In this document: piece by piece, positions 1-64,000 of the stretch
Position numbering within the stretch: position 1 is the stretch's first letter
Layout of the letters: every line of letters begins with the position of its first letter
Virus record (IMG/VR): IMGVR_UViG_3300045988_102159
Span: 64,001-128,000 of that record
Length of the DNA stretch: 64,000 bases
Direction: 5' to 3' (one strand)
Source: a virus
The notes under the pieces: generated by a model
What the model was told of the DNA's origin: nothing
What the model saw: the letters and a program-made list of their open reading frames with translations, nothing else
Database searches by the model: none
Position numbers and translations under genes: made by a program

Positions 1-679
1 GGTTAGAACCTGTCCATTTCATTACCCTTTTAATGCGGCGAGGTACATCCTCAATAACGATATTGTTTAAATCTTCACCACCATAATGATTCACTAGCTC
101 TTTGATAATGTCATAGATTAATACCTTTTTAGTAACATATGCGCCACTTGCGTCCTGCGTATCCATTTCATCGAAGATAACAGCCGCGGGTAATGTACCA
201 GAAACATCACCAGATAAACCGCACATCTTATCTTTCAGTGTCAGCTGTAAAGATACCGCAGATGAAACAGAAGATGATGCACTTGCACTTGCAATAAAGA
301 AAACACCTTGAGGAAACCATAAGATAGGATAATTTAGAAATTGATTGCTATGGTTTTCAACGCCAATTTCAATAAAAATTTTCTTGTTGATTGCAAAATC
401 ATATGACATATTTTCAATATCATATTCACCGCTATCAATAGATGCGGTCAATGAGCAAGTGCGTCTGATAGACGAAGAACCGTCTTTAGAAAGACTGCCA
501 GACGCAATAACGCCTTGAATCTCCTTTAACGGTTCTTCGTTCCAATTGAGGAGGGTTAGCCGTACATACTGTTTTTGATTTACAAAATTATCAATAGTCT
601 TGAGAAAATTTCTACGCTTTAATGCACTATTGGCATCTTCATAAAAGCTGTCATTTAAATAAGGATATGTCCTTCTCAT
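1..679 (-). CDS. Tail/baseplate structural protein, N-terminal part only (gene continues beyond left edge)
   Basis: Frame is open from ATG 679-677 down to position 2. A GGAGGG RBS overlaps the stop of the 1013-aa gene. Absent from the ORF track only because no stop lies in the window. Function inferred from position at the distal end of the tail operon. Confidence 0.55.
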   Translation of the reverse strand, partial: MRRTYPYLNDSFYEDANSALKRRNFLKTIDNFVNQKQYVRLTLLNWNEEPLKEIQGVIASGSLSKDGSSSIRRTCSLTASIDSGEYDIENMSYDFAINKKIFIEIGVENHSNQFLNYPILWFPQGVFFIASASASSSVSSAVSLQLTLKDKMCGLSGDVSGTLPAAVIFDEMDTQDASGAYVTKKVLIYDIIKELVNHYGGEDLNNIVIEDVPRRIKRVMKWTGSN

Positions 680-687
680 TTTCCCTC

Positions 688-3600
688 CTATTGATAATTC
701 GTAGTCATTACAGTACCATAGTAGTTAATCATACCCTCTACTGGCATTGCGGCAATACCAATACGCTCTGTCGATGTATTTCCATCAATCGTATCAATTG
801 ATGCAAATGCAAAATCATACCACTGATAATTATAGTATAATTTCAACTCATTGTTAATATTATACACGGTATTTAAAACAGGTTTTTTAATTTCATCTAT
901 TGAATTATACATTTGAGTGCCAGCGTCCATGCCAATAGCATTCCATGTCTCATCAAAGGAATCTTGCGGCTCTTGCTCGTCTTGAATAACTGAAACTGGT
1001 TGTTTCGTATCAGTATTATCTATTACAGTAAACCAATTAAGAGCTGTGGCATTAGTTGCGCCGACAGACGAATCAAGTCTAAATTCATTCTCTTGGAGAT
1101 ACTTTTTCTTATTTGTAAGTTTCATTCGTATACCCAAGAAACATATATCATCTACTGGAACGTCTCTCAGCATATGCAAAACGCCTGTTCCGCCGACAAG
1201 ATAATTCTTATATTCATCTTCATTATGATACTTGATACTAGCAACCGCATAAGGAGTAACATCTAAACAGATGCCTTTCCAATATTTCATGCGTTTACTA
1301 GAAAGCATAACATCACCATTCATTTGAATAAAATTATATTTATTTCTAATCTTATTGCCAAGATAAGCGTTAGGTTTAAATACGCCACTCTCCTGACCTA
1401 CAAGTGTGCGGTCAATTGATGCACCAGATACAGCTTCTTTTGCGCTAGAACGTTCTTTATAGCAAAGCGTGTATTCAATGGTAACAACATCGCCGATTTG
1501 GAAATAAAGACCAGTAACGTCTAGCTTGTTTGGAATTTGGTAATAACCACGTTCATTTACAAAGATATTATGATTACCATCGCTACCACGAGTAATAACG
1601 CCAAAATAATATCCACGCTGAACCTGATTTTGATTCAGCATTTCCGCAAGGCCATTTGTGTTTTCAGTAATTTCTGTTAGACCATCTGAATTTGCTTGAA
1701 ATGTATAATAGCGAGGTTTAGAATGATAAAAAATCTTAACATTTTTAAGAACAATATCCTCTGCTTTATATCCGGCTAAAACGCCACTATACTTCTTTGA
1801 TAGGGCATCGTTAATTTCATTCCTAATATCATTGTTATTTGTCACTGTCATCTTATACATCTGTGCAGGTTTAATTACTTCAATATAATCTTTAGGGTCA
1901 TCTTCTGAATCATGATTGCCGCCATTGATTGAACCAATCATTTTGCGGTTATAGATACCAAGAGTATCAAGAGTATCTAGAGAAGAAGCATCCTCAATCT
2001 CATAAACGGTAGCAGAAAAATTCCATAGCCTGCGGCCAACTGTAGAATTAGGTGTCAATGTAACATCTGTAAGCATTACAACCATTGAACCCTCTGCCAT
2101 TGAACGATATAGCTTAGGCTCACCATCATTTAACCATGCAATTAGCTTTTCACGGAATTCACGCTCGTAGAGCCAATCGTTTGTAGTAGTTGTTAGATAC
2201 TCCTGTGACGTTACACTAGAAATAGGTCCACTGGGATACTGATTTCCTCCAGTCTTTTCATAATTCTTAAAATCATTACGAATTAAATCTTTAACACCAG
2301 TTTCATCTTTATATTCTGAATATAGGTCTTTAAGAGTATCATTATTATGATGAATAAGTTCTGTCTTATTTGCAAATTCAGAATAAACATCAGACTCAGC
2401 ACTAATCAAACCTGAAATACTAAACTGCTTATAATTCAATACAGCATTTTCCGCAAACTTAGGATATTTACCACCAAGAGTATCAATCTTAGCTCTGTTG
2501 ACTACTGGCTTAAAGCTACTAACCTGATAATTATATCTTACCGCATATTGCTCCATACCACGAGAAAAATAAGCGTCATAGAATTGCGGCAAAACCACTT
2601 TTGACATAGTTGGTTTGGCAATAGACATTCCAGTAGAAGTAAGAGCTTCTACGCGATAACGATACCATGTCAGACTTTCTACAGTATTATCTACAATTGA
2701 AAAATCAATTTGCTGTAGCTTTGCGCTATAGATTGTCTCCCATTCTTTAAAGTTATCTTTATTAGATGCGCGTCTTACATATACAGATACACCGTCACTA
2801 AAAGAATATTCATTTTTAACCGAAACCTTAATTGACGCAGTTTCATCGTTGACTTCTGCGGCAATTGTAGGCTGCCATTCATCAGCACCAGTATATTCTC
2901 CAATTTGGAATTTATATTCTTTGCTAAGCTGATACTGATTCTTTGTGCGGCAAGTGATGCGGCATACATAATATGTACTAGTAGGGTCTGATGTAGAACC
3001 ATCCGCGCTGTTCTTTAAAGATGAAAAATCAATATTATATACAATATTATTTGGATTAAGATTTTCACCAGTGTAAATAGTGGGAGTAGAGAATAATACA
3101 TTATTTGAATCATCTAGAATGTCAAATTGATATGCTTCAAGTGTTTCGGTTTCAGTATTTAAAATTACTTCTTCGCCACTTTCATTTTTAGTGACAAAAA
3201 TAAGACCGCCCGCAATTTGCGTTAAGCCTTTATTAAAAGTCATATATGAATTGCCTGTATAGTTTTCAAATACAGACAGATAAATTTTAGGTTGGTGAAT
3301 AGGTCTAATTAGACAAACAGAAGACCATTCTGAAAAATATTGCGTATGTGATAAAAGATAACTATTCTTCTTTGCTTCATCATTAATAGGCACTTCATCA
3401 GTTCCATTATAGCTGTCAAATCGAATCTGAACTTTATAGAACTGATTCGTATTGAAAGCATTGCCCTCGATATAAGCGGTAGGTATCGTTACATAATACA
3501 TACCGCTTACTTTATCGAATTGTAAATCTTCAATTAGAATGCCCGAAAGTTTATTCAAGGCATTCTCATTATTAAGCTGATTTACGCAACTGACATGTAC

Positions 3601-3729
3601 GTGCTTAATCTCAGATGCAGAATTAAAAGAAGAAAGAGTAAAATACACAACAGCATCTTCTGTGTTTACAAAAGCATTTTGAAATGTTGAAACCACAGGT
3701 GGATACAGTGTACTAACGACTGTTGCCAT
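688..3729 (-). CDS. Large distal tail / fibre-like structural protein (1013 aa)
   Basis: Long ORF with AAGGAAG RBS, co-oriented downstream of the tape measure and the 1713-aa tail protein. Function by position only. Confidence 0.6.
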   Translation of the reverse strand: MATVVSTLYPPVVSTFQNAFVNTEDAVVYFTLSSFNSASEIKHVHVSCVNQLNNENALNKLSGILIEDLQFDKVSGMYYVTIPTAYIEGNAFNTNQFYKVQIRFDSYNGTDEVPINDEAKKNSYLLSHTQYFSEWSSVCLIRPIHQPKIYLSVFENYTGNSYMTFNKGLTQIAGGLIFVTKNESGEEVILNTETETLEAYQFDILDDSNNVLFSTPTIYTGENLNPNNIVYNIDFSSLKNSADGSTSDPTSTYYVCRITCRTKNQYQLSKEYKFQIGEYTGADEWQPTIAAEVNDETASIKVSVKNEYSFSDGVSVYVRRASNKDNFKEWETIYSAKLQQIDFSIVDNTVESLTWYRYRVEALTSTGMSIAKPTMSKVVLPQFYDAYFSRGMEQYAVRYNYQVSSFKPVVNRAKIDTLGGKYPKFAENAVLNYKQFSISGLISAESDVYSEFANKTELIHHNNDTLKDLYSEYKDETGVKDLIRNDFKNYEKTGGNQYPSGPISSVTSQEYLTTTTNDWLYEREFREKLIAWLNDGEPKLYRSMAEGSMVVMLTDVTLTPNSTVGRRLWNFSATVYEIEDASSLDTLDTLGIYNRKMIGSINGGNHDSEDDPKDYIEVIKPAQMYKMTVTNNNDIRNEINDALSKKYSGVLAGYKAEDIVLKNVKIFYHSKPRYYTFQANSDGLTEITENTNGLAEMLNQNQVQRGYYFGVITRGSDGNHNIFVNERGYYQIPNKLDVTGLYFQIGDVVTIEYTLCYKERSSAKEAVSGASIDRTLVGQESGVFKPNAYLGNKIRNKYNFIQMNGDVMLSSKRMKYWKGICLDVTPYAVASIKYHNEDEYKNYLVGGTGVLHMLRDVPVDDICFLGIRMKLTNKKKYLQENEFRLDSSVGATNATALNWFTVIDNTDTKQPVSVIQDEQEPQDSFDETWNAIGMDAGTQMYNSIDEIKKPVLNTVYNINNELKLYYNYQWYDFAFASIDTIDGNTSTERIGIAAMPVEGMINYYGTVMTTNYQ

Positions 3730-3745
3730 ATTTCACTCTTCCTTT

Positions 3746-4003
3746 CTATTGGTTAGAAGAACTTGTGTCAATCCAAATGCCAACATGAGTATTAGTAGGC
3801 TGTGTTTTGCCAGTATATACAAATGTTGTATTTTTCATGTAGTCCATGTAATTGTCAAAGAATTGGGCAAGAGAATAATTACCCTTATCTTTACGTGTGT
3901 CCACTACGTTGTCAAAGCCAACTCCAAATTCAGAGTAAGGCAAAGTAAGTGAACCATCTTTGGCCTTTTGACCAACCTTTTTAACAAAGGATTTTACTGC
4001 CAT
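3746..4003 (-). CDS. Small tail-module protein (85 aa), function unknown
   Basis: ORF track. Tightly packed between two giant tail genes, same strand. Confidence 0.55.
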   Translation of the reverse strand: MAVKSFVKKVGQKAKDGSLTLPYSEFGVGFDNVVDTRKDKGNYSLAQFFDNYMDYMKNTTFVYTGKTQPTNTHVGIWIDTSSSNQ

Positions 4004-4260
4004 TATTTAACTTCCTTCTCTTTAGGAGTGGCTTTTTGCTCCACTTGATTGACTTCTTGCTCCTGCTGTTGAGCTTTAGCCGCAACATCCATATCAATAG
4101 CTCTCAGCATTTCTCCTTGAACTTTTGGATAAAGACTGACAAGAATAGAATTAAGAGCATCTACCATAGCAGTAGCGCTAATTTCGTTTCTTAGCATAAA
4201 ATCGTCAATCATATCTTTTGCGAGAGCATGAACCCTCATACGTACTTCTAATTCGTTCAT
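4003..4260 (-). CDS. Small tail-module protein (85 aa), function unknown
   Basis: ORF track. AGGAGA-type RBS region. Its stop overlaps the start of the next gene. Confidence 0.55.
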   Translation of the reverse strand: MNELEVRMRVHALAKDMIDDFMLRNEISATAMVDALNSILVSLYPKVQGEMLRAIDMDVAAKAQQQEQEVNQVEQKATPKEKEVK

Positions 4261-4282
4261 ATCCTTTTATCTCCTTTTTAAT

Positions 4283-7200
4283 CTATTGAGCAGTAGATGT
4301 TATAACTCTATGACTACCAGCAGTAGATGTATTAATAATATCAACAACTGTTGTGTCTGCGTCTCCGCCCTTATGCCCAACAACTTTAATAGTACCATAG
4401 GCAAAAGTATGAGTGTGGTTCTTATCAATTTTGCTATTAGCAGTAGCTTGCGCAGCATTAGCCGCAGCATGTGCCGCATTTGCTTTTGCTCTAGCATCAT
4501 TTACATCAGACTTGCGGGCATTTACTTCATTGTTAATCTGTGTTTGCAGATTATTTAACAAATCATAAATACAACCTAGGTGGTCTGAAACCTTAGTTGA
4601 AGTTCTATTAGCACCCATACAATTATGTGAATAAGCATTGTTATAACAATATTCATTACTATAATTCCAACCACTGATACTACGTATATCTCGTTCAGCA
4701 GTAAGTGATGTAGTTGATTGTGAATCAGGCGTACCTGTGAATACACCCCAGTTTGAAACAACACCATGACCAATGCTAACATAAGTTCGTTTACCGACAT
4801 GCGGTACTTCATCATAATTAGACTGAATGGTACCAGTACCAGACCTAATATAGAAAGCACCATTGCCACCAGACTGTGGAATAAGACTAATGCTTACACC
4901 ACCTTGCGCTTCGTTGTCTTTAATAGCGGTAGCAACTAATTTAATGCCATCAGGTGAAGTATCACTTACGATATTTACACCATTATTTTCAGCATTGAAT
5001 TTAAGACCTTCGCCAACAAGTGTAGTATTCTGTCCTTTATTGTTATTCAATGTCAAAACAGCTTTGGCATTGTTTGCGCCAATAGTAAAAGTACCATCTT
5101 CATTATTTGCAACAGAAGAGAAAGCCTTTGAATACATTAAATAGTCTTCGCCAGCTTTAATTTGGAAATCTTTATCTGCAATATTCGTAATCGAATTTGT
5201 TGCATTGAGTCTTAGATTGCCACCAATTGCATAAGTATAATTTCCATCTTCATCTGTCTTATCATCTTTTGGAGTACCAATAGCAGAAAGAGTAAAATCA
5301 CCAGTAGACATGGTAGTTTTTCTGTCTTTTGGATTCATAAACTCAAAATTATTATTAAGATATAAAACAGATGTCTTAGTCTTTTCATCTGTTATATCAT
5401 CTGCCGCAGATAAAGCAGATAATCTTAAATAAGAATTTTCGTGACCAATAATAGCCTGCTCTGAATCTATATGAATCCTATGCGTTGAACTATCCGCAGA
5501 CTCTTTGCCCAAATCTGGCGCATAAAGGTTAACGTATTTACCATAGACGTTGAAACCTCTTGGATATTCATTATTGGTACCTGTACCAGTAGAAAGATAA
5601 AGGTCTGTACTAGCTTTTTCAGAATTCTTAACTGTACCATCAACAAAGAATTTAAATAGATTAGTATTAGACCAACCAAACTGCGCACCAATATATTTGT
5701 TATCAGCAGCGCTTTTTCCAAAGGCACCAATCTTACCAATGCCCATTGAAGAATCTTGGTCTTGAATGGCATTAGTATAAAATTGCCCGAAAGCGTTAAT
5801 ACCTACAAGAGGATATCTATCCCATTCACCTTTTTCATTTTTATAGTGCCTAAAAATAGAAAATGTAGACGCCTTTGCTGGGTCAATTTCAACTTCAAGG
5901 CTATCTCCTTCTTTAAGAGCGCAATTTGCACCTGTAAAATCAATACCACTAGACTTCCCAAAAAGTGGCTTGCCTTTTACAGAAATATATGCTGGATTAG
6001 CACCAAGAATCAGACCTTGCTGATTATGTGGAACAGCAAATTGAGAACCAACAACTTTTCTCTTATCGGTATATCCTCCAACAAGAACAGATGGGCCATC
6101 AAAAACTTGGTTGCCATTTTCATCTACTTCGTTCTGTTCTGTTCTTGCAATATTATATAATGCGCGAGAACCGATTCTCCATGCGCCAATATAACTTTCG
6201 CCACCTGGAACTAGTTTAATGCGGCCTTCCTCAAAATGATTATTCTGCGATGCCTGCTGCTCTGGCAAACCAAAAGTAGCTGAACCATCTTTAGCATCTA
6301 AGAAAATAGACTGCTTACCTTCTGAGAACCCCATTAAACCAATTTGAGATTCATCTGAATCATAAGTCTTTGAAGTTCCCATTACAACGCCAGTGAATTG
6401 ATTGTTCTTATTCTTTTCACCAGCGCCAATTTGCGGCGCAAGGATGTAATTTTCATCTTCATTGATTTCTAGGTGCGTTCCATCCCAGTCATTCAAAGAT
6501 TTAAGACCATAAGTATTCAGTGACATATAGATAGGAATATATAGCTCAACAACAGGATTAGCCGCATCTGCTGACGTATAAACTTTACAATGAACTAAAT
6601 TATTTCCATACTCACCATCATACACGTCATTTGGAAGAATATAGATTTGACTTAATCCTTTTGTGCGAACTGTCTTTTGCACACCATCTGACGTATTCTT
6701 TTCTGTAATAATCTTAAAGCAAGCACTTAATGGATTCTCGTCATATATTTGACTAGTTTTTGAAGGCTCGCCGCCCTCAGCTATCCATTCAATAAATAAA
6801 TCTTCAATGTCAGAGCCAATAAGCGTAACACCTTGATTCTTGTTATATAGCGGATTACGTCCATCTGCGTTATAAGTAATAGACTTTAAAAGAGAAGTTT
6901 TGTCAATTTGAATATCAGTATCTGCGTATTTCTTAATTACTGGAATGCCATAAAAAGCATAATACTTATATGAAGAATCTCCAACGGTATAAGTCGTTTG
7001 AGCCTTAACGATTTGGTTCATAAACTTCCGCTTATCCGCATCGGTCGCATTCCAAGAGACAACGCCATCATTACAACTCATATATTTGCTTTGACCGTAG
7101 CCCATAGACCAATAGACAGCAGAATCGTCATTGATTTTCTCATTGCGCTGATAGAGCTGAAATTGCAAAACTTGTTGCGAGATTGCTTGCCCTGTATTCC

Positions 7201-9424
7201 ACGCAACTTTATTATTCTTATCAATAATAAGCGCAAGCATTTTATTCTTTAGACTCTTGGAAGTAGGAGAAATCTTAGCAACAATATCTGTGCCATTTGT
7301 GCCATTCTCGCCTACCTTAGTAAATAGAAAATCAGTCATTTGACTATATGTAACACCTTGGTATGTTACGATAGCTTCAATCTGATTTGATACAGCGGAA
7401 TAGTCAAAGTTTGCGGCAATCGCCATAGGGTAAATTTGTGAAGTACAATATTCAATTTTCTGATTAGATTGATTAAGTACCATTCCTTCTTTTGGAATAG
7501 TAATCATTGAATCTGTTAATGGTACTCGCCATTTAATATCATATGTATCTTTGTTAACTTCAAGCCCAGCCGGGTCGAAGAAATGGCAAGTAAGTGGTTT
7601 AACCTCTAATGGGTCTTCATATCTATCATCATCAGGTGATACACCAGATTCACTATACTGGAATACTTGGTCGCCATTTTCAATAGTGATATAATAATCA
7701 GTAGGGTTTGCGGCAGTTGCATTCTTTAAAGTAAGTGTCGCAACACCGATATTATATTCAACATCTTCTACAGATTCATCTTTTGAAGGCTCCCTATCGC
7801 GCAAATAGACCGCGCATTTGAAAGCAGCCTTAGAGTCAATGCCTTTAACTGGATAAGTAAGCGTATTTTTATCCCATGACGCACCTTCAAGCGCATTCAT
7901 TTGATTCTTTAAAGCAGACAGGCTATTATATCCGATACCCTGCTTCATACCATCTTCGTAGCGCTTCTTTAACTCTTCAACTGTCTCGTTGAAAGATAAT
8001 GTTTGACCATAATCGTCAACTTTAGACCAAACAAATCTAAAGAAATTATCTGGATGCCCATTTGCTTTACCTGCTTCAAAGCTAGAAGATTTGCCGTCCA
8101 AGAGACAGGTTAAAGTTGGTTTACCACGGTCAAAACTAAAACTAACTCCAAGAGAAGAAGTAATTTCAATATCACGTTTTGCTGCTTCATTATATAAAAT
8201 AAAATAATCTTTTAAAACCATTTGCTCTTTATAGACGCAAACGCACATATATTTATTTTCATAAGCACGATTTTCCGCACCAGTAGTAACAAAGCCATAC
8301 TTATTGCCTTTGGCTTCAAGATAAGACCAGCCAGCTCCACCGTACATCTTATAATCTTTTGAGCTTGCGGTTACTCGTCCATCTTCTTTGAACCAGTAAA
8401 ACATAGCATCGCCTGATAAGTCTTCGTTTTTATGACGAAGAGTGCTGACAACGCTTAAAGAAGAGTTTTCAGTTAAGTCTCTAAGAGTTGAACCTTTCGG
8501 CATAGACAAGTGCATCTGATAATCACCATTTGCCGCACTAATCTTTTTCAGACCATAGAATTCAATATCTTTAATAAAAATATCATCGCCCCAGCCAATC
8601 GGCCTATCTTGTGATTGAATTGGGTCTGTTGTTTCTACGAAGTCTTTACAATAGAAGATAATCTGGTCAATATATAAGAAATTTTCAACATCTATTGGAA
8701 AAATCTGATATTGGTCAAAATAGTTTTGATATTTAAGTGGCGAACCTGTCATGCTATTGCTGTCGATAGTATACGACAGTTTTTTAACTAGCGCCTGACC
8801 GTTATCATCTGTAGCGTCTCCGTCTTTAAAAGCTAAGATAAAAGTAATACCATATTCGCCAGTCTTTGTAAGTTTATGCTCTCGCGGCAGAGATGTGCGG
8901 AAAGACGCTTCAATCAGCACCGCTTCTGCCTGTTTAATATTATTCTCTAGCTCTTGGGTATCAATAGATAAGAACTTAGGCTGAGAGCCACTTACATCTT
9001 CATCTTTCTTATATAGAACTTTGTAATCTTCCTTCTTATAAGAACGAAGTCCCGCAGGCATGACTTGATTTTTATCACTAAGGCAATTGCGGCCAATGAG
9101 ATTGTAGTTACTAATGGCCGAAGATACGAAACTGATATTATTATCATCTTCTGCCGCCTGTGCAACACCTACGATATTCTTTTTCTTGGTGAAATCACCT
9201 TCTGGAATAAGGACATACACTGATTGACCTTGAGTATATGTGTTTCCTTCTTGGGCATATGCTTTTAATTTGCCACCATTATAGGAAACGAGATATTCAC
9301 CTGTAAGTGAATTAGTACAGCCAGCGACAGTGGCGGTAACTGTTTTATCCGTAGCTATCTGTTCTATTCTATTGGATACAATTGTATCCACAGCTTCAAG
9401 AACAACGTCCTGTAGATTCGCCAT
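4283..9424 (-). CDS. Giant tail protein (1713 aa), candidate tail-tip / host-recognition protein
   Basis: 5.1-kb ORF with AAGGAG RBS, directly downstream of the tape measure and its terminator. Ala/Asn-rich coiled segment near the C-terminus. Function by position. Confidence 0.6.
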   Translation of the reverse strand: MANLQDVVLEAVDTIVSNRIEQIATDKTVTATVAGCTNSLTGEYLVSYNGGKLKAYAQEGNTYTQGQSVYVLIPEGDFTKKKNIVGVAQAAEDDNNISFVSSAISNYNLIGRNCLSDKNQVMPAGLRSYKKEDYKVLYKKDEDVSGSQPKFLSIDTQELENNIKQAEAVLIEASFRTSLPREHKLTKTGEYGITFILAFKDGDATDDNGQALVKKLSYTIDSNSMTGSPLKYQNYFDQYQIFPIDVENFLYIDQIIFYCKDFVETTDPIQSQDRPIGWGDDIFIKDIEFYGLKKISAANGDYQMHLSMPKGSTLRDLTENSSLSVVSTLRHKNEDLSGDAMFYWFKEDGRVTASSKDYKMYGGAGWSYLEAKGNKYGFVTTGAENRAYENKYMCVCVYKEQMVLKDYFILYNEAAKRDIEITSSLGVSFSFDRGKPTLTCLLDGKSSSFEAGKANGHPDNFFRFVWSKVDDYGQTLSFNETVEELKKRYEDGMKQGIGYNSLSALKNQMNALEGASWDKNTLTYPVKGIDSKAAFKCAVYLRDREPSKDESVEDVEYNIGVATLTLKNATAANPTDYYITIENGDQVFQYSESGVSPDDDRYEDPLEVKPLTCHFFDPAGLEVNKDTYDIKWRVPLTDSMITIPKEGMVLNQSNQKIEYCTSQIYPMAIAANFDYSAVSNQIEAIVTYQGVTYSQMTDFLFTKVGENGTNGTDIVAKISPTSKSLKNKMLALIIDKNNKVAWNTGQAISQQVLQFQLYQRNEKINDDSAVYWSMGYGQSKYMSCNDGVVSWNATDADKRKFMNQIVKAQTTYTVGDSSYKYYAFYGIPVIKKYADTDIQIDKTSLLKSITYNADGRNPLYNKNQGVTLIGSDIEDLFIEWIAEGGEPSKTSQIYDENPLSACFKIITEKNTSDGVQKTVRTKGLSQIYILPNDVYDGEYGNNLVHCKVYTSADAANPVVELYIPIYMSLNTYGLKSLNDWDGTHLEINEDENYILAPQIGAGEKNKNNQFTGVVMGTSKTYDSDESQIGLMGFSEGKQSIFLDAKDGSATFGLPEQQASQNNHFEEGRIKLVPGGESYIGAWRIGSRALYNIARTEQNEVDENGNQVFDGPSVLVGGYTDKRKVVGSQFAVPHNQQGLILGANPAYISVKGKPLFGKSSGIDFTGANCALKEGDSLEVEIDPAKASTFSIFRHYKNEKGEWDRYPLVGINAFGQFYTNAIQDQDSSMGIGKIGAFGKSAADNKYIGAQFGWSNTNLFKFFVDGTVKNSEKASTDLYLSTGTGTNNEYPRGFNVYGKYVNLYAPDLGKESADSSTHRIHIDSEQAIIGHENSYLRLSALSAADDITDEKTKTSVLYLNNNFEFMNPKDRKTTMSTGDFTLSAIGTPKDDKTDEDGNYTYAIGGNLRLNATNSITNIADKDFQIKAGEDYLMYSKAFSSVANNEDGTFTIGANNAKAVLTLNNNKGQNTTLVGEGLKFNAENNGVNIVSDTSPDGIKLVATAIKDNEAQGGVSISLIPQSGGNGAFYIRSGTGTIQSNYDEVPHVGKRTYVSIGHGVVSNWGVFTGTPDSQSTTSLTAERDIRSISGWNYSNEYCYNNAYSHNCMGANRTSTKVSDHLGCIYDLLNNLQTQINNEVNARKSDVNDARAKANAAHAAANAAQATANSKIDKNHTHTFAYGTIKVVGHKGGDADTTVVDIINTSTAGSHRVITSTAQ

Positions 9425-9445
9425 TGTCAGCTCCTTTTCAATCCA

Positions 9446-9480
9446 AATAAAAAACGGGAGAACATAAAGTTCTCCCGTTT
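9446..9480 (-). terminator. Intrinsic terminator between tape measure and 1713-aa gene
   Basis: Stem AAACGGGAGAAC/GTTCTCCCGTTT with a 5-nt loop, followed by a T-run on the minus strand. Confidence 0.7.
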
Positions 9481-9543
9481 ATAAAATTATGCTCTAAGAC
9501 ATATCAAAACCACAAATATTCGATTATAAAATTTTGCCCATGT

Positions 9544-12500
9544 TTATCTAAACTTATAGGCGTATTGAATTGCTCTATCGTTCAGAGACATAAGCGCAGA
9601 TTCGATTTCTGCTGCATTGTTCGCAGCTGGGAATTCAGCTGTGATATGTACGTTTTGGTCAATTGTCTCAGATGCGTTATTTGCTTTCGCGCCATTTACC
9701 GCTCCAAGAGCAGTAGAAAGTGATTGCGCAAGACTTGTAGATTTAAGTTTGTCCGCAAAAGACCTTACGGATTCAACTGCTGCAAGAATATTTTGCGTAT
9801 CTGTAGCATTAAGGACAAGTTCTTTTTGATGTAGGAATGCAAGTTTACCATTCTTAGCATCCGCTGTCTTGTCAGACCAAGAACCTGTGTAGCCGCCTGT
9901 ATCATATCCGATTAGATTCTTTGAGCTATATTTCATAGAACCGTAATCAACAAGTTTACCAGACCTAGAATATTGGTCGATAATATCCTGAACGTGGCGG
10001 GCAAAAGCGGTACCGTATGCGCCAGTCAGCTTGCTGGAACGTACAGGGTCATTGCCCCAGCCAGAAGCCCAGCCATAAGTCCAAATCGCCTTAGCAATGC
10101 CCCAAGCAGTATCTTCATTGGCGCCAGCTCCACCGCCGCCACCGCCAGATGAAGGACCGTTAGCGTTACCATAGTGTTCATAATTATAGTTCTTTTGCTC
10201 AGCCTGCTTTAGAGCTTCACTTAGATTAGCATTTTCTTGCTCTTTCTTGGCCAGCTTATTAGCAGTTTCATCAGCGAGTTGCTTGAATGCCTGCATATTG
10301 TTGTTAGCATCTGTAATACGATTGGCGTAATCAGTCATCGTAGATTCGGTCTTTTTGACTTCACCAGATACATCTTTAAGAATGTTAATAAATTCTTTTG
10401 TGCTGTCCGCAAGTTCTTTTGTCTTATCCGTTGTGCCGCTGATACTATTGGAAATATCATCAAAGTTAGTCTTGGCTATGTCTGCGATAGTCTTTGTACC
10501 ATCCGCATAATCTTTACCAGCTTGCGTCAAATCACCAAGCATCTTATCAGTGTCGGCTTTGAACTGGTCCATATTCTGTAACCAAGAGGTCAAAGAAGTA
10601 GACCAACGTGTATCAATCTGGTCAAAAGCATCGGTACTACCATTAACAATCTGGTCGTATACGTCTTGTAGATTATCTTTGTTCTCGCCAGTAAGCATAT
10701 CGCACATGCCGATGAAATCATTGATAATGTTCTTCTGGGATGTGCTTAGCTGTTCACTGGTTCCAGCGAGATATTCTTTGAGTGAGTCAATGATGGCCTG
10801 CGTTCTCTTAGTCTTCTCTTCAAGAGACAGATTAGCATTGTTCCAAATGTCATTGACTGTAGACTGGGCATCCTGTAGAGCAGACAGTGAATCCGCCTGA
10901 GTTTGCTTCATCTGGTCTTTAGACATATTGTATGCGTTGTTCTGTGCATCTAGAAGGTCAGACTGCGCGGAACGGACATTATCATCATTCGCTGTATAGA
11001 CATATGAATAGTTACCCTGAGTATCCCTGCGAAGTTTCATTTGAGACTTATTGCGCTGGGCTTCTTCAAGTGCAATTTGCTTCTGTAAGATTTCAAGCTG
11101 TGCATTTGCATAGTTTACATCATATTCAGATAGCTTAGTCTTATCACGCAGATATTCAAGCTGTTCTTTCATCTGTGCTGAAATCTTTTGCTGGATAGCC
11201 AAATCATTTGAACCATCCAAGAGGTCAAGATACTTGCTCTGTAGCTTTTGGATGTTATAGGATTTATTAACGTCATCGAGATAGTAATCAGCGTTGCGAT
11301 TGATTAGCTCCCACTGTGTATTCATCCAATCGAGGTCAGTGCCGACAGCTTTGGTTCCCCATGCTTTAGTAATCTTTGAAACTGTATTTGAATACTGCTT
11401 TTGTAGATTCTCTAAGGAGTTTTGAATAAGGTCATTAATGTCAGAAGTAGCATCTTTAATCTTGTCAGATACTTCATTCCACTCTTCCGAACCTTCTTTC
11501 ATGGAGCCAAGCATATCTTTCCAAATATCACGTTGCTGCATTAACTCATTCAACTGTGCTTTGTAATTATTCTGCTGCGCGCCAAGGATGGTATTTAAAT
11601 CATCGTAAGACTCTTCGCCATGTAGAAGTTCTGTAATATCTAACCAATGTTCAAGTTCATCTGTGATAGCTTCATACTGGTCTTTACGTCTATCCATCTT
11701 ATCGCTAATATCATCAATCATATCCATAACATTGTCATGGAGACTTTCAATTAATGACCAATAGTCCTGAGCAAGTCCTGCGGCCTGTTCATATACTGTC
11801 TTAGCCACGTCATAGAGGTCTGCGGAATTCTCACCGAAAATATCAGATTTACCAGTCTCTTCAAACTGCTTCATCTGAGCGTTAATATCAGTTAGATTCT
11901 TCATAGACATATCGAAATAACCAGTGCCGTAGTAGTCTACACTCTTGTCACCATTGAGCGCACGCTGTTTGGCAGCTTTAAGTTCCTCTACGCGGCCTGC
12001 TGACCATTTCTTGTATGCGTCAGATGCGCCTTTAGCATTTGCAGCATCCTCTTGCTTCTTGATAAGATTATCGTAGTATTCGTCAACGCTCATTGTTGCA
12101 ACATCAAAATATTTGCCGAGTTTGGCAACATTATCTGCTGCTTCTTGATAAGGCGTTAGCTGAATACCGCGATTGAACGCACGGTCGAAATCAACTAGAC
12201 TTTCTTGAATATCTTTAAGATTATCAAGCGATTCAATTTGAGTCTTTAATACGTTGATACGCAGGTCTTCAATTTCATCATTGAGGTCTTCAATTTGCTG
12301 GATTGTATCTCTTAAATCACTTGAAATCAAAGTGTCATAACGCTGATATAAAGTCTTAAATTTATCAAGGTTATCATTAGCCGCGTCAATTTGGTCATTA
12401 ATAGCATCTTGAGCTTCTTCTGTACCAGCCGCATTATATTGGTTAATAAGATTATTAACATTATCAATTAATCCTTGATGAATCTTTGCATAGTTAGAAA

Positions 12501-15500
12501 TATAACCTTCATCATCAAATTGAATACCATATCCAGATAATTTAGATTGCAGTTCATTCATTTCATCATTCTGGATACTTAACTTTTCTTTCTGTAAGTC
12601 AATTTGACGTTTTAAAAGTGAAGTCTGCTTAGAAAGATTCTCAACTAATTTATCACCAGTTAAGCGTTCCTGCTCTTTATTGATACGTTCATAGTCATTT
12701 GCGATTGCTTCAAGAAGTGTATTAACACGTTCATAACGGTCAATTTCATCATCAAGAGCTTCTTTAGTATCAGGAGTGAAGGAGCCACCGCCACCTCCAC
12801 CACCGCCGCCACCTCCGCCGCCTGAGCCAGACGAAGGAAATCCAAAGTTTGACGGTGGCACAGCGCCACCAACACCAGAAGGCGCCCAATCTTTAATGCT
12901 AGGAGTTGAAGACCCAAATAGTGAGCTTAGACCCTTTGCAAGTTGCTTAGAATGTTCTTTAATAGATGCTTGCGAACCTGTAGTAGCATTTGACCAAGTA
13001 GATTTGCCAGTAAATTTATTAACGTATTCTTCTTGAACAATTCCGTCAGCAGTAGTTCTTGTTTTACCAGTAGAAGTAAGATTCTTATTTCTGCTTGCAG
13101 CAGAACCATTAGAAGTAGAGTTATTGGTTCCTTTGATGTGCATCTTAAAGTTTGGAACAGTAATGGTACCTACTTTGTCTGTACCTTTTCCATCCTCGGT
13201 AGACTTAATATCATAGGTAGAAGCTGTAACTTCTTCTGTACTACTGCTAACGTCACCATCAATGCCACCAAACATAGCCATAATATCAGAAATAATACCT
13301 GATATGCCATCTGCCATATTTGAAACTGCGCCTTCGGCTTCTGCCATTGTTCCTTGCATCGCCGCACCAGCAACTTCACTATTGGACATCATAGCTTTTG
13401 CTAAGCCCTGTCCTGTAGTAAGCATGGTATATGCTTGGTCAAGTGTCATTGCTCCAGTAGACGCAATTGAAGCAGCTGTGTTTTTCGCGGCATCGGTATT
13501 TGTCTGATAAAAAGTTGTCATTGAACTAGCTAAGCCAGAAATGGTATCAGCATATTGCTCTTTAATGCCACCCATTTCATTTGTTGCGCTAGTAGCTACT
13601 TTACCAGTATCCTCAAATACTTCATTAATTTTTTCAAAATTGTCTGTAACAAAATTATTAAAATCAGCAGCAGCATCAAGATTTTTCATGCTCTTGGCTA
13701 GTTTATTAATTTGTTTGGCGGCATCTCTCTGCTTTTTTGACATACCAGCAGTAACATTGCTAATATCCCTAGAATTCTTAATTTGCTCAACTTGTTCATC
13801 AGTTAAACCACTAGTTGCCTGTTCCATTTTAATAGATTGCTGTGCAGCTTTTTTCATTGTATTGGAATACTGAGTAACATTCATTTTGCCACTCTTGAAC
13901 TGCTTATTAGCTTGCTGCAAGCCAGTATACAGTTCATTTGTCATAATCTGAGCAAAATTAGAAATATCATCATCGTTTAATACGTCAGCAAGTTTCTGAC
14001 CGCTGTTAACAGCGTTATCAATTTTGCTTGCTAAAGTATCAAAACCAGAATTTAACCTATCTAAGAAATCTGTGTTTGAAATAGCGCCATTAGTAAGTAA
14101 GTCATTAAGTTGTTGTATTTCTTGAAGTGGTTGTTGTAAATCAAGATTATTATTAGAAAGGTTCTGGTATGCCGCAAGAATGTCTGTATTCGCTTGAGAC
14201 ATATTAATGGCTTCGCCAGTTGCTTCTTTCATCGCAGCGGTCTGTTCACGTGTTTTTTGTGTCCACTGTTCAACCGCACGCTGATTCAGCTGATATTGGT
14301 CGCCAACCTTTTGCAAGAATTCAACATACCCTGGATGTTCTACCATAATATTAGCGGCTTCATCTTCTGTAAAACCACCGTTCTTTTGGTAAGCAGTTTG
14401 ATAGTCTTCAAGAACGTCTTTCATTGAAGACTTGCTCTTGACCGCACTCTCTAGGTTATCTGTTGAAATATCAGAACTTAATCCTGCCATAACAGAATTT
14501 TTAACATCGTCCTTGCCACCTTGCATAGCAGAAACGAGTCCGTCGATATATTCTTGTCCAGCTTCTTTTCCAAGAGACTGATATTTAGCTTTAATAGCTT
14601 CATTATCTAGAAGAGAATCTTCAATTTCTTTCTTAGATTTATTAACAAAATCACTCTTATTCAATCCGTCTTCTGCGGCACTAGCCATATTGTCAATAAT
14701 GGTTTTTGCATTAGCAATATTTTCGTCATTTAAGTAATCCTGAGCATCAGAAACATGTTGTTTTGCTTCATCTAGCTTTGACTTTGTATGTTCATACATA
14801 ACATCGTCTTTGCTCATGCTATTAAGTTTTTTCTGATACTTATCTACTTCTTTTTGAGCTTTAGCAGATGCTTCTGTAACATTACCGATTTTCTCTTGGA
14901 TAGATAATCCGCTAGTATCTTGACCAATCCAATTTGTAGTTAAACCAGCCTGATTGCTTAAAAAGTCATTCTCAAATGCAATTCTAGCGGCATTATTAAC
15001 AAAAGGCGTATAAGTAGAAGCTCCTTTATCTAGTGCAGTTAAAGCTTGCTTACCTTGTGACGCGGCTAATTCTTTAGATGCCGTACTAGCTTTACTAATT
15101 TTTTCGGCTAAAGTATCAAAGTCTCCTGAATTTTCAAGCGCCTTACCACCCGCGATGTCAAGAGAATCAATTAGATTATCAGTAGCACTCTTTAATTCAT
15201 CAGTAACTTCCCCAGTTTGCTTATACGAAGCATATGCCGCATCAAAGGAAGAGGTATCAACAGATGCCATCTGTTGAGTATTTGTATATGTCTCAACTTG
15301 TTTGTCTCTTTCAGCTTGATTTTTTTGATGAAGAAAATTGAGCAAAGCGCCACCAGCGGTAGCGATTCCAATAGTTGCCATACCAAGAGGACTACTTAAA
15401 CCTTCGATAAGCGCTTTAAATACTTGAAGACCAGCAGATGCAATTTTTGCTCCTGCACCAAAAGCCTTAAACTTAATAGTAGTTGCTGTAAGTCCATTCG

Positions 15501-17373
15501 CAAAAGAGCCAAGTTGCATTGAATCTAATGCTGTTTGCATTTTTGCAACTTCATTTGTTTTAATGGATGCAAAAAGGTTTCCAAAATCTAACTTTGATGC
15601 TTCTTTAAGCTCAATAAAACTAGAAATCAACTGTGGAACAGTCATAGAAAGATTCATTATAGTCTGTTCAACTTTTTCTCCAGTAGTTAAATCAGCATTT
15701 GCCCATATAGAACCTAAGTTTTGGAAAGATTGCCAAGCAAAACTAAGTTGCCCAATAGCAGCTGTAGCTTGAACAATATTTTGTACGTCCATTTGCTTTT
15801 TCAGCGTATCTTCAAGACCTTCGTTTTGACCTATAACTCCTCCAAGTACAGCATGTGCGCCAGTAACTTTTTGATTTTTACGGGTCAAATCGCCAGCTGA
15901 ACCTACAGCAACACGACTTTTAACTGATGGATTATTTGCTTTATCTAAAGCCCCTTCTGCTGTTTGGTAAACTTCATTCAAATATTCTTGAAGTTCATCT
16001 ATTAAACCTAAACCTTCACCTAAATTATCAGAATTTAAACCATTCTTTTTACCATTAGCAAGTATTGAAAGTTGACGTAATACTTTAATAACTTTATAAA
16101 TCGGCTGTAAACATTCAGTAGCTTGTTCATCTAACACTGCAAAAATAGAATCTTTTCCTGCAATATTAGTTTCAGTTATACCGTAGGCTTTAAGTAACTT
16201 TTTAGTATCATTATATATAATTCGTAAGCTTGACCGACCATCTGTAGCAATTTTTGTATTGTCAGAATCAGCACCAAGTGCAGCAATTTTATCACGATGT
16301 TTTGGAATGGTTACTGAACTAATACCAGAAGATTCATTTGCAATTCCTTGGAGTCTTTGCTTTGCTTCGTTGGAAGAAATATTTTTATATAAATCTTCTC
16401 TGCCAGCATTTACATTGTTATAATACTCTTGAGTACCTCTTGCTTGAAGGACTCCATTTTCGTCTCTTAAAAGCTGAATATATTCTTTATATTCACCAGT
16501 TGCCGCGCCAATAGCCATATTAGTTTCATTAACGGATTCACGAAGTTTGGCTTCTGCATCAGTAACGCCATTAATTGCGTGGCTTGTGTCAATAAGTAGT
16601 TTATTATATTGTGTTTGCTGTTCATTGCTCATGACTGATTGGTAATTTGTTCCAACATCAATCATATTTTTCAACGGGTCTAAAGACTTATCGTCAATCT
16701 TTTGATAACCCATTGCGTTAAGTTTTTCTTTTCTTACTTTGGCATTATTTTCTTTAATCTGCCCAAGTGAGAAATTCTGTGCCATCGCTGTTAAACCATG
16801 TGCTATCTGTTTACTAAATACTCTTGAAGCAGTAGCACCAAACAAAGTTAGTGCGGCAGAACCGCCACCAATAGAATCTATCAATTTCTGCATTAAATCT
16901 AATGCAGTAGATAATCCATCAATGAATCCATAAAAATCAGAAGAATTGCCAAGACTATTGATAATACCTTCAAAAGTAGTCTGTAATTTATTTAATTTTC
17001 CTTGTAATGAATCAACATACTTTTCATTCATTACATCTAGCGTACCGCTAGCATTTTCAGAACCAGCCTTATATTGATTATATAAGTCTGAACGATTCAT
17101 CAATGCTTCAAAACGTGTAAGCTGGAATTTACCAGCAAGCGTTTGACCTACGGCAGCTTTTTGCGTAGCATCAATAGAATCCCAAACTTTCATAAGGTCT
17201 TCCATGATGTTACCAACACCACGCATCTTTCCATCGCCGTCTGTGACTTGTACACCAATTTTCTCTAATGTGGATGTGACTTTTCCTAAGTCTACTCCGT
17301 CGTCTAGAGTCTTACCCATTGATAGGTCTGAAAAGCGTGCATAAAGTGTCTTTAATCCATTACCGATTTGTTC
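9544..17373 (-). CDS. Tape measure protein, exon 2 (2609 codons)
   Basis: Comprises the 2591-aa ORF plus 18 in-frame codons upstream of its first Met (EQIGNGLKTLYARFSDLS-MGKT...). These continue the TP901-type TMP core begun in exon 1. The C-terminal GYDTGGYTGSW...GKLAFLHQKELVLN pattern is typical of Firmicutes siphophage TMPs. A 13xGly tract lies at 12784-12822. Confidence 0.8.
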   Translation of the reverse strand, partial: EQIGNGLKTLYARFSDLSMGKTLDDGVDLGKVTSTLEKIGVQVTDGDGKMRGVGNIMEDLMKVWDSIDATQKAAVGQTLAGKFQLTRFEALMNRSDLYNQYKAGSENASGTLDVMNEKYVDSLQGKLNKLQTTFEGIINSLGNSSDFYGFIDGLSTALDLMQKLIDSIGGGSAALTLFGATASRVFSKQIAHGLTAMAQNFSLGQIKENNAKVRKEKLNAMGYQKIDDKSLDPLKNMIDVGTNYQSVMSNEQQTQYNKLLIDTSHAINGVTDAEAKLRESVNETNMAIGAATGEYKEYIQLLRDENGVLQARGTQEYYNNVNAGREDLYKNISSNEAKQRLQGIANESSGISSVTIPKHRDKIAALGADSDNTKIATDGRSSLRIIYNDTKKLLKAYGITETNIAGKDSIFAVLDEQATECLQPIYKVIKVLRQLSILANGKKNGLNSDNLGEGLGLIDELQEYLNEVYQTAEGALDKANNPSVKSRVAVGSAGDLTRKNQKVTGAHAVLGGVIGQNEGLEDTLKKQMDVQNIVQATAAIGQLSFAWQSFQNLGSIWANADLTTGEKVEQTIMNLSMTVPQLISSFIELKEASKLDFGNLFASIKTNEVAKMQTALDSMQLGSFANGLTATTIKFKAFGAGAKIASAGLQVFKALIEGLSSPLGMATIGIATAGGALLNFLHQKNQAERDKQVETYTNTQQMASVDTSSFDAAYASYKQTGEVTDELKSATDNLIDSLDIAGGKALENSGDFDTLAEKISKASTASKELAASQGKQALTALDKGASTYTPFVNNAARIAFENDFLSNQAGLTTNWIGQDTSGLSIQEKIGNVTEASAKAQKEVDKYQKKLNSMSKDDVMYEHTKSKLDEAKQHVSDAQDYLNDENIANAKTIIDNMASAAEDGLNKSDFVNKSKKEIEDSLLDNEAIKAKYQSLGKEAGQEYIDGLVSAMQGGKDDVKNSVMAGLSSDISTDNLESAVKSKSSMKDVLEDYQTAYQKNGGFTEDEAANIMVEHPGYVEFLQKVGDQYQLNQRAVEQWTQKTREQTAAMKEATGEAINMSQANTDILAAYQNLSNNNLDLQQPLQEIQQLNDLLTNGAISNTDFLDRLNSGFDTLASKIDNAVNSGQKLADVLNDDDISNFAQIMTNELYTGLQQANKQFKSGKMNVTQYSNTMKKAAQQSIKMEQATSGLTDEQVEQIKNSRDISNVTAGMSKKQRDAAKQINKLAKSMKNLDAAADFNNFVTDNFEKINEVFEDTGKVATSATNEMGGIKEQYADTISGLASSMTTFYQTNTDAAKNTAASIASTGAMTLDQAYTMLTTGQGLAKAMMSNSEVAGAAMQGTMAEAEGAVSNMADGISGIISDIMAMFGGIDGDVSSSTEEVTASTYDIKSTEDGKGTDKVGTITVPNFKMHIKGTNNSTSNGSAASRNKNLTSTGKTRTTADGIVQEEYVNKFTGKSTWSNATTGSQASIKEHSKQLAKGLSSLFGSSTPSIKDWAPSGVGGAVPPSNFGFPSSGSGGGGGGGGGGGGGSFTPDTKEALDDEIDRYERVNTLLEAIANDYERINKEQERLTGDKLVENLSKQTSLLKRQIDLQKEKLSIQNDEMNELQSKLSGYGIQFDDEGYISNYAKIHQGLIDNVNNLINQYNAAGTEEAQDAINDQIDAANDNLDKFKTLYQRYDTLISSDLRDTIQQIEDLNDEIEDLRINVLKTQIESLDNLKDIQESLVDFDRAFNRGIQLTPYQEAADNVAKLGKYFDVATMSVDEYYDNLIKKQEDAANAKGASDAYKKWSAGRVEELKAAKQRALNGDKSVDYYGTGYFDMSMKNLTDINAQMKQFEETGKSDIFGENSADLYDVAKTVYEQAAGLAQDYWSLIESLHDNVMDMIDDISDKMDRRKDQYEAITDELEHWLDITELLHGEESYDDLNTILGAQQNNYKAQLNELMQQRDIWKDMLGSMKEGSEEWNEVSDKIKDATSDINDLIQNSLENLQKQYSNTVSKITKAWGTKAVGTDLDWMNTQWELINRNADYYLDDVNKSYNIQKLQSKYLDLLDGSNDLAIQQKISAQMKEQLEYLRDKTKLSEYDVNYANAQLEILQKQIALEEAQRNKSQMKLRRDTQGNYSYVYTANDDNVRSAQSDLLDAQNNAYNMSKDQMKQTQADSLSALQDAQSTVNDIWNNANLSLEEKTKRTQAIIDSLKEYLAGTSEQLSTSQKNIINDFIGMCDMLTGENKDNLQDVYDQIVNGSTDAFDQIDTRWSTSLTSWLQNMDQFKADTDKMLGDLTQAGKDYADGTKTIADIAKTNFDDISNSISGTTDKTKELADSTKEFINILKDVSGEVKKTESTMTDYANRITDANNNMQAFKQLADETANKLAKKEQENANLSEALKQAEQKNYNYEHYGNANGPSSGGGGGGAGANEDTAWGIAKAIWTYGWASGWGNDPVRSSKLTGAYGTAFARHVQDIIDQYSRSGKLVDYGSMKYSSKNLIGYDTGGYTGSWSDKTADAKNGKLAFLHQKELVLNATDTQNILAAVESVRSFADKLKSTSLAQSLSTALGAVNGAKANNASETIDQNVHITAEFPAANNAAEIESALMSLNDRAIQYAYKFR

Positions 17374-17739
17374 CTTGTGTCTTAAACTCGGTCGTTAATC
17401 GAGTCCATATATAAATCCTATATGCTTCTCGTTTCCAAGAAGAAGAGACTATATTTTCTATAAAAATAGAACATTCTTTCGGATAGACTTCTATCCTATC
17501 AGAGCCAATCCTGATAGTCGTTGAACCTTTTACTAAATAGCAAAGTGGCTGCGGATTATCCAATTTTTATATCTTTTTACTATACCTAAGACATTACTCT
17601 TCGCCAATATTATATCACTATAATATTTTAGTAATATAAAACTCTAAGGATTTTCCCGCAATTTAATATTTTTCTTATAATTTAAATTATAAGCCCAATA
17701 TTTTCACTTATATATTTTAAGCAACAAGTAAAATCTTTT
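17374..17739 (-). mobile_element. Group I intron in tape measure gene (~366 nt, no ORF of note)
   Basis: Minus strand carries AAUUGCGGGAAA (rc 17653-17663), CCGCAGCC, GUUCAACGACUA (rc 17515-17526) and AAUAUAGUCUC. A G precedes exon 2 (GAACAAAUC). The 5' junction was chosen after GCCCCU. A P1 helix AAGCCC/GGGCUU is visible, but its register leaves +/-2 nt of doubt. Confidence 0.8.
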
Positions 17740-18708
17740 AGGGGCTTCTCGCGTAACGGATTCAATTGTCGCAATCTGGGCGTTTAATTGGTCTGTAGAA
17801 ACTCCAAGCGTAGCTGCCGCTGATGCAGCTTTCTGGGATGCTTCTGCCAACTCTCCAACATCCGCAGCAGAAATATTTGCTACGTTAGCCCAAGAGTCTA
17901 GTGCAGCATTAAGTTTATCAATATTATTATCAAGACCATAAGCATTCATGTATGCTGTGATTTGGTCCGACGTTGTAGCAGTGTCTTGTTGAGAGGCATT
18001 AGCTAATTTAGTTGACATCTCCGCAAGCTGCTGAGATTTGTTTAGGTCAAAACCTTGCTGGCCGAAGATAAGGGTACTATTCGTCATAGCAACAGTTGTA
18101 GAGCCAAGAGCCTTTGCAGCTTCATTAGCCTGCTTAGCATACTGAACCATCGAGTCACGTGAATAGTCAGTAACAAGCATAATTTGTGTCAGCGAATCAT
18201 CAAGGTCTTTTGCATATTCAACAGATTGACGAATAGAATCAGTAACGCCGTTAAAGGCGCTTGACATAATACCCCAACGGACTGTGTTGCCCATTGTGTT
18301 AAATAATTTATCTACCATTGAGCTGGTACTTTTGATACCAGTATCAATTTTACCCAATTGAGCAAGAACGTCTGTAAAGGCAATTTTACCAGTAGACTCT
18401 GCCATAGAAAATGAATTTTGCAGATTACGTAATGAAAGTCCACTCTCATTTAGCTGGCTAGTCAACTTTGTCATATCGAGCATTCCAATTTTAGTGTTAA
18501 AGCTCGAATTTAATGCTTTCTGAAATTTTTGAATATTGTTGATAGCCGCAGAAGCTTGCGTATTATCAATAATATCCCGAGACTGCATTTCCTTTAGCTG
18601 AACAGAAACTTTATTAAGCTCAGTCTGTAATTGAGTCAAACCAGAACGGTCTAATGTAGTTCGTAGATTATACTCAATAGTATTTGAATATTTACTAATG
18701 GTAATCAC
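17740..18708 (-). CDS. Tape measure protein, exon 1 (323 codons, GTG start)
   Basis: The ORF 17704-18708 makes sense up to ...IATIESVTREAP and then runs into intron sequence (KRFYLLLKIYK*). Coiled-coil N-terminus and TMP core motifs are present. The start is GTG 18708, preceded by a 13-codon uORF that holds the strong RBS. Confidence 0.75.
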
Positions 18709-18780
18709 CTACCTTATATTTATCTGTACGATTCATAATCGTACCTCCTTTTATATCTTTATTAACGTTAATATAGGCAT

Positions 18781-18815
18781 AAAAAAAAGAGCCTACTTTA
18801 TATAAAAGTAGGCTC
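18781..18815 (-). terminator. Intrinsic terminator/attenuator upstream of tape measure
   Basis: Stem GAGCCTACTTT/AAAGTAGGCTC followed by 8 T on the minus strand. Confidence 0.7.
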
Positions 18816-18837
18816 ATAATGATTATTGAATTTTGTA

Positions 18838-19488
18838 CTAAAGCTCGAACAGAGGACCTTCCTCTTGTTCGCTATCTTCTTTAACCTCTTTATTTTCTGT
18901 TGGTACGGCAGAAAGATAATCAGTAGCAGCTTTAATTGCATCATTGACTTGTTCAGGAGTTGCCATAGCCTTAACTTTAACTTTCTCCTTTAATTTACTT
19001 TCATCCTTTGGTGTATTATTCATACCCCACTTGTCAGCAATTTCAAGAACTGTCTTAGCATCACTTTCACTAAAAGCATCTTTAAAACGATTTACAGTAG
19101 ACTCTACAATATCGCCACTAAAAGTTTGAAATGTAGAGAAAATACCACGAGCAGATTGTAGATATTTAATATAATCATCAAGCCATACGCTACCAATACG
19201 ACCAAGAGCATCCATATCTACCGCAAAGTTTTTATTCATATCTTCGATAGTGCCATCAGCCAGAAGAGCATCCCAAGCATCTAAAATATTATTTGAAACC
19301 ATGCGGCCAACCTCTTCCTTACGGTCAGGATATAGAATAATCGCCGCATACGCATATAGCGCACGTTCAAAAACAAACTGATTGACAAAGCCATTATCCT
19401 CGGCAGACTGTGCCGCAAAATGGATAATGTCATACATGTCTTGAGAGGTTAGCTTTTTAGCCGTCTCTGTTTCAAAAAGAATTGCCAT
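18838..19488 (-). CDS. Possible tail assembly chaperone (216 aa)
   Basis: AAGGAG RBS and an acidic C-terminus. Sits immediately upstream of the TMP. Assignment by position only; no slippery site identified. Confidence 0.35.
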   Translation of the reverse strand: MAILFETETAKKLTSQDMYDIIHFAAQSAEDNGFVNQFVFERALYAYAAIILYPDRKEEVGRMVSNNILDAWDALLADGTIEDMNKNFAVDMDALGRIGSVWLDDYIKYLQSARGIFSTFQTFSGDIVESTVNRFKDAFSESDAKTVLEIADKWGMNNTPKDESKLKEKVKVKAMATPEQVNDAIKAATDYLSAVPTENKEVKEDSEQEEGPLFEL

Positions 19489-19552
19489 AAAATCTCCTTT
19501 TATCTCTATACCTATATGGTTGTATTATACCATACTTTTAAAACAATGTCAA

Positions 19553-21079
19553 CTAAGATTTAAAAATATCTGGCGTAAATAAATGGCCCATATTAAGTGT
19601 GATACTAATCTTAGTATTATTCAATACCTTGTAGGCAAGTTTATTACGATTTAACGCCATGCGGAAAACGTTATCTCCTTTCTGTGACGGCATAACTTTA
19701 CTTCTTAAAGTACCTAAGTCAAAACCTTCAACAAGATAATATTTGTTGCCGCCATACTTCAAAATAGTATCTGAATTATCGTAAATCTTTCTAAGAATAT
19801 CATAAATTGAAAATATCTTATTATTTACAATAAGTAAAGTTGAATAATCTCCTTTGATACCACTGCCAGCAATAGCATCCACAAGGCTTAAAGCGCCAGC
19901 TGCCTGTCTGATATTGTACCAATCCATAGCATCAACTGTAGTACCAAGAGCACCGACAAGACTATATCCATATTGACCAGCACCGGGCACAAAAGCATTT
20001 AATTTTTTTGCCAACTGCTGATATGTCATACTTCTGGCAACAAATCCTTCAACACCAAGAGCACGAGAACCTGGGCCACTGCCTTGAAATGGCGCACTTT
20101 CACGTAATTTGACATTGCCGCCAAATTCAAGTATTATACCATCTTTATTCCAATAAATATGAACGTCTTCCTTGGACTCTTTACCTTCAAGAGTATCAGT
20201 TATCTGTTGTGCTGTCCAACTTGAATAAAATTTACCATCTGCGGCAGATACAATCTGCTTTATCTTTTCGTCATTTTCCATAATAAGCTGTTGACCTTCA
20301 TTTGCGGCAACATTAATTGCATGTGCTTCTGCCATTTCGTGAACTGTGCCGCCAATAGAGTTGAAAGCAGCAGCGATAGAATCCACAGCAGATTGAAAAC
20401 TATTCTGAATATCCGCAACACCGCCATTGCCAAGAGAAGCAAGAATATCTAAGTTTTCACGTACCTTCTCCATTGCTAAAACCATCTTAGTTTCAGACTC
20501 TTTGACCATTCCCGCACTAATACTTGCGTCTGTTGGAATACCTTGTAAATCTGATGGTACATTTCCATTTGTGTAATAAGCATCTACTAAGCGTGCGGCA
20601 ACTAAAAATTCATAGTTATATGCAAGCGTCCAAATAATATTATTAACAGCTTCATTGACAGCTGTAGTAATGCTCGATACGTGCTCTAAACAGTCCTGCA
20701 CAGATGCATTAAACGCGGAACCAGCATTTGCCAGACTGACACCATCGACAAAAATATCGCCAGATGTACTATATGACTTAGCAATACCTTTGCTGTCAAA
20801 GTTCGCAATATTTTGCATTGCCTTATCAATATTTTGACCTATTACGCCGCCATTTGAAATCCAGTTATCCATCATAGATTTAATCTGTCTACCAGTATAT
20901 TTTTTGCCACTGGCCGCATTCACCTGATTAAATCTCTGAGTAAATGTACTTACTTGGCGTTTCATAATACGGTACATCGTGTCATTATCAATATCGGCTT
21001 GCCCTCTGGCAATAGTATAAGCAAGATACTCTTTACCGCCATTGTATGCTTGGACAGCACGCCAATTGAAATTGCTCAT
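19553..21079 (-). CDS. Tail-module protein (508 aa), function unknown
   Basis: AGGAGG RBS. Lies between the major tail gene and the chaperone-like gene. Confidence 0.6.
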   Translation of the reverse strand: MSNFNWRAVQAYNGGKEYLAYTIARGQADIDNDTMYRIMKRQVSTFTQRFNQVNAASGKKYTGRQIKSMMDNWISNGGVIGQNIDKAMQNIANFDSKGIAKSYSTSGDIFVDGVSLANAGSAFNASVQDCLEHVSSITTAVNEAVNNIIWTLAYNYEFLVAARLVDAYYTNGNVPSDLQGIPTDASISAGMVKESETKMVLAMEKVRENLDILASLGNGGVADIQNSFQSAVDSIAAAFNSIGGTVHEMAEAHAINVAANEGQQLIMENDEKIKQIVSAADGKFYSSWTAQQITDTLEGKESKEDVHIYWNKDGIILEFGGNVKLRESAPFQGSGPGSRALGVEGFVARSMTYQQLAKKLNAFVPGAGQYGYSLVGALGTTVDAMDWYNIRQAAGALSLVDAIAGSGIKGDYSTLLIVNNKIFSIYDILRKIYDNSDTILKYGGNKYYLVEGFDLGTLRSKVMPSQKGDNVFRMALNRNKLAYKVLNNTKISITLNMGHLFTPDIFKS

Positions 21080-21138
21080 ATTACCTCCTAAATAACATTA
21101 GTATATATTGCAATAGCAATACATATTATTGCTATTTA

Positions 21139-21175
21139 AAAAGAAAAAGGGTGTCCCAGTTAAGGAACACCCTTT
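21139..21175 (-). terminator. Intrinsic terminator after major tail gene
   Basis: Stem AAAGGGTGTCCC/GGAACACCCTTT followed by a T-run on the minus strand. Confidence 0.7.
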
Positions 21176-21318
21176 AGCTTATTTAGCTACAGACCTCTTT
21201 AGCTTAGAAACACTGGGAGTAGTCTCAGCTCCTGAAGTCTTAGTAGTCGAATCAACTGCGTTAGCAGTTACGTCTGAATGTTGTTCATCAGCCGCAGATT
21301 CAGTTGACGTTGCGGCCT

Positions 21319-21524
21319 TTATTCCCCCGCTGCTTCTGAGAAGACAGACTTAGAATACCAACTATCTACATCGGAATCCTTTGTGCGGCCATCGTGACCA
21401 AGGACATCCTTATTCTTGTAGTTGTGGGTCGTATCAGTCTTATCAACAACCTGTAGCGTAGCCATAACCTTCTTCTTCTTGTTGAACTTGGTGTAGGCAG
21501 GCATACAGTCAATAGTGAATGTAA
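21319..21524 (-). CDS. Major tail (tube-like) protein, exon 5
   Basis: Encodes (F)TFTIDCMPAYTKFNKKKKVMATLQVV...SEAAGE*. The frame is restored when it is joined to exon 4 after ...GDPST. An omega-G (21525) directly precedes it. Confidence 0.75.
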
Positions 21525-21781
21525 CATTATGTTATCTTATAGTTTCCTATAAGTTCAGACTATATCTTCACCTCTAATAATAGAGGGTTTTCCACTTCGC
21601 TTTGTTATAAAGCTACTCCATAAAGGATAGTCGTTGAACGTACTCGTTCGCTGCTGATTACCAGTTAAGGCTTCCAGCAATTCAAAAAAGATTTTACAAC
21701 GCATCGCTGCGCAGGTACCCGAACATCACTTTAAAAGACTACTAACAGACCAATTAAAGACTAATAGCAGACATTCTAGAC
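21525..21781 (-). mobile_element. Group I intron D of major tail gene (257 nt)
   Basis: P1 GUACCU/GGGUAC with U.G at the splice site. Also GAAUUGCUGGAAGCC, GUUCAACGACUA (rc 21628-21639), AGAUAUAGUCU (rc 21557-21568) and a terminal G. Confidence 0.85.
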
Positions 21782-22431
21782 AGGTACTTGGATCGCCATT
21801 GTTCGCCATAGAGAACGTAAAGTTACTCTGGATTTTACCACGAGGAATGACGAATTCGGCAGGAAGGTCTACGCCAGTCTCTTCATCACGGAAAAGTGTA
21901 GACGCTTCAATGTAATAGTAACCAGCGAAGTTCTCAGCATCAATCTGCATCTCATAGGCTTCATCGTAATGAACCTCATAGCAGTCAATGCGGACGGTAT
22001 CGCCAGCCTTTACAGCGGCATCTTGCTTGCTATCGCCGGGTTCATCGGCGGCAAGCTGGAAAGCGATAGTTTTACCTTCGGCTTGAATCTCACCATGATC
22101 GCCAAGGGTGGCGGCAGCTAGGGTCTTGCCATCATTGATAACAAAGACCTGCTTGTCGGTGACAGCAGAAAGGTAATTAGCTTGAGCACCAGCACTATCA
22201 AGAGTAACAGGATAGATAGGAGCTTCTTTTGTAACGATGATAGTCGCGCCATTGCGGTCTTCATCGGTTAACTTGGCGATAATCTTATCGCCAGAGGTTT
22301 CGGCAACCATATCATATGTAGCATGGACATAGATAGGAGTCTTATTTTCACCAGTTTTCTTACCGTGTACTAGACCAGCACCAGACAGCATAGCGAAACT
22401 GGTAGGACTCATTAGAGAGTCTTCAAGAGTG
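21782..22431 (-). CDS. Major tail (tube-like) protein, exon 4
   Basis: Corresponds to track ORF 21726-22412 plus in-frame upstream codons (..TLEDSL-MSPTSF...). The sense ends at ANNGDPST, and the ORF tail CLECLLLVFNW... is intron. An alternative 5' boundary is 22439. Confidence 0.75.
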
Positions 22432-22658
22432 CTTTTTAAACATATATACTTTCATATATAAACAGACTATATCTTATCTTTCGATTTTCTCACTTCCTTG
22501 CTTACAGCAAGTACACCTATACAGGTTAGTCGTTGAACCATTTTATTTGGCTGCGGATTGTCTAATTCTTATGGATTATTACTATAAAATAGTACCATAA
22601 AACTCTAAAGAGGTTCCCGCAATTCAAGAAATTTAATGACCCCCACATTTGTTAATTA
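22432..22658 (-). mobile_element. Group I intron C of major tail gene (~227 nt)
   Basis: P1 UGACCCU/GGGGUCA with U.G. Also AAUUGCGGGAAC, CCGCAGCC, GUUCAACGACUA (rc 22527-22538) and AGAUAUAGUCU (rc 22464-22475). Confidence 0.85.
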
Positions 22659-22679
22659 AGGGTCAGAGTCTTTTCACCA
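22659..22679 (-). CDS. Major tail protein, micro-exon 3 (~19-21 nt, GEKTLT)
   Basis: GGUGAAAAGACUCUGACCCU lies between the 3' end of intron B and the P1 of intron C. The frame from GGU through exons 4 and 5 is exactly 292 codons. The 5' boundary is uncertain (22676-22679). Confidence 0.6.
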
Positions 22680-22911
22680 CATTTGTATTATCTGTATCTT
22701 TATATATACATACAGCTTAGACTATATCTTTATTCTTTTAGAATATCTTGCACTTCGGATTGTAGCATCCTACACCTTAAAGGTTAGTCGTTGAACTTTA
22801 CTAAAAGTCTTAGCTGCGGATTCCCCTCGAAAGGGCTTTCCCGCAATTCACAAAATTTATTTCATTCTTAATGGTATACAAGCATTAAGCGGCCTGAGCA
22901 GTGAAGAAACT
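22680..22911 (-). mobile_element. Group I intron B of major tail gene (~230 nt, boundaries +/-6 nt)
   Basis: Contains AAUUGCGGGAAAGCC, CCGCAGCU, GUUCAACGACUA (rc 22785-22796) and AGAUAUAGUCU (rc 22709-22720). I could not draw a convincing P1 with a U.G pair, so both junctions are approximate. Confidence 0.75.
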
Positions 22912-22935
22912 TTCCCAGGCGATTAGACGAGGATT
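22912..22935 (-). CDS. Major tail protein, micro-exon 2 (~24-30 nt, NPRLIAWE..)
   Basis: AAUCCUCGUCUAAUCGCCUGGGAA starts directly after the omega-G of intron A (22936). It continues exon 1 in frame (..YAQGGKG-NPRLIAWE). The 3' boundary is uncertain (22906-22912). Confidence 0.6.
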
Positions 22936-23676
22936 CATAATATTCTAAATAGGTCGTTACTCTATTTATTGTTTACACAACTATATATTGCTATATAGAT
23001 TAGACTATATCTTATGCTAGATTACTAACATTTTCCTATTTCAAGCTACTTAGCTTTACTTCCTTGCGGAATAGTCGTTGAACTTTATTGAGTTATCCAC
23101 CTATAACCTCCTGTAGTATGACGTTTACCGCTACAAACAAGGCTAATTTTGCTAACACTACAACCTGTCTGACGATGCGCTTCTGACATACTTTTAAATT
23201 CACCAATAACATTTCCATTTAAATCAAGTTGGTAAACAGGAATCTCTGGATAACTTCCACTATTTACTTTATGCTGAACATAGCTATCATTCTTTTGACG
23301 AATAACCCAACGTAAATTTGTCAAATTATTGTCATCTCGAATTTCGTTTATATGATGACATTCCTCTCCTTCTAATGGAGGGCGAAGAAAAGTCTCAAGA
23401 ACCAAACGATGAATACGCCAATGTTTATAAGTGTTATTCTCTGTATTATATAACTTTACATACTGGTATCCATCTTTGTCATATTGAGGTTTCAACATAC
23501 GTTTAGTTGAAACAGTTCTAATTTCACCATGTTCATTTACCTCATAATAAGGAAAATCTTTTACAACTTTCCACATAAATAGCGCTCCAATCTTAGATGC
23601 TGATTGTCTTATAATACTTATATTATATCATAAGAGTTTCCAGCAGTCAAGGAAATTTTACAAGAGCAATCTATTT
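22936..23676 (-). mobile_element. Group I intron A of major tail gene (741 nt) carrying an HNH homing endonuclease ORF
   Basis: P1 AAGGGU/GCUCUU with U.G. Also UUGACUGCUGGAAAC, CAAUCAGCAUC, then the ORF, then GUUCAACGACUA (rc 23072-23083), AGAUAUAGUCU (rc 23002-23012) and a terminal G at 22936. Confidence 0.85.
23085..23576 (-). CDS. Intron-encoded HNH homing endonuclease (163 aa)
   Basis: N-terminal NUMOD4-like W..V.DFPYYEV...G.I motif, an H-N-H core (HRLVLETF...CHHINEIRDDNNLTNLRW) and a C-terminal HTH-like tail. Located inside the ribozyme core between the P6 and P7 elements. Confidence 0.8.
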   Translation of the reverse strand: MWKVVKDFPYYEVNEHGEIRTVSTKRMLKPQYDKDGYQYVKLYNTENNTYKHWRIHRLVLETFLRPPLEGEECHHINEIRDDNNLTNLRWVIRQKNDSYVQHKVNSGSYPEIPVYQLDLNGNVIGEFKSMSEAHRQTGCSVSKISLVCSGKRHTTGGYRWITQ

Positions 23677-23850
23677 ACCCTTGCCTCCTTGTGCATAAAC
23701 AGTAGTAGCAGCACCCTCAAGGCTAGAAGTCTTGGCAGTATCAATGTAAAGCATAGGCTGACCAGCATCGAAGTGCTGACCACCAAGGTCTACGGATGTT
23801 AGTGGCTTGAAGACCACATCACAAATCTCGCGCACACCAAAACGATTCAT
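23677..23850 (-). CDS. Major tail (tube-like) protein, exon 1 (58 codons)
   Basis: ATG 23850 with AAGGAG RBS, encoding MNRFGVREICDVVFKPL...TTVYAQGGKG. Too short for the ORF track because intron A brings an in-frame stop right after GGU. Confidence 0.75.
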
Positions 23851-23958
23851 AGATTTCTCCTTACGTTTAGGAATTTGTATACAGTTTCCTTAGTCATAGA
23901 AACATAACGCGCTAATTTCTATGTCTATTATATAAACGCGGCAAAACCACGATTATAC

Positions 23959-24729
23959 TCAGTAAATACCATCCATCCAATTATCAGGTTCATCCATCTT
24001 ACTAACATCCATCATTGGAGTAGTAGCAACTTTCTGATATAAGTCGTATGCCATTTTAAGTGTATACCTCTTAATACTGTCAAACAACTGAAATGGAGTA
24101 TAGTTATATATGACATTAATATCAATTGCCAAACCAATAGAAAGAGCAGAAGCATAATTACCAAATATACTATTAGCTTTTTTCTTGTCTTTATCGCTCT
24201 TTATCTGATTTCGTATTTCTCGACCACGTTGAAGTTTGGCCGCAATCTCGGCAGCTGCGTCATTAGCAGGGTTAAATTCTTCTTCATACTTATCAGTGCC
24301 TACTGGTAAAAACAACTCTTTCAATGTAATTCTGAAATTTTCAAAATTCATAGGATTAAGTTGCCCTACTATTGGCCCACTCTCCTGTACCCTAAAATTA
24401 ATGCACCCAGCGTCATATTCAACTATATAATCAGGGAAAATAAGGCCAAAAAGATTATCTACATTTCTTTTTGTATTTTCGTCCTGTTGGATGATTACTA
24501 ATAATATTTGAAAATCGTCCATATACCCTAATTGACTTTTGCCCACGTTTTTCATTTCTGCGGCAAGTTCTTTTGCCTTGACAAAAAGCTCAACGGACAT
24601 AAGAAACGAATCTTCACCAAAAGCGCAAATATCTTTAATAGACGGCTGCGAGATAGCAATATTAGCTCCCGCAACCGTCACTGGCATTCCAGAAAGATAT
24701 TTACCTAAATCTCCTTGTAACTCTGACAT
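23959..24729 (-). CDS. Head-tail joining / tail-module protein (256 aa)
   Basis: ORF track. Co-oriented between the connector genes and the major tail gene. Confidence 0.5.
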   Translation of the reverse strand: MSELQGDLGKYLSGMPVTVAGANIAISQPSIKDICAFGEDSFLMSVELFVKAKELAAEMKNVGKSQLGYMDDFQILLVIIQQDENTKRNVDNLFGLIFPDYIVEYDAGCINFRVQESGPIVGQLNPMNFENFRITLKELFLPVGTDKYEEEFNPANDAAAEIAAKLQRGREIRNQIKSDKDKKKANSIFGNYASALSIGLAIDINVIYNYTPFQLFDSIKRYTLKMAYDLYQKVATTPMMDVSKMDEPDNWMDGIY

Positions 24730-24741
24730 GCCGCACCAGCT

Positions 24742-25353
24742 TTATAAATCTTGCGGCGCAGGCTTAGTATTATCAATATTCTCTGAATCGTCCGCTTCAC
24801 TATGGGAGGAAGAATAGCGTAACATCACGCCACCTAAATATTCATTCAAGACTAGCTGTTGCGCACCTAGGAATTGTAGCTTGCCAATACCAGATAGACG
24901 AGTATCATTCATAATGCCGTCAACATATCCAGCAATCATCCAAGGACGTAACTGATAATCATCTAGTTCCCAATAGTCAAGTTGTGAGATAATTGTAAAG
25001 CTAATAACGCAATTGCGATAGCGAGGATTCTCAGAAGGAGAAAAATCATCAAAGTCTAACATGATATAAGATTTAACCTCTTCATGCTCCCCAAAAGAGA
25101 GTTTAGGAGTAGCCTTAATATATTGATTATCATGTAGGTCTTTAATAGTATATTGTTCAATCTTACGCTGATATTGGTCTTGCGTTTTGTCAAGACAATC
25201 AGGCGTATTGATAATAAGTAATTTTTTTAGCATATCGCTATAAGGTCTACTTTCAACAAAGAGTTTGCGCCAAATGGTTTCTTGGTCTTCTGCGTGTGAA
25301 AGAAAAGTAGACTTATAATTAGTTCGTAAGATATTAGAAGCAACGTGTTTCAT
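24742..25353 (-). CDS. Head-tail joining module protein (203 aa)
   Basis: GGAGG RBS; synteny. Confidence 0.5.
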   Translation of the reverse strand: MKHVASNILRTNYKSTFLSHAEDQETIWRKLFVESRPYSDMLKKLLIINTPDCLDKTQDQYQRKIEQYTIKDLHDNQYIKATPKLSFGEHEEVKSYIMLDFDDFSPSENPRYRNCVISFTIISQLDYWELDDYQLRPWMIAGYVDGIMNDTRLSGIGKLQFLGAQQLVLNEYLGGVMLRYSSSHSEADDSENIDNTKPAPQDL

Positions 25354-25367
25354 GTAACCTCCAATCC

Positions 25368-26504
25368 TTATAACGATTTAATCTTAACTGGTAAATCTGT
25401 TTCAACATCACCATATGCCGCATGAATAACAAATTTACCTTTCTTGCCAGATACAATCTCTACTTTGCAAGAATCATTATTGAAATCTATAATCTTAGCC
25501 ATAGATTCATCATCAATAGAGAATGAAACTCTTTCACCTTCTGGAAGTTTCTTAATCCAATAGGTATGAATATCATATGGATAAACTTCTTGAGGCCCTT
25601 GGATTAACGGTTTCTGCCATTCGATAATTACAGTCTGGAAGAAATCTCCATAGCAAATATCAAAAGTTTTGATTGCACCTGCATATACTTTAACCTTACA
25701 CATGCGGCCATTCTCATATTCATCAAGTATTTTTACTCTTGGATTATTCTTAACTTCCCAATGAATCTTGGGGTCATATGCTTCATTAGAAATAGCATAT
25801 CCAACAATAGTATCTTGCTTAGCAGTTGTCGCACCGCTAATAACATTGATAGGTGTAGTTTCGTCTTTGAGAATACTGGGCAGCTCTGCGATGCTGTTAT
25901 CATAATACTCTTGGATTTCAAGCTCTAAAATACCCGGTACTGTAATCGAATCTGTAACTTGTACTTCCCATGTATGTCCCGCAAGTTTAATATGGGTAAA
26001 ACGATGAAAAAAGTTTCTAGTATTTTCATCATTCTTAATATAGATGCGGCTAGACAAGTTAAGTTCATTGACATTAATGTTATTCTTAATGAACCATCGG
26101 AGGTCTGTTTCTACGGGTCCACGCATATACACCCAGTATTCTTTACCGTTTACATCAAGTGTATAATCACAGCGAATAATCTCAGACCGCAGATAAGCCG
26201 TCTCTGTAATCACTGGCAGATAGACCATCCAATGAGTTCCACTGTCTAATAGCTCAAAAGTTTCACCAGCTTTTAAACCGCTCTTGAAATCTACAGAGAT
26301 ATACTTTTTATCGTAATCAGATTTTAAGCCTCCTGACATGGAATTAATAAGACAAGGCCAAGACTGATTATTGAATTTAATCATTCTTTTATTATAGTCA
26401 TTTTTTAAAGCCGCTTGAAAAGACCTATACTTAGACTGATTAATTCTTCCCATGTTATCGCCGCCAAGATAATTAAGACGAGCACCTAGTGTCTGCATAC
26501 TCAT
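25368..26504 (-). CDS. Head-tail joining module protein (378 aa)
   Basis: Start overlaps the upstream stop (ATGA); synteny. Confidence 0.5.
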   Translation of the reverse strand: MSMQTLGARLNYLGGDNMGRINQSKYRSFQAALKNDYNKRMIKFNNQSWPCLINSMSGGLKSDYDKKYISVDFKSGLKAGETFELLDSGTHWMVYLPVITETAYLRSEIIRCDYTLDVNGKEYWVYMRGPVETDLRWFIKNNINVNELNLSSRIYIKNDENTRNFFHRFTHIKLAGHTWEVQVTDSITVPGILELEIQEYYDNSIAELPSILKDETTPINVISGATTAKQDTIVGYAISNEAYDPKIHWEVKNNPRVKILDEYENGRMCKVKVYAGAIKTFDICYGDFFQTVIIEWQKPLIQGPQEVYPYDIHTYWIKKLPEGERVSFSIDDESMAKIIDFNNDSCKVEIVSGKKGKFVIHAAYGDVETDLPVKIKSL

Positions 26505-26821
26505 AGGCTCTCCCTAATATCGTTGGAAATATTACATGCTTCAAAAATCATGCGGCGAAAAAGCATAAATTCAATATCTTTTCCTTGTTCTTTAATGCCT
26601 TGCAGCTTATATACGAGTTGATAAAGTTTTGGCACATTAGGAGTTACAAGAGCCATGCCTGTAATCTCTATAACTAGAGTATCTAATGGCTTAATCCAAT
26701 CTTTACCACTCTCAAATGTAGGTAGAAGTTTAAAAATTTGATTTGTTATGCGCTCTAAACTATCCTTTACATTTTCTACCTGATAGTTTAAAATCCTATC
26801 ATCTATTACTATTAATGCCAT
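26501..26821 (-). CDS. Head-tail connector-size protein (106 aa)
   Basis: ORF track; tight packing. Confidence 0.5.
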   Translation of the reverse strand: MALIVIDDRILNYQVENVKDSLERITNQIFKLLPTFESGKDWIKPLDTLVIEITGMALVTPNVPKLYQLVYKLQGIKEQGKDIEFMLFRRMIFEACNISNDIRESL

Positions 26822-26822
26822 T

Positions 26823-27332
26823 TTACTTCACTGGTTCCATAATCATGCCAAAAGAAGAACGAACATTGCCTTTCTTATCAACATATCTACGGCAATAAAG
26901 CCGCTGAGCGTGAAAGGCTTTCTGTTCATACTCCTGCTTCATTGTAATAAGTGAGCGCATATGATTGGCCTGAGAAGTGAATGCAAAATCAGAACTTGAA
27001 TATTTCTGACGAATAAGGTCAACAGTGGCAAGCTGATAACTAATCCATTCGGCAATCATATAGTAACGAATGATAATCTTTTCCTCTACAGTAAGGCATG
27101 TAGAGAAACATTTATTTTCATAGTCTAAAGTAAATGGGTGCGCCCAATGCGGAAACTCAAATTTAGGAACTGCCGCAATCAGAATTTCCTCAAGCAGCTT
27201 TTCAGTATCCTCTTTTGTAAGTTCCATAAACATATCATCGGTAACGCCCGCTAGGAAAAACTCATACATCTCCTGAAAAGAAGTTGGAGGTATGACTTCC
27301 ATATCTTTATCAATATCTGTATCTTGTGGCAT
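26823..27332 (-). CDS. Head-tail connector-size protein (169 aa)
   Basis: GAGGAGG RBS; synteny. Confidence 0.5.
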   Translation of the reverse strand: MPQDTDIDKDMEVIPPTSFQEMYEFFLAGVTDDMFMELTKEDTEKLLEEILIAAVPKFEFPHWAHPFTLDYENKCFSTCLTVEEKIIIRYYMIAEWISYQLATVDLIRQKYSSSDFAFTSQANHMRSLITMKQEYEQKAFHAQRLYCRRYVDKKGNVRSSFGMIMEPVK

Positions 27333-27358
27333 TGGGCAAACCTCCTACTTATTTCATA

Positions 27359-27928
27359 TTACTCGGTAGTTGCTTTGACACGGCGCTTGCGTGGCTCGGC
27401 AGCTTTCTGAACTCGGCGCTGACGTGGTTTATCAGCAACATTGGTATCGCTATTATCATAAGCATGTTTATTCTTAATAGCGGCATCAATATCGACACCT
27501 GTCTTTTCCGCAATAGCTTTAATTTTAGCACGGTCATTGATTTCAAGTTCAATAGCCTTATCTTTAAGAGTCTCTACAATACCTTGCGGCGCAAAATCAA
27601 GAGCGTCCAAGAGTACATCAATCTCATCTTCAAGCAAACACTTCTTTACGTCTGCTTCTGTCCAATTATATTCAATGGCATCACAAGGGACGCCAAATTC
27701 TGCGGCAAGTGACTTATTTCCTACATTGATATAGTTCTGTAGAAGAATAGAGCCACCGGGCTGGAAAAATAATTCACGTAGCTCACCTGCGGAAACACGC
27801 ATAGTAACGCCCGGAATAAGACGGCGTGCGCGACCAGAAGACGAAAGAATATAACCAGTCTCGCAGTTTACAATATTGCGGATAGGAACTAGTGTATCAT
27901 CGCTAATTAGTTCAACTTCATTACTCAT
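27359..27928 (-). CDS. Head-module protein with basic C-terminal tail (189 aa)
   Basis: Track ORF 27359-28273 trimmed to Met-116 (ATG 27928, AAGGAG RBS). The longer form overlaps the upstream gene and its terminator. Confidence 0.6.
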   Translation of the reverse strand: MSNEVELISDDTLVPIRNIVNCETGYILSSSGRARRLIPGVTMRVSAGELRELFFQPGGSILLQNYINVGNKSLAAEFGVPCDAIEYNWTEADVKKCLLEDEIDVLLDALDFAPQGIVETLKDKAIELEINDRAKIKAIAEKTGVDIDAAIKNKHAYDNSDTNVADKPRQRRVQKAAEPRKRRVKATTE

Positions 27929-27952
27929 ATTATATTTTCTCCTTTTAAATCT

Positions 27953-27982
27953 AAAAAAAGAAGGGACGCAGAGCGCCCCTTC
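27953..27982 (-). terminator. Intrinsic terminator after capsid/beta-helix genes
   Basis: Stem GAAGGGACGC/GCGCCCCTTC followed by 7 T on the minus strand. Confidence 0.7.
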
Positions 27983-27992
27983 CAATAATTTA

Positions 27993-28895
27993 TTATTTGA
28001 AATTAACAACGGGGTCGTTAACTCCATCAGCAAGGATTCCCTGAGTGTCGGCATATACATAATATACCTTATCCATTCCTTCACCTTTCTCCATGAGCTT
28101 CTTAGAGCCACGAACAAGGTTGTCGAAATTGATTGTAAACTTAGAGAAATCTTGCTTGCTGCCAGCCTTAGAATAATCCTGTAGCAGCATAAAAGCAGTA
28201 TAACCATCAGCATTTGGCGTATCACTATTGAATGAATACGTGGTATCCTTAAAATTAAAGATAGCAGAGACATTCTTAGGATTGCTTAGACGAATTGGGT
28301 TATTACTTACGTCAATATCTTCAAATACGTTACCCACAAAGTTTACGGTAGCACCTTCGGCAAGATTATAAAGGCTTACGCCGTTATTCTTTAGCTTACC
28401 CTTGAACGTATTATTCTTAAAGGTGACATCCGCAATATCACGTGCATTGCTGATGCTAAACTCAACCATATTGTAAATATTCTTATCGCCAGCATCGAAT
28501 ACGTTGTTCTCAAATACAATCTTGCCAGAAGTCATGACAGATAGTGCGGTGTGGGTAGTACCTGAAATTTCACTATTCTTTAGCGTGAAAGGCTTCGTAC
28601 CGTTAACCTTGACGGCAAGTGTCTTGTCATTAGCATCTGCGCCAGTAGCTACAAGTTTAACATTATCAAATGTAACTGCTGCATCTGAAACCACTACTGG
28701 TTTTTCAAAGGTTACACCATTACCCTTAACAGTAATATCATTATTAAAAGTTACAGGCTCTTCGATTGCAGCGGTTCCCGCAGGGACAAACAGTGTGCCA
28801 CCAGCGGGAACATTTGCGATTGCTTCTGAGATAGTATCATAATCGCCAGCATTTACCTCGTCTTTCCCAGGTGTGGGAGGTTCTGGGTCAGGCAT
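27993..28895 (-). CDS. Parallel beta-helix repeat domain protein (300 aa), probably made as a C-terminal extension of the capsid protein
   Basis: Repetitive N-x-x-F/V-x-N strands (pectate-lyase-like pattern). No RBS before its ATG. Its frame is open upstream into the capsid gene in the -1 frame, with a Pro-rich linker. Confidence 0.6.
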   Translation of the reverse strand: MPDPEPPTPGKDEVNAGDYDTISEAIANVPAGGTLFVPAGTAAIEEPVTFNNDITVKGNGVTFEKPVVVSDAAVTFDNVKLVATGADANDKTLAVKVNGTKPFTLKNSEISGTTHTALSVMTSGKIVFENNVFDAGDKNIYNMVEFSISNARDIADVTFKNNTFKGKLKNNGVSLYNLAEGATVNFVGNVFEDIDVSNNPIRLSNPKNVSAIFNFKDTTYSFNSDTPNADGYTAFMLLQDYSKAGSKQDFSKFTINFDNLVRGSKKLMEKGEGMDKVYYVYADTQGILADGVNDPVVNFK

Positions 28896-28906
28896 TGGAG
28901 TTGGGT

Positions 28907-29953
28907 TTAGCGAGTTGCTTTTTTTAGTGCTGTGTTCTGATAAGAGCAGATAGAAGGATTAGAGAATACAGCGACACCAAACTTCTTGTAAGTTTGGAGG
29001 TCGGTTGACCAATCGTCATTATCAGAAACTGTACGAACGGCAGTCTGACCCTCGAAGACAATCTTGACAGGCTTTTCGCCAACAGAAGCAAAGATGTAAG
29101 CCTGAGAGGGGTCAACAACCTTTTCGGCATTAGTTTCATCAACCATAGATTGCTGGAGGATGATTACAGGGTGACCCTTATAATCCGCGAAGAAGCCCTT
29201 GCGGAAAAGCTCTTCTTTCATGGAATCAGAAGCCCAGTCAGCAGAAGCAGGCTTCATAGTAGAAGCAAACTCACGAGTGCAGTAGATGGTAGAAGTACCA
29301 TTGCCGTAGGCGTCGGAAATAGCAAGCAGTTCGTCCATCTTAGTCTCGTCAAAGCCAGCGCCGACATACTTGTTAGCAGTAGGTAGCTGTTCGACAGTCT
29401 GTGTAAGAGCCTTTAGAATTTCAGCATAGATGTATTCATCGACACCTTCAAGCATGATATTAGTGAAGTCAGCGAATGAATAACGACCATCAAGGAATTC
29501 CTCAAAGCCAATGCGGATAGCATAGCCAATAGCGCTAGTAGCAACTTCGAGTTCCTTACCATCAAGCATCATTGTCTCATAACGACCAGCAAGGCCGACA
29601 CGAGTTACGAAAGCCTTGGCACGCTTACGAGCAGCTTCAGTAATGCGGAGCTTGAAGACGGCCTTATCGCCCTGAGCGATTGTCTGAACGTCAGCGAACT
29701 GTTCAAATTGCTGCATAACCTTGACGGGAAGAATCTCGTCAATGGTATTCTCAATTAGTTCGTAGACAGCGACCTCGTTGCGACGGAAGAGACGATAATC
29801 GCCAGCAAGTAGATTGAACTGTTCACGAAGAGTACGGTTAACGGTATCAACGTCAAATGATTCCTCGTTGCCATTTACTGAAAAAGTAAGGGGAGCATTC
29901 TTGGTAGCGGCACGAGCGAGCTTTTTAAGTTCGTCAAATTTCATTAGTTCCAT
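28907..29953 (-). CDS. Major capsid protein (348 aa)
   Basis: AAGGAG RBS. Size and position after the scaffold and the small head protein fit a capsid protein. Sequence feel of an HK97-fold capsid protein, not verified. Confidence 0.7.
   Translation of the reverse strand: MELMKFDELKKLARAATKNAPLTFSVNGNEESFDVDTVNRTLREQFNLLAGDYRLFRRNEVAVYELIENTIDEILPVKVMQQFEQFADVQTIAQGDKAVFKLRITEAARKRAKAFVTRVGLAGRYETMMLDGKELEVATSAIGYAIRIGFEEFLDGRYSFADFTNIMLEGVDEYIYAEILKALTQTVEQLPTANKYVGAGFDETKMDELLAISDAYGNGTSTIYCTREFASTMKPASADWASDSMKEELFRKGFFADYKGHPVIILQQSMVDETNAEKVVDPSQAYIFASVGEKPVKIVFEGQTAVRTVSDNDDWSTDLQTYKKFGVAVFSNPSICSYQNTALKKATR
28919..28925 (-). promoter_or_regulatory. A_AAA_AAA slippery heptamer (candidate -1 programmed frameshift site)
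   Basis: Seven A on the coding strand in X_XXY_YYZ register (CUA AAA AAA GCA), 4 codons before the capsid stop. The -1 frame runs stop-free into the beta-helix ORF. Confidence 0.5.
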
Positions 29954-29972
29954 TATCTATCTTACTCCTTTC

Positions 29973-30497
29973 TTATTCAGCGATGACTTGTAGTTTAAGG
30001 CCGGGCTGACCATCAGGCATGGTGGTGAGCTTAGCAACCTTGACGGCTAGACCTTCGCCCTTAGCGCCTTTCTCAAGAACACCATTAGTGCCGGGGACGA
30101 GAACGTCACCTAGGTCATAATCGTCAGCCTTGACGTTATTTGTGGTGAAAATATCACCAGCATACATGCGGAAAACACGAGGTGTCATAACGCCGTCATA
30201 GAAGTCAGACTTCTTCATGGCGTAGTCACGGTGCATCTGCTTACGCTCGTCATAGAGCTTTTCTTCATTGAAGACCATCATCCAAGGGCCTTCACCAGTG
30301 AAGTTAATTTTGCCAGCAGCATAATCGTACTTAACGAAAGTGCCCTGTTCAAGCATTGTAATAGAATCATCAGCGGGGAGCTGACCATAAACGCCACCAC
30401 TGCGGGGAGCAGAGAGGTGGTTAGGCTCGACAACTGAATAATTGTCGTGGCCTGTAAGCTGAACCTTAGTGTCAGCGCGGTCTACATGTAGAGCCAT
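29973..30497 (-). CDS. Small head protein (174 aa), possible decoration/auxiliary capsid protein
   Basis: AGGAGG RBS. Lies between the scaffold and capsid genes. Confidence 0.45.
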   Translation of the reverse strand: MALHVDRADTKVQLTGHDNYSVVEPNHLSAPRSGGVYGQLPADDSITMLEQGTFVKYDYAAGKINFTGEGPWMMVFNEEKLYDERKQMHRDYAMKKSDFYDGVMTPRVFRMYAGDIFTTNNVKADDYDLGDVLVPGTNGVLEKGAKGEGLAVKVAKLTTMPDGQPGLKLQVIAE

Positions 30498-30510
30498 TTA
30501 ATCCTCCTAT

Positions 30511-31854
30511 TTAATAGTTTTGTGCTTCGCGGAGAGCAGATAGCATTGGGTCAGCATCTTCCGCAATAGTTTCATCGTCTAAAGAGAATGTCGTAAGAGG
30601 TGTAGAATCTACCTCTTCCTCTTCATCAAAGTTAACATTCTTCTGAACGTATAGTAAAGCGAGCTTGCTTTCAATCTCGCCAAGAGTGAATTTATCTTTA
30701 TCAGCGATAATTTCCGCTTTGTCTTCGTCAGAGAGCATATGATATTTAGCAATCATAGCATCCTTGTCGGCATCAATGCGCTCTGCCTTAAACTTACGAA
30801 GCTCTTCTGCTTCTGCTTCGAGAGCCGTAAACTTATCTGTAAGCTCTTTTAGCTGTTCAGAAAGTTCAGAAACCTGATTCTCAAGCTCATGCTTTTTCTC
30901 TGGCTTCTTTTCATCTTCCTTATCATCAGAATCATTAGAATCGTCATCTGATTCATCTTCATTATCTTCGGAATCAGAGTCTTCTTTATCTTCTTTCTTC
31001 TCTTCTTCCTTAGCAAAAGTTTCTTCGGCGGAGTCTTCGCTAGATTCAACGTCTTCATTTGTCTCAACGTTTTCAGCAAACTCTTCTGCCGCAGGAGTTT
31101 CTTCCTCAGCTGTGGCAGTAGGCTCTACCTCAACGCTTTCAACGTTTTCTTTCGGCATAGACCCTCCTTTTGTCAACGCACTTTTTAATTCATTCATCAT
31201 AGCAAATAAAGTATGCGAAAATTCTTTATTATAAGAGAAATGTTCGCTTACTTCTGGGCTAGTGACAGATGCGCCCTCAAAACAAGGTTCTACATCATCG
31301 CCCAAGATACAAAGTTTTGTAAAGATTGCATCATTTATAATAAAAAACTCAATATCGTTGCTATCGGTAGTCCAATGTCCGTCAACGTCATCAATTTCCA
31401 TTGACTGTCCTTGGCCTTGGTTGATACATTTATCCAATTCAGGATACTGCCCAGTCCATAGATAACCAGTAGTCATCATGTATTCACGTGTAGTGGTTTC
31501 ACCGAATTCATTTGTATCATCGAATTTCTGAAACCATACTTCTGCATCTGGAGCAACGAAACCGTAAGGAACGGTCTTGCAAGAGAATTTTACTTCCCCA
31601 TCTTCAATGTGAAGAACTTCACCGTGGTCACCAAAGTCTTCTTTGTTCTCATTATAGGCAGCTACAATTGGCGTAGCAGGTAATGAGTTCGCCATCTGGA
31701 TGGCCGTGTTCTTATCAATGAAAGAACCGTTGCGGTTCTTACCAAGATACATGACCTTAATCTCACATTTAGAAATACCGGGGTTGATAGCATCTGGTGC
31801 TAGATTAATGAATTCTGGACTATCAATTGTAGCCACAGACCTATTTCTTAGCAT
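30511..31854 (-). CDS. Scaffolding protein, possibly with N-terminal prohead-protease-like domain (447 aa)
   Basis: The C-terminal half is extremely acidic and coiled (EEEKKEDKEDSDSEDNEDESDDD...). Sits between portal and capsid. Confidence 0.5.
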   Translation of the reverse strand: MLRNRSVATIDSPEFINLAPDAINPGISKCEIKVMYLGKNRNGSFIDKNTAIQMANSLPATPIVAAYNENKEDFGDHGEVLHIEDGEVKFSCKTVPYGFVAPDAEVWFQKFDDTNEFGETTTREYMMTTGYLWTGQYPELDKCINQGQGQSMEIDDVDGHWTTDSNDIEFFIINDAIFTKLCILGDDVEPCFEGASVTSPEVSEHFSYNKEFSHTLFAMMNELKSALTKGGSMPKENVESVEVEPTATAEEETPAAEEFAENVETNEDVESSEDSAEETFAKEEEKKEDKEDSDSEDNEDESDDDSNDSDDKEDEKKPEKKHELENQVSELSEQLKELTDKFTALEAEAEELRKFKAERIDADKDAMIAKYHMLSDEDKAEIIADKDKFTLGEIESKLALLYVQKNVNFDEEEEVDSTPLTTFSLDDETIAEDADPMLSALREAQNY

Positions 31855-31860
31855 TTAATT

Positions 31861-33462
31861 CTATCCTTCCGCTTCTATATTAGCGATTGTTTTATCAGAC
31901 TTCTCGGAATCTGGCTTCTCAGGGCGACCACCCTTATTGCCCGAAGATGGAGTCTGCTGTTGTTTTGTCTTCGCGGTAGTATCTCCATTGCCGCCATTGC
32001 TCATAGTAGAAGATAGAGCTGGAGCAACGAAAACCTCATTCAAAGACATAATATCATTCTCAAAATATGCGGTCATAAGTACCGCACTTTGAGATTGACC
32101 AAGAGCAACTTGCGGCAATAGCTTGGAGAATCCAAGAGAAGTCATATCTTTATACTGCTTAGATAGGTCTTTATAATTATAAACGGTCGTAGGCAGAATA
32201 TCGACATGATAATAAAGTCGCTTACTGTTCTTGTTAAATGGTGCCAACAGACGTTCCGCAAATGTCTGAAATTGTAAAATAAGGTCAGACATAGTAGCTT
32301 CATCATTTGCAATAGATTTCTCCAATGCAAGATTACCATCCGCATTAAAAAGGTTTTGTCCAGTACCAGCTTCGTTGTACACAGAACGTTCAACCTTATT
32401 GAGCTGGTCAACAGAAGAGACATTACCTTTGTCAGAAAGGTCTGCCACATCAACATCCGCGAACGTTGTCAACACGTCAACTCCAACAGCGTCACCAAGC
32501 ATGGCAACCGCATTAGTGTGGAGCTGTTGCGCTTCTTGGACATCAAAGATTAAATCGCCGTTCTTATCAATTGGCATCTTTTGGATAATAATCTTTAAAA
32601 TCTGTTGAAGCATCTTTTTCTTATCTAAATCCTGCGCGTCTTCCAAATCCAACAGCTTAGGAATAATACTCATGAACAGTGGCGCGTCACCGCCCGTGAT
32701 ATTAAATTTCACTGTTGTCGATGGGTCAAGTAAAAACCAGCCGTTGGTATCGCCAGCATAGTCAATGGGTAACCTCCCATCCTTATAAGCAAGGTAAGCC
32801 TTCTGGACTTCCTTCGGCCACAGTTTTAGAACTCTTAAACGATACGCAGTATCGGAAAAAGCATCATCGAAATATTTCATATTAAATTCAACCGCAGGAT
32901 TACCGTTAAGTTGATAACGGCTGCGGCAATAGGAAATAGGTAATTCTTGAATAAAACAAGCGTCCTTTTGCGGCACAATCACGCCATAATAGGCACCTGT
33001 GCGCACAACTTTTAACGCAATCTCGCCAAACACTTTTTTGAGATTGCAATTTTCAAGATAGCGTGTTGATTTATACCAACCTTCAACTACCTTTTTAGAT
33101 TTACCATCTTGTTTTAATTTTTCATCATATATCATTGGCGTAATAAACCAATCATATTTGAATAGGAAAGCCATATAACGACACAGGCGGCTATAGATAC
33201 CGCTTGTTTTGAAGAAATAATTAGAAATCTTACGCTGTTCATTCATATTATTCTGCTCAAGAGCCTTTAGTACATCTTCTTTAGTGTACTTCTTGCGGCG
33301 AGAATATTTGTCTGTAATAACTTGACCAATATCAAGAACAACGTCATTGGAGAGAGTTTTGTTCCCTACCTTAATTTTATTAAATGCTAAAGAACCAGAT
33401 TGAGTATTACCATTTGCAATGATGCGGCAATCTCGCTCATTTTTATTTTTAACGGTAGCCAA
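31861..33462 (-). CDS. Portal protein (533 aa)
   Basis: TTG start with AGGAGG RBS. Size and position next to the terminase fit a portal. C-terminal Gly/Lys-rich tail. Confidence 0.65.
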   Translation of the reverse strand: MATVKNKNERDCRIIANGNTQSGSLAFNKIKVGNKTLSNDVVLDIGQVITDKYSRRKKYTKEDVLKALEQNNMNEQRKISNYFFKTSGIYSRLCRYMAFLFKYDWFITPMIYDEKLKQDGKSKKVVEGWYKSTRYLENCNLKKVFGEIALKVVRTGAYYGVIVPQKDACFIQELPISYCRSRYQLNGNPAVEFNMKYFDDAFSDTAYRLRVLKLWPKEVQKAYLAYKDGRLPIDYAGDTNGWFLLDPSTTVKFNITGGDAPLFMSIIPKLLDLEDAQDLDKKKMLQQILKIIIQKMPIDKNGDLIFDVQEAQQLHTNAVAMLGDAVGVDVLTTFADVDVADLSDKGNVSSVDQLNKVERSVYNEAGTGQNLFNADGNLALEKSIANDEATMSDLILQFQTFAERLLAPFNKNSKRLYYHVDILPTTVYNYKDLSKQYKDMTSLGFSKLLPQVALGQSQSAVLMTAYFENDIMSLNEVFVAPALSSTMSNGGNGDTTAKTKQQQTPSSGNKGGRPEKPDSEKSDKTIANIEAEG

Positions 33463-33472
33463 AGCTCACCTC

Positions 33473-33829
33473 CTAATATCCTGCTGCTTTCATGATATAA
33501 TCATAGCTTAATCTTCCTTCATCATAATAAGGAATAGTGACTAATTTCAGATTATGTTCCAAGCAAAATTTTCTTTTTAACGTATCGTTATATTTTTGAT
33601 ATTTGAGGGCACGAGCACCACCATAACGACTGACAGGTACATAATGCTGTTCGCCTTGTGCTTCTATTAAAAAATCAATATTGCCGCAATCGTCAAAAAT
33701 ACAAAAATCAAATCTAAGATTTCTGCCAGACTTACCGACAAGTCCCTCAAATTCATACTCTTCCTCAAAAGGTAAACCTGCGTCTTTCAATATGTTATAT
33801 ATTTTTATTTCTAATAAAGAATCACGCAT
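33473..33829 (-). CDS. PD-(D/E)XK-fold nuclease (Vsr/DUF559-like, 118 aa), possible free-standing homing endonuclease
   Basis: Pattern ...RFDFCIF...IDFLIEAQGEQH.... Inserted between TerL and portal. Confidence 0.45.
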   Translation of the reverse strand: MRDSLLEIKIYNILKDAGLPFEEEYEFEGLVGKSGRNLRFDFCIFDDCGNIDFLIEAQGEQHYVPVSRYGGARALKYQKYNDTLKRKFCLEHNLKLVTIPYYDEGRLSYDYIMKAAGY

Positions 33830-33921
33830 AATTTGTCCTTTCGGAATTTCTTACTATACCATATAAAATTACACTCTATAAAATAATACAGTTTTGCCCA
33901 ACTTTTATAAAAATTTTTACA

Positions 33922-33956
33922 TAAAAATAGGGTACGACCGCATGGGCCGCACCCTA
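33922..33956 (-). terminator. Intrinsic terminator directly after terL
   Basis: Stem TAGGGTACGACC/GGGCCGCACCCTA (imperfect) followed by 5 T on the minus strand. Confidence 0.6.
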
Positions 33957-35378
33957 CTAATGCTTCGTAAAGAACATGAATCCACTTAAATCTCTGGAAT
34001 TGCGGCGATTTCGCCTATCCTCTTGGCGTTTACACCAATAGAGTCCATAGATTAGAGCAGACACTTTATCCTTTAGAATCTTTCTATTGGATTGTTTCAG
34101 AATGATATTTGCACCTTCATTATCTTGTACGAGATTTGCCATCTGTGATTTCAAAATATCAGTGGCAACATATGGCCGCAAATAATCTTGACGCTGTAAC
34201 GGAGTCATTTTCTTTCCTTGCGCTTGCTGCAATAGCTTATTCTTAGCAGTATTAGAGTCAATTAAGAACTTTAACTTGCCGTTGCGTAATTGTGTTTGTG
34301 TATAAGAATATAACTCTGTATTCATTGGAGCATTTGCTTTCATCATCCAAATTGCATTCTTGATTGTATTCTCATTCTCGAACGATTTATAGTTCTTGCG
34401 GTCTTGCTCGTTAGGAATATCGTCTAGATTGATAATACCCATGTTAGGAAGAAGCTCGTCTGTTTCTGGGTCGTTCTGGTCTGTAATTAAGTAATCAAGA
34501 AGTCCAATGCCTAATCCGTTCGCGTCTAAAACGATGGCTTCGCACTTGAACGCATTAAAGAGCTGCTTAATCTTAATTGCTTGATATTCAAAGTGAGATT
34601 CAGATAAAGTGAAGATGTTCACTATCTTCTTATCGTTGACACCTGTTGTTCTTGCAGGAGAAGATTCAATGATTACAATTTCTGTAGGGCAGTTAAGACG
34701 GCCTACGTCTACGCCCATAACGTAAAATGTATCTTTATTTTGTCCCTTGTCGTATCCATTCTTGGCGAGATTGATAATCCTGTGTTTGTCAAACTTATTC
34801 ATATCGAAGAAAGCACCGTCTAAAGTTCCGCTCCAGACTGAGCCGTATTCCCGTTCAAAGCCAATCTCGTCCATCGAATTGCCTGTCTCTTGGGCTTGAA
34901 TATAGTTCGCTGGTTGTAACCCTTCGACTACAGGTACTCTCCAGTCGCCTCCTAGAATGAAAGCATCGTATCCATTGCTAGATACCATGCGACACAGCGC
35001 GTCAATTAGTTTGTCGTAAGCGTAAGTACCTTTGAATCCGGCGCTTGTGACGTAGATGTCGTTCTGGTTCAGTGTCTCGTCTGGGTCTACCTTACCATTG
35101 ACTTTTCTAGAAATTACAAGCATAGGCGCAATGATTTCTTCGTACTTTTGCTGGTCTGTAATGGTCGCTACCTCTTCTGTAAGTACTGCTTGAGCACGGA
35201 AACCACGAGAACCAGAAGTCATGCTTACGTTCTTTATCGTACTTCCGTTGCGGAAACTGTAAGTTACTTCGTCTTTCGATTGACTTGTCTTTGCCAAAGT
35301 TCCTCGTGTGTCCCAAACAATTTCTCTAGCGAGTCCGGGGATTAACTTACATATTTCCTGCATCTTTGATTGCAGAAT
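33957..35378 (-). CDS. terL: Terminase large subunit, exon 2 (473 codons)
   Basis: RNaseH-like nuclease pattern (VMGVDVGR..., IVLDANGLGIG...). The ORF's leading Met is probably intron/exon junction sequence. The 5' boundary is proposed at 35378. Confidence 0.8.
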   Translation of the reverse strand: MLQSKMQEICKLIPGLAREIVWDTRGTLAKTSQSKDEVTYSFRNGSTIKNVSMTSGSRGFRAQAVLTEEVATITDQQKYEEIIAPMLVISRKVNGKVDPDETLNQNDIYVTSAGFKGTYAYDKLIDALCRMVSSNGYDAFILGGDWRVPVVEGLQPANYIQAQETGNSMDEIGFEREYGSVWSGTLDGAFFDMNKFDKHRIINLAKNGYDKGQNKDTFYVMGVDVGRLNCPTEIVIIESSPARTTGVNDKKIVNIFTLSESHFEYQAIKIKQLFNAFKCEAIVLDANGLGIGLLDYLITDQNDPETDELLPNMGIINLDDIPNEQDRKNYKSFENENTIKNAIWMMKANAPMNTELYSYTQTQLRNGKLKFLIDSNTAKNKLLQQAQGKKMTPLQRQDYLRPYVATDILKSQMANLVQDNEGANIILKQSNRKILKDKVSALIYGLYWCKRQEDRRNRRNSRDLSGFMFFTKH

Positions 35379-35584
35379 CATAGCTGATTCATAAAATTAT
35401 AGACTATATCATTTTCTCCGAAGAGAAACTTTCCGCTTCGCCGCATAAGCAGCTACTCCCTTTTAGGATAGTCGTTGAACTTATAAATTAGATGCTGATT
35501 GCCAATAGATGGTGTCCCAGCAGTTCAAAAAGTTAGTTTTTCAAGGTATCGCTACCAAGCAGGACAATCAATTCGTCCTTTTGC
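35379..35584 (-). mobile_element. Group I intron in terL (~206 nt, boundaries +/-15 nt)
   Basis: Contains GAACUGCUGGGACACC, CAAUCAGCAUC, GUUCAACGACUA (rc 35469-35480) and GAUAUAGUCU (rc 35401-35410). Proposed P1 is GCAGAU/GU(C)CUGC with U.G, and omega-G is at 35379. Confidence 0.8.
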
Positions 35585-35923
35585 ATCTGCTACTGTAATC
35601 AAAGTTGAACCAGGATAAAGAATTGCCTTAACCATGAGAGACAAAACAGCCATAAAGGATTTAGAAAATCCTCGACTAAATACTTCATAAACAGTCCTAT
35701 ATCGCATATTAATGCGAAGAATCATACGCTGAGTTGGATAAAATTGAAATTTATTATTAGGGTTGAGTGAAGCCATATAATCCACAAACTTATCTGGATA
35801 CATACGCCAATAGGCAATGATACGTTGATATTTATCTAGATTATCTTCAATCTTCTTTGGGTCAATCTCGGCAACGCTTTTCTTATCATGTGCCGCAATT
35901 TTCAATAAATTACTCAACGCCAT
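35585..35923 (-). CDS. terL: Terminase large subunit, exon 1 (113 codons)
   Basis: ATG 35923 overlaps the stop of the upstream gene (AUGGCGUUGAGUAA). Walker-A-like VFSRGFSKSF motif. The track ORF 35552-36049 runs on into the intron (..AKGRIDCPAW*). Confidence 0.75.
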
Positions 35924-37424
35924 ATTGCTCTGCCAATCTCTTAGCTTCTTCTTCACGTTCCTCAATCTGGAACTGCTGGAAGTCCGCAGCTTCTTCATCA
36001 GTGATCGCATTATCTTCATCGGTCTTGATGCCCTCTGCGATAATTTCATCTACACTCTTGGTCTTATTCTCTTCAAGTTTCTTGATATAAGATTCGATAA
36101 GATTTCCTAGACCAAGCTCGTTCTTAACTAGATTGTCTGTATAGTTCTTCATATCATTGATGATAAAATCAATCTTATCTTGCGGCACATTGATTGGGTC
36201 ATCTTGTCTTGGGATAATACCACCCTTGGACTCTACGAACGCAACAAGCTCTCCAATCGAGTCAATGTCTCTCTTCTTCTCTTCCTGCTTCTGAGAATCG
36301 GTGAATTTGCCTGACTTACGCAACATATCATTGGCTCCCTGTAAGTCTTTAAAGGTCTTAATGTCACCTACATCTAAGGCTTGATTCATCTTTAGGTCTG
36401 TCTTACAGATATTCTTTAATACCTGTTCACGGTCTGTAGACAACTCATAGTCTGCCGCATACTTCTGATATAGTTCTTCCATCTTAACCCACTCAGATGG
36501 CTTATAGAGAAGACCCCATTTAAGAGAAAGATATTTAATATCATCTTCTGTAAGGCTTTCTGTAATCTGCGCTTCATCAATACGCGCAACATCTGGGATA
36601 AATTCATTCTGCATTTCGCCAGTAATGTCTAATGGCGCATTATTGATATTTTCTACAGGGTTCACACCAAGAGAAGAAGCAACATCAGGTATGAGGTCAA
36701 GCACTTGCGGCTCAGGCTCTTCTGTTTCTTTTGGTTGCTCTTTTTTCTTCTCCTTTTCAGCTTTCTTGGCTAAAAATTCCTGCTCAACATCTTTTGCCGC
36801 GCTGATAACATCTTCATTCTTTTTTATTTCTTCTGAACTAACTGTATTTTCAGGAACTTCAAGTTCTTTCTTATCAAGTACGCTGTCAGGATTGCTAGCA
36901 ACCTCTTCCTCGCCTTGCCGCATCTTCTCATTGATACGGTCTAAGACACTTTTGCGACTCATGGTATTGTATTCAGCTTGTGAAATCTCGCCAGCTTTAA
37001 GACTTTCCAAGAGTCTGTTCTCAAACTCTTCATCATATGATGTGCCTTTGATGTTCTGTTGCTCTTTCCTAGCTTGCTGGAATTTCTCATTATTAATTCG
37101 CTCAGAATCCGCATACGTTAGATTCTTATATTGTTCCATATTCATAGTGCGAAGATATGTGCCGATAACCGACATAGGACCAAATGTGGCAGGGTTTTTC
37201 ATATAGCTTTTATTTGCTAATTCAACCCATTTCTTCTCAACATACGGCACGTCCATCTTCTTTAAAATCCATTTGAATGTATCTGGACGGCGATTGTCAA
37301 TATACATCGTTAGGCAAGTCTTACAAAGGTCACATCTTTCATCTTTATTAGGTATCTTATAGAAATCTGTTTCCTTTTTTGTCTTGCCGCATTTCGCGCA
37401 TGTTTTCATAGGTACGTCTGCCAT
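35910..37424 (-). CDS. Packaging-module protein with N-terminal zinc ribbon (504 aa), terminase small subunit candidate
   Basis: Start moved to ATG 37424 (AAGGAG RBS). Carries CAKCGKTKKETDFY...CDLCKTC and a long acidic/coiled middle region. Sits immediately upstream of terL. Confidence 0.5.
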   Translation of the reverse strand: MADVPMKTCAKCGKTKKETDFYKIPNKDERCDLCKTCLTMYIDNRRPDTFKWILKKMDVPYVEKKWVELANKSYMKNPATFGPMSVIGTYLRTMNMEQYKNLTYADSERINNEKFQQARKEQQNIKGTSYDEEFENRLLESLKAGEISQAEYNTMSRKSVLDRINEKMRQGEEEVASNPDSVLDKKELEVPENTVSSEEIKKNEDVISAAKDVEQEFLAKKAEKEKKKEQPKETEEPEPQVLDLIPDVASSLGVNPVENINNAPLDITGEMQNEFIPDVARIDEAQITESLTEDDIKYLSLKWGLLYKPSEWVKMEELYQKYAADYELSTDREQVLKNICKTDLKMNQALDVGDIKTFKDLQGANDMLRKSGKFTDSQKQEEKKRDIDSIGELVAFVESKGGIIPRQDDPINVPQDKIDFIINDMKNYTDNLVKNELGLGNLIESYIKKLEENKTKSVDEIIAEGIKTDEDNAITDEEAADFQQFQIEEREEEAKRLAEQYGVE

Positions 37425-37487
37425 AAGTCTCCTTTCTATACAAGAAACCCACTCCATCCAAGAGAAGGAAGAAGTGGGTCAGTAATA

Positions 37488-38576
37488 TTATTTCTTTTTA
37501 GATTTGCGGCACTCACGACATGTAGAATAGAAGCCATCTTTCGCGGAATTATTCTTTGAGAAGAATAAAGGATGTGCCAACTTGGTCTTTCCGCATTTGC
37601 CGCACTTTTTCCATTGTCCATATTCCACATTTGTGTAATACCACATAACATAATTCTTTTGAGCCTGTTCCGCAATCATCTTTGGAATCTTTTTACGCCA
37701 TAGCGTTGAAAAATATTGTGCTGTATGTGAAACACCATATTCAGCTTCCATCATGCCGCATATCTCATCATTCGATTTTCCATCAATCTTCCATATTAAA
37801 AGGTCATACAGCATAGATGTTGTTTGGTCTTTAGATTTAAAGGTCTGTTCAATTAAATTCTCAAGGTCTAGAAGCTCCCAATGCATATCACAATTAAGGT
37901 CAGTATAGCATTCCTGCTTGATTGATGAATAATATGTTAGTAAGAATGAAATGTGGACTGGGTTGAATAATGAAATAACTCCATCGGATACAGGATAACC
38001 ACGTGAATCGAAATAAATCTTCTCAGACAAGTCCATATGCGCCATGTTCTTTAGCTGCGCTGAAACCTTCGACTTTGCGGGCCAGCCCTTGACTGATTGC
38101 TTTAGTAAATACATTTGCTGATATGTCTCGATAATCTGCTTTTTCAGGTAATAACGTTGCTTACCAGTAGCAGAAAGAAATTGTCGTTTTAGTGATGTGA
38201 TGATAGAATCGAATTCCTGCATACCTGGGATATTCTCTAAGTCATCTTCTGAGATAGTATCTTTATTATCTAGTATTTGATTCTTATCGTTATTGACGAG
38301 TGCGTAGATGCCATCCTCGCCATTCTCCATATTTTCAACCATTTCCTCAAAAGAAATCTGTCGTTTGTTTACTGTTGCTTCTCTATTCTTTGTGATAATA
38401 CTACGTTCTTTTTTCTTTTCCTTTTTGGTTTGATTTCTGTCTGCGGCAAAGAGCAAATAATCTGTCATAACACGCAGATAATTTGCATCTAGATTCTCTT
38501 GAGAAGTGGTTTCAATGGTTTCCCGCACACATTTAAGTCGTTCTTCCTGTGTCTTCAATGTGTAATCAAGTGCCAT
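37488..38576 (-). CDS. Putative DNA-binding regulator (sigma region-4-like HTH) with C-terminal zinc ribbon (362 aa)
   Basis: First gene of the leftward late operon. Segment ...GKSNDEICGMMEAEYGVSHTAQYFSTLWRKKIPKM... resembles a sigma-70 region 4 HTH. C-terminal CGKCGKTKLAHPLFF...CRECRK. Confidence 0.4.
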   Translation of the reverse strand: MALDYTLKTQEERLKCVRETIETTSQENLDANYLRVMTDYLLFAADRNQTKKEKKKERSIITKNREATVNKRQISFEEMVENMENGEDGIYALVNNDKNQILDNKDTISEDDLENIPGMQEFDSIITSLKRQFLSATGKQRYYLKKQIIETYQQMYLLKQSVKGWPAKSKVSAQLKNMAHMDLSEKIYFDSRGYPVSDGVISLFNPVHISFLLTYYSSIKQECYTDLNCDMHWELLDLENLIEQTFKSKDQTTSMLYDLLIWKIDGKSNDEICGMMEAEYGVSHTAQYFSTLWRKKIPKMIAEQAQKNYVMWYYTNVEYGQWKKCGKCGKTKLAHPLFFSKNNSAKDGFYSTCRECRKSKKK

Positions 38577-38616
38577 ATCTTTACTTCTCCTTTTCTATTG
38601 GTTTTATTGCAACTAT

Positions 38617-38645
38617 ATTATACCACAAAAAAGTATGAAGTGCAA
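38617..38645 (-). promoter_or_regulatory. Sigma-70-type promoter of the leftward late/packaging operon
   Basis: -35 TTGCAC (rc 38640-38645), 17-bp spacer, -10 TATAAT (rc 38617-38622), with a T/A-rich upstream region. Confidence 0.6.
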
Positions 38646-38699
38646 GTTTGTCAAGAAAAAATTTTAAATATTTTAAAAATTTTTTCTATGTATATTATA

Positions 38700-39300
38700 T
38701 TTAAGTATGCGGCAAATGTGATTACCGTTTTTTGCCCATAAAATGATTACACTCGCTAGTTTGCTCCTAAAATGATTACACCTACGATTGGCCGCATCAG
38801 TAGTGCTGTTATAAGTTGCCGCTCGCTTCGCTGCCCTCAGCGAGCGCAACGGCAGACTATTTGTTTTTTCTATTGGAAAAAACTTGAGCGTAGCGAAAGT
38901 TTATAGCGAATGGCGCTACGTAGTAGCGACAATCGCCTAGTGCTGTATTGGATATACTTAAAATGGATAGAGATGTACCTATAAAGATGTATAGAAAATT
39001 CTGCACGATTACCCATGCTCACTCTCCCCTTGCATGAAACCTATTGGATGTGCTACTTTTCTAAGAGTATCCTATCCCCTCTGTATGCGGCACGGTAGAG
39101 ATACCGTTCGTCTCCTGTAAACTAATAAACCAACGCAAGACCGCTTGGCTACAGAAATATTCTACTGCAAGTGAGAGTACATCCATACTTCTCACGGCAG
39201 AATAAATCTGTAACGTTTAAGACCCAGCTATTCACCTCATTGGGGATTTTTGATTTAGGATAGCTCCTAAGCCGACTGGGAACGGCGCTATGGTTAGTTT
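38700..39300 (-). ncRNA. Candidate large structured non-coding RNA or structured operon leader (~600 nt)
   Basis: No credible ORF. Downstream of a perfect consensus promoter. At least 7 GC-rich stems sit in AT-rich context, e.g. GTTGCCGCTCGCT...AGCGAGCGCAAC at 38817-38857, ACGGTA-gaga-TACCGT near 39093, and a ~70-nt imperfect hairpin at 39152-39222. A G.U pair favours the minus strand. Confidence 0.3.
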
Positions 39301-39307
39301 AAAATGT

Positions 39308-39336
39308 ATTATAATAGATAATTAGATATTTGTCAA
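39308..39336 (-). promoter_or_regulatory. Perfect consensus sigma-70 promoter, leftward
   Basis: TTGACA (rc 39331-39336), 17 bp, TATAAT (rc 39308-39313). Confidence 0.7.
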
Positions 39337-39533
39337 TATCTTTTTCTATTGGCTTATGAGGAACTATCGTCCCTCTCTTGGGTTTTTATTCTAGCATATT
39401 TTTTTTGAAAAGTCAATGGTTTTGTGAAAATTTTTTTATGCGGACAATGCCATAATCGGAAATACCAAGAAAGCCAATAGAGGAAATAAATAAGAAAGGT
39501 ATTTCATTTTATGGAATTTGAAAAATCCTCTTA

Positions 39534-39614
39534 GGTCGTATTTTGGTATTTGAAAAAATGATTTTGGTCGGTATTTTGGTATTTCAAAAAATAACTGAGG
39601 TCGGTAATTTGTGC
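39534..39614. repeat. Three direct repeats GGTCG(G)TATTTTGGTATTT(G/C)AAAAAAT (~32-bp period)
   Basis: Copies start at 39534, 39566 and 39599 (the last partial). An inverted repeat GAAATACC/GGTATTTC lies just to the left (39454-39505). Confidence 0.7.
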
Positions 39615-39655
39615 AGGGCGGGGCGTGCCTGGCCAAAAACCGGACAAAAACCTAA

Positions 39656-39692
39656 AACAGACCCCCGGGCACGCTTGCCCGGGGCGTCTTTT
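39656..39692. terminator. GC-rich hairpin terminator
   Basis: GACCCCCGGGCA-cgct-TGCCCGGGGCGTC flanked by A-run and T-run, directly after the stop of 39694-40059. Confidence 0.65.
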
Positions 39693-39693
39693 A

Positions 39694-40059
39694 TTATTTC
39701 AGTAGCTTAGCGTCCGCGAGTCGGTCAAGCGCTTCCCCCACGTGCGCTGAATAATCGAAGCTCCATCCACCTATGAGCGCATCGGCGAACGTCTCCACGG
39801 TGTCACTGTCGAACGTCTCTAAGTCGTTGACAAGACGCGCGGCAATGGCTGCAACCGTGCTATCAGATACCGGCCTACGGCCCTCAAACGCCACAGACAG
39901 CGCGCTAACGGTTGCGCCGTCCCTAATAGCCGTGAGCGTCAAAACCTCACCGTGAGCGGCCGCACAGACGGCGAGAACGTGGCCCGCGTTGGTCGATGTG
40001 CGAGCGATGCAAACAGGACGATTAGAGCGGGCAAGCAGGCGGACGGTAGACTTTTTCAT
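39694..40059 (-). CDS. GC-rich hypothetical protein (121 aa)
   Basis: AGGAGC RBS and a terminator. GC content is far above the neighbourhood. Confidence 0.6.
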   Translation of the reverse strand: MKKSTVRLLARSNRPVCIARTSTNAGHVLAVCAAAHGEVLTLTAIRDGATVSALSVAFEGRRPVSDSTVAAIAARLVNDLETFDSDTVETFADALIGGWSFDYSAHVGEALDRLADAKLLK

Positions 40060-40153
40060 GTTTAGGCTCCTAACCTAGAATCGAGCGCGGGCGGTATTGC
40101 CCGCTATGGATAGTATAGGGCAAAACTTTATCTGATGCAATAGAAACTTTAGC

Positions 40154-40182
40154 TAGACAACGGGATGGTTTTGACCTATACT
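40154..40182 (+). promoter_or_regulatory. Rightward promoter
   Basis: TAGACA, 17 bp, TATACT. Confidence 0.5.
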
Positions 40183-40237
40183 ATACAGCGTAGCGGGGAT
40201 ATAGGGTCGCCCGCGCGTAGAAGGTCAGGAGGACTCA

Positions 40238-40543
40238 ATGCTTTTCATGGATTATGATAGCGTCAAGTTCAAGGATTACGTCAAGAGTTTTTGCATCATC
40301 CCGCGCGTTCGTAACGGCGCTGCCGAGTTTACACTACTTGTGCAGCTGGTGAACAACGAGCGCACAGAAGTTTACGACGACACTTACAAAGACCCGTGCG
40401 ACCTGCTGCATGACCTCCGCAACGGCTGGTATCTGGGCCGAGGGATGCAGGAGCCAGCATACTATGAGGCCGTCCGAGACCTCACGGCATACGTGGACGG
40501 ACTAGCAGATGCTGGATTAAACGTTGCTCGTATAGACAGATAA
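40238..40543 (+). CDS. Hypothetical protein (101 aa)
   Basis: AGGAGG RBS and a downstream terminator. Confidence 0.65.
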   Translation: MLFMDYDSVKFKDYVKSFCIIPRVRNGAAEFTLLVQLVNNERTEVYDDTYKDPCDLLHDLRNGWYLGRGMQEPAYYEAVRDLTAYVDGLADAGLNVARIDR

Positions 40544-40550
40544 TCAACGA

Positions 40551-40581
40551 GGACCGGGGTTAAAACCCGGTCCGTTTTTTT
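40551..40581 (+). terminator. Intrinsic terminator
   Basis: GGACCGGG/CCCGGTCC stem followed by 7 T. Confidence 0.75.
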
Positions 40582-40904
40582 AGGTAACGTAAAACCTAAA
40601 GGGTGGGGATGATTCCACTAACTCGAATTATGTTTTTTTTGGTGTAAAATTGCAATTCTCGACCTCAACCCAATAGCTTTGTGCTAGACCGAACAAACGT
40701 TCGGTTGTTGACGCATCAACATCGAACAGACGTTCGGGGTGTCGGTAATTCCGTGGTCGGGACTTTGCCTTGTCACGCTCACATATGGCAAAAATTTCAT
40801 GATTTTGGCCTATATTGCCAACAGCCCCTGAATCCTGATTGTCATATAAAGCAAACTATGATATGCTTTCAAGTAAAGAAAAGCCCAATAGAAGGGATAT
40901 AGAA

Positions 40905-41219
40905 ATGGGTGAAAACATTCAGATAGAACTTACTAACGGTGAGGTTCTAGAAATTGATGAGTTCGATTTAGACGCGTTGGCACTGCAAGCTAAGTATCGT
41001 ATGGCTTCTCGCCCGTGGTCACAGAACGGCTATGACCTTTATTGTACGTGCAAAGATACGTTCGTCGATTATTTTGAGGTTCGCGTAACGAATGAAACTA
41101 CAATCGAGGTCGAGAGTAAATGTTGGGGTGACGCAGTAGAGTATATAGCAAAAAATAGCTTAGATGCTAATCGAATGGCATTAGCTTTGATGCAACGTAT
41201 CGACATAATAATAGAGTAA
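40905..41219 (+). CDS. Hypothetical protein (104 aa)
   Basis: Track ORF 40839 trimmed to ATG 40905 with GAAGGGA RBS. A terminator hairpin follows at ~41225-41255. Confidence 0.6.
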   Translation: MGENIQIELTNGEVLEIDEFDLDALALQAKYRMASRPWSQNGYDLYCTCKDTFVDYFEVRVTNETTIEVESKCWGDAVEYIAKNSLDANRMALALMQRIDIIIE

Positions 41220-41340
41220 AGTAAAGGCGTTGCCGCAAGTGGTAGCGCCTTTATTATTGTCTATCTCATGCGGAACAATCCAAGAGACAAAAGAGTATCA
41301 ATACAAACATAAATAGTCGAAACTTTTTAGTTGCGCTCAT

Positions 41341-41369
41341 GCGGCCAAAGTGCTATACTTTCAGTAAGG
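41341..41369 (+). promoter_or_regulatory. Rightward extended -10 promoter
   Basis: TTGCGC, 17 bp, TGcTATACT. Confidence 0.55.
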
Positions 41370-41396
41370 AAACTAACCAAGAGAAAGGATACAACA

Positions 41397-41705
41397 ATGG
41401 GCTATGATACGTATGAGCTTTGGTTTAATTGTTGTAGCTGTCTACTTATTCAAGAAGAAGAATTGGAAACAATTGCAGAACAGGTAAAGGACTATACAAA
41501 CAAGCACCCATATGATAATACTATTTCTGATATTTATGACACTACCCAAAATATACTGCAAGAGTTTTTAGAAAAGCAGATGACCGAAGTAATGCTTTCA
41601 TCTGGAGATGAAAGTAAGATAGAATATAATGCTGCGATTAGCCGAGATGATGAAACATTTTTGATATTTAAAGTATTAGACAAGATAAATGTTACTATTG
41701 AATAG
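41397..41705 (+). CDS. Hypothetical protein (102 aa)
   Basis: Track ORF 41331 trimmed to ATG 41397 with GAAAGGA RBS. A terminator follows. Confidence 0.6.
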   Translation: MGYDTYELWFNCCSCLLIQEEELETIAEQVKDYTNKHPYDNTISDIYDTTQNILQEFLEKQMTEVMLSSGDESKIEYNAAISRDDETFLIFKVLDKINVTIE

Positions 41706-41813
41706 ATTAAAACAAGGCGTTACTAAATAGTAGCGCCTTTATTTTGTTTAGAATAATTAAAGCACTTGCCGCAAACACTATAGTTCTTTAGTCTCATGAT
41801 ATGCGGCCTATGT

Positions 41814-41827
41814 TTCACGTGAAACGT
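41814..41827. repeat. Perfect 14-bp palindrome GTTTCACGTGAAAC (copy 1 of 4)
   Basis: Read directly from the sequence. Confidence 0.9.
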
Positions 41828-41955
41828 TAATAGCATCCTGAAACCATAACCAAGTGCCGCATAGTCAAGCAACTGTTTTAGTTGCTTTTGGTCTGATGCA
41901 ACTGTTTTAGTTGCTCTTCTGGTTGACCATGCAAAAAGGGCGAAGCCCACAAAAA

Positions 41956-42003
41956 GGCCATTTATGGCCGCGAAATTATACACCATGCGTACAGCTTTGT
42001 CAA
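41956..42003 (-). promoter_or_regulatory. Leftward promoter-hairpin cassette a
   Basis: TTGACA (rc 41998-42003), 17 bp, TATAAT (rc 41975-41980), then hairpin GGCCA-TTTA-TGGCC (41956-41969) followed by T's on the minus strand. Confidence 0.6.
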
Positions 42004-42200
42004 GAGTTTTTGACGAGATTTTTCAAAACTTTTTTCTCCACACAGTGCCCACAATCCCGAAACTGGGCATACTTTTGCATTCCATCGCATGGGACAAAAG
42101 CAGGTCTATTTTAAATTGCCGTCTTTTTTGCTTTTGCGCTGAAAATGACTTTTAATCTGATTTTGAAATTGAATCTGAAAATGATTTCTGATTTGAAAAT

Positions 42201-42263
42201 TGATTTTGAATCTGATTTTCAATTTGATTTTGAATCTGATTTTCAATTTGATTTTGAATCTGA
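42201..42263. repeat. 24-bp tandem repeat TGATTTTGAATCTGATTTTCAATT x2.6 within a wider degenerate array (42150-42265)
   Basis: Read directly. It is responsible for the DFESDFQF repeats in the spurious ORF 42145-42354. Confidence 0.85.
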
Positions 42264-42267
42264 AAAT

Positions 42268-42281
42268 GTTTCACGTGAAAC
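42268..42281. repeat. GTTTCACGTGAAAC (copy 2)
   Basis: Read directly from the sequence. Confidence 0.9.
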
Positions 42282-42315
42282 GCAAGCGCGCCGTAGGCGA
42301 AACTTAATCACAAAA

Positions 42316-42363
42316 GCCCATTTATGGGCAGAAAATTGTACTACCGCGATTTAGTTTTGTCAA
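42316..42363 (-). promoter_or_regulatory. Leftward promoter-hairpin cassette b
   Basis: TTGACA (rc 42358-42363), 17 bp, TACAAT (rc 42335-42340), hairpin GCCCA-TTTA-TGGGC (42316-42329). Confidence 0.6.
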
Positions 42364-42406
42364 GAACTTTTTTCAAAAAATTTTTTGGCGCACTTGCCGC
42401 CCGAGT

Positions 42407-42432
42407 CCAAAAAAAGGCTCCCCGAGGGGAGC
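42407..42432 (-). terminator. Terminator of the leftward 63-aa gene
   Basis: GGCTCC-ccgagg-GGAGCC followed by a T-run on the minus strand. Confidence 0.6.
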
Positions 42433-42442
42433 CTAGCCGAAC

Positions 42443-42634
42443 TTATGAAAATTGCTCTATGTTCTGGTCGATTACATTACGGATGGTGGTTAGCGCTTCA
42501 AGTATTTCGTCCTTCTGCTTTTGGATTATCTCGCGCTCGCGGTCGCTTTTGGCGTTAGCGTAGTTCGCCTGAGCCGAGTAAAGCATCCCGAGAAGGTCGA
42601 GGGTAGGCAGGCTTGCGAGGTTTTTGTCGATCAT
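42443..42634 (-). CDS. Hypothetical helical protein (63 aa)
   Basis: Track ORF trimmed to ATG 42634 with AAGGAG RBS. It has its own leftward promoter (TTGCGC, 18 bp, TATACT near 42680-42715) and a terminator. Confidence 0.6.
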   Translation of the reverse strand: MIDKNLASLPTLDLLGMLYSAQANYANAKSDREREIIQKQKDEILEALTTIRNVIDQNIEQFS

Positions 42635-42759
42635 TTGAAACTCCTTTAGTTTGTTCTTCCCAACTGACAAGGTCAGTATACACCTGCTAGGGCATGGTGC
42701 GCAATAGTTATTTTGAAAAAAGTTTCCCCAAAAGCAAAAAAGTTTTTAGAAAAAAGTTC

Positions 42760-42788
42760 TTGCGCTCGGTATAATGTTCCCTTATACT
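42760..42788 (+). promoter_or_regulatory. Rightward promoter of the early-cassette type
   Basis: AAAAAGTTCTTGCGC, 17 bp, TATACT. Same upstream half as the leftward early promoters. Confidence 0.6.
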
Positions 42789-42827
42789 ATAGTTGTAACG
42801 CAAGGAGCTAACCCAAAGGAGTTGCCA

Positions 42828-43010
42828 ATGTTCAAGAACAGCACAATGGCAAAGTGGTATGATATTGTCGAGGTCATTGCATGGATTGTCTATGCCGCAA
42901 CATTCGTCTGGTTCCTGCTCACGGATGCGAACGCTGCTGTAAATGCTAACTTATTAGCGGCTGCGTGGGCGTTTCCCATGCAAATGTACCGCGCCTATTG
43001 GAATTTGTAG
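42828..43010 (+). CDS. Small membrane protein (60 aa)
   Basis: ATG 42828 with AAGGAG RBS and a hydrophobic core. Confidence 0.55.
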   Translation: MFKNSTMAKWYDIVEVIAWIVYAATFVWFLLTDANAAVNANLLAAAWAFPMQMYRAYWNL

Positions 43011-43087
43011 AAAATATGGCGGTTGCAATAACCGCCATAATCTGATAGAATAATAAGCGTAGCGAAGCAACAAGGAAAGGAAATACT

Positions 43088-43558
43088 ATGTGCAACATTG
43101 ACAAGACCATCAAGGAGCTGAACACGGCTCTGGTTCTGCTTGACGCTTTTGGTGATGGGCATGAGTTCACTATGCACCATTATGAGGAACTTGCCGCAAC
43201 CGCCAACGAGCTTTTTGGTGGTCGTTACAGCGATTCAAACGTTTGCTATAGTGTTAGTTGGGTTCGCAAGCATCTAAACTATTTCGGCATTCATAAGACT
43301 GGTTCGCGTGAGATTGAAGTTATTAGTTCTCACAAAGTTTACAAGAGTGTTTATAGTGACTTTTTTAAGGGTATATACGATGGGAACAAAATTGATACTA
43401 AAACCGTTGAGCAATTCATTTACCGCATGGATGCAGTAGAGGACTGCAAGAACTTTATCAAGCGTCGCAAGGATGAAATTCGTTGTGAAATGGATAGAAT
43501 AGAAGCGACCATCGAGCGCGACAAGCAGCGTCTTGAAACACTCAAGAAAATGCTTTAG
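43088..43558 (+). CDS. Hypothetical protein (156 aa)
   Basis: AAGGAAAGGA RBS and a terminator. Confidence 0.65.
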   Translation: MCNIDKTIKELNTALVLLDAFGDGHEFTMHHYEELAATANELFGGRYSDSNVCYSVSWVRKHLNYFGIHKTGSREIEVISSHKVYKSVYSDFFKGIYDGNKIDTKTVEQFIYRMDAVEDCKNFIKRRKDEIRCEMDRIEATIERDKQRLETLKKML

Positions 43559-43570
43559 CAGATAGCAAAA

Positions 43571-43600
43571 CCGTCCATCTGAAAAGGTGGGCGGTTTATT
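43571..43600 (+). terminator. Intrinsic terminator (plus-strand specific)
   Basis: CCGTCCATC/GGTGGGCGG. The two U.G pairs become C.A mismatches on the other strand. Confidence 0.65.
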
Positions 43601-43614
43601 GTTTCACGTGAAAC
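43601..43614. repeat. GTTTCACGTGAAAC (copy 3)
   Basis: Read directly from the sequence. Confidence 0.9.
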
Positions 43615-43636
43615 GTTAAAGCACGCACACTCAAAA

Positions 43637-43684
43637 GCCCATAGTTGGGCAGAAAATTATACACGAGTACAAAACGTTTGTCAA
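43637..43684 (-). promoter_or_regulatory. Leftward promoter-hairpin cassette c
   Basis: TTGACA (rc 43679-43684), 17 bp, TATAAT (rc 43656-43661), hairpin GCCCA-TAGT-TGGGC (43637-43650). Confidence 0.65.
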
Positions 43685-43750
43685 GCGTTAAATTGAAAAA
43701 ACTTGAGAAAAATAAAAATAATTTTATCCCAAAATAATTAGGTTTTTCGC

Positions 43751-43778
43751 TTGCGCTCACACGCAAAGCGTGTATAAT
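43751..43778 (+). promoter_or_regulatory. Rightward promoter
   Basis: TTGCGC, 16 bp, TATAAT. Confidence 0.5.
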
Positions 43779-43818
43779 AATAGCTGTAAGCAAGCAAGGA
43801 ACAGAAAGGACTTGCAAA

Positions 43819-43923
43819 ATGTTTGAAACCATGAACCCCAACAGCCCGTACTTCTCTGATTACATTGATGAGCTTGAAGCCTACTACCCGGACGAACCTA
43901 TGGAATTCGATTTTGAGGACTAG
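43819..43923 (+). CDS. Small acidic peptide (34 aa)
   Basis: Below the ORF-track cutoff. Has a GAAAGGA RBS, its own promoter and the terminator GCCCGCCC..GGGTGGGC. Encodes MFETMNPNSPYFSDYIDELEAYYPDEPMEFDFED. Confidence 0.45.
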   Translation: MFETMNPNSPYFSDYIDELEAYYPDEPMEFDFED

Positions 43924-44191
43924 GACAAGTAACCAACATAAAGCCCGCCCGAAAAGGGTGGGCTACCTTTTACAAGAAAGGCTAAAGTATGGGCGATTTT
44001 GAAAATTGCAATTCTTATGCGGAAGTGTGCGCTTGTATTCTAGGTAAGTTCGTAGGGCTTGCTGCCAAATACAGCATCTTTTGGTGGGTAGGTAAAATAA
44101 TCCTAGGACTATAAAAATTAGGCGGATTGGGTATCCTAATCCGCCTTTTTATGTTATACTTGGGTCGTAGACCAAGAGAAGGGATAGAATA

Positions 44192-44374
44192 ATGTATTAC
44201 CTCAAGCGTGACAACACCAAAGACTTTAGCATTGATAAATACAAATGCTACGATTCGAGCGCTCCACTTGCGGCGCATAAGGCAAGGGCACAAGAGATAG
44301 TCGAGTACGAACGCACAACGTGCGAGGTCGTAGACGATAGCGGCAACGTTGTATTTGTCGCATTAGCTCATTGA
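44192..44374 (+). CDS. Hypothetical protein (60 aa)
   Basis: GAAGGGA RBS and the terminator AAGGCGCT-ttat-AAGCGCCTT followed by T's. Confidence 0.6.
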   Translation: MYYLKRDNTKDFSIDKYKCYDSSAPLAAHKARAQEIVEYERTTCEVVDDSGNVVFVALAH

Positions 44375-44706
44375 TTCTAAGGCGCTTTATAAGCGCCTTT
44401 TTATTTGCCGCTTTGGTTGCACCAATGCGCGTAGGCATTTTATCAAATGGCACCTTGTAGGCGATTCGGTCACAACTTGACCGAGTTGTTTTTTTTATGT
44501 ATTCGCGTATTCACGCTCTCATGGTTTGACTTTTCGCTTGACTTATGTTACACTAAAGGATTAGACCAAAAGACTTATGGAGGAATTGTGTGCGGCAAAT
44601 TGATACTTGCCAAACTAGGACGCTTACCGCATAATAATAGTTGTCCAAAGGCGAGGGCGTAAGAGTAACAGGTAGTTACACGCCCGAACGGGGACAGGAG
44701 GTTACT

Positions 44707-44943
44707 ATGTTGTATCTGGTTTCGGTTAGCGGCGTTAGCGCGGGTGAATCGCTTGACGATTACGAGAACTTTATCGTTGAAGCTGATAGCGAGAAAAAAC
44801 TTGCCGCTGCTATCGTTGCTGACCGTTTGGATGGCATGGAGTCGAAAGAACTTGACGGTTCTGTTTGGCGCGTGCGTGAGTTGGGCGAAGAGTTCGACTA
44901 TAACGTTAATCTTGAGTACGTTTGCAAGGGCGAACGTCTTTAG
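44707..44943 (+). CDS. Hypothetical protein (78 aa), GC-rich paralogue of 45001-45252
   Basis: ATG 44707 with GGAGG RBS. Shares MLYLV...FIVEAD..K.LA.AI...W.VRELG..F...G.RL with the next gene. Confidence 0.6.
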   Translation: MLYLVSVSGVSAGESLDDYENFIVEADSEKKLAAAIVADRLDGMESKELDGSVWRVRELGEEFDYNVNLEYVCKGERL

Positions 44944-45000
44944 TTTTATTTAAAAGGCGGGCGAAACAAAGCCCGCCTACTTTAAAAATTGGAGTTTATT

Positions 45001-45252
45001 ATGTTGTATTTGGTTTGCCATGATACTATTGATACCGTCAACGAATTTATTTGTGATGATAATAATTATTTTATCGTTGAAGCTGATAACGATAAAGAGC
45101 TTGCAACCGCAATTGCTAACGTTGCGATTGAGTATGATTGGTGTAGTGATGCAACAGGAATCGATACTACTTGTTGGAACGTTCGAGAGCTAGGCGATAA
45201 CTTTGAGTTTCAAATTTTTTCGCCCAAGACGTTTGACGGCAAGCGTCTTTAG
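45001..45252 (+). CDS. Hypothetical protein (83 aa), AT-rich paralogue of 44707-44943
   Basis: ATG 45001 with TGGAG RBS; terminator. Confidence 0.6.
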   Translation: MLYLVCHDTIDTVNEFICDDNNYFIVEADNDKELATAIANVAIEYDWCSDATGIDTTCWNVRELGDNFEFQIFSPKTFDGKRL

Positions 45253-45305
45253 TTGAAAAGGGTAGGGCGTAAGCCCTACCCACTTTTGAAAGTGGATACA
45301 GATAG

Positions 45306-45548
45306 ATGAAAAAAATTGTTGCGTGGGAAAACGTGCAATACGTTGTTTTATTCCTTACAGTGGTTGGGCAGATTCTTATTGGCGTTAACTACTTTTTAGG
45401 CCAAGGTACGTGGTTACTTGCAAATGTTATCACTGTTACGCGAAACGTTAAATTAGACCGTCCAAGAGCTGATAAAGTGCAAGGTTGGTTTATGTTTGCA
45501 CTAACGTTTGGCCTTATTGCCGCAAACGCTTTTATTCAGTTGCACTAA
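45306..45548 (+). CDS. Small membrane protein (80 aa, 2-3 TM)
   Basis: ORF track; hydrophobic segments. Confidence 0.55.
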   Translation: MKKIVAWENVQYVVLFLTVVGQILIGVNYFLGQGTWLLANVITVTRNVKLDRPRADKVQGWFMFALTFGLIAANAFIQLH

Positions 45549-45616
45549 TCGCAAACATTTGATACAATAAAGGATGTGGAGCAAACGTTCCACGTCCTAC
45601 TATCACAAGGGAATAA

Positions 45617-46099
45617 ATGAAAGCAATTGTATTAGACCTTGATGGCGTGCTTGTTGATTTTTACAACGTCAACGGTTGGTTGTCTATGTTGCAAGCGGAA
45701 AACGCGGCGCCTTATTTAATCGCAAAACCGTTAGGCGATTACAAGAAACTAAACGGTTTACTTGCCGCGTTGCAAGGCTACGGTTACGCGGTCGAGGTCG
45801 TTAGTTGGTTGGCAAAGGGCGAAACGTCTAAGCAATTTGATAGCGCGGTACGTAAGAACAAACTCGCATGGTTGCGCAAATATTATCCTGCTATTAACTT
45901 GAAGAATGTTCACGTTGTCAAGCATGGTACAAACAAATGGCGCGTATCAAACTACAAGGGCGGCATTTTGTTTGACGATGAAAGCGGCAACGTACACGCA
46001 TGGCAACGTGATACGTCAAGCGGCAAGGCGGTACGTATCAAAGACGAAACTACTTTGCTAGACGCGCTAGAGTCTCTTATTATCCAAGAGCTAGAATAG
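45617..46099 (+). CDS. HAD-superfamily phosphatase, 5'(3')-deoxyribonucleotidase-like (160 aa)
   Basis: Motif I DLDGVL at residues 7-12 and a later ILFDDES motif. Size fits NT5C-like phage enzymes. Confidence 0.55.
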   Translation: MKAIVLDLDGVLVDFYNVNGWLSMLQAENAAPYLIAKPLGDYKKLNGLLAALQGYGYAVEVVSWLAKGETSKQFDSAVRKNKLAWLRKYYPAINLKNVHVVKHGTNKWRVSNYKGGILFDDESGNVHAWQRDTSSGKAVRIKDETTLLDALESLIIQELE

Positions 46100-46129
46100 A
46101 GTTAGGGGAGCGGCAACGCTTCCCTTTTT

Positions 46130-46143
46130 GTTTCACGTGAAAC
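46130..46143. repeat. GTTTCACGTGAAAC (copy 4)
   Basis: Read directly from the sequence. Confidence 0.9.
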
Positions 46144-46156
46144 ATTAAAACCGTTA

Positions 46157-46202
46157 CGCCATAGTTGGCGGCGATTTTACCACAACACGCAACCAAAAGC
46201 AA
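46157..46202 (-). promoter_or_regulatory. Leftward promoter-hairpin cassette d (degenerate)
   Basis: TTGCTT (rc 46197-46202), 17 bp, TAAAAT (rc 46174-46179), hairpin CGCCA-TAGT-TGGCG (46157-46170). Confidence 0.45.
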
Positions 46203-46417
46203 GAGAAAAATTAGAAAAAGTTTTTTATTTTCTCGCGTGCGGCACGTCATAAAAGTGCTATACTAACCTTAGTCGGGAGGACAACGGCACTTAAATAGCC
46301 CACTCATTATGACTTCGGTGTTGGCGCATTCTGCTCCGACCCCGGCGTTTGCTACGCAAACGGCGACACGTTCTCTACAGTTAGGTACCTTGAGTTAGCT
46401 ATAGTTAATTTTTATAC

Positions 46418-46446
46418 TTGACAAATTATGAATTTTATGTTATGAT
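46418..46446 (+). promoter_or_regulatory. Promoter of the free-standing HNH gene
   Basis: TTGACA, 17 bp, TATGAT. Confidence 0.6.
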
Positions 46447-46467
46447 TATTGACAAAGGAGGTAAATT

Positions 46468-46974
46468 ATGGTTTTATCAAAAGAATATCCAGACAACAAA
46501 AATTACATAATTTATTCAGATGGACGTATTTATTCTAAATGTAGTAGCATTTTTCTTAAACCTAAAATAGATAAAGCAGGTTACGCAAATGTTACGTTTT
46601 GCGACAAAGGAAAAAGACGATATTTTAAAGTGCATCAATTAGTGGCAAAAATGTTTATACCAAATCCAAACAATTATGACCAAGTTAATCATTTAGACGA
46701 AAACAAATTAAATAATGACGTTTCTAACCTTGAATGGTCAACGCCTTATTTAAATTCAAATTATGGTACTAGAAATAAGCGAATTGGCATTACTCTAGCT
46801 GTTCCTATTTTAATGCTAGACAAAGAAACAAAGCAACCACTTAAACGTTTCGGTGGCATTGCAGACGCTGAAAAATGGTTAGCTAAAAAAGACGGACGCA
46901 GTAACATAATTGCTGCTCTAAAAGGTCGTAGACCTTATGCTTACGGTTTTTGTTGGAAATATGTAGAGCAATAA
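46468..46974 (+). CDS. Free-standing HNH homing endonuclease (168 aa)
   Basis: AAGGAGG RBS. NUMOD4-like N-terminus, HQLVAKMF...VNHLDENKLNNDVSNLEW core and a C-terminal HTH-like tail. AT-rich insert with the same architecture as the intron-encoded enzyme. Confidence 0.75.
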   Translation: MVLSKEYPDNKNYIIYSDGRIYSKCSSIFLKPKIDKAGYANVTFCDKGKRRYFKVHQLVAKMFIPNPNNYDQVNHLDENKLNNDVSNLEWSTPYLNSNYGTRNKRIGITLAVPILMLDKETKQPLKRFGGIADAEKWLAKKDGRSNIIAALKGRRPYAYGFCWKYVEQ

Positions 46975-47046
46975 TCAGTTGACGCAACAACGCAAAACGC
47001 TATACTAGTTAGTGTAATCAGTTAAGCCTAAGCGAAAGGTTTTAAA

Positions 47047-47760
47047 ATGGCTAACTTCTGTGTTTTAGACTGTGAAACTTGTACAACTGTCAACCACAAA
47101 GACGGCAAGGCTCACCCCGAAACGTCTTTGGTGTATGACTTTGGTTACACCATCCGCGACAACGACAACAACGTTATTCGTGAGCGCTCATTTGTTGTAA
47201 CGGATACGTTTTATCAAGTTGACCTAATGAAAAGCGCTTACTATGCCGACAAAATCCCGACTTATTATGAGGGTATCAAGTCGGGCGAATGGGTTGAAGC
47301 GTCTTTCAATGAGGTTTGGCGCACGTTCAAAGCTGATTGTAAAGAGTGCAACGTCAAAAGCGCGTGGGCTTACAATTGTAGGTTTGACGAAATAGCGCTA
47401 AACAATACGTTGCGCACGTATTCAAACGGTTTCGCTACATGGTTCATGCCTTTCAAGCTACGACTGAAAGACATTTGGGACTACGCAAGTAACATTACTA
47501 GTTCCAAGCGCTATTTAAAGTATTGCGTAGCAACGGGAGCCTTTACACCTAGCGGAAACCCTTCAACTAGCGCTGAAAGTGTTTACCGTTTTATCAACAA
47601 TGAGCACGACTTTACAGAAGACCATACGGCACTTTCAGACGCGCGTATTGAAGCGGCTATTTTGCTTGCGGCAAAGGCAAAGCACAAAAAGACGCGCCAT
47701 AGTTCGCGTGGTCAAGGTTGGCGAGACGCAAGCACGGCATTTAAGGCGCTCGACCTTTAA
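47047..47760 (+). CDS. DEDDh (DnaQ-like) 3'-5' exonuclease (237 aa)
   Basis: ExoI VLDCET, ExoII AYNCRFDE, ExoIII HTALSDA. Confidence 0.6.
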   Translation: MANFCVLDCETCTTVNHKDGKAHPETSLVYDFGYTIRDNDNNVIRERSFVVTDTFYQVDLMKSAYYADKIPTYYEGIKSGEWVEASFNEVWRTFKADCKECNVKSAWAYNCRFDEIALNNTLRTYSNGFATWFMPFKLRLKDIWDYASNITSSKRYLKYCVATGAFTPSGNPSTSAESVYRFINNEHDFTEDHTALSDARIEAAILLAAKAKHKKTRHSSRGQGWRDASTAFKALDL

Positions 47761-47976
47761 ACGAATGGGGAGCCTAACGGCTCCCTTTTCTTTTGCCATG
47801 AGTAAAGGCGATTCTAGCGCTCTAGAGCGTGCGGCAAGCACTTTATTTAAAATAAGGACTTTGACCAAATGGCACCTTAAAACGCGTCTCATGGCTTCTA
47901 TGGCGATATTTTTTTATTTAGGTACCGCATTATCCGGCAAGAAGTTAGCTACAGTTAACACCGCTTAAATCGGCTC

Positions 47977-47990
47977 TCATGGCTTCGTTA
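47977..47990. repeat. Perfect 14-bp palindrome GTTAGGTACCTAAC (copy 1 of 2)
   Basis: Read directly. TTAGGTACC half-sites also occur near 46381, 47920 and 49566. Confidence 0.9.
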
Positions 47991-48041
47991 GGTACCTAAC
48001 TAATCAAGCAAAGTTTGCCATTGGTAACTTTGGATTTAAAA

Positions 48042-48057
48042 GTTTACCCAGGTAAAC
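48042..48057. repeat. Near-palindrome GTTTACCCAGGTAAAC
   Basis: Read directly. Followed by CTCC, as in the 49765 copy. Confidence 0.85.
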
Positions 48058-48067
48058 TCCATCAAAA

Positions 48068-48117
48068 CGCCATTTATGGCGCAAAAAATTTTACACCCGC
48101 CACCATAGTTTTGTCAA
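48068..48117 (-). promoter_or_regulatory. Leftward promoter-hairpin cassette e
   Basis: TTGACA (rc 48112-48117), 18 bp, TAAAAT (rc 48088-48093), hairpin CGCCA-TTTA-TGGCG (48068-48081). Confidence 0.55.
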
Positions 48118-48154
48118 GCACTTTTTTGTCTACATTTTTTCTACATATTTCCTA

Positions 48155-48243
48155 TTTGAAACGCTTCAATTATTGAAACGCTCTAAAAAGTTACCCTAGG
48201 GTAACGCTGATTGAAACGCTTCAAGTTTTAAAACGCTTTAAAT
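48155..48243. repeat. Four direct repeats T(T/A)(G/A)AAACGCT(T/C)(C/T)AA
   Basis: Copies lie near 48155, 48172, 48209 and 48227, flanking the 16-bp palindrome. Confidence 0.8.
48190..48205. repeat. Perfect 16-bp palindrome GTTACCCTAGGGTAAC
   Basis: Read directly from the sequence. Confidence 0.9.
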
Positions 48244-48284
48244 GCACTTGTTTAAACAACCGTAGCTCCGAGGTTGGGTTCAAA

Positions 48285-48314
48285 ATTTTACACCCACCTG
48301 ATTAGGTTTGTCAA
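48285..48314 (-). promoter_or_regulatory. Leftward promoter f
   Basis: TTGACA (rc 48309-48314), 18 bp, TAAAAT (rc 48285-48290), 10-A upstream tract. The hairpin is poorly conserved. Confidence 0.5.
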
Positions 48315-48627
48315 CAATTTTTTTTTTGTAATTTTTCGTTTTGACCACAAACTTTTCACAACCTGAAACTCAAATTTTTTTATGCAAGATTTGCCGCAAA
48401 TGGCCTGATTCTATTCATTTTGCTTTGTCTGGCTACAGTGCCGATATTTTGAGAATCTGAAAAAACTAGGCTATTTACCTGGGGTTTCCATATTTTGAAC
48501 ACAATTTTTAAAATAGTTCTTGCCAAAAAGTTTATGCAAGCGTATAGTAATAGTTGTCCAAAGGGGACAGAGAAAAAAGAGCCGAACGGCGGCTCGCTCG
48601 CGTCTCGGGGACAGATTGGGGTTAGCT

Positions 48628-49056
48628 ATGGCTACCACTCGCACCAAGTTCCAGTTCACCGACTACCAGATGTTCGCGGCTCTCGTGAACGTCGCAGGCG
48701 ATATCTCGCCCGAGGTCATTGCCAAGGCTTTGGGGGATAACTATGACCCCGAGAAGCACACGCCTGAGAGCCTTGCCCGCAAGGTCTCGCATAAGTTCCA
48801 TGTTCTCAAGGAGAACGCGACCAAGCCCAAGGCCCCGAGCAAGACGGCACAGCTGAATAAGGCGCTTGCCGAGCAGGTTGCTGCTGAGTTCGCGGACGGT
48901 GAGCCGTTCACGCTTAATGACGTGATGGCAAAGCACCCAGCCGATATCAAGACGTTTAGCAAGGCGGGTGTTGTGGTGAACGTACTCCTTGCCGAGAAGC
49001 GTGTCCGCAAGGCGGCACCTATCAACAACAAGACCGCCTATGTTATCGTAGCGTAG
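48628..49056 (+). CDS. GC-rich winged-helix-like protein (142 aa)
   Basis: Track ORF 48520 trimmed to ATG 48628. C-terminal pattern ...KAGVVVNVLLAEKRVRKA..NNKTAYVI resembles 50858-51187. Confidence 0.5.
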   Translation: MATTRTKFQFTDYQMFAALVNVAGDISPEVIAKALGDNYDPEKHTPESLARKVSHKFHVLKENATKPKAPSKTAQLNKALAEQVAAEFADGEPFTLNDVMAKHPADIKTFSKAGVVVNVLLAEKRVRKAAPINNKTAYVIVA

Positions 49057-49131
49057 CCGTCTATAGGGTGGGGGAGATAATCCCCCACCCACTACCCAAG
49101 CACCTATAAAACAGCATAAGGACGGTCACGT

Positions 49132-49398
49132 TTGGAATCCTACAGACGTAACGCGCTAATTGCAGCATTTGGCGAGCTACCCGACAAAGAGTTGCAATGC
49201 CTAGGGCGCGGGCTAGAAGCTCACCACGTAAACAGCATGGCAAGCGGAAACGTAGTTTTGCTACCTTGCGAGATTCATAAAGTGGTTCACACACTAACGC
49301 AATTGGGCGGTAACGCCTACGCGAGCGGTGAGATAGAGAACGCCGAAACGCTCACCAAATGCGCACAAATGCTATTAGCGCAATTTACAATAAAATAA
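49132..49398 (+). CDS. Small HNH-motif protein (88 aa, TTG start)
   Basis: EAHHVNS...GNVVLLPCEIHKVVH; AAGGA RBS; terminator. Confidence 0.45.
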   Translation: MESYRRNALIAAFGELPDKELQCLGRGLEAHHVNSMASGNVVLLPCEIHKVVHTLTQLGGNAYASGEIENAETLTKCAQMLLAQFTIK

Positions 49399-49413
49399 CA
49401 CAATTAAATAAAT

Positions 49414-49444
49414 AACCCCACCGGGTAGGTGGGGTTTTCTTTTG
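49414..49444 (+). terminator. Intrinsic terminator
   Basis: AACCCCACC/GGTGGGGTT followed by a T-rich tail. Confidence 0.7.
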
Positions 49445-49553
49445 CGTTTAATTCCTACTAAAAAGGTAGGAAAAAGATCGCCCTGCCCAGCACAAACGCG
49501 CGAAAAAGTCAAGACTTTTTGAAAAAATTCACAGAAATTCCATAGTTGGGTCG

Positions 49554-49583
49554 ATTTTACACGATTAGGTACCTTATTGTCAA
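49554..49583 (-). promoter_or_regulatory. Leftward promoter g
   Basis: TTGACA (rc 49578-49583), 18 bp, TAAAAT (rc 49554-49559). Remnant hairpin CCATAGTTGG lies to its left. Confidence 0.5.
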
Positions 49584-49764
49584 GATTTTTCAAGCAAAAA
49601 CACAACTTTTACACAAAAAACTGAGCGCCTGAAACGCGTTTAAACGACCTTGCGCCCGGTTCCCTTGCGTTCCTAGGCACTTTTGGCTATCGCCCGCTCT
49701 AGGGCTATCTCAGGGCCGCACACGCGAAAAAAATTAACTTCGGTACCGAGCGACCCGAGCAGGT

Positions 49765-49780
49765 GTTACCCTAGGTAAAC
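49765..49780. repeat. Near-palindrome GTTACCCTAGGTAAAC
   Basis: Read directly from the sequence. Confidence 0.85.
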
Positions 49781-49791
49781 TCCGAGTTATT

Positions 49792-49805
49792 GTTAGGTAC
49801 CTAAC
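49792..49805. repeat. GTTAGGTACCTAAC (copy 2)
   Basis: Read directly from the sequence. Confidence 0.9.
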
Positions 49806-49845
49806 TATTATTTGTGGAGATTCCGTGTTGGTTTTGTGAAGGTAC

Positions 49846-49874
49846 TTGACAAATCAATAATTGTATAGTATAAT
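49846..49874 (+). promoter_or_regulatory. Perfect consensus sigma-70 promoter, rightward
   Basis: TTGACA, 17 bp, TATAAT. Confidence 0.7.
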
Positions 49875-50374
49875 ATAATAGAGTAATACTATACAATAAT
49901 ACCATATTTGGGACTGCCGCCGCCGTTGCGCCCATATGGCGAAATTGTGTAGAAATGGGGACTATATGCCAAGAGCCTATAAAATCCTAAAACGAAAGTC
50001 AATCCTAAAATTAAATAAAAAAATCCCTCCACACCTATATAGTGAGAAGGGACAGAACTACCATATGTATATGCCAAGAGAACGTTCTAAAATGAATTTT
50101 AATCGTTTTTTGCGTACCCCTGTACGGCATAAGAAAAATAAGTCTATTTGTCTTGATTCCTGCGGCCAGTAGAAACTCAAAACTAATCGTAAAAGACTTT
50201 AGGCTCACACAAACCAAGAGACAGAAGAAAAAGAAGCGTGCGGCACATGCCTTTTGTAAGTGAAAATTAATGCGGAAATGTGACTAATTTAGTTACATTT
50301 AAAAAGTGTTTTTTTAATATATGTTTTTACTAAGGTATAAATTACACATTCCTGCCCAAAAATTTTGGCCGCAT

Positions 50375-50746
50375 TTACTTTGCCTTGGGCTTGCGCTTGC
50401 ACACCATAGATAGCTCATACGTCTTGGAATTGAGAATGAATCGGATTTTGCCATCATCGCCTACCTCGATGCCATGCGGCGCATCCTCCCAGTCACCGAT
50501 GGTCATGGTAAGTTCTCCCAGTGCGTCCGCAATGGAATTCATAATCAATCGCTTTTCAGACATTTTCTTCTCCTTCTTGTCTGTGTCAGGTCGATAGGCT
50601 GCGTCATATTCGATTCCATTTTCAATCAAAAAAAGGTTGGCAGCGCTTGCCTTGAGTATTGCCTGCTGTCTCTTGGACTCGATATACTCATCAGGAATAT
50701 CTATGGTATGCTCGTTACCCTTCATATCATAATAGGTGTGCCGCAT
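50375..50746 (-). CDS. Hypothetical early protein (123 aa)
   Basis: CCAAGAGA leader and AAGGAAG RBS. Confidence 0.6.
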   Translation of the reverse strand: MRHTYYDMKGNEHTIDIPDEYIESKRQQAILKASAANLFLIENGIEYDAAYRPDTDKKEKKMSEKRLIMNSIADALGELTMTIGDWEDAPHGIEVGDDGKIRFILNSKTYELSMVCKRKPKAK

Positions 50747-50857
50747 ATGCTTACTTCCTTTTGTCTCTTGGAATAGGCCGGGAGTCCCGTCAAATGGACT
50801 CCACGGCCCCTCTAATAAAAAACTCTAATAAGTAGACCCTACTTATTAAATATTTCG

Positions 50858-51187
50858 CTACAGAGCCTTGTAGGTGAAGGTCTTGCTGTTCACCGCAACC
50901 TTCTCGGCACGACCGTCCTCAACGAGGAAACGCATGTTGGCCGCAACCTTGCGGGAGCTGACATCCTCACCCATGTGCAGAGCCACAGCCTTAGAGGTCG
51001 CAGGCTCATCAAAGGACTTGAGAGCTGCGTAAATCTCGTCAAGGAAAGCCTGCTTCTCAGCGGTCTTCTCAGCGTCCTTGGCACGCTTGCGCTCAATCGC
51101 CGCCAGCTGCTTGTCGCAGAACTCTACGACCTCTGCGTTGTCGAACATAGCGGACTTGATGGTGTTATAAATCTCAAACTGGGTCAT
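50858..51187 (-). CDS. GC-rich winged-helix-like early protein (109 aa)
   Basis: Promoter cassette, CCAAGAGAAAGAAG leader and RBS. Confidence 0.6.
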   Translation of the reverse strand: MTQFEIYNTIKSAMFDNAEVVEFCDKQLAAIERKRAKDAEKTAEKQAFLDEIYAALKSFDEPATSKAVALHMGEDVSSRKVAANMRFLVEDGRAEKVAVNSKTFTYKAL

Positions 51188-51249
51188 GTTAATCTTCTTT
51201 CTCTTGGAACCCGTGGGAGGTTTCTTATCCCCTCCATTTCTTTAATTAT

Positions 51250-51278
51250 ATTATACTATAAGTTTTCACTGGCCGCAA
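51250..51278 (-). promoter_or_regulatory. Early promoter cassette 1
   Basis: AAAAAGTTCTTGCGG, 17 bp, TATAAT. Confidence 0.65.
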
Positions 51279-51290
51279 GAACTTTTTCAG

Positions 51291-51370
51291 AATGAATTTG
51301 GTTTTGAAAATGAAAACCGAAATGAAACTCAAAATGAAATTGAAAATGAAATTCAAAATTGAATTTCAAA
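51291..51370. repeat. 12-bp periodic AAATGAAA array (phased A-tracts)
   Basis: AATGAAA occurs at 51309, 51321, 51333 and 51345, plus degenerate flanks. Confidence 0.75.
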
Positions 51371-51590
51371 ACCATTTTTATAAACCAATAGCGCGTTGGA
51401 ATCGAAAATTAAAAGGGTTGGGCTAGATTTTTTTCTTGACATTTGTTTGCTGAACTGGTAAAATGCGCCACTTCAACAAACCACCTCATGTAATCATTTC
51501 CTACCTTATATGGGCTTTCTTCACAGCTTTTGGACTCTATTCAAGACCAATCTTTCATCATTTTTCACGCAGTGAAAAACTAGCGAAGCA

Positions 51591-52442
51591 TCATTTTATA
51601 TCATCGCAGAAATTACCAAGCTCTAATTTCTTATTGGAAAGTGCAAGTATAGCATTCACCTTATCTTTATCCTTGTCACGGTCTGCGAACCTTGCGACAA
51701 ACTTCAACCAAGCATCTCCCCTCTCTTCATCCATTAACAGATAATGCTCTCTAACCTCTTGCAAAGTCATATATCCTAAATCTGTATAGACTTTCATTTC
51801 TCTCAGCGTATTCTCAATAGATTCCTTCTGCGCACGAGCATAATCATTTACCCTATATAGTTCAGTATAAAGACCTTTCTTTCCTTTGCGATACACAGCC
51901 TTCTCCGCATACTCAATAAGACCAACATCTCTAAGTACGATAAGGAATTCATCTACTCGGCGAATATTCCTCGCATCCTTATAATATCCAAGAGCCTTCA
52001 AAATCTCTGTACGAGAAAAGAAATAATTCTCACCGCCCTCGAAGAACGCTTTATGAAGCTGATACCACCTTTTAAGATAACAATATGTCTTGAAGCAATC
52101 CGCACTCAACGCACTAAGACAAAACCTAACTGTATCCACTGGAATCGTAACATACTGCCCTTCCACTGGCTGCACTATAACATTCATGCCATTCATCTTA
52201 ATAACTTCTAAAGATTCAAAGCAGCTCATGACTTTTCTAATCTGATAGTTGGTCAATCCTACACTTTTTAATCTGGCTCGACTATCCTGCATCGACAAAA
52301 TTCTTGTATTGTCTTTCTCTAACTTAGTATCTAACATGAGACTACCCATCGCATTGTAGTTACAATTTTTATTTTCCAACTTCTCAGGGTCTACGCTAAA
52401 ACTTAGCTTAGGCGCTTTATGATTTTCTTCTTTATCTGTCAT
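51591..52442 (-). CDS. Putative replication initiator / origin-binding protein (283 aa)
   Basis: AAGGAGA RBS and HTH-like segments. Its upstream region carries iterons. Function inferred from context. Confidence 0.4.
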   Translation of the reverse strand: MTDKEENHKAPKLSFSVDPEKLENKNCNYNAMGSLMLDTKLEKDNTRILSMQDSRARLKSVGLTNYQIRKVMSCFESLEVIKMNGMNVIVQPVEGQYVTIPVDTVRFCLSALSADCFKTYCYLKRWYQLHKAFFEGGENYFFSRTEILKALGYYKDARNIRRVDEFLIVLRDVGLIEYAEKAVYRKGKKGLYTELYRVNDYARAQKESIENTLREMKVYTDLGYMTLQEVREHYLLMDEERGDAWLKFVARFADRDKDKDKVNAILALSNKKLELGNFCDDIK

Positions 52443-52514
52443 ATTTTCTCCTTCCTTGCACGCACGTGCATGACATGTTATTTATTATATTAATTTATTA
52501 TATAATTTATTAGG

Positions 52515-52719
52515 GGTGTGCATTTTTTAACAGTTTTGAAGGGACTGGTGTGCATTTTTTAACAATTTTACCTTAACTGGTGTGCATTTTTTAACTTTCT
52601 AGCCACTCCTTTCACTTCGTTAAAAATTTAAGATTAAAAAATACCCACCAAAATACCTGCGAAAACTATAACTGGTGTGCATTTTTTAACCGTTTTGACA
52701 CTGGTGTGTATTTTTTAAT
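52515..52719. repeat. Five iterons (A)CTGGTGTGCATTTTTTAAC
   Basis: Copies at 52515, 52545, 52577, 52672 and 52701. Spacing is 32, 32, 95 and 29 bp. Confidence 0.85.
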
Positions 52720-52759
52720 CGCTCCGAAAGTGAAAAAATACCCACCAAAATACCTGCGG
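52636..52759. repeat. 26-bp perfect direct repeat AAAAAATACCCACCAAAATACCTGCG x2
   Basis: Copies at 52636-52661 and 52734-52759, interleaved with the iterons. Confidence 0.85.
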
Positions 52760-52920
52760 TTTTGTCATTTACAAAACCGTCTTGTCCGTTAAAGAAAATT
52801 TACCGCGCTCTTGCGCAATTAGTCAGTTAACACGCAGAAACGCATAAACATATTTCACACGGACATCAAGATACTCTACCACATCTATATTATAACATAC
52901 TTCGTCTATTTTGTCAAATA

Positions 52921-52955
52921 AAAGAAAGACCCACGGCCATAGGCCGCAGGTCTTT
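52921..52955 (-). terminator. Intrinsic terminator
   Basis: AAAGACCCACGGCC-ata-GGCCGCAGGTCTTT. Confidence 0.6.
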
Positions 52956-52962
52956 ACATGCA

Positions 52963-53229
52963 CTATTTAGTTTTTGCAACTACAAAATATCCATCAGACA
53001 AAGTGCGTTCTATTTCATCATTAACAGTTATTCCGTCTTCTTTCAGCATTAACATTACAGGCATGAAAGCTCTACTGCCAAAAGGAAACCAAGAATCACA
53101 TTCTGGAGTAATATTTTGTCGAATTTCTTCTAATGAAAAAAGTCTCATATCTCTATAAGATTGCATTCGACCTTCCAAAGACTCTTCTATATAATCAACA
53201 ACTTTCTGTTGCCATTCTAATTTATTCAT
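52963..53229 (-). CDS. Hypothetical early protein (88 aa)
   Basis: Trimmed to ATG 53229 with AGGTGA RBS. Confidence 0.55.
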   Translation of the reverse strand: MNKLEWQQKVVDYIEESLEGRMQSYRDMRLFSLEEIRQNITPECDSWFPFGSRAFMPVMLMLKEDGITVNDEIERTLSDGYFVVAKTK

Positions 53230-53233
53230 ATTA

Positions 53234-53572
53234 TCACCTACCAGGCACTCCATCAACTCCGTCAATACCCTCAAGGATAGTCTTACCGTCTTCTTCAACT
53301 ATCATACAACCAAAAGCAAAGTCGGTATTATAATTGTCGGTCACACCCCAGCAACTATAGCACTCACCATCTTCGTCTGGGCCAATAGCCAAAGCATCAT
53401 CAATCAAGTCATACATAGTAGGCAACTCAGTATCATTACACGTATCCTTATTGGCCGCAAGAATCCCAACTTGCTTTGCGGCACACTGATAGATATAATA
53501 GTGAGCAGATAACACGAAGTCCAAAGTCCAATAGACATTCTTCTTCTTATACTCTTCGTTGCTCAACAACAT
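53234..53572 (-). CDS. Hypothetical early protein (112 aa)
   Basis: AAGGAG RBS. Confidence 0.6.
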   Translation of the reverse strand: MLLSNEEYKKKNVYWTLDFVLSAHYYIYQCAAKQVGILAANKDTCNDTELPTMYDLIDDALAIGPDEDGECYSCWGVTDNYNTDFAFGCMIVEEDGKTILEGIDGVDGVPGR

Positions 53573-53598
53573 ATATACTCCTTAATTTTAATTATACG

Positions 53599-53952
53599 CT
53601 ATTCTTTTTGGATAAGTAAATAATCAAGACACCAATCATCTACTGGGCCGCATTCATGCACAATTACAGAGTAACGATATTCAAATTCACTAAGGGCATG
53701 TCTAAAATCTCTATAACCGAAAGCAGCAGAGCATTTACTGGAAATATAGTTCAGATACTCAACAGGCACAATGCAAACGTCTTTGCCATAAGTTGCATAA
53801 ATACTGGCAAGATACTCAATAAAACATTCTTTAATTGCATTTATGTCATTGCCAGCAGCTTCAAGCAGGTTCTTATAAGTAACATTAATAAGGTCGATTT
53901 CAGTTGACCAAGGAATATTAAATTTCTTATGACGTCCATCACTCAACAGCAT
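53599..53952 (-). CDS. Hypothetical early protein (117 aa)
   Basis: Trimmed to ATG 53952 with AGGAG RBS. Confidence 0.55.
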   Translation of the reverse strand: MLLSDGRHKKFNIPWSTEIDLINVTYKNLLEAAGNDINAIKECFIEYLASIYATYGKDVCIVPVEYLNYISSKCSAAFGYRDFRHALSEFEYRYSVIVHECGPVDDWCLDYLLIQKE

Positions 53953-53960
53953 ATGCGCTC

Positions 53961-54287
53961 CTAATCCCAATCATTAACAGTCCAATAGACGCTCAAATGA
54001 CCACCAGCGGTGTCATACTTGTCAGCATCATGCCAGTAGTAATCCTCGACAGAAAGACCAAGATTCTCAAGGGTATCCTTGGCATCAAGCATTTCCTTCT
54101 CAGTGCCATTGCAAATAACCCAATAAGCGCAACCAGCATAATAGTCCTTGCGCTCTTCGATAAGCATCTCAGCAGCAATATTCACCAAAGGAGTAACATC
54201 CTTCCAAGACTTGCGGCCATTGACAACCTCATATGCCGCATCCAGAAGACCGTCAACCTGTGCAAGAATCGTCTCAACCTTGGTCAT
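53961..54287 (-). CDS. Hypothetical early protein (108 aa)
   Basis: Promoter cassette, CCAAGAGAAGGAG leader. Confidence 0.6.
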   Translation of the reverse strand: MTKVETILAQVDGLLDAAYEVVNGRKSWKDVTPLVNIAAEMLIEERKDYYAGCAYWVICNGTEKEMLDAKDTLENLGLSVEDYYWHDADKYDTAGGHLSVYWTVNDWD

Positions 54288-54343
54288 ATACTTTCTCCTT
54301 CTCTTGGAGGACTTTATCTTGTCCTCTCCCTTTCTCTATATAT

Positions 54344-54372
54344 ATTATATAATATTATAGAGCAGACTGCAA
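54344..54372 (-). promoter_or_regulatory. Early promoter cassette 2
   Basis: AAAAAGTTCTTGCAG, 17 bp, TATAAT. Confidence 0.65.
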
Positions 54373-54379
54373 GAACTTT

Positions 54380-54670
54380 TTATAGGTCAATTTTATCAAG
54401 ACAAAGATAAACACAATGCTTACCATCAGATGCCGCATAGAACATACAATCCCAAGATGCCTTATAACCAAAAGACACAAGAATATGGTTCAAAGCGGCG
54501 ATTGAATAAATCACATCTTGCACGCCATTAAGAGGGACATGAATATAGTCGAGGCTCTCTTTGTTCTCGTACATGCGTCCAATGGTTTTAGCAATATCAG
54601 CGAGAATATCCAAATCATCAATGCTATCAAGAAGGTAGCCAAGCGGCATATTATCATACTTGTTAGTCAT
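54380..54670 (-). CDS. Hypothetical early protein (96 aa)
   Basis: Promoter cassette and GGAAAGGA RBS. Confidence 0.6.
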   Translation of the reverse strand: MTNKYDNMPLGYLLDSIDDLDILADIAKTIGRMYENKESLDYIHVPLNGVQDVIYSIAALNHILVSFGYKASWDCMFYAASDGKHCVYLCLDKIDL

Positions 54671-54702
54671 TTAAAATCCTTTCCTTGCCTTTCTTTAATA
54701 AT

Positions 54703-54731
54703 ATTATATAATATTATTAGACAGACTGCAA
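54703..54731 (-). promoter_or_regulatory. Early promoter cassette 3
   Basis: TTTTTCTTGCAG, 17 bp, TATAAT. Confidence 0.65.
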
Positions 54732-54756
54732 GAAAAATCTTACGCGGCCAATGGCA

Positions 54757-54915
54757 TTATTTTTCTTTCTCTTGGATTATCTCACGCACAAGAAGCACAG
54801 TCTCCTTGGCCGCATACAGAATCATACAAATACCTGCGATAAAGCCAATGACGCACAGAACAGTAAAAATAAGCAGGCTCATAGGAGAACTACCAATCAA
54901 TGTCGCCAGCGTCAT
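54757..54915 (-). CDS. Small membrane protein (52 aa; alternatively 74 aa from TTG 54981)
   Basis: One strong TM segment. Start ambiguous. Confidence 0.45.
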   Translation of the reverse strand: MTLATLIGSSPMSLLIFTVLCVIGFIAGICMILYAAKETVLLVREIIQEKEK

Positions 54916-55004
54916 TATCGTATCCCCAGCAGGAGAATATAAAAGATAGGACAGCGCATACTCCAACGATTGTAAAAACAAAACAGATAACCCCTAACAC
55001 TTCA

Positions 55005-55166
55005 TTAATCATAATCTTCATAGTCCCATACATCAATTACGTTGCCGAGCCAATCATAGAAATTCTCACCACTGCCACTTTCAATCTTATTAACATAATC
55101 AGCAATATTATCTGTATCATCCGTAGCTTTAAGCGCATCTAAAATATCATCATATGTATAATCCAT
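55005..55166 (-). CDS. Small acidic protein (53 aa)
   Basis: Below the ORF-track cutoff. GGAGG RBS, follows a terminator. Encodes MDYTYDDILDALKATDDTDNIADYV.... Confidence 0.45.
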   Translation of the reverse strand: MDYTYDDILDALKATDDTDNIADYVNKIESGSGENFYDWLGNVIDVWDYEDYD

Positions 55167-55181
55167 ATAACCTCCAATAGC

Positions 55182-55212
55182 AAAAAGGAGAATAGATTTC
55201 TCTATTCTCCTT
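55182..55212 (-). terminator. Intrinsic terminator
   Basis: AAGGAGAATAGA-tttc-TCTATTCTCCTT followed by T's on the minus strand. Confidence 0.7.
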
Positions 55213-55223
55213 ATGCAGCCAAT

Positions 55224-55889
55224 CTAATTTTCAAAATTCATTTCTTTTCGCTCTTGGCGCTCATAGTTTTTACCGTCCTCGAAGCCTTCATCGTAGCCAT
55301 CATCGTGACCTTCAACATAGCCATCATCGCGACCATTTTCGTAGCCAGTATCATAACCATCCTGCCAGCCAGCAGCTTCATCGTTATGTAAATCAGAGCA
55401 ATAAGTCTTTAAAACCTTATTATATGCACCATTAGTCTGGAAATAGCGTTTAGCTACACAAGCATTAAAACCTGCGGCTTCATTATACACATCGGTATCA
55501 GCGCATTTAGAACGCGTCACTTCACCATCTTTCCACCATACGATTGTCCAAGGCTTATCATATTTAACACGCTTAATCTGATTCACTTGAGACTCATTAA
55601 ACTTGCGGCGAACCTTTTCATCTTGCTTTTTCTTCTTTTGGATTAGCTTTTCATGTCCGTCCACAAGCGCATCATAAAGATTCTCAAGCAAATCATCTGA
55701 CAGCTCCATATCAACAATGCGGTCATTGCCGTCAGTACTATAGTTAAACTTACTCAGAAACTTTGCGTTAGTGACCGCAAGCAAATGTGCGGCACGTGCA
55801 ATCTCATTTGCATTGTATACTTGATGCTGAATGCTAGCATCCTTATACAGCACATCATTGGATACTGTAGTCTTCTCAACACCAAGCAT
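55224..55889 (-). CDS. Hypothetical early protein with DGY-repeat acidic tail (221 aa)
   Basis: Trimmed to ATG 55889 with AAGGAGA RBS. C-terminal GWQDGYDTGYENGRDDGYVEGHDDGYDEGFEDG. Confidence 0.55.
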   Translation of the reverse strand: MLGVEKTTVSNDVLYKDASIQHQVYNANEIARAAHLLAVTNAKFLSKFNYSTDGNDRIVDMELSDDLLENLYDALVDGHEKLIQKKKKQDEKVRRKFNESQVNQIKRVKYDKPWTIVWWKDGEVTRSKCADTDVYNEAAGFNACVAKRYFQTNGAYNKVLKTYCSDLHNDEAAGWQDGYDTGYENGRDDGYVEGHDDGYDEGFEDGKNYERQERKEMNFEN

Positions 55890-55890
55890 A

Positions 55891-56313
55891 CTAGTTCTCC
55901 TTATCAAAGTCATTCTGGACTTGCTCAAAATATTTATAAAGGTCATCGTTCAGCTCGCACAGCATTGCAATACGAATCCATGTATCAAATTTAGTGATAC
56001 CATCCTGACCATGCCCAATAAACTCATACCAAGGCACTTCGTCACCATATGTATCTTCAAGCAGCTCACGAATATCTTCGTCAGCGAACGCATTCGCAAT
56101 ATTTTCACGGTCAGGTCCATACGTCACAAGGAAACAATCAGGATGCCCAGCAGACGAAGCATTGCCAGTTACATCATCAGAAAAATACATATCATCGAAG
56201 ACTTCATCCCACTCGGTGTCGGCATTATATGTGCCGTCCTCGAAGTTTGCAACGATGAAATTCTTTACATCGTCCTCGACCATATGATTAAAAGAAGTAT
56301 AAGACCAACCCAT
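55891..56313 (-). CDS. Acidic hypothetical early protein (140 aa)
   Basis: AGAGGAA RBS. Confidence 0.6.
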   Translation of the reverse strand: MGWSYTSFNHMVEDDVKNFIVANFEDGTYNADTEWDEVFDDMYFSDDVTGNASSAGHPDCFLVTYGPDRENIANAFADEDIRELLEDTYGDEVPWYEFIGHGQDGITKFDTWIRIAMLCELNDDLYKYFEQVQNDFDKEN

Positions 56314-56348
56314 TTCTAATTCCTCTCTTGAATAACTAATATATCAGA

Positions 56349-56549
56349 TTAAAGGTTCTCAATACTACCGACATAGCCCTCATAGACAAGATGATGCTCA
56401 CGAAGGTTCTTGGCGGCAACCTCAGCCATGATGCGGTCAAGCTGCTCAAGGCTCTTGAAGATGCACTCGGTATACTCGATACCGCAGAAGCGACCATCGC
56501 CCTCATAGAACTTGTTGAAGATAATGTTAGCCTTCATGTACTTAGCCAT
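56349..56549 (-). CDS. Hypothetical early protein (66 aa)
   Basis: Promoter cassette upstream. Confidence 0.55.
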   Translation of the reverse strand: MAKYMKANIIFNKFYEGDGRFCGIEYTECIFKSLEQLDRIMAEVAAKNLREHHLVYEGYVGSIENL

Positions 56550-56587
56550 ATTGGAAAACCTTTCTTCCTTGCCCTTTCTTTAATTAT

Positions 56588-56616
56588 ATTATATAACAAT
56601 TTCAGGCAGGGCGCAA
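56588..56616 (-). promoter_or_regulatory. Early promoter cassette 4
   Basis: AAAAAGTTCTTGCGC, 17 bp, TATAAT. Confidence 0.65.
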
Positions 56617-56635
56617 GAACTTTTTAAAACTAATG

Positions 56636-56908
56636 TTAATAATGATAACAAACAGTCACTTCTACATCATCAGTATCATCACAATGATGTGCGGTTTGAA
56701 TGATAATATCATATCCAGCTTCTGCATACTTGGCAAGGACTTTCATATCACAACCATTCAAGGCAGGACGAAATAAAGTACAATAAGTGACATTGCTGAA
56801 AGGGTCATATTTGAGAGCCGCATCAATCATGGTTTCAAGACCAACATCTATCTCTGAGTGCGGATTATTATGAAGATACTCGCGTTTAAACTCCAAAGGC
56901 TGAATCAT
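56636..56908 (-). CDS. Paralogue family A, member 3 (90 aa)
   Basis: TAATG overlap with the upstream gene. Shared pattern ..D.AL.YDP......C.L.......KY..AGYD(I/V).... Confidence 0.6.
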   Translation of the reverse strand: MIQPLEFKREYLHNNPHSEIDVGLETMIDAALKYDPFSNVTYCTLFRPALNGCDMKVLAKYAEAGYDIIIQTAHHCDDTDDVEVTVCYHY

Positions 56909-57189
56909 TAATTATCCCTATTATTGAAATAGTGATAAATAGTCAATGTTATATCATTATTCTCATTAGATTCATTGCTAATCATAACATCATATCCAGC
57001 GTCAATATATTTAAAAAGAGTAGTAATGCTGTAAGTGGTAAGACAACCAAGAGCAAGGTCACAATGCACACGATTCTTGCGTGGGTCATACCTAAGAGCG
57101 TCATCAATCCTCACTTCAAGAGTATGAGAATAATTCTCAGGGTCGGAGTTTTGAATAGACTTTCTTTTTACTCCGTTTGGTGTAATCAT
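56908..57189 (-). CDS. Paralogue family A, member 2 (93 aa)
   Basis: AAGGAG RBS. Confidence 0.6.
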   Translation of the reverse strand: MITPNGVKRKSIQNSDPENYSHTLEVRIDDALRYDPRKNRVHCDLALGCLTTYSITTLFKYIDAGYDVMISNESNENNDITLTIYHYFNNRDN

Positions 57190-57218
57190 TGTTGACTCCT
57201 TAATAGAAAAATTATTTG

Positions 57219-57476
57219 TTAAAACTTATAAACAATAGTAATATAGATTTTTGTTTCGCCATTATAAAAACGCGGCTTCATAGTAACTTTATACCCATTG
57301 TCTATATATTTTGTTAAAGTTTTCATCTTGTCAGCAGAAACTTCTGAAAAGACAAAACTTACACTACAAGAATCGGTCCCAGAGCTATATGTTAGTCCTT
57401 TATCAATTTTAAGCTCAAAGGGATCATTATAACTTTGATTAAGCTGCTTATCTTTAACTTCATAGGGTGAAATCAC
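57219..57476 (-). CDS. Paralogue family A, member 1 (85 aa, GTG start)
   Basis: AAGGAG RBS. Confidence 0.55.
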   Translation of the reverse strand: MISPYEVKDKQLNQSYNDPFELKIDKGLTYSSGTDSCSVSFVFSEVSADKMKTLTKYIDNGYKVTMKPRFYNGETKIYITIVYKF

Positions 57477-57485
57477 ATTTACTCC

Positions 57486-57644
57486 TTAATAAGACAAAAG
57501 CTCCCAAGTATTGACCAGAAATGCTTCATTCGTATCGACCGCATACAGAAGAACATGACCATCGCCATAAATCTCTTCAATCTGGCAGATGATGAACTTA
57601 TGAGTATAGGGGTTAAGATACTGTACGTAATCGTTGCGCTTCAT
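57486..57644 (-). CDS. Hypothetical early protein (52 aa)
   Basis: Trimmed to ATG 57644. The longer track ORF would read through its own promoter cassette. Confidence 0.5.
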   Translation of the reverse strand: MKRNDYVQYLNPYTHKFIICQIEEIYGDGHVLLYAVDTNEAFLVNTWELLSY

Positions 57645-57674
57645 ATACTTTCCTTTCCCTCTTGGTATACTTAT

Positions 57675-57703
57675 ATTATATACTATTATTTCACCATCTG
57701 CAA
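57675..57703 (-). promoter_or_regulatory. Early promoter cassette 5
   Basis: TTTTTTCTTGCAG, 17 bp, TATAAT. Confidence 0.65.
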
Positions 57704-57724
57704 GAAAAAATTTAGACATGCGGC

Positions 57725-58138
57725 CTAAAAACTACTCATATAATATAGTTCATCCACCAAGAGATAGAAATAACGCCCAAGTAAATCATTAGGATATTCA
57801 TAACGACTTGGCGGCAAGGTAATTTTAGGATAAACATTGCCAATTTCGTCTACATCTTCTTTATAAGTTCTAAATGAAACAGTCATATAACTACTTGAAG
57901 GTGCATCTGGCGAACACGTATTAATAGAAAATTCACATTCGCCTAATGGCACTTGGTCATATTTACTTAAAACATCAAACCAGCAGCCTGCTGAATAACT
58001 AGTAATCTTGCCAAACTGCACATGCCCAATAGTCCAACGCGTAGAATTTTGTTTAAGACAATAATCTTTTAAGAGATTATATGTATCTTCACAGATTTTC
58101 GTAATATCGTCAACACCCAAAATACTATAAGTATCCAT
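57725..58138 (-). CDS. Paralogue family B, member 2 (137 aa)
   Basis: AGGAGA RBS. C-terminal ..RYFYLLVDELYYM resembles ..QYIYSFVDEIDALI of the next gene. Confidence 0.55.
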   Translation of the reverse strand: MDTYSILGVDDITKICEDTYNLLKDYCLKQNSTRWTIGHVQFGKITSYSAGCWFDVLSKYDQVPLGECEFSINTCSPDAPSSSYMTVSFRTYKEDVDEIGNVYPKITLPPSRYEYPNDLLGRYFYLLVDELYYMSSF

Positions 58139-58145
58139 GACTCTC

Positions 58146-58544
58146 CTAATAGCAACGTATCAAAGCGTCAATTTCGTCTACAAAACTATAAATATATTGT
58201 CCAATAGAATCACAAACATCGTAATGATATGGCATGATGAAACGACCTCTCGCGTCACCAGTATAAGGCCCATATTCCAAAATAGAAAAAATTAAACTAT
58301 GCCGCGCATCTGAAACAGGTCCAGTATAAATTACTAAGTCTTCAACAGATGCACATCCCATAAGAGATTCATCATCAAGATAAACCATATCGAAAAGCAC
58401 TTTATTTGGATGAATTCTATCTACAGAGATGCGTGCGGGTTTCCAATCAAAATGGCAAAGAGGACGCTCACGATATGCCTGCTCAACCTTGGCGGCATAT
58501 TCAGTCAAACTATCAATAATCTCATCAGTCAGATAATAACTCAT
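58146..58544 (-). CDS. Paralogue family B, member 1 (132 aa)
   Basis: AAGGA RBS. Confidence 0.55.
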   Translation of the reverse strand: MSYYLTDEIIDSLTEYAAKVEQAYRERPLCHFDWKPARISVDRIHPNKVLFDMVYLDDESLMGCASVEDLVIYTGPVSDARHSLIFSILEYGPYTGDARGRFIMPYHYDVCDSIGQYIYSFVDEIDALIRCY

Positions 58545-58645
58545 GATTAATCCTTATCAAAATCGTTTGCGGCCAATAGACAAAATACTTAGAAATATTG
58601 TCATATATAAAATCATTGATAAGCTAATTCATAAACTTGTTCATT

Positions 58646-58954
58646 TTACACTCCCAGTGCATCGCAAATAGCAGCGTAAATATATGCACACTCCATATAA
58701 CCTGCGCTATATACGGTCAACTTCTCAACGGCAGCATCATCGAGTGCGGCAATTGTGAATCGCGGCACATATTCAAAGTCCTCGCAGGCAACGCAAGCCG
58801 TGACTGTCACATGCTTATCGCCAAGAGAATAAGTATAAGCCTGCTCGTCCATACTTGCAATTGCTATGTCCTCATGGCACGTGCGCATTACCTTGTTGAC
58901 GCTAGAGAAAACCTGATTGATAGTATGCTCGAATTTCTTGCTGCTTTGTGTCAT
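58646..58954 (-). CDS. Hypothetical early protein (102 aa)
   Basis: Promoter cassette and GAGGGGA RBS. Confidence 0.6.
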   Translation of the reverse strand: MTQSSKKFEHTINQVFSSVNKVMRTCHEDIAIASMDEQAYTYSLGDKHVTVTACVACEDFEYVPRFTIAALDDAAVEKLTVYSAGYMECAYIYAAICDALGV

Positions 58955-58986
58955 GTTTTATCCCCTCTTTGTCTTTCTTTATATAT

Positions 58987-59015
58987 ATTATATAATAATA
59001 TAAGACTGGCCGCAA
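58987..59015 (-). promoter_or_regulatory. Early promoter cassette 6
   Basis: ACTTGCGG, 17 bp, TATAAT. Confidence 0.6.
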
Positions 59016-59023
59016 GTATAAAA

Positions 59024-59356
59024 TTATCGGTAGAGCATCTTAATTGCCATGTCGATAATATCATTCATATAGATACTGCCGACCTCGCATTTATAATCAT
59101 CTACATTAAATTCTAAAGCATCGCAACCATCACAGAATAAGAAATGCACACGACCAACAGGATAATCACAATCGCGTATGTACTCTTCAAAACAGCTTAG
59201 GTCGCAAGAGCAAAGAAGCTGATTGTCTGCCTTTTGCCGCACATCAAATGATACTACGTTATTACGCTCTTTAGGTTTACATGCTTTCCAGTTATACATA
59301 TCGCCATTGCTGCGCTTGCCGTGAATAGTATCAAACAAAACCTTAGCGCTCTTCAT
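59024..59356 (-). CDS. Hypothetical early protein (110 aa)
   Basis: Trimmed to ATG 59356, preceded by CCAAGAGAGGAAA. Confidence 0.55.
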   Translation of the reverse strand: MKSAKVLFDTIHGKRSNGDMYNWKACKPKERNNVVSFDVRQKADNQLLCSCDLSCFEEYIRDCDYPVGRVHFLFCDGCDALEFNVDDYKCEVGSIYMNDIIDMAIKMLYR

Positions 59357-59375
59357 TCTATTTCCTCTCTTGGAA

Positions 59376-59404
59376 AATAAAAACAGGGGCTTGCGCCCCT
59401 GTTT
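59376..59404 (-). terminator. Intrinsic terminator
   Basis: AAACAGGGGC-ttgc-GCCCCTGTTT followed by T's on the minus strand. Confidence 0.7.
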
Positions 59405-59408
59405 ACGA

Positions 59409-59570
59409 CTAGTATAGAGACAACTTATTCTCTGGTACGTAGACTGTAGAACCATTTAGATATTTAACAAGGACTGTCCCATTGCTATTGAAGTGCAGAA
59501 TCTTAACGACACTTACAAGACCATTAGGACCAGTATAGGTAACATAATCTCCAACAGACAGCTTAATCAT
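59409..59570 (-). CDS. Hypothetical early protein (53 aa)
   Basis: Trimmed to ATG 59570 with GAGGA RBS. Confidence 0.5.
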   Translation of the reverse strand: MIKLSVGDYVTYTGPNGLVSVVKILHFNSNGTVLVKYLNGSTVYVPENKLSLY

Positions 59571-59841
59571 TTTCGTCCTCTTCCTCTTTGTCATCCTCAA
59601 TCCACTCATGGTCTTCGTTTAAGAAACCGGCTTCTTCAAGGTCATCTGCCATATAGAACCAAAGATAGTCGTTAATCTCAGTCTCAGTACGGATTTCACC
59701 ATCTCCGTACAGGTCAGCTTCTTCAATCAGGTCAACGATATAATCGTAAGCCTTTGGATGGTCAATCAGCTCTTCCAACCAAGTCTTGCCGCCAGACCAT
59801 GCTTGGAAACGATTAAGTTCACAATCAACAACGTAACGCAT
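59563..59841 (-). CDS. Acidic hypothetical early protein (92 aa)
   Basis: Trimmed to ATG 59841, preceded by GCCAAGAGAAAGAAG. The longer ORF reads through the promoter cassette. Confidence 0.55.
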   Translation of the reverse strand: MRYVVDCELNRFQAWSGGKTWLEELIDHPKAYDYIVDLIEEADLYGDGEIRTETEINDYLWFYMADDLEEAGFLNEDHEWIEDDKEEEDEND

Positions 59842-59874
59842 ACTTTCTTCTTTCTCTTGGCTTTCTTTAATAAT

Positions 59875-59903
59875 ATTATATAATATTAAAGAACGTAGGT
59901 CAA
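59875..59903 (-). promoter_or_regulatory. Early promoter cassette 7
   Basis: TTGACC, 17 bp, TATAAT. Confidence 0.65.
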
Positions 59904-60230
59904 CTAGAAAATAGTGAGAATTTTTGATTCCTTTATCATATCGCAAAAAAGCATGGCTGCAAAATTCTGCACTGGACTCTCACCCATAACGCCCTTCTCA
60001 CCTAGATATGTGCGGCCAATCTTGCTGTACGTAACATCATTTCCATTTTGATATTCACAATAAATATCAAAGTAGACAGGTACTTGCTTGCGGCCAACTA
60101 CTGTGAACTTGATACCATGATAATAGAACGTGCTGCGCGTCTCGCCGTTATACTCACCAACCAGCCAACCTTCATTATATGCGATAGTTTCCAAAGCTGA
60201 CAGAATGTTAGAGATAAGGTTGCAATTCAT
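59904..60230 (-). CDS. Hypothetical early protein (108 aa)
   Basis: AAGGAGA RBS. Confidence 0.6.
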   Translation of the reverse strand: MNCNLISNILSALETIAYNEGWLVGEYNGETRSTFYYHGIKFTVVGRKQVPVYFDIYCEYQNGNDVTYSKIGRTYLGEKGVMGESPVQNFAAMLFCDMIKESKILTIF

Positions 60231-60239
60231 TAAATCTCC

Positions 60240-60458
60240 TTAGAGCTTGCGGCTACAGAAAGGACAATACTTAATCTCATGCGACCAACCGAGCTTATCA
60301 ATACCTTTATCATAATACTCGCCCATGAGATAATAGGCTTTGTCTGCATCAGAATAATGAATATACATACCAACATCAGAATCGGCACTATCATAATCAG
60401 TACAGTCGATGCTCTCGCCCCAACGGGTATTCATCTTGAAATTACAATACTTGCACAT
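60240..60458 (-). CDS. Zinc-ribbon protein (72 aa)
   Basis: Trimmed to ATG 60458 with AAGGAG RBS. CKYC...CPFC. Confidence 0.55.
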   Translation of the reverse strand: MCKYCNFKMNTRWGESIDCTDYDSADSDVGMYIHYSDADKAYYLMGEYYDKGIDKLGWSHEIKYCPFCSRKL

Positions 60459-60468
60459 GTTAAACTCC

Positions 60469-60618
60469 TTAGAGATAGTAGACATCTTCACGCTTGGCAG
60501 TGTGGAACACGCCGTCTTCATCAACAATGACAAGGCTATCGCAGAATAGAAGAACATCCACAACTACGCCATAAACATCGCCGTACAGAGCTTTATAGAG
60601 AACCATTGAGCCAATCAT
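60469..60618 (-). CDS. Hypothetical early protein (49 aa)
   Basis: Trimmed to ATG 60618. The longer ORF overlaps the promoter cassette. Confidence 0.45.
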   Translation of the reverse strand: MIGSMVLYKALYGDVYGVVVDVLLFCDSLVIVDEDGVFHTAKREDVYYL

Positions 60619-60649
60619 GCAATTTCCTTTCCCCTCTTGGTCTATATAT

Positions 60650-60678
60650 ATTATATAATAATATATAGCGAAACGCAA
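60650..60678 (-). promoter_or_regulatory. Early promoter cassette 8
   Basis: AAAAAGTTCTTGCGT, 17 bp, TATAAT. Confidence 0.65.
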
Positions 60679-60688
60679 GAACTTTTTA

Positions 60689-61078
60689 TCACGGCATCAG
60701 AAGATGTACAAAGGCACCATAAGGCGAGATAATCCAAGGGATAATGGTAGCAAATTCTATAACCGCAATACCCGCGAAAGCTGCACTTAGGCCATAGCAG
60801 ACATAACTTGTAGTTTCGAGAGCTTCATATTTATTTCTTACACAGCTTTTTTGATACTTTGTTAACGGTAATTTCTCCCAGTCAGAATATTCCTTACTTT
60901 TAGCCATACAAAATCGAGCTACAACCAAAAGAGCAATAGCAAGAATGGCAAGGATGATAACCCTACTAGCGTATGCCGCAATCACATATGAAGCATATGC
61001 TGGAATTACGTCTTTCGTGACAGCGCTTACGGCGATTCCAAGTTGATTCGCAATTTCTTTAATAACTTCGGTATTCAT
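60689..61078 (-). CDS. Membrane protein (129 aa, 3-4 TM)
   Basis: Hydrophobic segments; ORF track. Confidence 0.55.
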   Translation of the reverse strand: MNTEVIKEIANQLGIAVSAVTKDVIPAYASYVIAAYASRVIILAILAIALLVVARFCMAKSKEYSDWEKLPLTKYQKSCVRNKYEALETTSYVCYGLSAAFAGIAVIEFATIIPWIISPYGAFVHLLMP

Positions 61079-61224
61079 TATTCACATTCTTTCATTATTG
61101 CGCAGTCAGTTTTGGAAACAATATAACCGCAGTTTCTTCCTTTGATAAATAAAAACGTCAAACCAATAAGGCCAATTTAATATTTTATATACTCCATAGT
61201 AAACTTGCATATTTTATATACCCA

Positions 61225-61515
61225 TTAGTACCGAGGAATTCGTCCCTTGAACTTGCGCTCGCAGCATTTAATAAATTTGTCGCAATTTAAGTAAGAACAT
61301 ACAAAGTTATCTTCTTCATCGAAGATACCGTTATCACTATGGAATACATATACATCGTGCGGCTTCTCATACTCTTCCCAAGCATCCATATTGTAAGCAA
61401 TATCATGTGCGAGGAAAAGCGCAATATCTGCATCGTCATCTAGAATAGGGATTACCTTCATTCCACGATAAGAATCAACGCCATCTTCAAACCAGTCCAT
61501 CACAACAAAAAACAT
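61225..61515 (-). CDS. Hypothetical early protein (96 aa)
   Basis: ATG 61515 with GGTGGAG RBS inside the upstream gene's end. Confidence 0.55.
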   Translation of the reverse strand: MFFVVMDWFEDGVDSYRGMKVIPILDDDADIALFLAHDIAYNMDAWEEYEKPHDVYVFHSDNGIFDEEDNFVCSYLNCDKFIKCCERKFKGRIPRY

Positions 61516-61517
61516 AT

Positions 61518-61793
61518 TTACCACTCCACCACTAAAACAAAGTTACCGTTGTCTGGTGTCACATAACAGTTATAACCTAAGCTATGATAATAAATTACAA
61601 TACTGCGGCGAAATTCTACATCTTGCGCACGTTCATCATCGCAAGGAAAAAGCTCGACCTTACAACGGAATTTCATGCGCTCTGCCGCAGCGACAATCTC
61701 TTCATTAATTTTATCTTCTAGCTCTTTTGGAATATCATACTCATATTTATATAGAGTATCATATACCATTGTGCGAGCATCGTTAGCAATCAT
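61518..61793 (-). CDS. Hypothetical early protein (91 aa)
   Basis: Trimmed to ATG 61793 with GAAAGG RBS. Confidence 0.5.
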   Translation of the reverse strand: MIANDARTMVYDTLYKYEYDIPKELEDKINEEIVAAAERMKFRCKVELFPCDDERAQDVEFRRSIVIYYHSLGYNCYVTPDNGNFVLVVEW

Positions 61794-61804
61794 AAAATAC
61801 CTTT

Positions 61805-61999
61805 CTAAATCATTGCGCGACAAGTTACAACTGGGCTACCTTGCCAATCACGCATACAATCTCTATTAAACCAAGTATCACAAGGGCGATACTTAGGTTC
61901 AAACCAAGGACAATTAGGACAAGACGCCCGTAATGGTGTGATACTGCCTGTCTGCCGCATCCATGCACGGCATACGTCTCCATGAATACATGCAGCCAT
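61805..61999 (-). CDS. Cys-rich small protein (64 aa)
   Basis: TAATG overlap with the upstream gene; 7 Cys. Confidence 0.5.
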   Translation of the reverse strand: MAACIHGDVCRAWMRQTGSITPLRASCPNCPWFEPKYRPCDTWFNRDCMRDWQGSPVVTCRAMI

Positions 62000-62310
62000 T
62001 ATTCATGCTCCTTACGATAACGCTCAACATCTGCCGCAGTTGCTAAGAAATATTCATGCTCATGACCGGGCCAATTATACTCAACGAAGATACCCATCGA
62101 GCGCAGAATGGACTGCGCACCGCGAAGCTGCGTCTCATAACGCTCACGGCTCTCAGAGAAAGCCTTTAGCTCACGTTCAGATTTACTCTTTACAGAAGAG
62201 CTGATAATACTGCGTTCAATGTCTTTCGTGGTATTAAACCAGCTTAGAACGCTTTCCTGCTGGTCTTTTGTAAGATAATTATAATGTTCTGGATAATCAA
62301 ATGTACACAT
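61999..62310 (-). CDS. Hypothetical early protein (103 aa)
   Basis: GAAAGAG RBS. Confidence 0.55.
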   Translation of the reverse strand: MCTFDYPEHYNYLTKDQQESVLSWFNTTKDIERSIISSSVKSKSERELKAFSESRERYETQLRGAQSILRSMGIFVEYNWPGHEHEYFLATAADVERYRKEHE

Positions 62311-62312
62311 AT

Positions 62313-62528
62313 TTACTCTTTCTCAACTATAATTATAGACTCACTACCGAGTCTGTGTTCTATAATTGCATTATACCCAAGTTTCTGCAAGATTATACAT
62401 ATATCTTCACACTCTTTTTGTGGCATTTCATATACGCAATATTCAAAGCCAATAGGTAAACCAATCTTTTCTAGCTCTTGGATAGCATCTAAAATCTGCT
62501 TAAAAACATATACGGTATCTTTTTCCAT
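62313..62528 (-). CDS. Hypothetical early protein (71 aa)
   Basis: ATG 62528 with AGGTGA RBS. Confidence 0.5.
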   Translation of the reverse strand: MEKDTVYVFKQILDAIQELEKIGLPIGFEYCVYEMPQKECEDICIILQKLGYNAIIEHRLGSESIIIVEKE

Positions 62529-62534
62529 ATTCAC

Positions 62535-63014
62535 CTACACAATCATATACTCGTCTACAAGACCTGCGGCCTTTGCGCGAGCAGGCATATAACGACCAGC
62601 CCACATGCGCTTAATAACATCCTCGGGGACACGCTCGACTCCACCACGCTTAGCATTTTGCGGCAAAGCAATATCAAGACCACGATTGAAGTATACAAGG
62701 ATAATCTTATTGGCGTTCTTGCCGCAATTCTCAACGGTCTTGCAAAGCGACTTCCAAGAGATATGGGTAGCATCTGCGATAACGTTAATATCATTACAGA
62801 GATTGTCGTTAATCTGATTATAGAAGTCACGGATAACATTCTTCTCATACTTAAAATAATCTATAGAGGGAAGAAAATCAGGGTCGTTTGCTATATAGGT
62901 GAAACGAATGTTGTCACGAGAAATAACCTTGGCATTGCAGTCGGTGTTATGCTCATGCGCCCAAGTGCTCTTGCCGCAAGCGGGACAGCCTGCGAGAATA
63001 TAAAGGTTAGCCAT
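62535..63014 (-). CDS. P-loop kinase (AAA_33 / polynucleotide-kinase-like, 159 aa)
   Basis: Walker A GCPACGKST at residues 9-17. Promoter cassette and CCAAGAGAAGGAG leader. Confidence 0.55.
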   Translation of the reverse strand: MANLYILAGCPACGKSTWAHEHNTDCNAKVISRDNIRFTYIANDPDFLPSIDYFKYEKNVIRDFYNQINDNLCNDINVIADATHISWKSLCKTVENCGKNANKIILVYFNRGLDIALPQNAKRGGVERVPEDVIKRMWAGRYMPARAKAAGLVDEYMIV

Positions 63015-63046
63015 GTGATTCTCCTTCTCTTGGTTTCTTTAACTAT

Positions 63047-63076
63047 ATTATAGCATATCTTTTAACCAAAAGTCAA
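63047..63076 (-). promoter_or_regulatory. Early promoter cassette 9
   Basis: TTTTTTCTTGACT, 18 bp, TATAAT. Confidence 0.65.
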
Positions 63077-63083
63077 GAAAAAA

Positions 63084-63356
63084 TTAAGCATAAAATTCAT
63101 TGAAATCATTTAGCCAATCCAAGAGAGCCAAAGATGTAAGTGGAGCAATGTCCCATAACTGCTCAGCACAATAAATACTAGCATGAGAAGGATTCTTTTC
63201 CATAGCATTTACAACAAGCTCATGGAAAACAGCGCGGTCAACCTTTTTAAGTTCATCTACAATCTTCTCAATATCTTTCTGCTGACTAAGATATACAATA
63301 AAATCAAGAATCATAGCAGTCATTTTGTTAAGATGCATACTACACCTTTCACTCAT
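63084..63356 (-). CDS. Hypothetical early protein (90 aa)
   Basis: Trimmed to ATG 63356 with GGAGA RBS. Confidence 0.5.
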   Translation of the reverse strand: MSERCSMHLNKMTAMILDFIVYLSQQKDIEKIVDELKKVDRAVFHELVVNAMEKNPSHASIYCAEQLWDIAPLTSLALLDWLNDFNEFYA

Positions 63357-63798
63357 ATTTCTGTCTCCAAAGTTCACGTGCGGCCATTCGTGCTTCACGG
63401 CATTCAGGCGAAGAATCATTCTTTCCTGTCTGCTGGAAAACATAATCTTCAATAAAATCATAATGATTTATACCATCGACATTTTTTACGAATTTAGGAC
63501 AGCACGTAGGCCACCAAGCTCCAATTCTGCCAATCCTATAAAAACAAGAACCGAATTTCTCATGGCGTTTTCCTTTTGAAGTAACATCGCCTAACCAATG
63601 AACGCATTCACCGCATGTATGGTCAGAGTTTACATCACAAAACTGAAAACAAGATTCACCAATAACATCGTGCATCTGACCTTTGCAAACGCAAGGAAAG
63701 AAATCATGCCTTACACGATTATTGCGACCTTCACAATGCTGCGGACAATGGCTTAAACCCTTGCAAGAGATTTCATATTCTTCTTTAGTCAGACTCAT
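63349..63798 (-). CDS. Cys/His-rich protein (149 aa)
   Basis: Trimmed to ATG 63798 with TGGAGA RBS. About 16 Cys, suggesting metal binding. Confidence 0.5.
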   Translation of the reverse strand: MSLTKEEYEISCKGLSHCPQHCEGRNNRVRHDFFPCVCKGQMHDVIGESCFQFCDVNSDHTCGECVHWLGDVTSKGKRHEKFGSCFYRIGRIGAWWPTCCPKFVKNVDGINHYDFIEDYVFQQTGKNDSSPECREARMAARELWRQKYE

Positions 63799-63985
63799 GT
63801 TTCTCCAATTTAGGATGAATTGCCCATTCACCGCATCTATCTCCAGGCGCAGGCGATGGATGAACTGTATAGATATTATAATCTGTTGGGTCAATAATTA
63901 CGTTAGGCGGGAAACGATAGCATGAGCAATGTACATAAAATTTACATGTTTTGCATGTTCGGTCTATCTTTTTATTCATTACCAT
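63785..63985 (-). CDS. Cys-rich small protein (66 aa)
   Basis: CKTCKF..HCSC...C pattern; ORF track. Confidence 0.5.
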   Translation of the reverse strand: MVMNKKIDRTCKTCKFYVHCSCYRFPPNVIIDPTDYNIYTVHPSPAPGDRCGEWAIHPKLEKHESD

Positions 63986-64000
63986 TAACTTCCATTAGAA

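Follow-up and report, generated by a model that had tools for sequence, protein, structure and literature searches.

What divides the coding sequence on the minus strand at positions 21319-23850 of this viral DNA into five pieces, and does the division serve the phage that carries it? The window, by which we mean the whole stretch of 64,000 nucleotides that was analysed, is identical to a 142.6-kb scaffold. On this strand four group I introns lie between the five coding pieces. From sequence comparison, we estimate with a probability of about 0.87 that the locus encodes the tail tube (major tail, YomU-type) of a ~142-kb SPbeta-like phage of the human gut, and that this gene is interrupted by four group I introns, each independent of the others and all of the phage IA type. 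Samples that contain the phage include the cohort of ERZ28662543 / SAMEA3665086.

The exons were delimited by alignment to a related phage, L001, in which the homologous gene is free of introns. A ribosome binding site, AAGGAG (23862-23857), is read 6 nt upstream of an ATG codon at 23850. Exon 1 (23850-23677, 174 nt, codons 1-58) ends in AAGGGU and aligns to L001 3852-4174; at 23677 its final GGT is followed by the AAATAG of the first intron. Exon 2 (22935-22913, 23 nt, AATCCTCGTCTAATCGCCTGGGA) is identical to L001 4175-4197 at 23 of 23 positions, and exon 3 (22679-22659, 21 nt, TGGTGAAAAGACTCTGACCCT) aligns to L001 4198-4216. Exon 4 (22431-21782, 650 nt), which gene callers report as a separate 228-aa ORF, shares 92.9% nucleotide identity with L001 4220-4854, and exon 5 (21524-21319, 206 nt including the TAA stop) 93.2% with L001 from 4869 onward. 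Once joined, the exons form 1074 nt encoding 357 aa and align without a gap to the uninterrupted L001 coding sequence (P0001, of the same 357-aa length), so that excision of the four introns restores the host reading frame exactly. The two coding sequences differ by 89 nucleotide substitutions over 1074 nt and nevertheless retain 98% amino acid identity, which indicates purifying selection.

The sequence-only reading of this DNA had already proposed a tail gene fragmented by four group I introns, and this claim is borne out by the covariance matches, the ungapped 1074-nt reconstruction, and the P1 and P10 covariation in relatives. The start codon, the ribosome binding site and the end of exon 1 are as it described them, and the 876 nt from the GGT of exon 3 to the stop do make 292 codons. 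The two micro-exons exist, but each had been placed one base off: exon 2 measures 23 and not 24 nt, exon 3 measures 21 and not 20 nt, and the product reads W-D-G-E-K rather than W-E-G-E-K, exon 3 and its neighbours together restoring W-D-G-E-K-T-L-T-L. A border between GAA and GGT was rejected, since the intron would then have to end in U or C; with the border between GA and Y, a terminal G is kept in all loci and the intron-less allele is matched at 23 of 23 nt. The pieces might also have been independent genes with starts of their own, but the homologues are single uninterrupted genes.

The four spliced junctions predicted from these borders join GCAAGGGT to AATCCTCG, GCCTGGGA to TGGTGAAA, CTGACCCT to CACTCTTG, and AAGTACCT to TTACATTC. 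Their allele-specific forms would join GGAGGCAAGGGT to AATCCTCGTCTA, AATCGCCTGGGA to TGGTGAAAAGAC, GACTCTGACCCT to CACTCTTGAAGA, and GATCCAAGTACCT to TTACATTCACTA; flanking SNPs separate the four-intron allele from its intron-less siblings (CCAAGTACCT versus CCGTCAACAT). The peptides expected to span the junctions are GGKGNPR, IAWDGEK, TLTLTLEDSLMSPTSFAMLSGAGLVHGK and IQSNFTFSMANNGDPSTFTFTIDCMPAYTK.

The spliced product matches phrog_2729, 'virion structural protein' (E 4e-52), over residues 1-310 in one stretch that spans all junctions. In the precomputed annotation, the Pfam family PF27173 (YomU_Tube) is assigned to P0001, to 119 other homologues and to the exon-4 ORF; a search of the spliced protein against a set of Pfam models that does not include PF27173 gave no match, and no solved structure matched it by sequence. 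Homologues in Bacillus phage records carry the annotation 'tail tube' or 'major tail protein'. The gene lies within the tail gene module, with a YomW-like gene on one side and the tape-measure gene on the other, and family match and position together identify a YomU-type tail tube. The exact exon-1 product is present on 90 contigs, and the fragmented allele on many independent contigs. Elsewhere in the window, the terminase and tape-measure genes have one further intron each, and no tRNA genes were found. The host assignment, by MAG bin, is weak.

The intervening segments were compared with the Rfam covariance model RF00028, whose gathering score is 50. Introns B, D and C score 80.1, 76.1 and 61.0 bits, respectively (E 1e-18 to 5e-13). 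Intron A reaches 41.0 bits (E 6.6e-9) for its 3' part and 14.7 bits for its 5' half, and stays under the gathering score in the window because an ORF splits it; without the ORF it is 83% identical to the ORF-less intron at the same site in L019 (70.2 bits). The conserved catalytic core (P3-P9, with the P4-P6 and P3-P7-P8 domains) is present, and a motif scan found the P4 string AAUUGCGGGAA or CUGCUGGAA, the P7 string GUUCAACGACUA and the P7' string AGAUAUAGUC in all four introns, as the sequence-only reading had noticed. That reading compared the core to the Tetrahymena type. The strings do match the general group I consensus, but the introns are of the IA (phage) type and not of the IC1 type of Tetrahymena, given the two extra hairpins of the P7.1/P7.2 kind that separate the 5' strand of P7 from P3'. 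In the RNAalifold prediction for three introns of site B, these hairpins occupy alignment columns 146-157 and 158-169; they follow GACUA, precede P3' and show compensatory changes, and the same layout is visible in an alignment of all six introns of the window. The predicted subgroup is IA, IA2-like. Pairwise identity among the four introns is only 51-59%, so that they represent distinct lineages.

Introns A, C and D have an ordinary 5' splice site, with a P1 helix carrying the U.G wobble at the point of cleavage, just as had been drawn beforehand. In intron A (23676-22936, 741 nt, with its ORF in the P6 loop region), the guide sequence (IGS) GCUCUU at 23667-23662 pairs with AAGGGU, and the P10 strand GAUU at 23671-23668 pairs with AAUC of exon 2. 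In intron C (22658-22432, 227 nt, ORF-less), GGGGUCA at 22643-22637 pairs with UGACCCU, and GUG at 22646-22644 pairs with CAC of exon 4; this P10 covaries in relatives, L019 and L033 among them (CAC/GUG, CAGUC/GACUG, AAC/GUU). In intron D (21781-21525, 257 nt, ORF-less), GGGUAC at 21720-21715 pairs with GUACCU, and L164 and L167 share the site with compensatory changes in P1 (CCACCU/GGGUGG and CGACAU/GUGUCG). The loop enclosed by the P1 of intron D is unusually long, at about 55 nt, which we count against our preferred explanation, together with the score of intron A below the gathering score and the missing U.G pair of intron B. All four introns end in a terminal G (omega G; G22936, G22680, G22432 and G21525) placed immediately before exons 2 to 5, and P10 has 4 bp in A, 7 bp in B, 3 bp in C and 4 bp, with a 2-nt offset, in D.

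Intron B (22912-22680, 233 nt, ORF-less) departs from this pattern. The U.G wobble at the cleavage site of group I introns is near-universal. In intron B, P1 is formed by GCCUGGG and CUCAGGC (guide at 22898-22892), and the last exon base, A22913, stands opposite G22899; an A opposite the guide G is found in every site-B locus. The P10 strand UUCACUG (22905-22899) pairs with UGGUGAA of exon 3. As all other group I features are present, we still file intron B as a group I intron, with a non-canonical splice site. Its P1 covaries in L015/L033, L031 and L164, giving four variants that all keep A at -1, and RNAalifold on the site-B introns finds 9 compensatory pairs. The phages that keep this A have genomes of 120-147 kb. 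Cleavage after A may rely on an A.G opposition, or on a bulged A between contiguous P1 and P10, in place of the U.G wobble. No natural group I intron with A at -1 came up in literature searches, which is absence of evidence only. The 15-mer ATTTTGTGAATTGCG was used to scan viral contigs for site-B introns; of the 75 loci it returned, 70 matched by chance in sequence that is unrelated, and the scan yielded no new site-B intron. Variation of the cleavage pair is seen at another site, A', where sibling introns switch between U.G and the isosteric C.A. At site B' (L069, L070, L072), a junction after G would keep Glu, and one after A would change Glu to Lys.

Could intron B instead be cut at canonical nucleotides? 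Cleavage after U22917 (between GCCU and GGGA) and ligation after G22678 would be in frame and would produce NPRLIA-C-EKTLT from two 19-nt micro-exons; U at -1 and G at the intron 3' end are indeed present in all site-B loci, and the U lies within the covarying P1 helix. However, both bases belong to conserved Trp and Gly codons and would be fixed anyway, so that their presence is not evidence for this cut. The U would moreover pair with A and not with G, its P10 (G-C, U x U, G-C) would compare poorly with the 7 bp (UGGUGAA/UUCACUG) of the preferred junction, and the product would lack W-D/E-G, a motif that does not vary among 75 loci with identities as low as 44%, whereas the preferred junction gives the 23/23 nt match to the intron-less allele. 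We consider the canonical cut very unlikely. The two predictions differ in the cDNA across exons 2 and 3, GCCTGGGATGGTGAA (GGGA joined to TGGT) for the preferred junction and ATCGCCTGTGAAAAG (GCCT joined to GTGAA) for the canonical one.

The same non-canonical site could be taken as a sign that at least one intron, most plausibly B, is unable to splice, the gene being dead in a defective phage or a decaying prophage. All five exons are nevertheless intact and in frame, the 98% amino acid identity has been retained in spite of the 89 nucleotide differences, dozens of contigs carry the fragmented allele, and A at -1 persists through the four compensated variants of P1 in phages of 120-147 kb. 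A dead gene therefore appears highly improbable.

If the introns are functional, splicing would follow established group I chemistry. After transcription, each intron would fold into a ribozyme, and P1 would form between its guide sequence and the 6-8 bases at the end of the upstream exon. An external guanosine would then cleave at the P1 splice point, and the freed exon would attack the bond after the last G of the intron, P10 holding the downstream exon in place. Removal of all four introns would yield the 1074-nt mRNA for the 357-aa tube protein. The micro-exons consist almost wholly of guide-pairing sequence: exon 2 contains the P10 segment of intron A (AAUC) and the P1 segment of intron B (GCCUGGG plus A), and exon 3 of the P10 segment of B and the P1 segment of C. 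Because these segments do not overlap and the four guides differ, each intron should be able to splice without regard to the others, in whatever order, and exons should seldom be skipped.

An ORF (23576-23085, minus strand, 163 aa) lies inside intron A. It matches the Pfam families NUMOD4 (E 1e-8), HNH_3 (E 5e-7) and NUMOD1 (E 7e-9), with a weak match to I-HmuI_NUMOD-like, as well as phrog_59 (E 2e-34); its 90%-identity cluster has 85 members. Its sole PDB match (E 1e-10) is 1U3E, deposited as 'HNH homing endonuclease', which we take to be I-HmuI. With an HNH motif and NUMOD modules encoded wholly inside the intron, the product is predicted to be an HNH homing endonuclease of the I-HmuI type, and its predicted intron-less target joins GGCAAGGGT to AATCCTCG (L001 around 4165-4185). 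Intron A retains this putative endonuclease gene, and introns B, C and D would be ORF-less descendants of lineages whose members in sibling phages encode endonucleases. In relatives, longer introns that contain an ORF for an HNH or another nuclease are found at sites A', B, C, D2 and D3, and every site is represented by forms with and forms without an endonuclease gene.

The question then is whether the introns are of use to the phage. The tube gene of related gut phages contains 0-5 introns at no fewer than nine sites, in two patches, and the shortest exon among them is 13 nt. Insertion sites lie on average at the 88th percentile of nucleotide conservation (43 distinct alleles; cluster-preserving permutation, P = 0.003). 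That homing endonucleases aim at the most conserved stretches of essential genes would explain why introns accumulate here. The variable number, the conserved sites and the co-occurrence of versions with and without endonuclease argue for mobile selfish introns and not for an established control of tail production. Searches for close annotated relatives of the introns brought up none: with the region as query, megablast of 50,697 phage records gave only a 34-nt chance match, and blastn in distant mode only core fragments of 60-110 nt in Bacillus jumbo phages, with no match to Twort.

The sequence-only reading had suggested that splicing order and efficiency could gate tail production. Slow or conditional splicing, or a required order, could time or limit synthesis of the tube, a late structural protein needed in high copy number: in-frame stops 1, 9, 2 and 18 codons downstream of the 5' splice sites, which we also count in favour of the introns themselves, would end translation early on unspliced RNA, and conditional splicing has precedents in psbA of cyanophage S-PM2 and in flagellin genes of thermophiles. 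The suggestion finds no support, however: phages with 98-99% identical tube proteins (L001-L013, L018, L024, L032) have none of these introns, other relatives have different subsets at different sites, as expected of dispensable selfish elements and not of a conserved device, and the introns showed no conserved regulatory feature. We regard a regulatory gate as unlikely.

A benefit of another kind is conceivable. The endonuclease of intron A and its relatives might cut the intron-less tube gene of a co-infecting phage, which would make the intron load partly adaptive. Alleles with and without introns, encoding 93-99% identical tube proteins, coexist in the IMG 3300045988 metagenome project, and the synonymous differences that cluster beside the intron D junction fit co-conversion or changes in a recognition site. 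Interference with a relative during co-infection has been demonstrated for an HNH endonuclease that an intron of phage PhiPA3 encodes (PMC11620839). Three of the four introns of the tube gene have nevertheless lost any endonuclease gene. We hold this possibility as tentative; it is compatible with selfish introns and merely adds a benefit to them.

With respect to known systems, the four-intron tube gene is an extreme yet recognisable case of a known phenomenon, one of its introns having an unusual splice site. The T4 introns of td, nrdB and nrdD (subgroup IA2) have the same core strings, P7.1/P7.2 hairpins between P7 and P3', an ORF in a peripheral loop and in-frame stops soon after the 5' splice site. 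The intron 3' tail ending in ACAUAAUG presumably also resembles theirs. T4 has, however, one intron per gene, and all of its 5' splice sites use U.G, in contrast to the A at -1 of intron B. The SPO1 DNA-polymerase intron (I-HmuI) is likewise a group I intron with an HNH/NUMOD ORF in a peripheral loop, but there the host is a replication gene and here a structural one, and the intron-A ORF shares a modest identity with I-HmuI that does not extend beyond the N-terminal 100 residues.

The closest precedent is orf142 of phage Twort, later recognised as a tail-tube gene. According to the summaries in PMC10136302 and PMC11878797, it contains three introns, I1-I3, with a 23-nt exon between two of them (Landthaler & Shub 1999), and I2 and I3 are highly similar and the exon between them is skipped. 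Both cases combine several phage IA2-type group I introns in one small tail-tube gene. On the basis of these summaries, the present gene differs in having four introns with two consecutive micro-exons (23 and 21 nt) and introns that are just 51-59% identical to one another; its product is a YomU_Tube protein of an SPbeta-like phage, and that of Twort a Herelleviridae myovirus tube. In Bastillevirinae (PMC11878797) and in the gut 'Jug' jumbo phages (PMC12880540), essential genes have up to three group I introns, and endonuclease-plus and -minus versions occur side by side as they do here. 'Jug' genomes have a mean of 18.5 introns, and metatranscriptomes support their splicing (PMC12880540). Both reports deal mainly with genes for polymerase, terminase and ribonucleotide reductase (PMC11878797, PMC12880540), whereas here four introns, and up to five in relatives, fall in a tail gene of ~1.07 kb with exons of 13-23 nt. 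The description of this gene as exceptional for a bacterial virus was thus right as to its extremity, but overstated in view of the three introns and 23-nt exon of orf142 and of the relatives with five introns and a 13-nt exon.

The long-standing record of group I introns in a single phage gene would rise from the three of Twort orf142 to four here, and to five in close relatives. Exons of 13-23 nt, nearly all guide-pairing sequence, appear to be tolerated in an essential and highly expressed structural gene. As gene callers return four or five unrelated small ORFs in its place, annotation systematically misses the tail-tube genes in a common clade of gut phages. Two linked readings seem to us evenly balanced between true and false: that the site-B lineage would be a natural adenosine-cleaving group I ribozyme, and that the YomU-type tube gene would be the densest target of group I introns yet described in a virus. 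If the former is true, the clade would form a natural test set for the tolerance of the wobble receptor to other cleavage-site pairs; the site-B (A at -1) and site-A' (U.G versus C.A) lineages are directly testable natural variants of that pair. The mosaic of presence and absence among near-identical genomes is, finally, a ready system in which homing and intron-mediated competition may be measured.

The interrupted gene, on the minus strand at 21319-23850, has the layout of a tail gene with four group I introns that a sequence-only reading had proposed. As read from the sequence, an AAGGAG ribosome-binding site (23862-23857) is followed by an ATG at 23850 and 58 open codons to GGT at 23677; a stop lies two codons beyond, and four more in-frame pieces follow downstream. 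Once joined, the pieces match a single PHROG in one stretch over all junctions (phrog_2729, 'virion structural protein', E 4e-52). Thousands of uninterrupted homologues were found among 5.8 billion proteins searched; the top one, P0001, is 98% identical to the joined product, measures exactly 357 aa and bears PF27173 (YomU_Tube, SPbeta-type tail tube). Records of Bacillus phages call its homologues tail tube or major tail protein, and the gene has a YomW-like gene on one side and the tape-measure gene on the other.

Aligning the DNA with L001, an allele free of introns, fixed the exon borders; the joined exons (1074 nt) align with it without gaps, bearing out the one-gene reading. All on the minus strand, exon 1 (23850-23677, 174 nt) is followed by intron A (23676-22936, 741 nt), exon 2 (22935-22913, 23 nt, 23/23 identical to L001), intron B (22912-22680, 233 nt), exon 3 (22679-22659, 21 nt), intron C (22658-22432, 227 nt), exon 4 (22431-21782, 650 nt), intron D (21781-21525, 257 nt) and exon 5 (21524-21319, 206 nt). 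The proposed micro-exons are thereby retained, but their borders each move by one base: all homologues have W-D-G-E-K, whereas the earlier splice gave W-E-G-E-K. There are 89 substitutions relative to L001 and yet 98% amino-acid identity, which indicates purifying selection on the tube gene. Across 6.7 kb the window matches a 142.6-kb human-gut scaffold at 100% identity; 90 contigs carry the exact exon-1 fragment, and about 80 members make up each of the exon-4 and HNH clusters. Long ORFs in the window are in the standard code, and no tRNA genes were found in it.

Three of the four gaps exceed the gathering score (50) of the Rfam group I model, RF00028: intron B (hit at 22698-22916, 80.1 bits, E 1e-18), intron D (21536-21767, 76.1 bits) and intron C (22443-22668, 61.0 bits). 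Because intron A contains a 163-aa ORF (23576-23085), which matches I-HmuI (PDB 1U3E, E 1e-10), the model matches the intron in two pieces: the 3' part scores 41.0 bits (E 6.6e-9) and the P4-P6 half 14.7 bits. Minus this ORF, the intron shares 83% identity with one that sits at the same codon in the relative L019, lacks an ORF and scores 70.2 bits. These scores and the L019 match rule out chance, and on sequence grounds all four gaps are group I introns.

All four introns end in G, and the P1 helices (5' exon with guide) drawn earlier with a U.G pair for introns A, C and D hold. Intron A has AAGGGU/GCUCUU, with a P10 (guide with 3' exon), AAUC/GAUU, directly adjoining. Intron C has UGACCCU/GGGGUCA and a P10, CAC/GUG, that varies to CAGUC/GACUG in L019 and AAC/GUU in L033. 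Intron D has GUACCU/GGGUAC with an enlarged loop; at the same site, L164 has CCACCU/GGGUGG and L167 CGACAU/GUGUCG. This loop measures about 55 nt (21722-21781, minus strand, intron 5' end) and carries a direct repeat, UUAGUCUUUAA / GUAGUCUUUUAA. Since P1 closes within about 20 nt in L164 and L167, a local insertion or duplication seems to have enlarged the loop.

What sets this case apart most is the splice site of intron B, where the last exon base, A22913, faces a guide G. Literature searches found no natural group I precedent for A at -1. The P1, GCCUGGG/CUCAGGC, has three covarying versions (GCUUGGG/CUCAAGC, GGCUGGG/CCCAGCC and GGCUGGG/CUCAGCC), and a 7-bp P10, UGGUGAA/UUCACUG, pairs the 3' exon with neighbouring guide bases. 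Cutting could instead occur after GCCU and, after a G, resume at GUGAA, which keeps the frame and places U at -1. We regard this as very improbable, because the invariant W-D-G would be lost, the U would face A and not G, and P10 would be poor, while the 'canonical' bases of this alternative are fixed anyway by Trp and Gly codons. RNAalifold on three site-B introns recovered P1, P2, P3, P4/P6, P5, P8 and P9, and two further hairpins between P7 and P3', with nine compensatory pairs. These hairpins are the P7.1/P7.2 pair, which introns of subgroup IA, the kind usual in phages, typically have.

In exon 2, 4 nt belong to P10 of intron A and 8 nt to P1 of intron B; in exon 3, 7 nt belong to P10 of intron B and another 7 nt to P1 of intron C, and none of these segments overlap. 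The four guide sequences all differ, and the introns share only 51-59% identity, whereas Twort I2/I3 are described as highly similar. Together these features suggest that each intron can splice on its own and that skipping should be rare, in agreement with experiments in which distinct splice-site recognition elements favoured exon inclusion (PMC10136302). Loss of exon 2 from the mRNA would cause a frameshift, and loss of exon 3 would cost the protein seven residues.

The claim that such density is exceptional has to be toned down. Twort orf142, since identified as a tail-tube gene, is already reported to have three IA2 introns and one skippable 23-nt exon (PMC10136302, PMC11878797), compared with four introns and exons of 23 and 21 nt here. 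Bastillevirinae genes have up to three introns (PMC11878797), and gut Jug phages average 18.5 per genome, with splicing supported by metatranscriptomes (PMC12880540). Given these precedents, the window gene is a denser instance of known intron-split phage genes and no new kind.

Relatives were surveyed in 75 IMG/VR loci and six metagenome loci. Most of the 75, among them alleles 98-99% identical to the window's, lack introns, and 15 are interrupted. Nine insertion sites were counted over both sets, after nt 26 (Z, about codon 9), 165 (A', about 9 nt upstream of A), 174 (A), 197 (B), about 200-201 (B'), 218 (C), 855 (D3), 864 (D2) and 868 (D) of the spliced CDS. L033 has four introns (A'+B+C+D3); five occur in L167 (Z+A+B+C+D, locus 7103-9672) and L164 (Z+A+B+D3+D, about 3635-4095), the latter with a 13-nt exon, GACCCATCCACCT, between D3 and D. 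The Z intron has no Rfam match at E 1e-3, yet its P1 has U.G, the P4/P6 and P7 strings are present, and it ends in G. At A', L016 and L017 have GGGU/GCCC, with U at -1 facing G, and L014, L021, L022 and L033 have GGGC/ACCC, with C at -1 facing A. C.A is an isostere of the U.G wobble, and this looks like a natural exchange of the two at a group I 5' splice site. In a distant W-E-G-E-K clade (L069, L070, L072, about 1900-3000), a B-lineage relative intron lies 3-4 nt downstream of site B, with its P1 partner about 110 nt off and its 5' junction after G or A, never U. The nearest named relative, Phage Phass-1 (L077, OQ749652.1), filed under 'Caudoviricetes code 15 clade' (TAG recoding), has its tube homologue annotated as a single 1617-nt CDS. 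Just 3' of the tube gene in L166 (6901-6970), a sub-threshold Rfam match to mir-1255 occurs on both strands; it is almost certainly no microRNA but a palindromic hairpin resembling a terminator.

Two further group I introns lie on the minus strand of the window. One, of about 360 nt (17384-17743, 41.2 bits, junction ambiguous within 4 nt), has the core strings AAAUUGCGGGAAAA, AAUCCGCAGCC, GGUUCAACGACUA and AAAUAUAGUC and splits the tape-measure gene, whose ORFs 18708-17704 and 17319-9544 are one 2910-aa gene in L001. The other (35382-35584, 47.2 bits, just below gathering) splits a YonF-like terminase large subunit: ORFs 36049-35552 and 35381-33957 match successive parts of phrog_15503, and relatives are annotated accordingly. 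Directly downstream, a free-standing 118-aa ORF (33473-33829, minus strand) hits PHROGs named 'homing endonuclease' and 'intron encoded nuclease' (phrog_9084, E 3e-25; 559; 7140). Its nuclease domain is the one inside long site-C introns of relatives (phrog_9084/559/7140); at A', B, D2 and D3 the long introns code for a different type, HNH_3/NUMOD proteins.

The nine sites fall on average at the 88th percentile of local nucleotide conservation among 43 distinct intron-less alleles (P = 0.003, cluster-keeping permutation). The suggestion that splicing gates tail production is weakened accordingly: to judge from the sequences, this mosaic of sites in conserved DNA argues against a conserved regulatory role for the introns and is the signature of homing elements aimed at conserved DNA.

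Follow-up and report, generated by a model that had tools for sequence, protein, structure and literature searches.

The major capsid protein gene of this phage and the beta-helix ORF downstream of it probably form one recoded gene, in which a minority of capsid subunits are extended by a -1 ribosomal frameshift (features in Table 1, where positions refer to the window, i.e., the whole 64,000-nt stretch of DNA analysed). Sequence comparison strongly favours recoding over independent translation of the downstream ORF, because the slip site is conserved at synonymous positions only where a -1 extension is present, and because the ATG of the downstream ORF is lost or absent in relatives. The frameshift fusion first proposed in the initial annotation is thus supported by comparative evidence, both from the conserved slip site and from the non-conserved start. 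Mechanistically, most ribosomes on the capsid mRNA would stop at the zero-frame TAA and yield the 39-kDa HK97-fold capsid protein, and a minority would slip back by one nucleotide with the Lys codons of A_AAA_AAA in the P and A sites, where both Lys-tRNAs could re-pair perfectly with AAA after the slip. Translation would then go on as ...TALKK-SNSLNPTPMPDPEPPTPGKDE- via the flexible Pro-rich linker into a beta-helix of about 290 residues (predicted junction peptide ..NTALKKSNSLNPTPMPDPEPP..; NTALKK followed by SNSLNPTPMPDPEPP). The product would be a 653-aa, 72-kDa minor capsid protein, which we infer to be incorporated into virions: by co-assembling with the major form, it would place a sub-stoichiometric beta-helix on the outside of the head.

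Table 1. Features of the capsid/beta-helix locus (window coordinates).
Feature	Position	Strand	Remarks
Intrinsic terminator, 11-bp stem with 7 G-C pairs, then T-run	27959..27983	minus	immediately 3' of the beta-helix ORF
Right-handed parallel beta-helix domain, about 287 aa	27993..28856	minus	stop at 27995..27993
Trans-frame linker SNSLNPTPMPDPEPPTPGKDE, Pro-rich (predicted)	28857..28919	minus	contains ATG 28895..28893
Overlap with zero frame and -1 frame both open, 52 nt	28907..28958	minus	from the sequence
Major capsid protein gene, YonB family, HK97 fold	28907..29953	minus	ORF, 348 aa, 39.1 kDa
Slippery heptamer A_AAA_AAA, proposed -1 shift site	28919..28925	minus	zero-frame context CTA AAA AAA GCA
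Shine-Dalgarno AAGGAG of the capsid gene	29965..29970	minus	anti-SD duplex -8.5 kcal/mol

On the minus strand, the capsid ORF ends in GCA CTA AAA AAA GCA ACT CGC TAA (stop at 28909..28907), and the A of CTA together with the two zero-frame AAA codons makes up a heptamer of the X_XXY_YYZ type, i.e., the perfect A_AAA_AAA in the correct register that had been described earlier and is confirmed here in the sequence (28925..28919). Its placement “four codons before the capsid stop” was about right, with three sense codons between the second AAA and the stop. The slip position corresponds to codons 343-345 of the 348 in the capsid gene, and since the recoding site lies at this extreme 3' end, the capsid fold would be wholly retained and a C-terminal module added. 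The -1 frame, open from 28958, extends for 308 codons after the site, directly into ORF 27993..28895 (minus strand, 300 aa), and reads ...TKKSNSLNPTPMPDPEPPTPGKDE... around the junction; both this stop-free continuation and the Pro-rich character of the linker, as initially claimed, are borne out by the sequence. The start chosen by gene callers (ATG 28895..28893) is located inside the linker. Across the window, A7 runs are depleted (28 observed vs. 54.5 expected), A_AAA_AAA is found in register only 3 times per ~16,900 codons, and the other two in-register sites lead into -1 frames of just 13 and 7 codons.

The identification of the upstream gene as the major capsid gene, made at first from the letters alone, agrees with its HK97 fold in AF2 and Foldseek. 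Its product matched phrog_4088 (8e-57) and, by tblastn, annotated major capsid proteins of Bacillus phages, and its homologs carry a precomputed Pfam assignment to YonB (PF27364). The AF2 model (pLDDT 74.9) yielded 322 PDB matches at E<=1e-3 in Foldseek, the top ones all being HK97-type capsids or encapsulins (including HK97, phiXacJX1, Che8 and encapsulins). The gene order (portal, YonD_N protein, 174-aa protein, capsid) leads up to the capsid gene, and the AAGGAG in front of it is the sole ribosome-binding site for the capsid/beta-helix pair. The capsid gene and the beta-helix ORF have no terminator between them and a strong one directly downstream of the pair, which indicates, on sequence grounds, that the two are co-transcribed.

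For the downstream ORF, the initial annotation had suggested a pectate-lyase-type beta-helix and proposed a structure prediction, and the resulting AF2 model (pLDDT 94.3, pTM 0.90) consists of regular short strands, with low pLDDT at residues 1-5 and a first secondary-structure element at residue 13. Foldseek agrees with this assignment: the best PDB matches were pectin methylesterases (2nsp, 8tne, 1gq8), AlgE4 and the RbmB lyase (probability 1.0, TM about 0.5), and tailspikes or depolymerases (P22, HK620, CBA120 TSP2) and LH3 (5g5o) were matched as well (E 4e-3 to 2e-2). Sequence searches of the PDB, with either the capsid profile or the beta-helix domain profile, gave no meaningful match, so that for both proteins fold comparison alone was informative. 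Pfam scores for the beta-helix ORF fell below the cut-offs for Beta_helix (PF13229, 4e-5, 23.7 bits vs. 25.9) and Pect-lyase_RHGA_epim (PF12708, 20.8 bits vs. 27), and some of its homologs have a precomputed PF13229 hit. A tblastn search of the ORF against 50,697 GenBank phages returned no match. Overall, the beta-helix homologs form 69 clusters, almost all of them downstream of a YonB capsid gene. In an alignment of 22 sequences, 18 columns of the extension are invariant and a further 42 nearly so (N142, E145, R202, S204, N205 and D240 are among the invariant residues); as judged from this alignment and the predicted structure, purifying selection maintains the extension as a well-folded domain. 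The most likely role of the domain is to bind or cleave a polysaccharide, which could be a host surface glycan or a gut mucin or dietary glycan. The masses computed for the capsid protein (39.1 kDa), the 653-aa fusion (71.9 kDa) and the stand-alone ORF (32.3 kDa) are close to the 39, ~70 and 32 kDa originally predicted.

Among relatives, [C/T]TA AAA AAA was present at 14/14 distinct capsid 3' ends with a -1 extension vs. 0/21 without, even though 10 of these 21 encode the same Leu-Lys-Lys, as CTC AAG AAG, CTT AAG AAA and similar. The association has a Fisher p-value of 5e-7 with kinship among lineages ignored, and the 14/14 count does not amount to 14 independent events, because the A7-bearing lineages are probably monophyletic. 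Close relatives that have lost the extension (L034-37, L175) also lack the A7 run, and thus provide natural controls. Across 13 lineages, capsid identity is 71-99% and extension identity just 27-63%; within the 20 codons that precede the site, every degenerate one varies, whereas both Lys codons are always AAA and the third position of the Leu codon is always A. This pattern, read from the aligned sequences, corresponds to selection on the heptamer at the nucleotide level, over and above the demands of the encoded protein. In several lineages (L061, L132-134), a -1-frame stop directly adjoins the A-run on its 5' side, which confines any frame change to ~6 codons that include the heptamer.

The same fusion would result from transcriptional slippage, the alternative raised in the initial annotation, if a host or phage polymerase added one A at the A7/T7 run and so produced a minority of A8 mRNA. 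The run is an uninterrupted string of A, its expansion by one A would give the very protein predicted for the -1 frameshift, the mechanism needs no stimulatory RNA structure (and none was found, see below), and bacteria and IS elements are known to use it productively (PMC5009743). However, productive bacterial runs are about 9 A/T (PMC5009743), and the run here was exactly 7 in 105/105 loci (from IMG/VR, ENA, Logan and NCBI, spanning numerous independent assemblies and samples): these loci include neither an A8 nor an A6 variant, and no lineage has a longer run, though AAA AAA AAA would be easily reached. In addition, the run is always in the X_XXY_YYZ register, which is relevant to the ribosome and not to the polymerase; this argument is weakened by the conserved L-K-K peptide, which also fixes the register. 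On balance, we consider transcriptional slippage rather unlikely, although a low level of it may occur on A7, and infer that the shift is probably ribosomal.

With regard to how such a ribosomal frameshift might be stimulated, folding of the 50, 80 and 120 nt 3' of the slip site in six lineages revealed no conserved or unusually stable hairpin, with z-scores mostly from -1.5 to +1.2 and one strong value (L026, 120 nt, z -5) not common to the other lineages. Stimulators of such shifts, which are common though not obligatory, are a hairpin or pseudoknot 5-9 nt 3' of the slip site or an SD-like sequence 5' of it. No SD-like motif was detected within 30 nt 5' of the slip site in any lineage, and an Rfam scan of 28600..29200 gave no match. 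Since no stimulator was found, the shift efficiency is probably a few per cent, and it may be low given that, in E. coli, A_AAA_AAA is much less shift-prone than A_AAA_AAG (PMC5009743).

A second alternative is that a separate 32-kDa protein, either free or decorating the head non-covalently, is made from ATG 28895 or its equivalents through termination-reinitiation. An in-frame ATG does lie 11 nt past the capsid stop in the window and throughout lineage A (except L012), a GTG lies 5 nt past it in lineage B (L022/23), and L031-33 have a GTG at +59 preceded by GGAG; coupled re-initiation can do without an SD, and the public annotation (BFVD/UniProt A0A8S5VQZ8, 99% identical) is that of a stand-alone 300-aa protein. 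Because of these ATG and GTG codons, some independent or re-initiated translation may take place in lineage A, lineage B and L031-33. As a general explanation, however, this would require a start codon that is not conserved: the ATG is mutated to ATT in the close relative L012 and is lacking from most other lineages. No start is present near the junction in L061 and L064-67, and L026-28 and L030 have no ATG, GTG or TTG among their first 40 -1-frame codons. The starts that gene callers assign to homologs are likewise very variable, some falling even inside the capsid overlap or the conserved DYDxxxxAIxAVPxGG core. ATG 28895 itself has no SD, its best anti-SD duplex (+1.9 kcal/mol) being the second weakest of 67 crude ORFs (a longest-ORF gene set, in which the neighbouring late/structural ORFs were those assessed as genes), and the neighbouring late genes reach -6 to -14.5 kcal/mol. 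The initial annotation was therefore right about the missing SD, and its wording that the ORF is in this respect “unlike almost every other gene” could be confirmed for the neighbouring structural genes. Independent translation would also leave unexplained why A7 is kept so strictly at synonymous sites and is lost where the extension is lacking, why the -1 ORF always overlaps the capsid gene with a Pro-rich linker, and why relatives have the domain in frame behind a TGA or TAG with no start codon. We thus regard it as very unlikely to account for the beta-helix ORF.

Least probable by our estimate, and highly improbable overall, is an artefact or variation at the DNA level (an A7 error for a true A8, a phase-variable A7/A8 or a decaying ORF remnant), since, although homopolymers are error-prone and mutable and a single added A would join the two frames, A7 and the layout of the frames recur unchanged in the 105 loci from many assemblies and down to 71% capsid identity, no A8 or A6 was seen (with the proviso that assemblies collapse minor variants, so that low-level phase variation may exist), and a remnant would hardly retain an extension with pLDDT 94 and 18 invariant plus 42 near-invariant columns over 22 sequences.

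Beyond the frameshift proposed for the window phage, the same capsid junction occurs in other forms. The same or a similar domain is found in frame behind a single TGA in L059, L062, L096 and L161-169, and behind a TAG in L068, L098, L099 and L158/159, and an 80-aa Big_2 domain is fused directly to the capsid in L156. Among the junctions examined, in a survey that leaves out the long homologs P0010 and P0004 (DNA not located), no beta-helix cargo was fused without interruption. Three candidates for uninterrupted capsid-beta-helix fusions (P0001, P0002 and P0013) were rejected, as their DNA has an in-frame TAG that had been called as Gln. In every contig examined, gene callers either split the locus into two genes or translate across a stop codon, and A0A8S5VQZ8 is listed as stand-alone, which is why a capsid fusion would not be evident from these annotations.

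It may be, and we offer this tentatively as a plausible reading that falls somewhat short of an even chance, that the 3' end of the YonB capsid gene is as a whole a cargo slot in abundant human-gut phages, with its occupancy set by recoding. If so, beta-helix modules of 210-430 aa would always be gated and never fused directly, through interchangeable leaky signals (an A_AAA_AAA slip, possibly A_AAC_CCU as in L154 and L183, an in-frame UGA or an in-frame UAG), and small Ig-like domains would be fused constitutively. In code-15 relatives, suppressor tRNAs may decode the UAG signal, in which case UAG lineages would couple head decoration to the stop-codon reassignment switch of the phage. More generally, the capsid, and not the tail, would then carry a fast-evolving depolymerase or adhesin, with its low copy number tuned.

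Capsid frameshift extensions as such are already known (T7/T3/A2/A118 type), and what we judge to be new is the large cargo, a beta-helix of a glycan-active type. The capsid extension of T7 is about 50 aa, A2 shifts at C_CCA_AAA with a downstream stem-loop, and the A1 protein of Q-beta arises by UGA readthrough of the coat gene, a leaky stop which results in a few extended coat subunits per virion. The window phage resembles T7 and T3 in that the slip site of its HK97-fold capsid gene is only a few codons away from the stop and that, as predicted, a minority of subunits are extended externally; it differs from them in its cargo (a beta-helix extension of about 308 aa, which would nearly double the capsid protein), its slip site, its nature as a ~140-kb SPbeta-like siphovirus, and the lack of a detected stimulator. 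Unlike in A2, no downstream structure was seen at the window slip site. The TGA-gated relatives (L059, L062, L096, L161-169) parallel the Q-beta A1 readthrough, but Q-beta, an ssRNA levivirus, has a coat of unrelated fold, and the window phage would rely on a frame change rather than on readthrough.

Extensions of phage major capsid proteins by -1 or +1 frameshifting have been described for T3, T7, Lactobacillus A2 and Listeria A118, A500 and PSA (PMC5009743). Of these, T7 adds no Ig domain and T3 adds an Ig-like one (PMC5009743), and the Listeria phages use a -1 (A118, A500) or +1 shift (PSA), with Ig-like domains gained by recoding (Fraser et al. 2006, as cited in PMC5009743); the -1, +1 and in-frame arrangements of relatives have been read as the outcome of domain shuffling, in which the added domain ends up either in frame or out of it (PMC5009743). 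A2, A118/A500 and PSA are Firmicutes siphoviruses in which capsid (and tail) proteins gain C-terminal domains by frameshift, as is proposed for the capsid of the window phage, and the YonB family parallels them with its -1, in-frame TGA, in-frame TAG and direct Big_2 arrangements. Their cargo is small and Ig-like, in contrast to the large right-handed beta-helix of the pectate-lyase/tailspike class proposed here, and the in-frame stop at the same junction represents an extra route in the YonB family, absent from the phage-capsid routes in PMC5009743.

With respect to the cargo itself, a right-handed beta-helix is shared with LH3 of snake adenovirus 1 (5g5o), which exemplifies a beta-helix protein decorating an icosahedral capsid, and with the tailspikes of P22, HK620 and CBA120 (TSP2). 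Those proteins are separate and trimeric, and are bound non-covalently or carried on tails, whereas a covalent capsid appendage is predicted here, and the TM-scores are 0.2-0.5. A functional parallel may be the lactococcal 936-group MTPe, in which, according to PMC6669499, carbohydrate-binding modules are added to the major tail protein via frameshift. Like the extension proposed here, MTPe is a recoding-derived, sub-stoichiometric module, there of glycan-binding type, that a Firmicutes siphovirus displays on one of its main virion polymers, yet on the tail tube and with a CBM, as opposed to the capsid and the beta-helix fold proposed here.

Frameshift capsid extensions are textbook material, but mainly as short tails or small Ig-like domains. 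The attachment to the head of a polysaccharide-binding or -degrading class that is normally found on tails would bear on adherence to mucus, dietary glycans and bacterial capsules. Moreover, the several recoding solutions at one junction, along with the loss of the slip site when the cargo is lost, offer a clean natural experiment on the sub-stoichiometry of large appendages. Engineered display on the frameshift-derived gene 10b product limits cargo to a subset of subunits (PMC13370021), and the compact, apparently structure-free site described here might similarly serve as a cassette for low-copy display on Firmicutes phages.

Stop-codon reassignment was ruled out for the window phage itself, as its capsid gene ends in TAA and code 11 leaves the late genes of the window intact, and no tRNA genes were detected in the window. 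A search of bacterial genomes for the host yielded no prophage copy and one distant homolog only, a surface protein in a Clostridia MAG. The source phage, a ~140-kb SPbeta-like siphovirus, is widespread in human gut metagenomes.

The upstream gene of the pair encodes the major capsid protein. Its product matches phrog_4088 (8e-57), the gene lies downstream of those for a portal protein (phrog_2739), a YonD_N-type protein and a 174-aa protein, and its homologs carry Pfam PF27364 ('YonB', the SPbeta-type capsid family). The tblastn matches fall among SPbeta-like and related large siphoviruses, i.e., phAss-1, Enterococcus EF1 and Bacillus phages, in the last of which the homologs are annotated as major capsid protein, and its AlphaFold2 model (pLDDT 74.9) has 322 PDB hits at E<=1e-3, with HK97-fold capsids and encapsulins as the top ones. 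The downstream ORF is modeled as a regular all-beta solenoid (pLDDT 94.3, pTM 0.90), whose best structural matches are pectin methylesterases, the mannuronan epimerase AlgE4, the Vibrio polysaccharide lyase RbmB and a polygalacturonase, with phage tailspikes and the capsid-decorating LH3 of snake adenovirus ranked lower, in line with its first description as a pectate-lyase-type beta-helix; a Pfam Beta_helix match falls just under its threshold. Members of the domain family are few, forming 69 clusters among 5.8 billion proteins, and almost all of them are encoded directly after a YonB capsid gene. Distant homologs (30-40% identity) form the C-terminus of tail-fibre-like phage proteins, which carry an N-terminal YLDYxGLxxYD motif and a coiled coil, or are found in Clostridia MAGs as part of surface proteins of signal-peptide or lipoprotein type; among these, P0188 (encoded at L141) combines a signal peptide, Big_2 and this domain. 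These contexts point to a cell-surface or glycan-directed role for the domain.

The window sequence bears out the initial annotation of an in-register A-run and a stop-free -1 frame leading into the beta-helix ORF: the heptamer lies four codons from the capsid stop, and the -1 frame is open from 28958 to a stop at 27995..27993. Translation after a slip of one base back would read ...TALKK-SNSLNPTPMPDPEPPTPGKDEVNAGDYDT..., giving 308 codons to the stop, within which the annotated-style ORF 27993..28895 is contained. No terminator was found between the capsid and beta-helix ORFs. Runs of seven A's are not rare as such in the window, though depleted (28 vs. 54.5 expected), and only three in-register A_AAA_AAA occur inside its genes (~16,900 codons). 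The combination of A-run and long -1 frame at the capsid end is real and not a product of chance. The other two in-register heptamers, at 20003-20009 (ORF 19553..21079) and 25222-25228 (ORF 24742..25353), are mid-gene on the minus strand, with -1 frames open for 13 and 7 codons, respectively; they are presumably incidental, and shifting there would give truncated products.

Coordinates of features in the window and at related loci from public assemblies (L-numbers)
Feature	Position	Strand	Remark
Capsid ORF, 348 aa	28907..29953	minus	3' end ...TAT CAG AAC ACA GCA CTA AAA AAA GCA ACT CGC TAA
A7 run, A_AAA_AAA relative to zero frame	28925..28919	minus	from sequence
Intrinsic terminator, 11-bp stem and T-run	27983..27959		strong; directly after beta-helix ORF
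In-frame TAG junctions	L068:2386-2388; L098:1444-1446; L099:2554-2556; L158/L159 (about 2554)
Single in-frame TGA junctions	L059:2423-2425; L062:2423-2425; L096 (~2414-2416); L161-L169 (about 2545-2560)
Capsid + Big_2 (Ig-like), 429 aa	L156/L179:1501-2787		no stop or frame change
Distant beta-helix homologs	L143, L145-L147, L150; L100, L139, L141 (=P0188), L144

To place the heptamer in a comparative frame, we gathered ~200 related loci from IMG/VR, ENA, Logan, NCBI and JGI assemblies. In a first set of 35 distinct capsid 3' ends, [C/T]TA AAA AAA was in register at all 14 ends followed by a long -1 ORF and at none of the 21 others (Fisher p = 5e-7, uncorrected for phylogeny), 10 of which still encode Leu-Lys-Lys through CTC AAG AAG, CTT AAG AAA, CTT AAA AAG and similar codons. 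Across 13 lineages compared with the window type, the capsid is 71-99% identical and the extension (the domain encoded after the capsid gene) only 27-63%; of the 20 codons before the slip site every degenerate one varies, both Lys codons are AAA throughout, and the Leu codon always has A in third position. Two close relatives free of the extension, which serve as natural controls, are also free of the A-run (CTC AAG AAG in L034-37, CTA AAG AAA TAG in L175). Exactly seven A's in the same arrangement were found at 105 of 152 loci, a tally in which some contigs are counted repeatedly via different collections, and the codon after the slip site is variable (GCA, TCA, GCC or GAG; L057 has the stop there). 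Because a -1-frame stop lies immediately 5' of the A-run in L061, L030, L066 and L132-134, any frame change there would be confined to ~6 codons including the heptamer. This conservation supports the capsid/beta-helix fusion first proposed for the window, as a predicted product.

The simplest reading would be tandem slippage of Lys-tRNAs on A_AAA_AAA, yielding a -1 ribosomal frameshift, and from the sequence patterns we consider such frameshifting probable. No conserved or unusually stable hairpin was found within 120 nt downstream in six lineages, nor any SD-like sequence upstream of the slip site or Rfam match at the slip region. Since A_AAA_AAA is clearly less shifty than A_AAA_AAG in E. 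coli (PMC5009743), the efficiency would be expected to be low, possibly from about one to a few per cent, which would still mean many copies per capsid of several hundred subunits. Transcriptional slippage on the same A-run, also raised in the initial annotation, would produce an identical fusion protein; we regard it as rather unlikely because the productive bacterial cases described involve about 9 A or T (PMC5009743), whereas the run here is fixed at seven and lengthened in no locus.

A further alternative, independent translation of the beta-helix ORF, appears very improbable. The lack of a Shine-Dalgarno sequence noted at the outset is reflected in an anti-SD duplex of +1.9 kcal/mol at best for the ATG at 28895, the second weakest of 67 crude ORFs (-6 to -14.5 for the capsid gene and its neighbours), and this ATG is lost in L012 (ATT), a locus of the same species. 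No ATG, GTG or TTG occurs in the first 40 -1-frame codons of L026-28 and L030, and no Met at the junction of L061 and L064-67. The starts that gene callers assign to homologs are scattered, some within the capsid overlap ('MLLSEYRTKKSNSL', 'MFLSKYCIKKITKP') and others inside the conserved DYDxxxxAIxAVPxGG motif, and between capsid end and domain there is in every case a Pro-rich linker, encoded in the domain's frame. This suggests that the beta-helix ORF has no start of its own, with room for independent initiation at some loci: the ATG of lineage A (the window-type group, L012 excepted), the GTG located 5 nt past the stop in L022/23, and in L031-33 a GTG at +59 preceded by GGAG. An outright artefact is similarly improbable, and assembly error, pseudogenisation or DNA-level phase variation are unlikely because the A-run is uniform over many independent assemblies and the domain is strongly conserved and folded.

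Related loci carry other gates at this junction. Long capsid homologs were considered as direct fusions and ruled out as such by an in-frame TAG at the capsid/linker junction in the DNA, which in L068, L098 and L099 a code-15 gene call had rendered as Gln. Behind the TAG, L158/159 encode 431 aa in frame, and neighbouring genes on these short TAG-junction contigs use TAA as their stop and contain no TAG internally. As phAss-1, a relative, has documented TAG-to-Gln recoding with suppressor tRNAs (PMC10607447), some TAG junctions may be read by suppressors rather than through leaky termination. Elsewhere the capsid gene ends in a single in-frame TGA, behind which a Pro-rich linker and a beta-helix or Pectate_lyase_5-like domain of 212-314 aa continue the frame, namely a window-type beta-helix in L059, L062 and L096 and a Pectate_lyase_5-type 'adhesive' domain (212-224 aa) in L161-169. 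No A7 was found in the TGA- or TAG-gated lineages. At these TGA junctions a dsDNA-phage capsid gene may undergo programmed UGA readthrough. In L062 (2423-2435) the sequence gct TGA GGAGGAcag has the stop overlapping a GGAGGA that strongly resembles an SD, yet no start codon lies near enough to be served by it; the overlap may influence termination or readthrough, or be a coincidence.

Smaller cargoes are organized in other ways. L154 (=L047/L048; about 2575-2590) and L183 (about 2560-2580) have a 114-122-aa -1 ORF after the capsid stop (LIGPTVTAEDG.. and LVLAAETSTSS.., with ..ISGTLK[YH].. in both), and share an in-register A_AAC_CCT (formally X_XXY_YYZ) just before that stop, a candidate second slip-site type with a different cargo. 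Uninterrupted fusion was seen only for small cargo, i.e., an ~80-aa Big_2 domain and short acidic or Pro/Thr tails. Among the sampled loci, each beta-helix cargo is set off from the capsid by a signal expected to pass only some ribosomes, as would be expected if a 30-kDa appendage on every subunit were incompatible with assembly. In engineered display, too, only the gene 10b product made by frameshifting carries the displayed proteins (PMC13370021), a restriction matching that of the gated beta-helices.

Established cases of recoding at the 3' end of a phage major capsid gene are gene 10 of T7 and T3, Lactobacillus A2, Listeria A118 and A500 (-1) and PSA (+1), and the modules added are often Ig-like, with relatives varying between -1, +1 and in-frame arrangements (PMC5009743). 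Like these, the window phage has a heptamer lying in register at the far 3' end of an HK97 capsid gene, with nucleotide-level conservation of the site, and a trans-frame domain that is both open and conserved; a stimulatory structure, optional in this class, was not found in it. The decisive mark of the class, two protein forms in virions, is a prediction for this phage. Unlike them, it has a cargo of ~308 aa that nearly doubles the protein, a right-handed beta-helix (pectate-lyase/tailspike class) in place of an Ig-like module, membership in a group of SPbeta-like ~140-kb gut phages, and relatives whose gate at this junction is an in-frame TGA or TAG. We found no description of a capsid, frameshift and beta-helix or pectate lyase combination in the open-access literature, and the database entry for the beta-helix protein (A0A8S5VQZ8) gives it as a stand-alone protein of 300 aa. 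Strong comparative evidence supports the interpretation of a predicted fusion, the main interest of which lies in the cargo type and in the interchangeable recoding gates across the family.

Additional features were noted among the neighbouring genes. The 174-aa protein (phrog_4147; 29973-30497, minus strand), encoded between the YonD_N-type and capsid genes, is found at this place in every relative (164-177 aa); it may be a head decoration or a scaffold-related protein. Upstream of a 2591-aa tape-measure-like ORF (9544..17319, minus strand) lie a 216-aa ORF (18838..19488) and a 334-aa ORF (17704..18708, GTG start), with a hairpin and T-run between these two (about 18,815-18,785); about 385 nt separate the 334-aa ORF from the tape-measure gene (region 17320-18840, minus strand).

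Follow-up and report, generated by a model that had tools for sequence, protein, structure and literature searches.

A predicted gene for a structured non-coding RNA ahead of the packaging operon of SPbeta-like human-gut phages

What does a strong promoter transcribe when it points into sequence without genes? The question is raised by a locus in the window, by which we mean the whole 64,000-nt stretch of viral DNA analysed here. The window is part of a ~140-kb tailed phage whose closest relatives are human-gut contigs of 93-147 kb in IMG/VR and ENA. Its minus strand from 688 to 38576 is a structural and packaging operon encoding a portal, a YonF-related terminase, a YonG-like protein, tape-measure pieces and giant proteins. 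The operon is headed by the gene of a sigma-factor-like regulator, whose 90%-identity cluster holds 1262 sequences, and the YonG-like, terminase and portal genes follow. In relatives, the homologous gene adjoins members of the Pfam families YonG_N and YonD_N, and the phage is hence SPbeta-like. The locus occupies a slot between the early region, which is mosaic past 40200, and the packaging/late operon. An earlier note, made from the window's sequence, had proposed that about 600 nt behind the promoter form one functional unit: a large structured RNA, a leader of the late operon or a packaging site. The features of the locus are the following:

39357..39438, minus strand: second upstream promoter-like site and leader (TTGACT-17-TAGAAT at 39416-39388)
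39308..39336, minus strand: promoter of the RNA gene (promoter scan in four lineages and alignment)
38967..39301, minus strand: predicted structured ncRNA core, ~335 nt (conservation island, fold, pair counts, strand and selection tests)
38790..38966, minus strand: lineage-variable spacer, unrelated in sequence and some 95-300 nt long in sister lineages
38721..38781, minus strand: control boxes of the sigma-like gene, outside the RNA; two GTGTAATCATTTTA copies beside TGGGCAAAAAACGGTAAT
38694..38722, minus strand: promoter-like site of the sigma-like gene, ATCACA-17-TATAAT (promoter scan)
38617..38645, minus strand: promoter-like site of the sigma-like gene, TTGCAC-17-TGgTATAAT (sequence and alignment)
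37488..38576, minus strand: gene of the 362-aa sigma-factor-like regulator (phrog_5767, E=2e-41)

Promoter, extent and conservation of the RNA gene

The RNA-gene promoter consists of TTGACA (39336-39331), a 17-nt spacer and TATAAT (39313-39308) on the minus strand. Its perfect consensus, already pointed out in the earlier note, scores 12/12 at the sigma-70-type hexamer positions and directs transcription into ORF-less sequence. Sister lineages carry TTGAAA-17-TATAAT with an extended -10 TG, and alignment shows that both hexamers are kept across all lineages. The absence of a credible ORF behind the promoter holds in the window (between 38577 and 39693) and also across homologues, in which no ORF is kept in position or frame on either strand and 1-nt indels in the core shift the frames. 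A coding function of the core was hence rejected.

To delimit the conserved part, we compared the region with 14-25 sister genomes. Positions 39313-38959 are 91-94% identical in all of them, while the flanks are 70-77% identical or unalignable. In 100-nt bins, identity is 93-96% with full coverage at 39000-39300 and 67-81% at 39300-40200, and the stretch 38700-38999 is covered in merely 29-78% of the genomes. The unit of ~600 nt proposed earlier is thus too long: only 39301-38967 (~335 nt) is conserved, and the rest consists of a variable spacer (38966-38790) and, at 38781-38617, the sequences that control the sigma-like gene. The 5′ limit of this core is the inferred transcription start, ~7 nt past the -10 box, and its 3′ limit is the position at which conservation collapses. 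The first helix of the predicted fold (P1) starts 2-5 nt past the predicted transcription start, which argues that promoter and RNA are one unit.

Without the P7/P8 hairpin, the mean pairwise identity of the core is 95.1% (96.4% at paired and 93.7% at unpaired positions). In the adjacent gene it is 79.7% at codon position 3 and 98.0% at positions 1+2. Judging from these identities, the core is under purifying selection nearly as strong as that on protein-coding positions. The P7/P8 hairpin itself is only 84.4% identical and retains its pairing and length, a pattern that would be the signature of a structural spacer whose sequence drifts almost neutrally. The RNA is the sole strongly conserved island within an otherwise mosaic regulatory region, and is therefore clearly needed by the phage.

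Downstream of the core, the spacer always holds a GC-rich hairpin without a U-tail, of which the shape is kept and the sequence is not. In the window it lies at 38817-38857 and corresponds to a bulged GC stem of the earlier note, which is present and falls outside the core. The direct repeat described there also exists, as two 22-nt copies (38731-38752 and 38760-38781) that are 91% identical. The 32-nt box at 38721-38752 is 100% identical even where the adjacent gene is only 74% identical. An AT-rich tract (38655-38705) separates the two promoter-like sites of the sigma-like gene, and the second of these confirms, as TTGCAC-17-(TG)TATAAT at 38617-38645, the late-operon promoter that had been placed at the end of the region.

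Fold, strand and anatomy of the RNA

A consensus fold was obtained for 33 distinct full-length homologues, all from ~140-kb SPbeta-like human-gut phages and recovered through scans for invariant motifs in metagenomes and viral DNA. It comprises 90 pairs in 15 helices, with 99.1% of cells paired. Both sides have changed at 15 pairs, a count that none of 500 column shuffles reached (6.1 ± 1.6) and that slid controls, in which partners were moved by 1-3 columns, did not approach (0-7 pairs); all homologues come from one narrow clade, and relatedness inflates simple covariation counts of this kind. The double changes lie in P7/P8 (11 pairs), P9, P12 and P15 and represent five or more distinct lineages. 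Roughly half the helices are invariant across the homologues, and energy is their sole support. A search for covariation in pseudoknots gave a signal swamped by lineage-correlated columns.

The strand of the molecule can be read from its G-U pairs, which make up 10.9% of cells and would be A-C on the opposite strand. Indeed, pairing reaches 99.1% as a minus-strand RNA and 88.7% as its complement, and the energy of the consensus fold is -77.6 versus -55.6 kcal/mol. Since the G-U pairs are valid on that strand only, the functional molecule would be the minus-strand transcript made from the promoter. Folding z-scores were -4.0 for a 661-nt stretch (20 shuffles) and -2.8 for the 335-nt core, for which 1 of 100 shuffles folded equally well; the plus strand gave -4.9, and energy alone thus assigns no strand. 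The minimum-energy fold of the single sequence reproduces the 5′ domain.

The elements of the predicted fold are:

39119..39300, minus strand: 5′ domain, a P1-P3 stack closing a three-way junction (comparative fold)
39149..39213, minus strand: P7/P8 hairpin, 65 nt, with 11 pairs changed on both sides
39092..39107, minus strand: P9 hairpin ACGGUA/UACCGU with invariant loop bases CUCU; G-C to A-U in 4 sequences
38977..39091, minus strand: 3′ domain, in which P12 encloses P13, P14 and P15 (comparative fold)

In one arm of the 5′ domain, P4/P5, a segment of 28 nt, AAAUCAAAAAUCCCCAAUGAGGUGAAUA, is single-stranded and invariant, and the second arm is the long P7/P8 hairpin, in which the internal loop UUGCA and the apical loop GGAU are conserved. 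In the 3′ domain, P12 is a long-range pairing of UAGAAAA with UUUUCUA that changes from A-U to G-C in 6 sequences, and P15 contains two double-changed pairs, including a C-G to A-U change found in a lone genome (L073). This domain also displays two apical loops that are purine-rich and invariant, GGGAUAGGAUA (39078-39068) and AAGGGGAGAGUGA (39031-39019). A terminator-like hairpin at 39018-39003 turned out to be an artefact: the U-run belongs to the covarying P12, of which it forms the 3′ strand, and position 39007, which the hairpin needs, varies freely between C, A, G and T among genomes. Three of the six apical loops contain GGA; an informal count of GGA and SD-like motifs showed no clear enrichment overall (~6 GGA, near chance expectation).

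All the stems listed in the earlier note, among them GCTAC/GTAGC near 38915-38945, exist in the sequence, and they fared differently in the comparison. The imperfect hairpin of ~70 nt at 39152-39222 is recovered as helices P7/P8 (about 39149-39213), with its 11 double-changed pairs, and ACGGTA..TACCGT near 39093 is helix P9, with compensatory changes. The AGCTAT/ATAGCT stem at 39225-39290, though present as letters, is a pairing that variation does not support; in the comparative fold, CCCAGU (39280-39275) has RCUGGG (39228-39223) as its partner, and a UUAGGA/UCCUAA hairpin is formed.

The central proposal of the earlier note, a structured RNA behind the promoter, is hence backed by conservation, by compensatory changes and by strand-specific G-U pairs. 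Compensatory changes above controls, G-U pairs specific to one strand and selection above the neutral rate are the generic marks of a structured ncRNA, and all three are found here. Among those of an independent sRNA gene, the core has its own promoter and no intrinsic terminator of its own. That the minus strand at 39301-38967 is the gene of a highly structured ncRNA of ~335 nt is thus well supported by comparative sequence analysis. We regard the gene as real, previously undescribed and without a family in Rfam.

Distribution and possible roles

The RNA is limited to the clade in which the sigma-like gene is at least 96% identical, and is kept in every member of it. Neither an nhmmer family profile nor a covariance model of the 3′ domain found it in relatives in which the adjacent gene is 55-75% identical, nor did they find a homologue in distant relatives or in SPbeta. 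In two relatives at 74% identity (L020 and L021), exactly the same slot holds an ORF for a 199-aa GIY-YIG endonuclease. The borders of that slot are shared with the window: the leader and promoter at 39438-39357 are 91% identical to those of the endonuclease gene in L020, and the box at 38752-38721 is 100% identical. At 55-61% identity, the sequence ahead of the sigma-like gene measures just 190-630 nt. Across relatives at 55-75% identity, the gap either holds the GIY-YIG gene or, at 190-400 nt, leaves no room for the RNA. This restricted distribution, with relatives that lack or replace the element, suggests that the RNA is an accessory cassette in a recombination-prone slot.

Wider searches point to the same clade. 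No match to 38500-39800 was found by blastn (word size 11) in 50,697 GenBank phage records. Exact-motif scans recovered only the same 17-19 contigs in IMG/VR, two chance matches in GTDB (the one inspected, L045, lies within an ORF), and 37 true and 8 chance matches in JGI/ENA metagenomes. The 17-mer CCCCAATGAGGTGAATA also occurs in 41 small viral contigs; in those inspected it falls within a P-loop coding motif, and the match does not continue past it. Each genome has one copy of the RNA, and IMG/VR, GTDB and the metagenomes offered no other genomic context. Strings of the RNA sequence had no match in the text of 8 million papers or in one supplement set. The RNA has nonetheless been recovered from dozens of independent gut assemblies, and the phage lineage is common in human-gut metagenomes. 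A neighbouring ORF, ORF121, has no family match, and was rejected as an obligate partner protein, since several genomes that carry the RNA have a truncated copy of it or none.

Our preferred reading, to which we give a probability of roughly 0.5, is that of an accessory structured ncRNA that acts in trans, early in infection, as a fold on a protein or RNP partner. Host RNA polymerase would transcribe it early and abundantly, and the RNA would work through its folded shape and not through antisense pairing. The invariant junction strands and the loops GGGAUAGGAUA, AAGGGGAGAGUGA and GGAU would offer the contact surface for a host or phage protein or RNP, with P7/P8 as a mere structural spacer. 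Since the cassette is dispensable and its slot accessory, the RNA would most likely modulate a host or takeover function in trans and not a core process of the phage. This reading is favoured because the RNA is dispensable in relatives, because the spacer behind it has been swapped and expanded and because two promoter-like sites belong to the next gene itself. It is favoured, too, because the invariant parts are loops and junctions, not stems.

A bolder form of this reading, which we hold only tentatively and consider rather unlikely, is that the RNA represents a new functional class: a folded phage RNA that captures or reprograms a host factor in takeover, or one that is catalytic or self-assembling. 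The invariant purine-rich loops would then be its active surface, and candidate targets would be RNA polymerase, the ribosome or anti-SD sequence, a regulator that binds GGA or a defence protein directed by RNA. New structured RNAs longer than 300 nt are seldom found with clear comparative backing, and in the cases of GOLLD, ROOL, OLE and raiA unusual biochemistry or architecture has emerged. If the RNA did belong to such a class, SPbeta-like phages would generally place RNAs of this kind at the head of the late operon.

The main rival to a role in trans is that the RNA acts in cis, as a leader of the late/packaging operon. Transcription from the strong promoter would continue through the RNA into the sigma-like gene, and the folded leader would alter the polymerase or the transcript and thereby time late expression, be it by regulated read-through at the GC hairpin, by processive antitermination or by stabilisation of the 5′ end. 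We consider this a serious possibility, although not the probable one. RNA and operon run in the same direction, with the RNA at the operon's head in every genome, and the position of the RNA parallels that of an ncRNA before SPbeta yonK. In the four lineages inspected, no canonical intrinsic terminator lies between RNA and sigma-like gene, so that the RNA may amount to no more than the 5′ portion of a long mRNA, a point in favour of a role in cis. The GC hairpin of conserved shape and variable sequence follows the RNA in all lineages. On the other hand, relatives have the same operon and no RNA, which is hence not needed for late expression, and the spacer before the gene is unrelated between lineages and, at 95-300 nt, tolerates insertions. 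The two promoter-like sites of the sigma-like gene lie downstream of the RNA and could serve it independently. Furthermore, no alternative pairing of the terminator/antiterminator kind is conserved, the lone terminator-like hairpin requiring the freely varying base described above. Position and direction of the RNA are compatible with an antiterminator of the put type. The RNA is far larger than known antiterminator RNAs such as put (about 70 nt), and canonical terminators were not found downstream in the four lineages.

Action in trans on a partner remains our preferred reading over three further alternatives. The first, quite improbable, is an element of a replication origin, in which a folded primer or R-loop RNA would act beside iteron-like repeats. 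ColE1 RNA II and the T4 origin transcripts are precedents for such RNAs. Three 33-nt tandem repeats do lie at 39512-39611, about 180 nt upstream of the promoter, the AT-rich tract at 38655-38705 is close by, and the locus is a boundary of divergent transcription units near a local minimum of cumulative GC skew. However, close relatives, which must replicate too, lack the RNA, gene orientation confounds the skew minimum, the neighbourhood revealed no initiator gene, and nothing connects the 33-nt repeats to the RNA.

The second, very improbable, is that the RNA is associated with mobile or selfish DNA or acts as a new ribozyme. The free-standing GIY-YIG ORF in the same slot with shared flanks (L020), the 12-nt direct repeats TTTTTCTATTGG that flank the module in the window's lineage, and the four group I introns and HNH genes carried by the window would fit the former, and the size and invariant junctions of the RNA are ribozyme-like. 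Yet no intron or ribozyme model matches the RNA, although the same models detect the four introns elsewhere in the window (Intron_gpI gave none at 38950-39315). There are no exons for splicing, the TTTTTCTATTGG repeats are specific to the lineage, and the element is single-copy and confined to this context in three collections. A group I intron was in particular rejected, the slot being intergenic with no flanking exon ORFs.

The third, a DNA-level pac or cos site beside the terminase genes, we consider most improbable. In its favour, the terminase gene is two genes downstream, a number of metagenomic contigs terminate within or close to the region, and SPbeta-like phages package from an intergenic pac site (bioRxiv 10.1101/2021.11.22.469490). 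The constraint, however, is one of base pairing on a single strand, with its 10.9% of G-U cells, and the element begins exactly at a promoter. The contig breaks are scattered over differing positions, consistent with assembly breaks beside hypervariable sequence; SPbeta has its pac site between yonR and yonP and not where its late operon begins (bioRxiv 10.1101/2021.11.22.469490); and relatives with the same terminase lack the element. The packaging site suggested in the earlier note thus found no support.

Finally, that the RNA is a divergent GOLLD, ROOL, HEARO, OLE or other Rfam member, as the earlier note had also considered, has a negligible probability, since phage context and a multi-helix architecture are all that speaks for it and none of the 4227 models of Rfam 15 matches at the locus. 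Over the whole window no model reached its gathering score at the locus, and at E<=10 the intervals 38400-39800 and 38950-39315 gave just scattered chance-level rows with E>1. GOLLD and ROOL usually neighbour tRNA genes; ARAGORN found no tRNA or tmRNA in the 64-kb window.

Several narrower candidates were rejected along the same lines. A known riboswitch or T-box has no aptamer or T-box model match, and an expression platform for one was not found: the spacer is unrelated between lineages, there is no terminator in the four lineages, and the gene has its own promoter-like sites. 6S RNA has no model match either, and the fold is a three-way junction with a separate 3′ domain, not a long central-bubble hairpin; a phi29-type pRNA likewise matched no model. 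Antisense control of phage genes was dismissed after duplexes with 59 translation-initiation regions proved no better than those of shuffled RNA, and complements of the loops are not repeated elsewhere in the window. A CRISPR link of UUAGGAGCUAU, based on a likeness by eye to a type II-A repeat, has no CRISPR or tracrRNA model match and was put down to coincidence.

Comparison with known systems

GOLLD, ROOL, raiA, drum, skipping-rope and the DUF3800 motifs are orphan large structured ncRNAs, some of them in phages and prophages (Weinberg et al. 2017, PMC5737381). The RNA described here resembles the GOLLD/ROOL type in being phage-borne and multi-helix, with invariant junctions and loops, covarying stems and no ORF, and in having been found by comparative analysis. 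It matches none of these RNAs in sequence or structure, and it differs in its size (about 335 nt versus 580-800 nt for ROOL and GOLLD), in not being adjacent to tRNA genes and in its restriction to one phage clade.

Like phi29 pRNA, it is a phage-encoded structured RNA under a strong promoter of the host type. The CUCU of the P9 loop and the AGAG of L15 are complementary and both invariant, and could in principle kiss as pRNA loops do. Unlike pRNA, however, the RNA is about twice the size, and relatives with homologous packaging genes lack it. With 6S RNA and the CsrB/RsmZ sponges, which are abundant folded RNAs that bind proteins, it shares GGA in three of six apical loops, but it has no central bubble, its ~6 GGA motifs are near chance and no model matches. 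No sponge of the CsrB/RsmZ type is known in Firmicutes.

Closer in position are the leaders of late genes. HK022 put has about 70 nt in two stem-loops, and the '6S' leader of lambda pR' needs no conserved fold. Both recall the present locus in combining a strong constitutive promoter with a non-coding RNA just before late genes; they are set apart from it by its 335-nt fold, by the variable spacer before the gene and by its dispensability in relatives.

The nearest parallel comes from SPbeta itself, where late transcription that depends on YonO begins ahead of 'an unannotated non-coding RNA' preceding yonK (PMC5467207, Forrest et al. 2017). The yonK-yonN gap of SPbeta measures 1.68 kb and is ORF-less, and in it a DUF3800-VIII motif scores above threshold and a skipping-rope motif below it. 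The phages are of the same type, share YonF and YonG homologues, and both have an ORF-less structured stretch upstream of, and co-directional with, the packaging/structural operon. The two stretches have no detectable homology, so that the parallel is positional only: the DUF3800-VIII motif is absent from the window locus, and in SPbeta the phage's own polymerase, YonO, transcribes the region, whereas the RNA described here has a consensus promoter of the host type. Together, both RNAs raise the question of how SPbeta-like phages control or exploit the transition from early to late expression.

The slot of the RNA module and the probable control boxes beside it

The slot held in the window by the RNA module, a ~335-nt structured non-coding RNA, is occupied in the relative L020 (4005-4722) by an intact GIY-YIG gene. 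Of such a homing-endonuclease gene the window retains, at 39357-39438, just the promoter and leader, without the gene proper. A short repeat is found around the module:

38591-38601, 38866-38876 and 39342-39352, minus strand: CCAATAGAAAA, an exact copy at each of the three positions

All exact copies are confined to one 1-kb region of the window, and allowing at most one mismatch yields 15 matches across the whole window, against 4.1 expected. One exact copy constitutes the leader of the sigma-like gene, the first gene of the late operon, immediately before its ribosome-binding site. The remaining two flank the RNA module, in the lineage of the window only. These copies may be recombination joints.

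Upstream of the sigma-like gene we also found a conserved box region:

38721-38781: two GTGTAATCATTTTA boxes and an adjoining TGGGCAAAAAACGGTAAT
L020 4753-4784: counterpart in L020

A 32-nt stretch of this region is 100% identical in relatives whose sigma-like gene is only 74% identical, and this stretch can still be recognised at 55% identity. The region is probably the control site of the late/packaging operon.

Upstream of the RNA promoter

Between the RNA promoter and a terminator-like hairpin lies a tandem array whose repeats could be iterons or operator sites. Beyond the divergent promoters, on their right side, the early region (40200-43600) is a pronounced mosaic, with any 100-nt bin alignable in only 0-79% of the sister genomes, close relatives from human-gut metagenomes.

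39512-39611: tandem array, 3.1 copies of the 33-nt unit TGGTATTTGAAAAAATAATTTAGGTCGGTATTT
39663-39684: GC-rich, bidirectional terminator-like hairpin
39694-40059, minus strand: ORF121, Ala-rich, 121 aa, no family match
41705-43088 and 49056-50375: ORF-poor stretches

By the look of the alignment, the copy number of the 33-nt unit appeared to vary among sister genomes. The G+C content of the ORF121 stretch is raised (46-47% versus about 37%). Its product shows 72-89% identity in most sister genomes, and the ORF is frameshifted, truncated or missing in several.

Group I introns of the window

35382-35584, minus strand: fourth group I intron (Rfam Intron_gpI)
21726-22412: virion-structural-protein ORF, with three group I introns around it
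23085-23576: HNH endonuclease ORF, near the three-intron cluster

A local scan with Rfam Intron_gpI gave the fourth intron 47.2 bits (E=5e-11), which falls below the gathering score of 50. This insertion of ~187 nt splits the YonF-like terminase gene into two ORFs (35552-36049 and 33957-35381); it is absent from 14 of 14 sister genomes compared, in which positions 35387 and 35577 are adjacent. The other three introns score above the Rfam gathering score and all lie inside ~1.4 kb (21536-22916, minus strand).

The equivalent slot in L048 and the yonK-yonN gap of SPbeta

In the more distant relative L048, the sequence upstream of the sigma-like gene (4640-5800) lacks ORFs and has several sites that resemble promoters; TCGGCC and GC-rich hairpins come after each of them. 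These may represent other small RNAs in the slot that corresponds to that of the RNA module. The SPbeta record contains the following gap:

L140 (SPbeta, NC_001884) 19153-20833, minus strand: yonK-yonN gap, 1.68 kb, ORF-less

Forrest et al. (PMC5467207) located an unannotated ncRNA in this gap, where the late operon transcribed by YonO begins. We found there a DUF3800-VIII RNA motif (record positions 59409-59474; 47.5 bits, above the gathering score of 40.2), together with a sub-threshold skipping-rope-like match directly after yonN.
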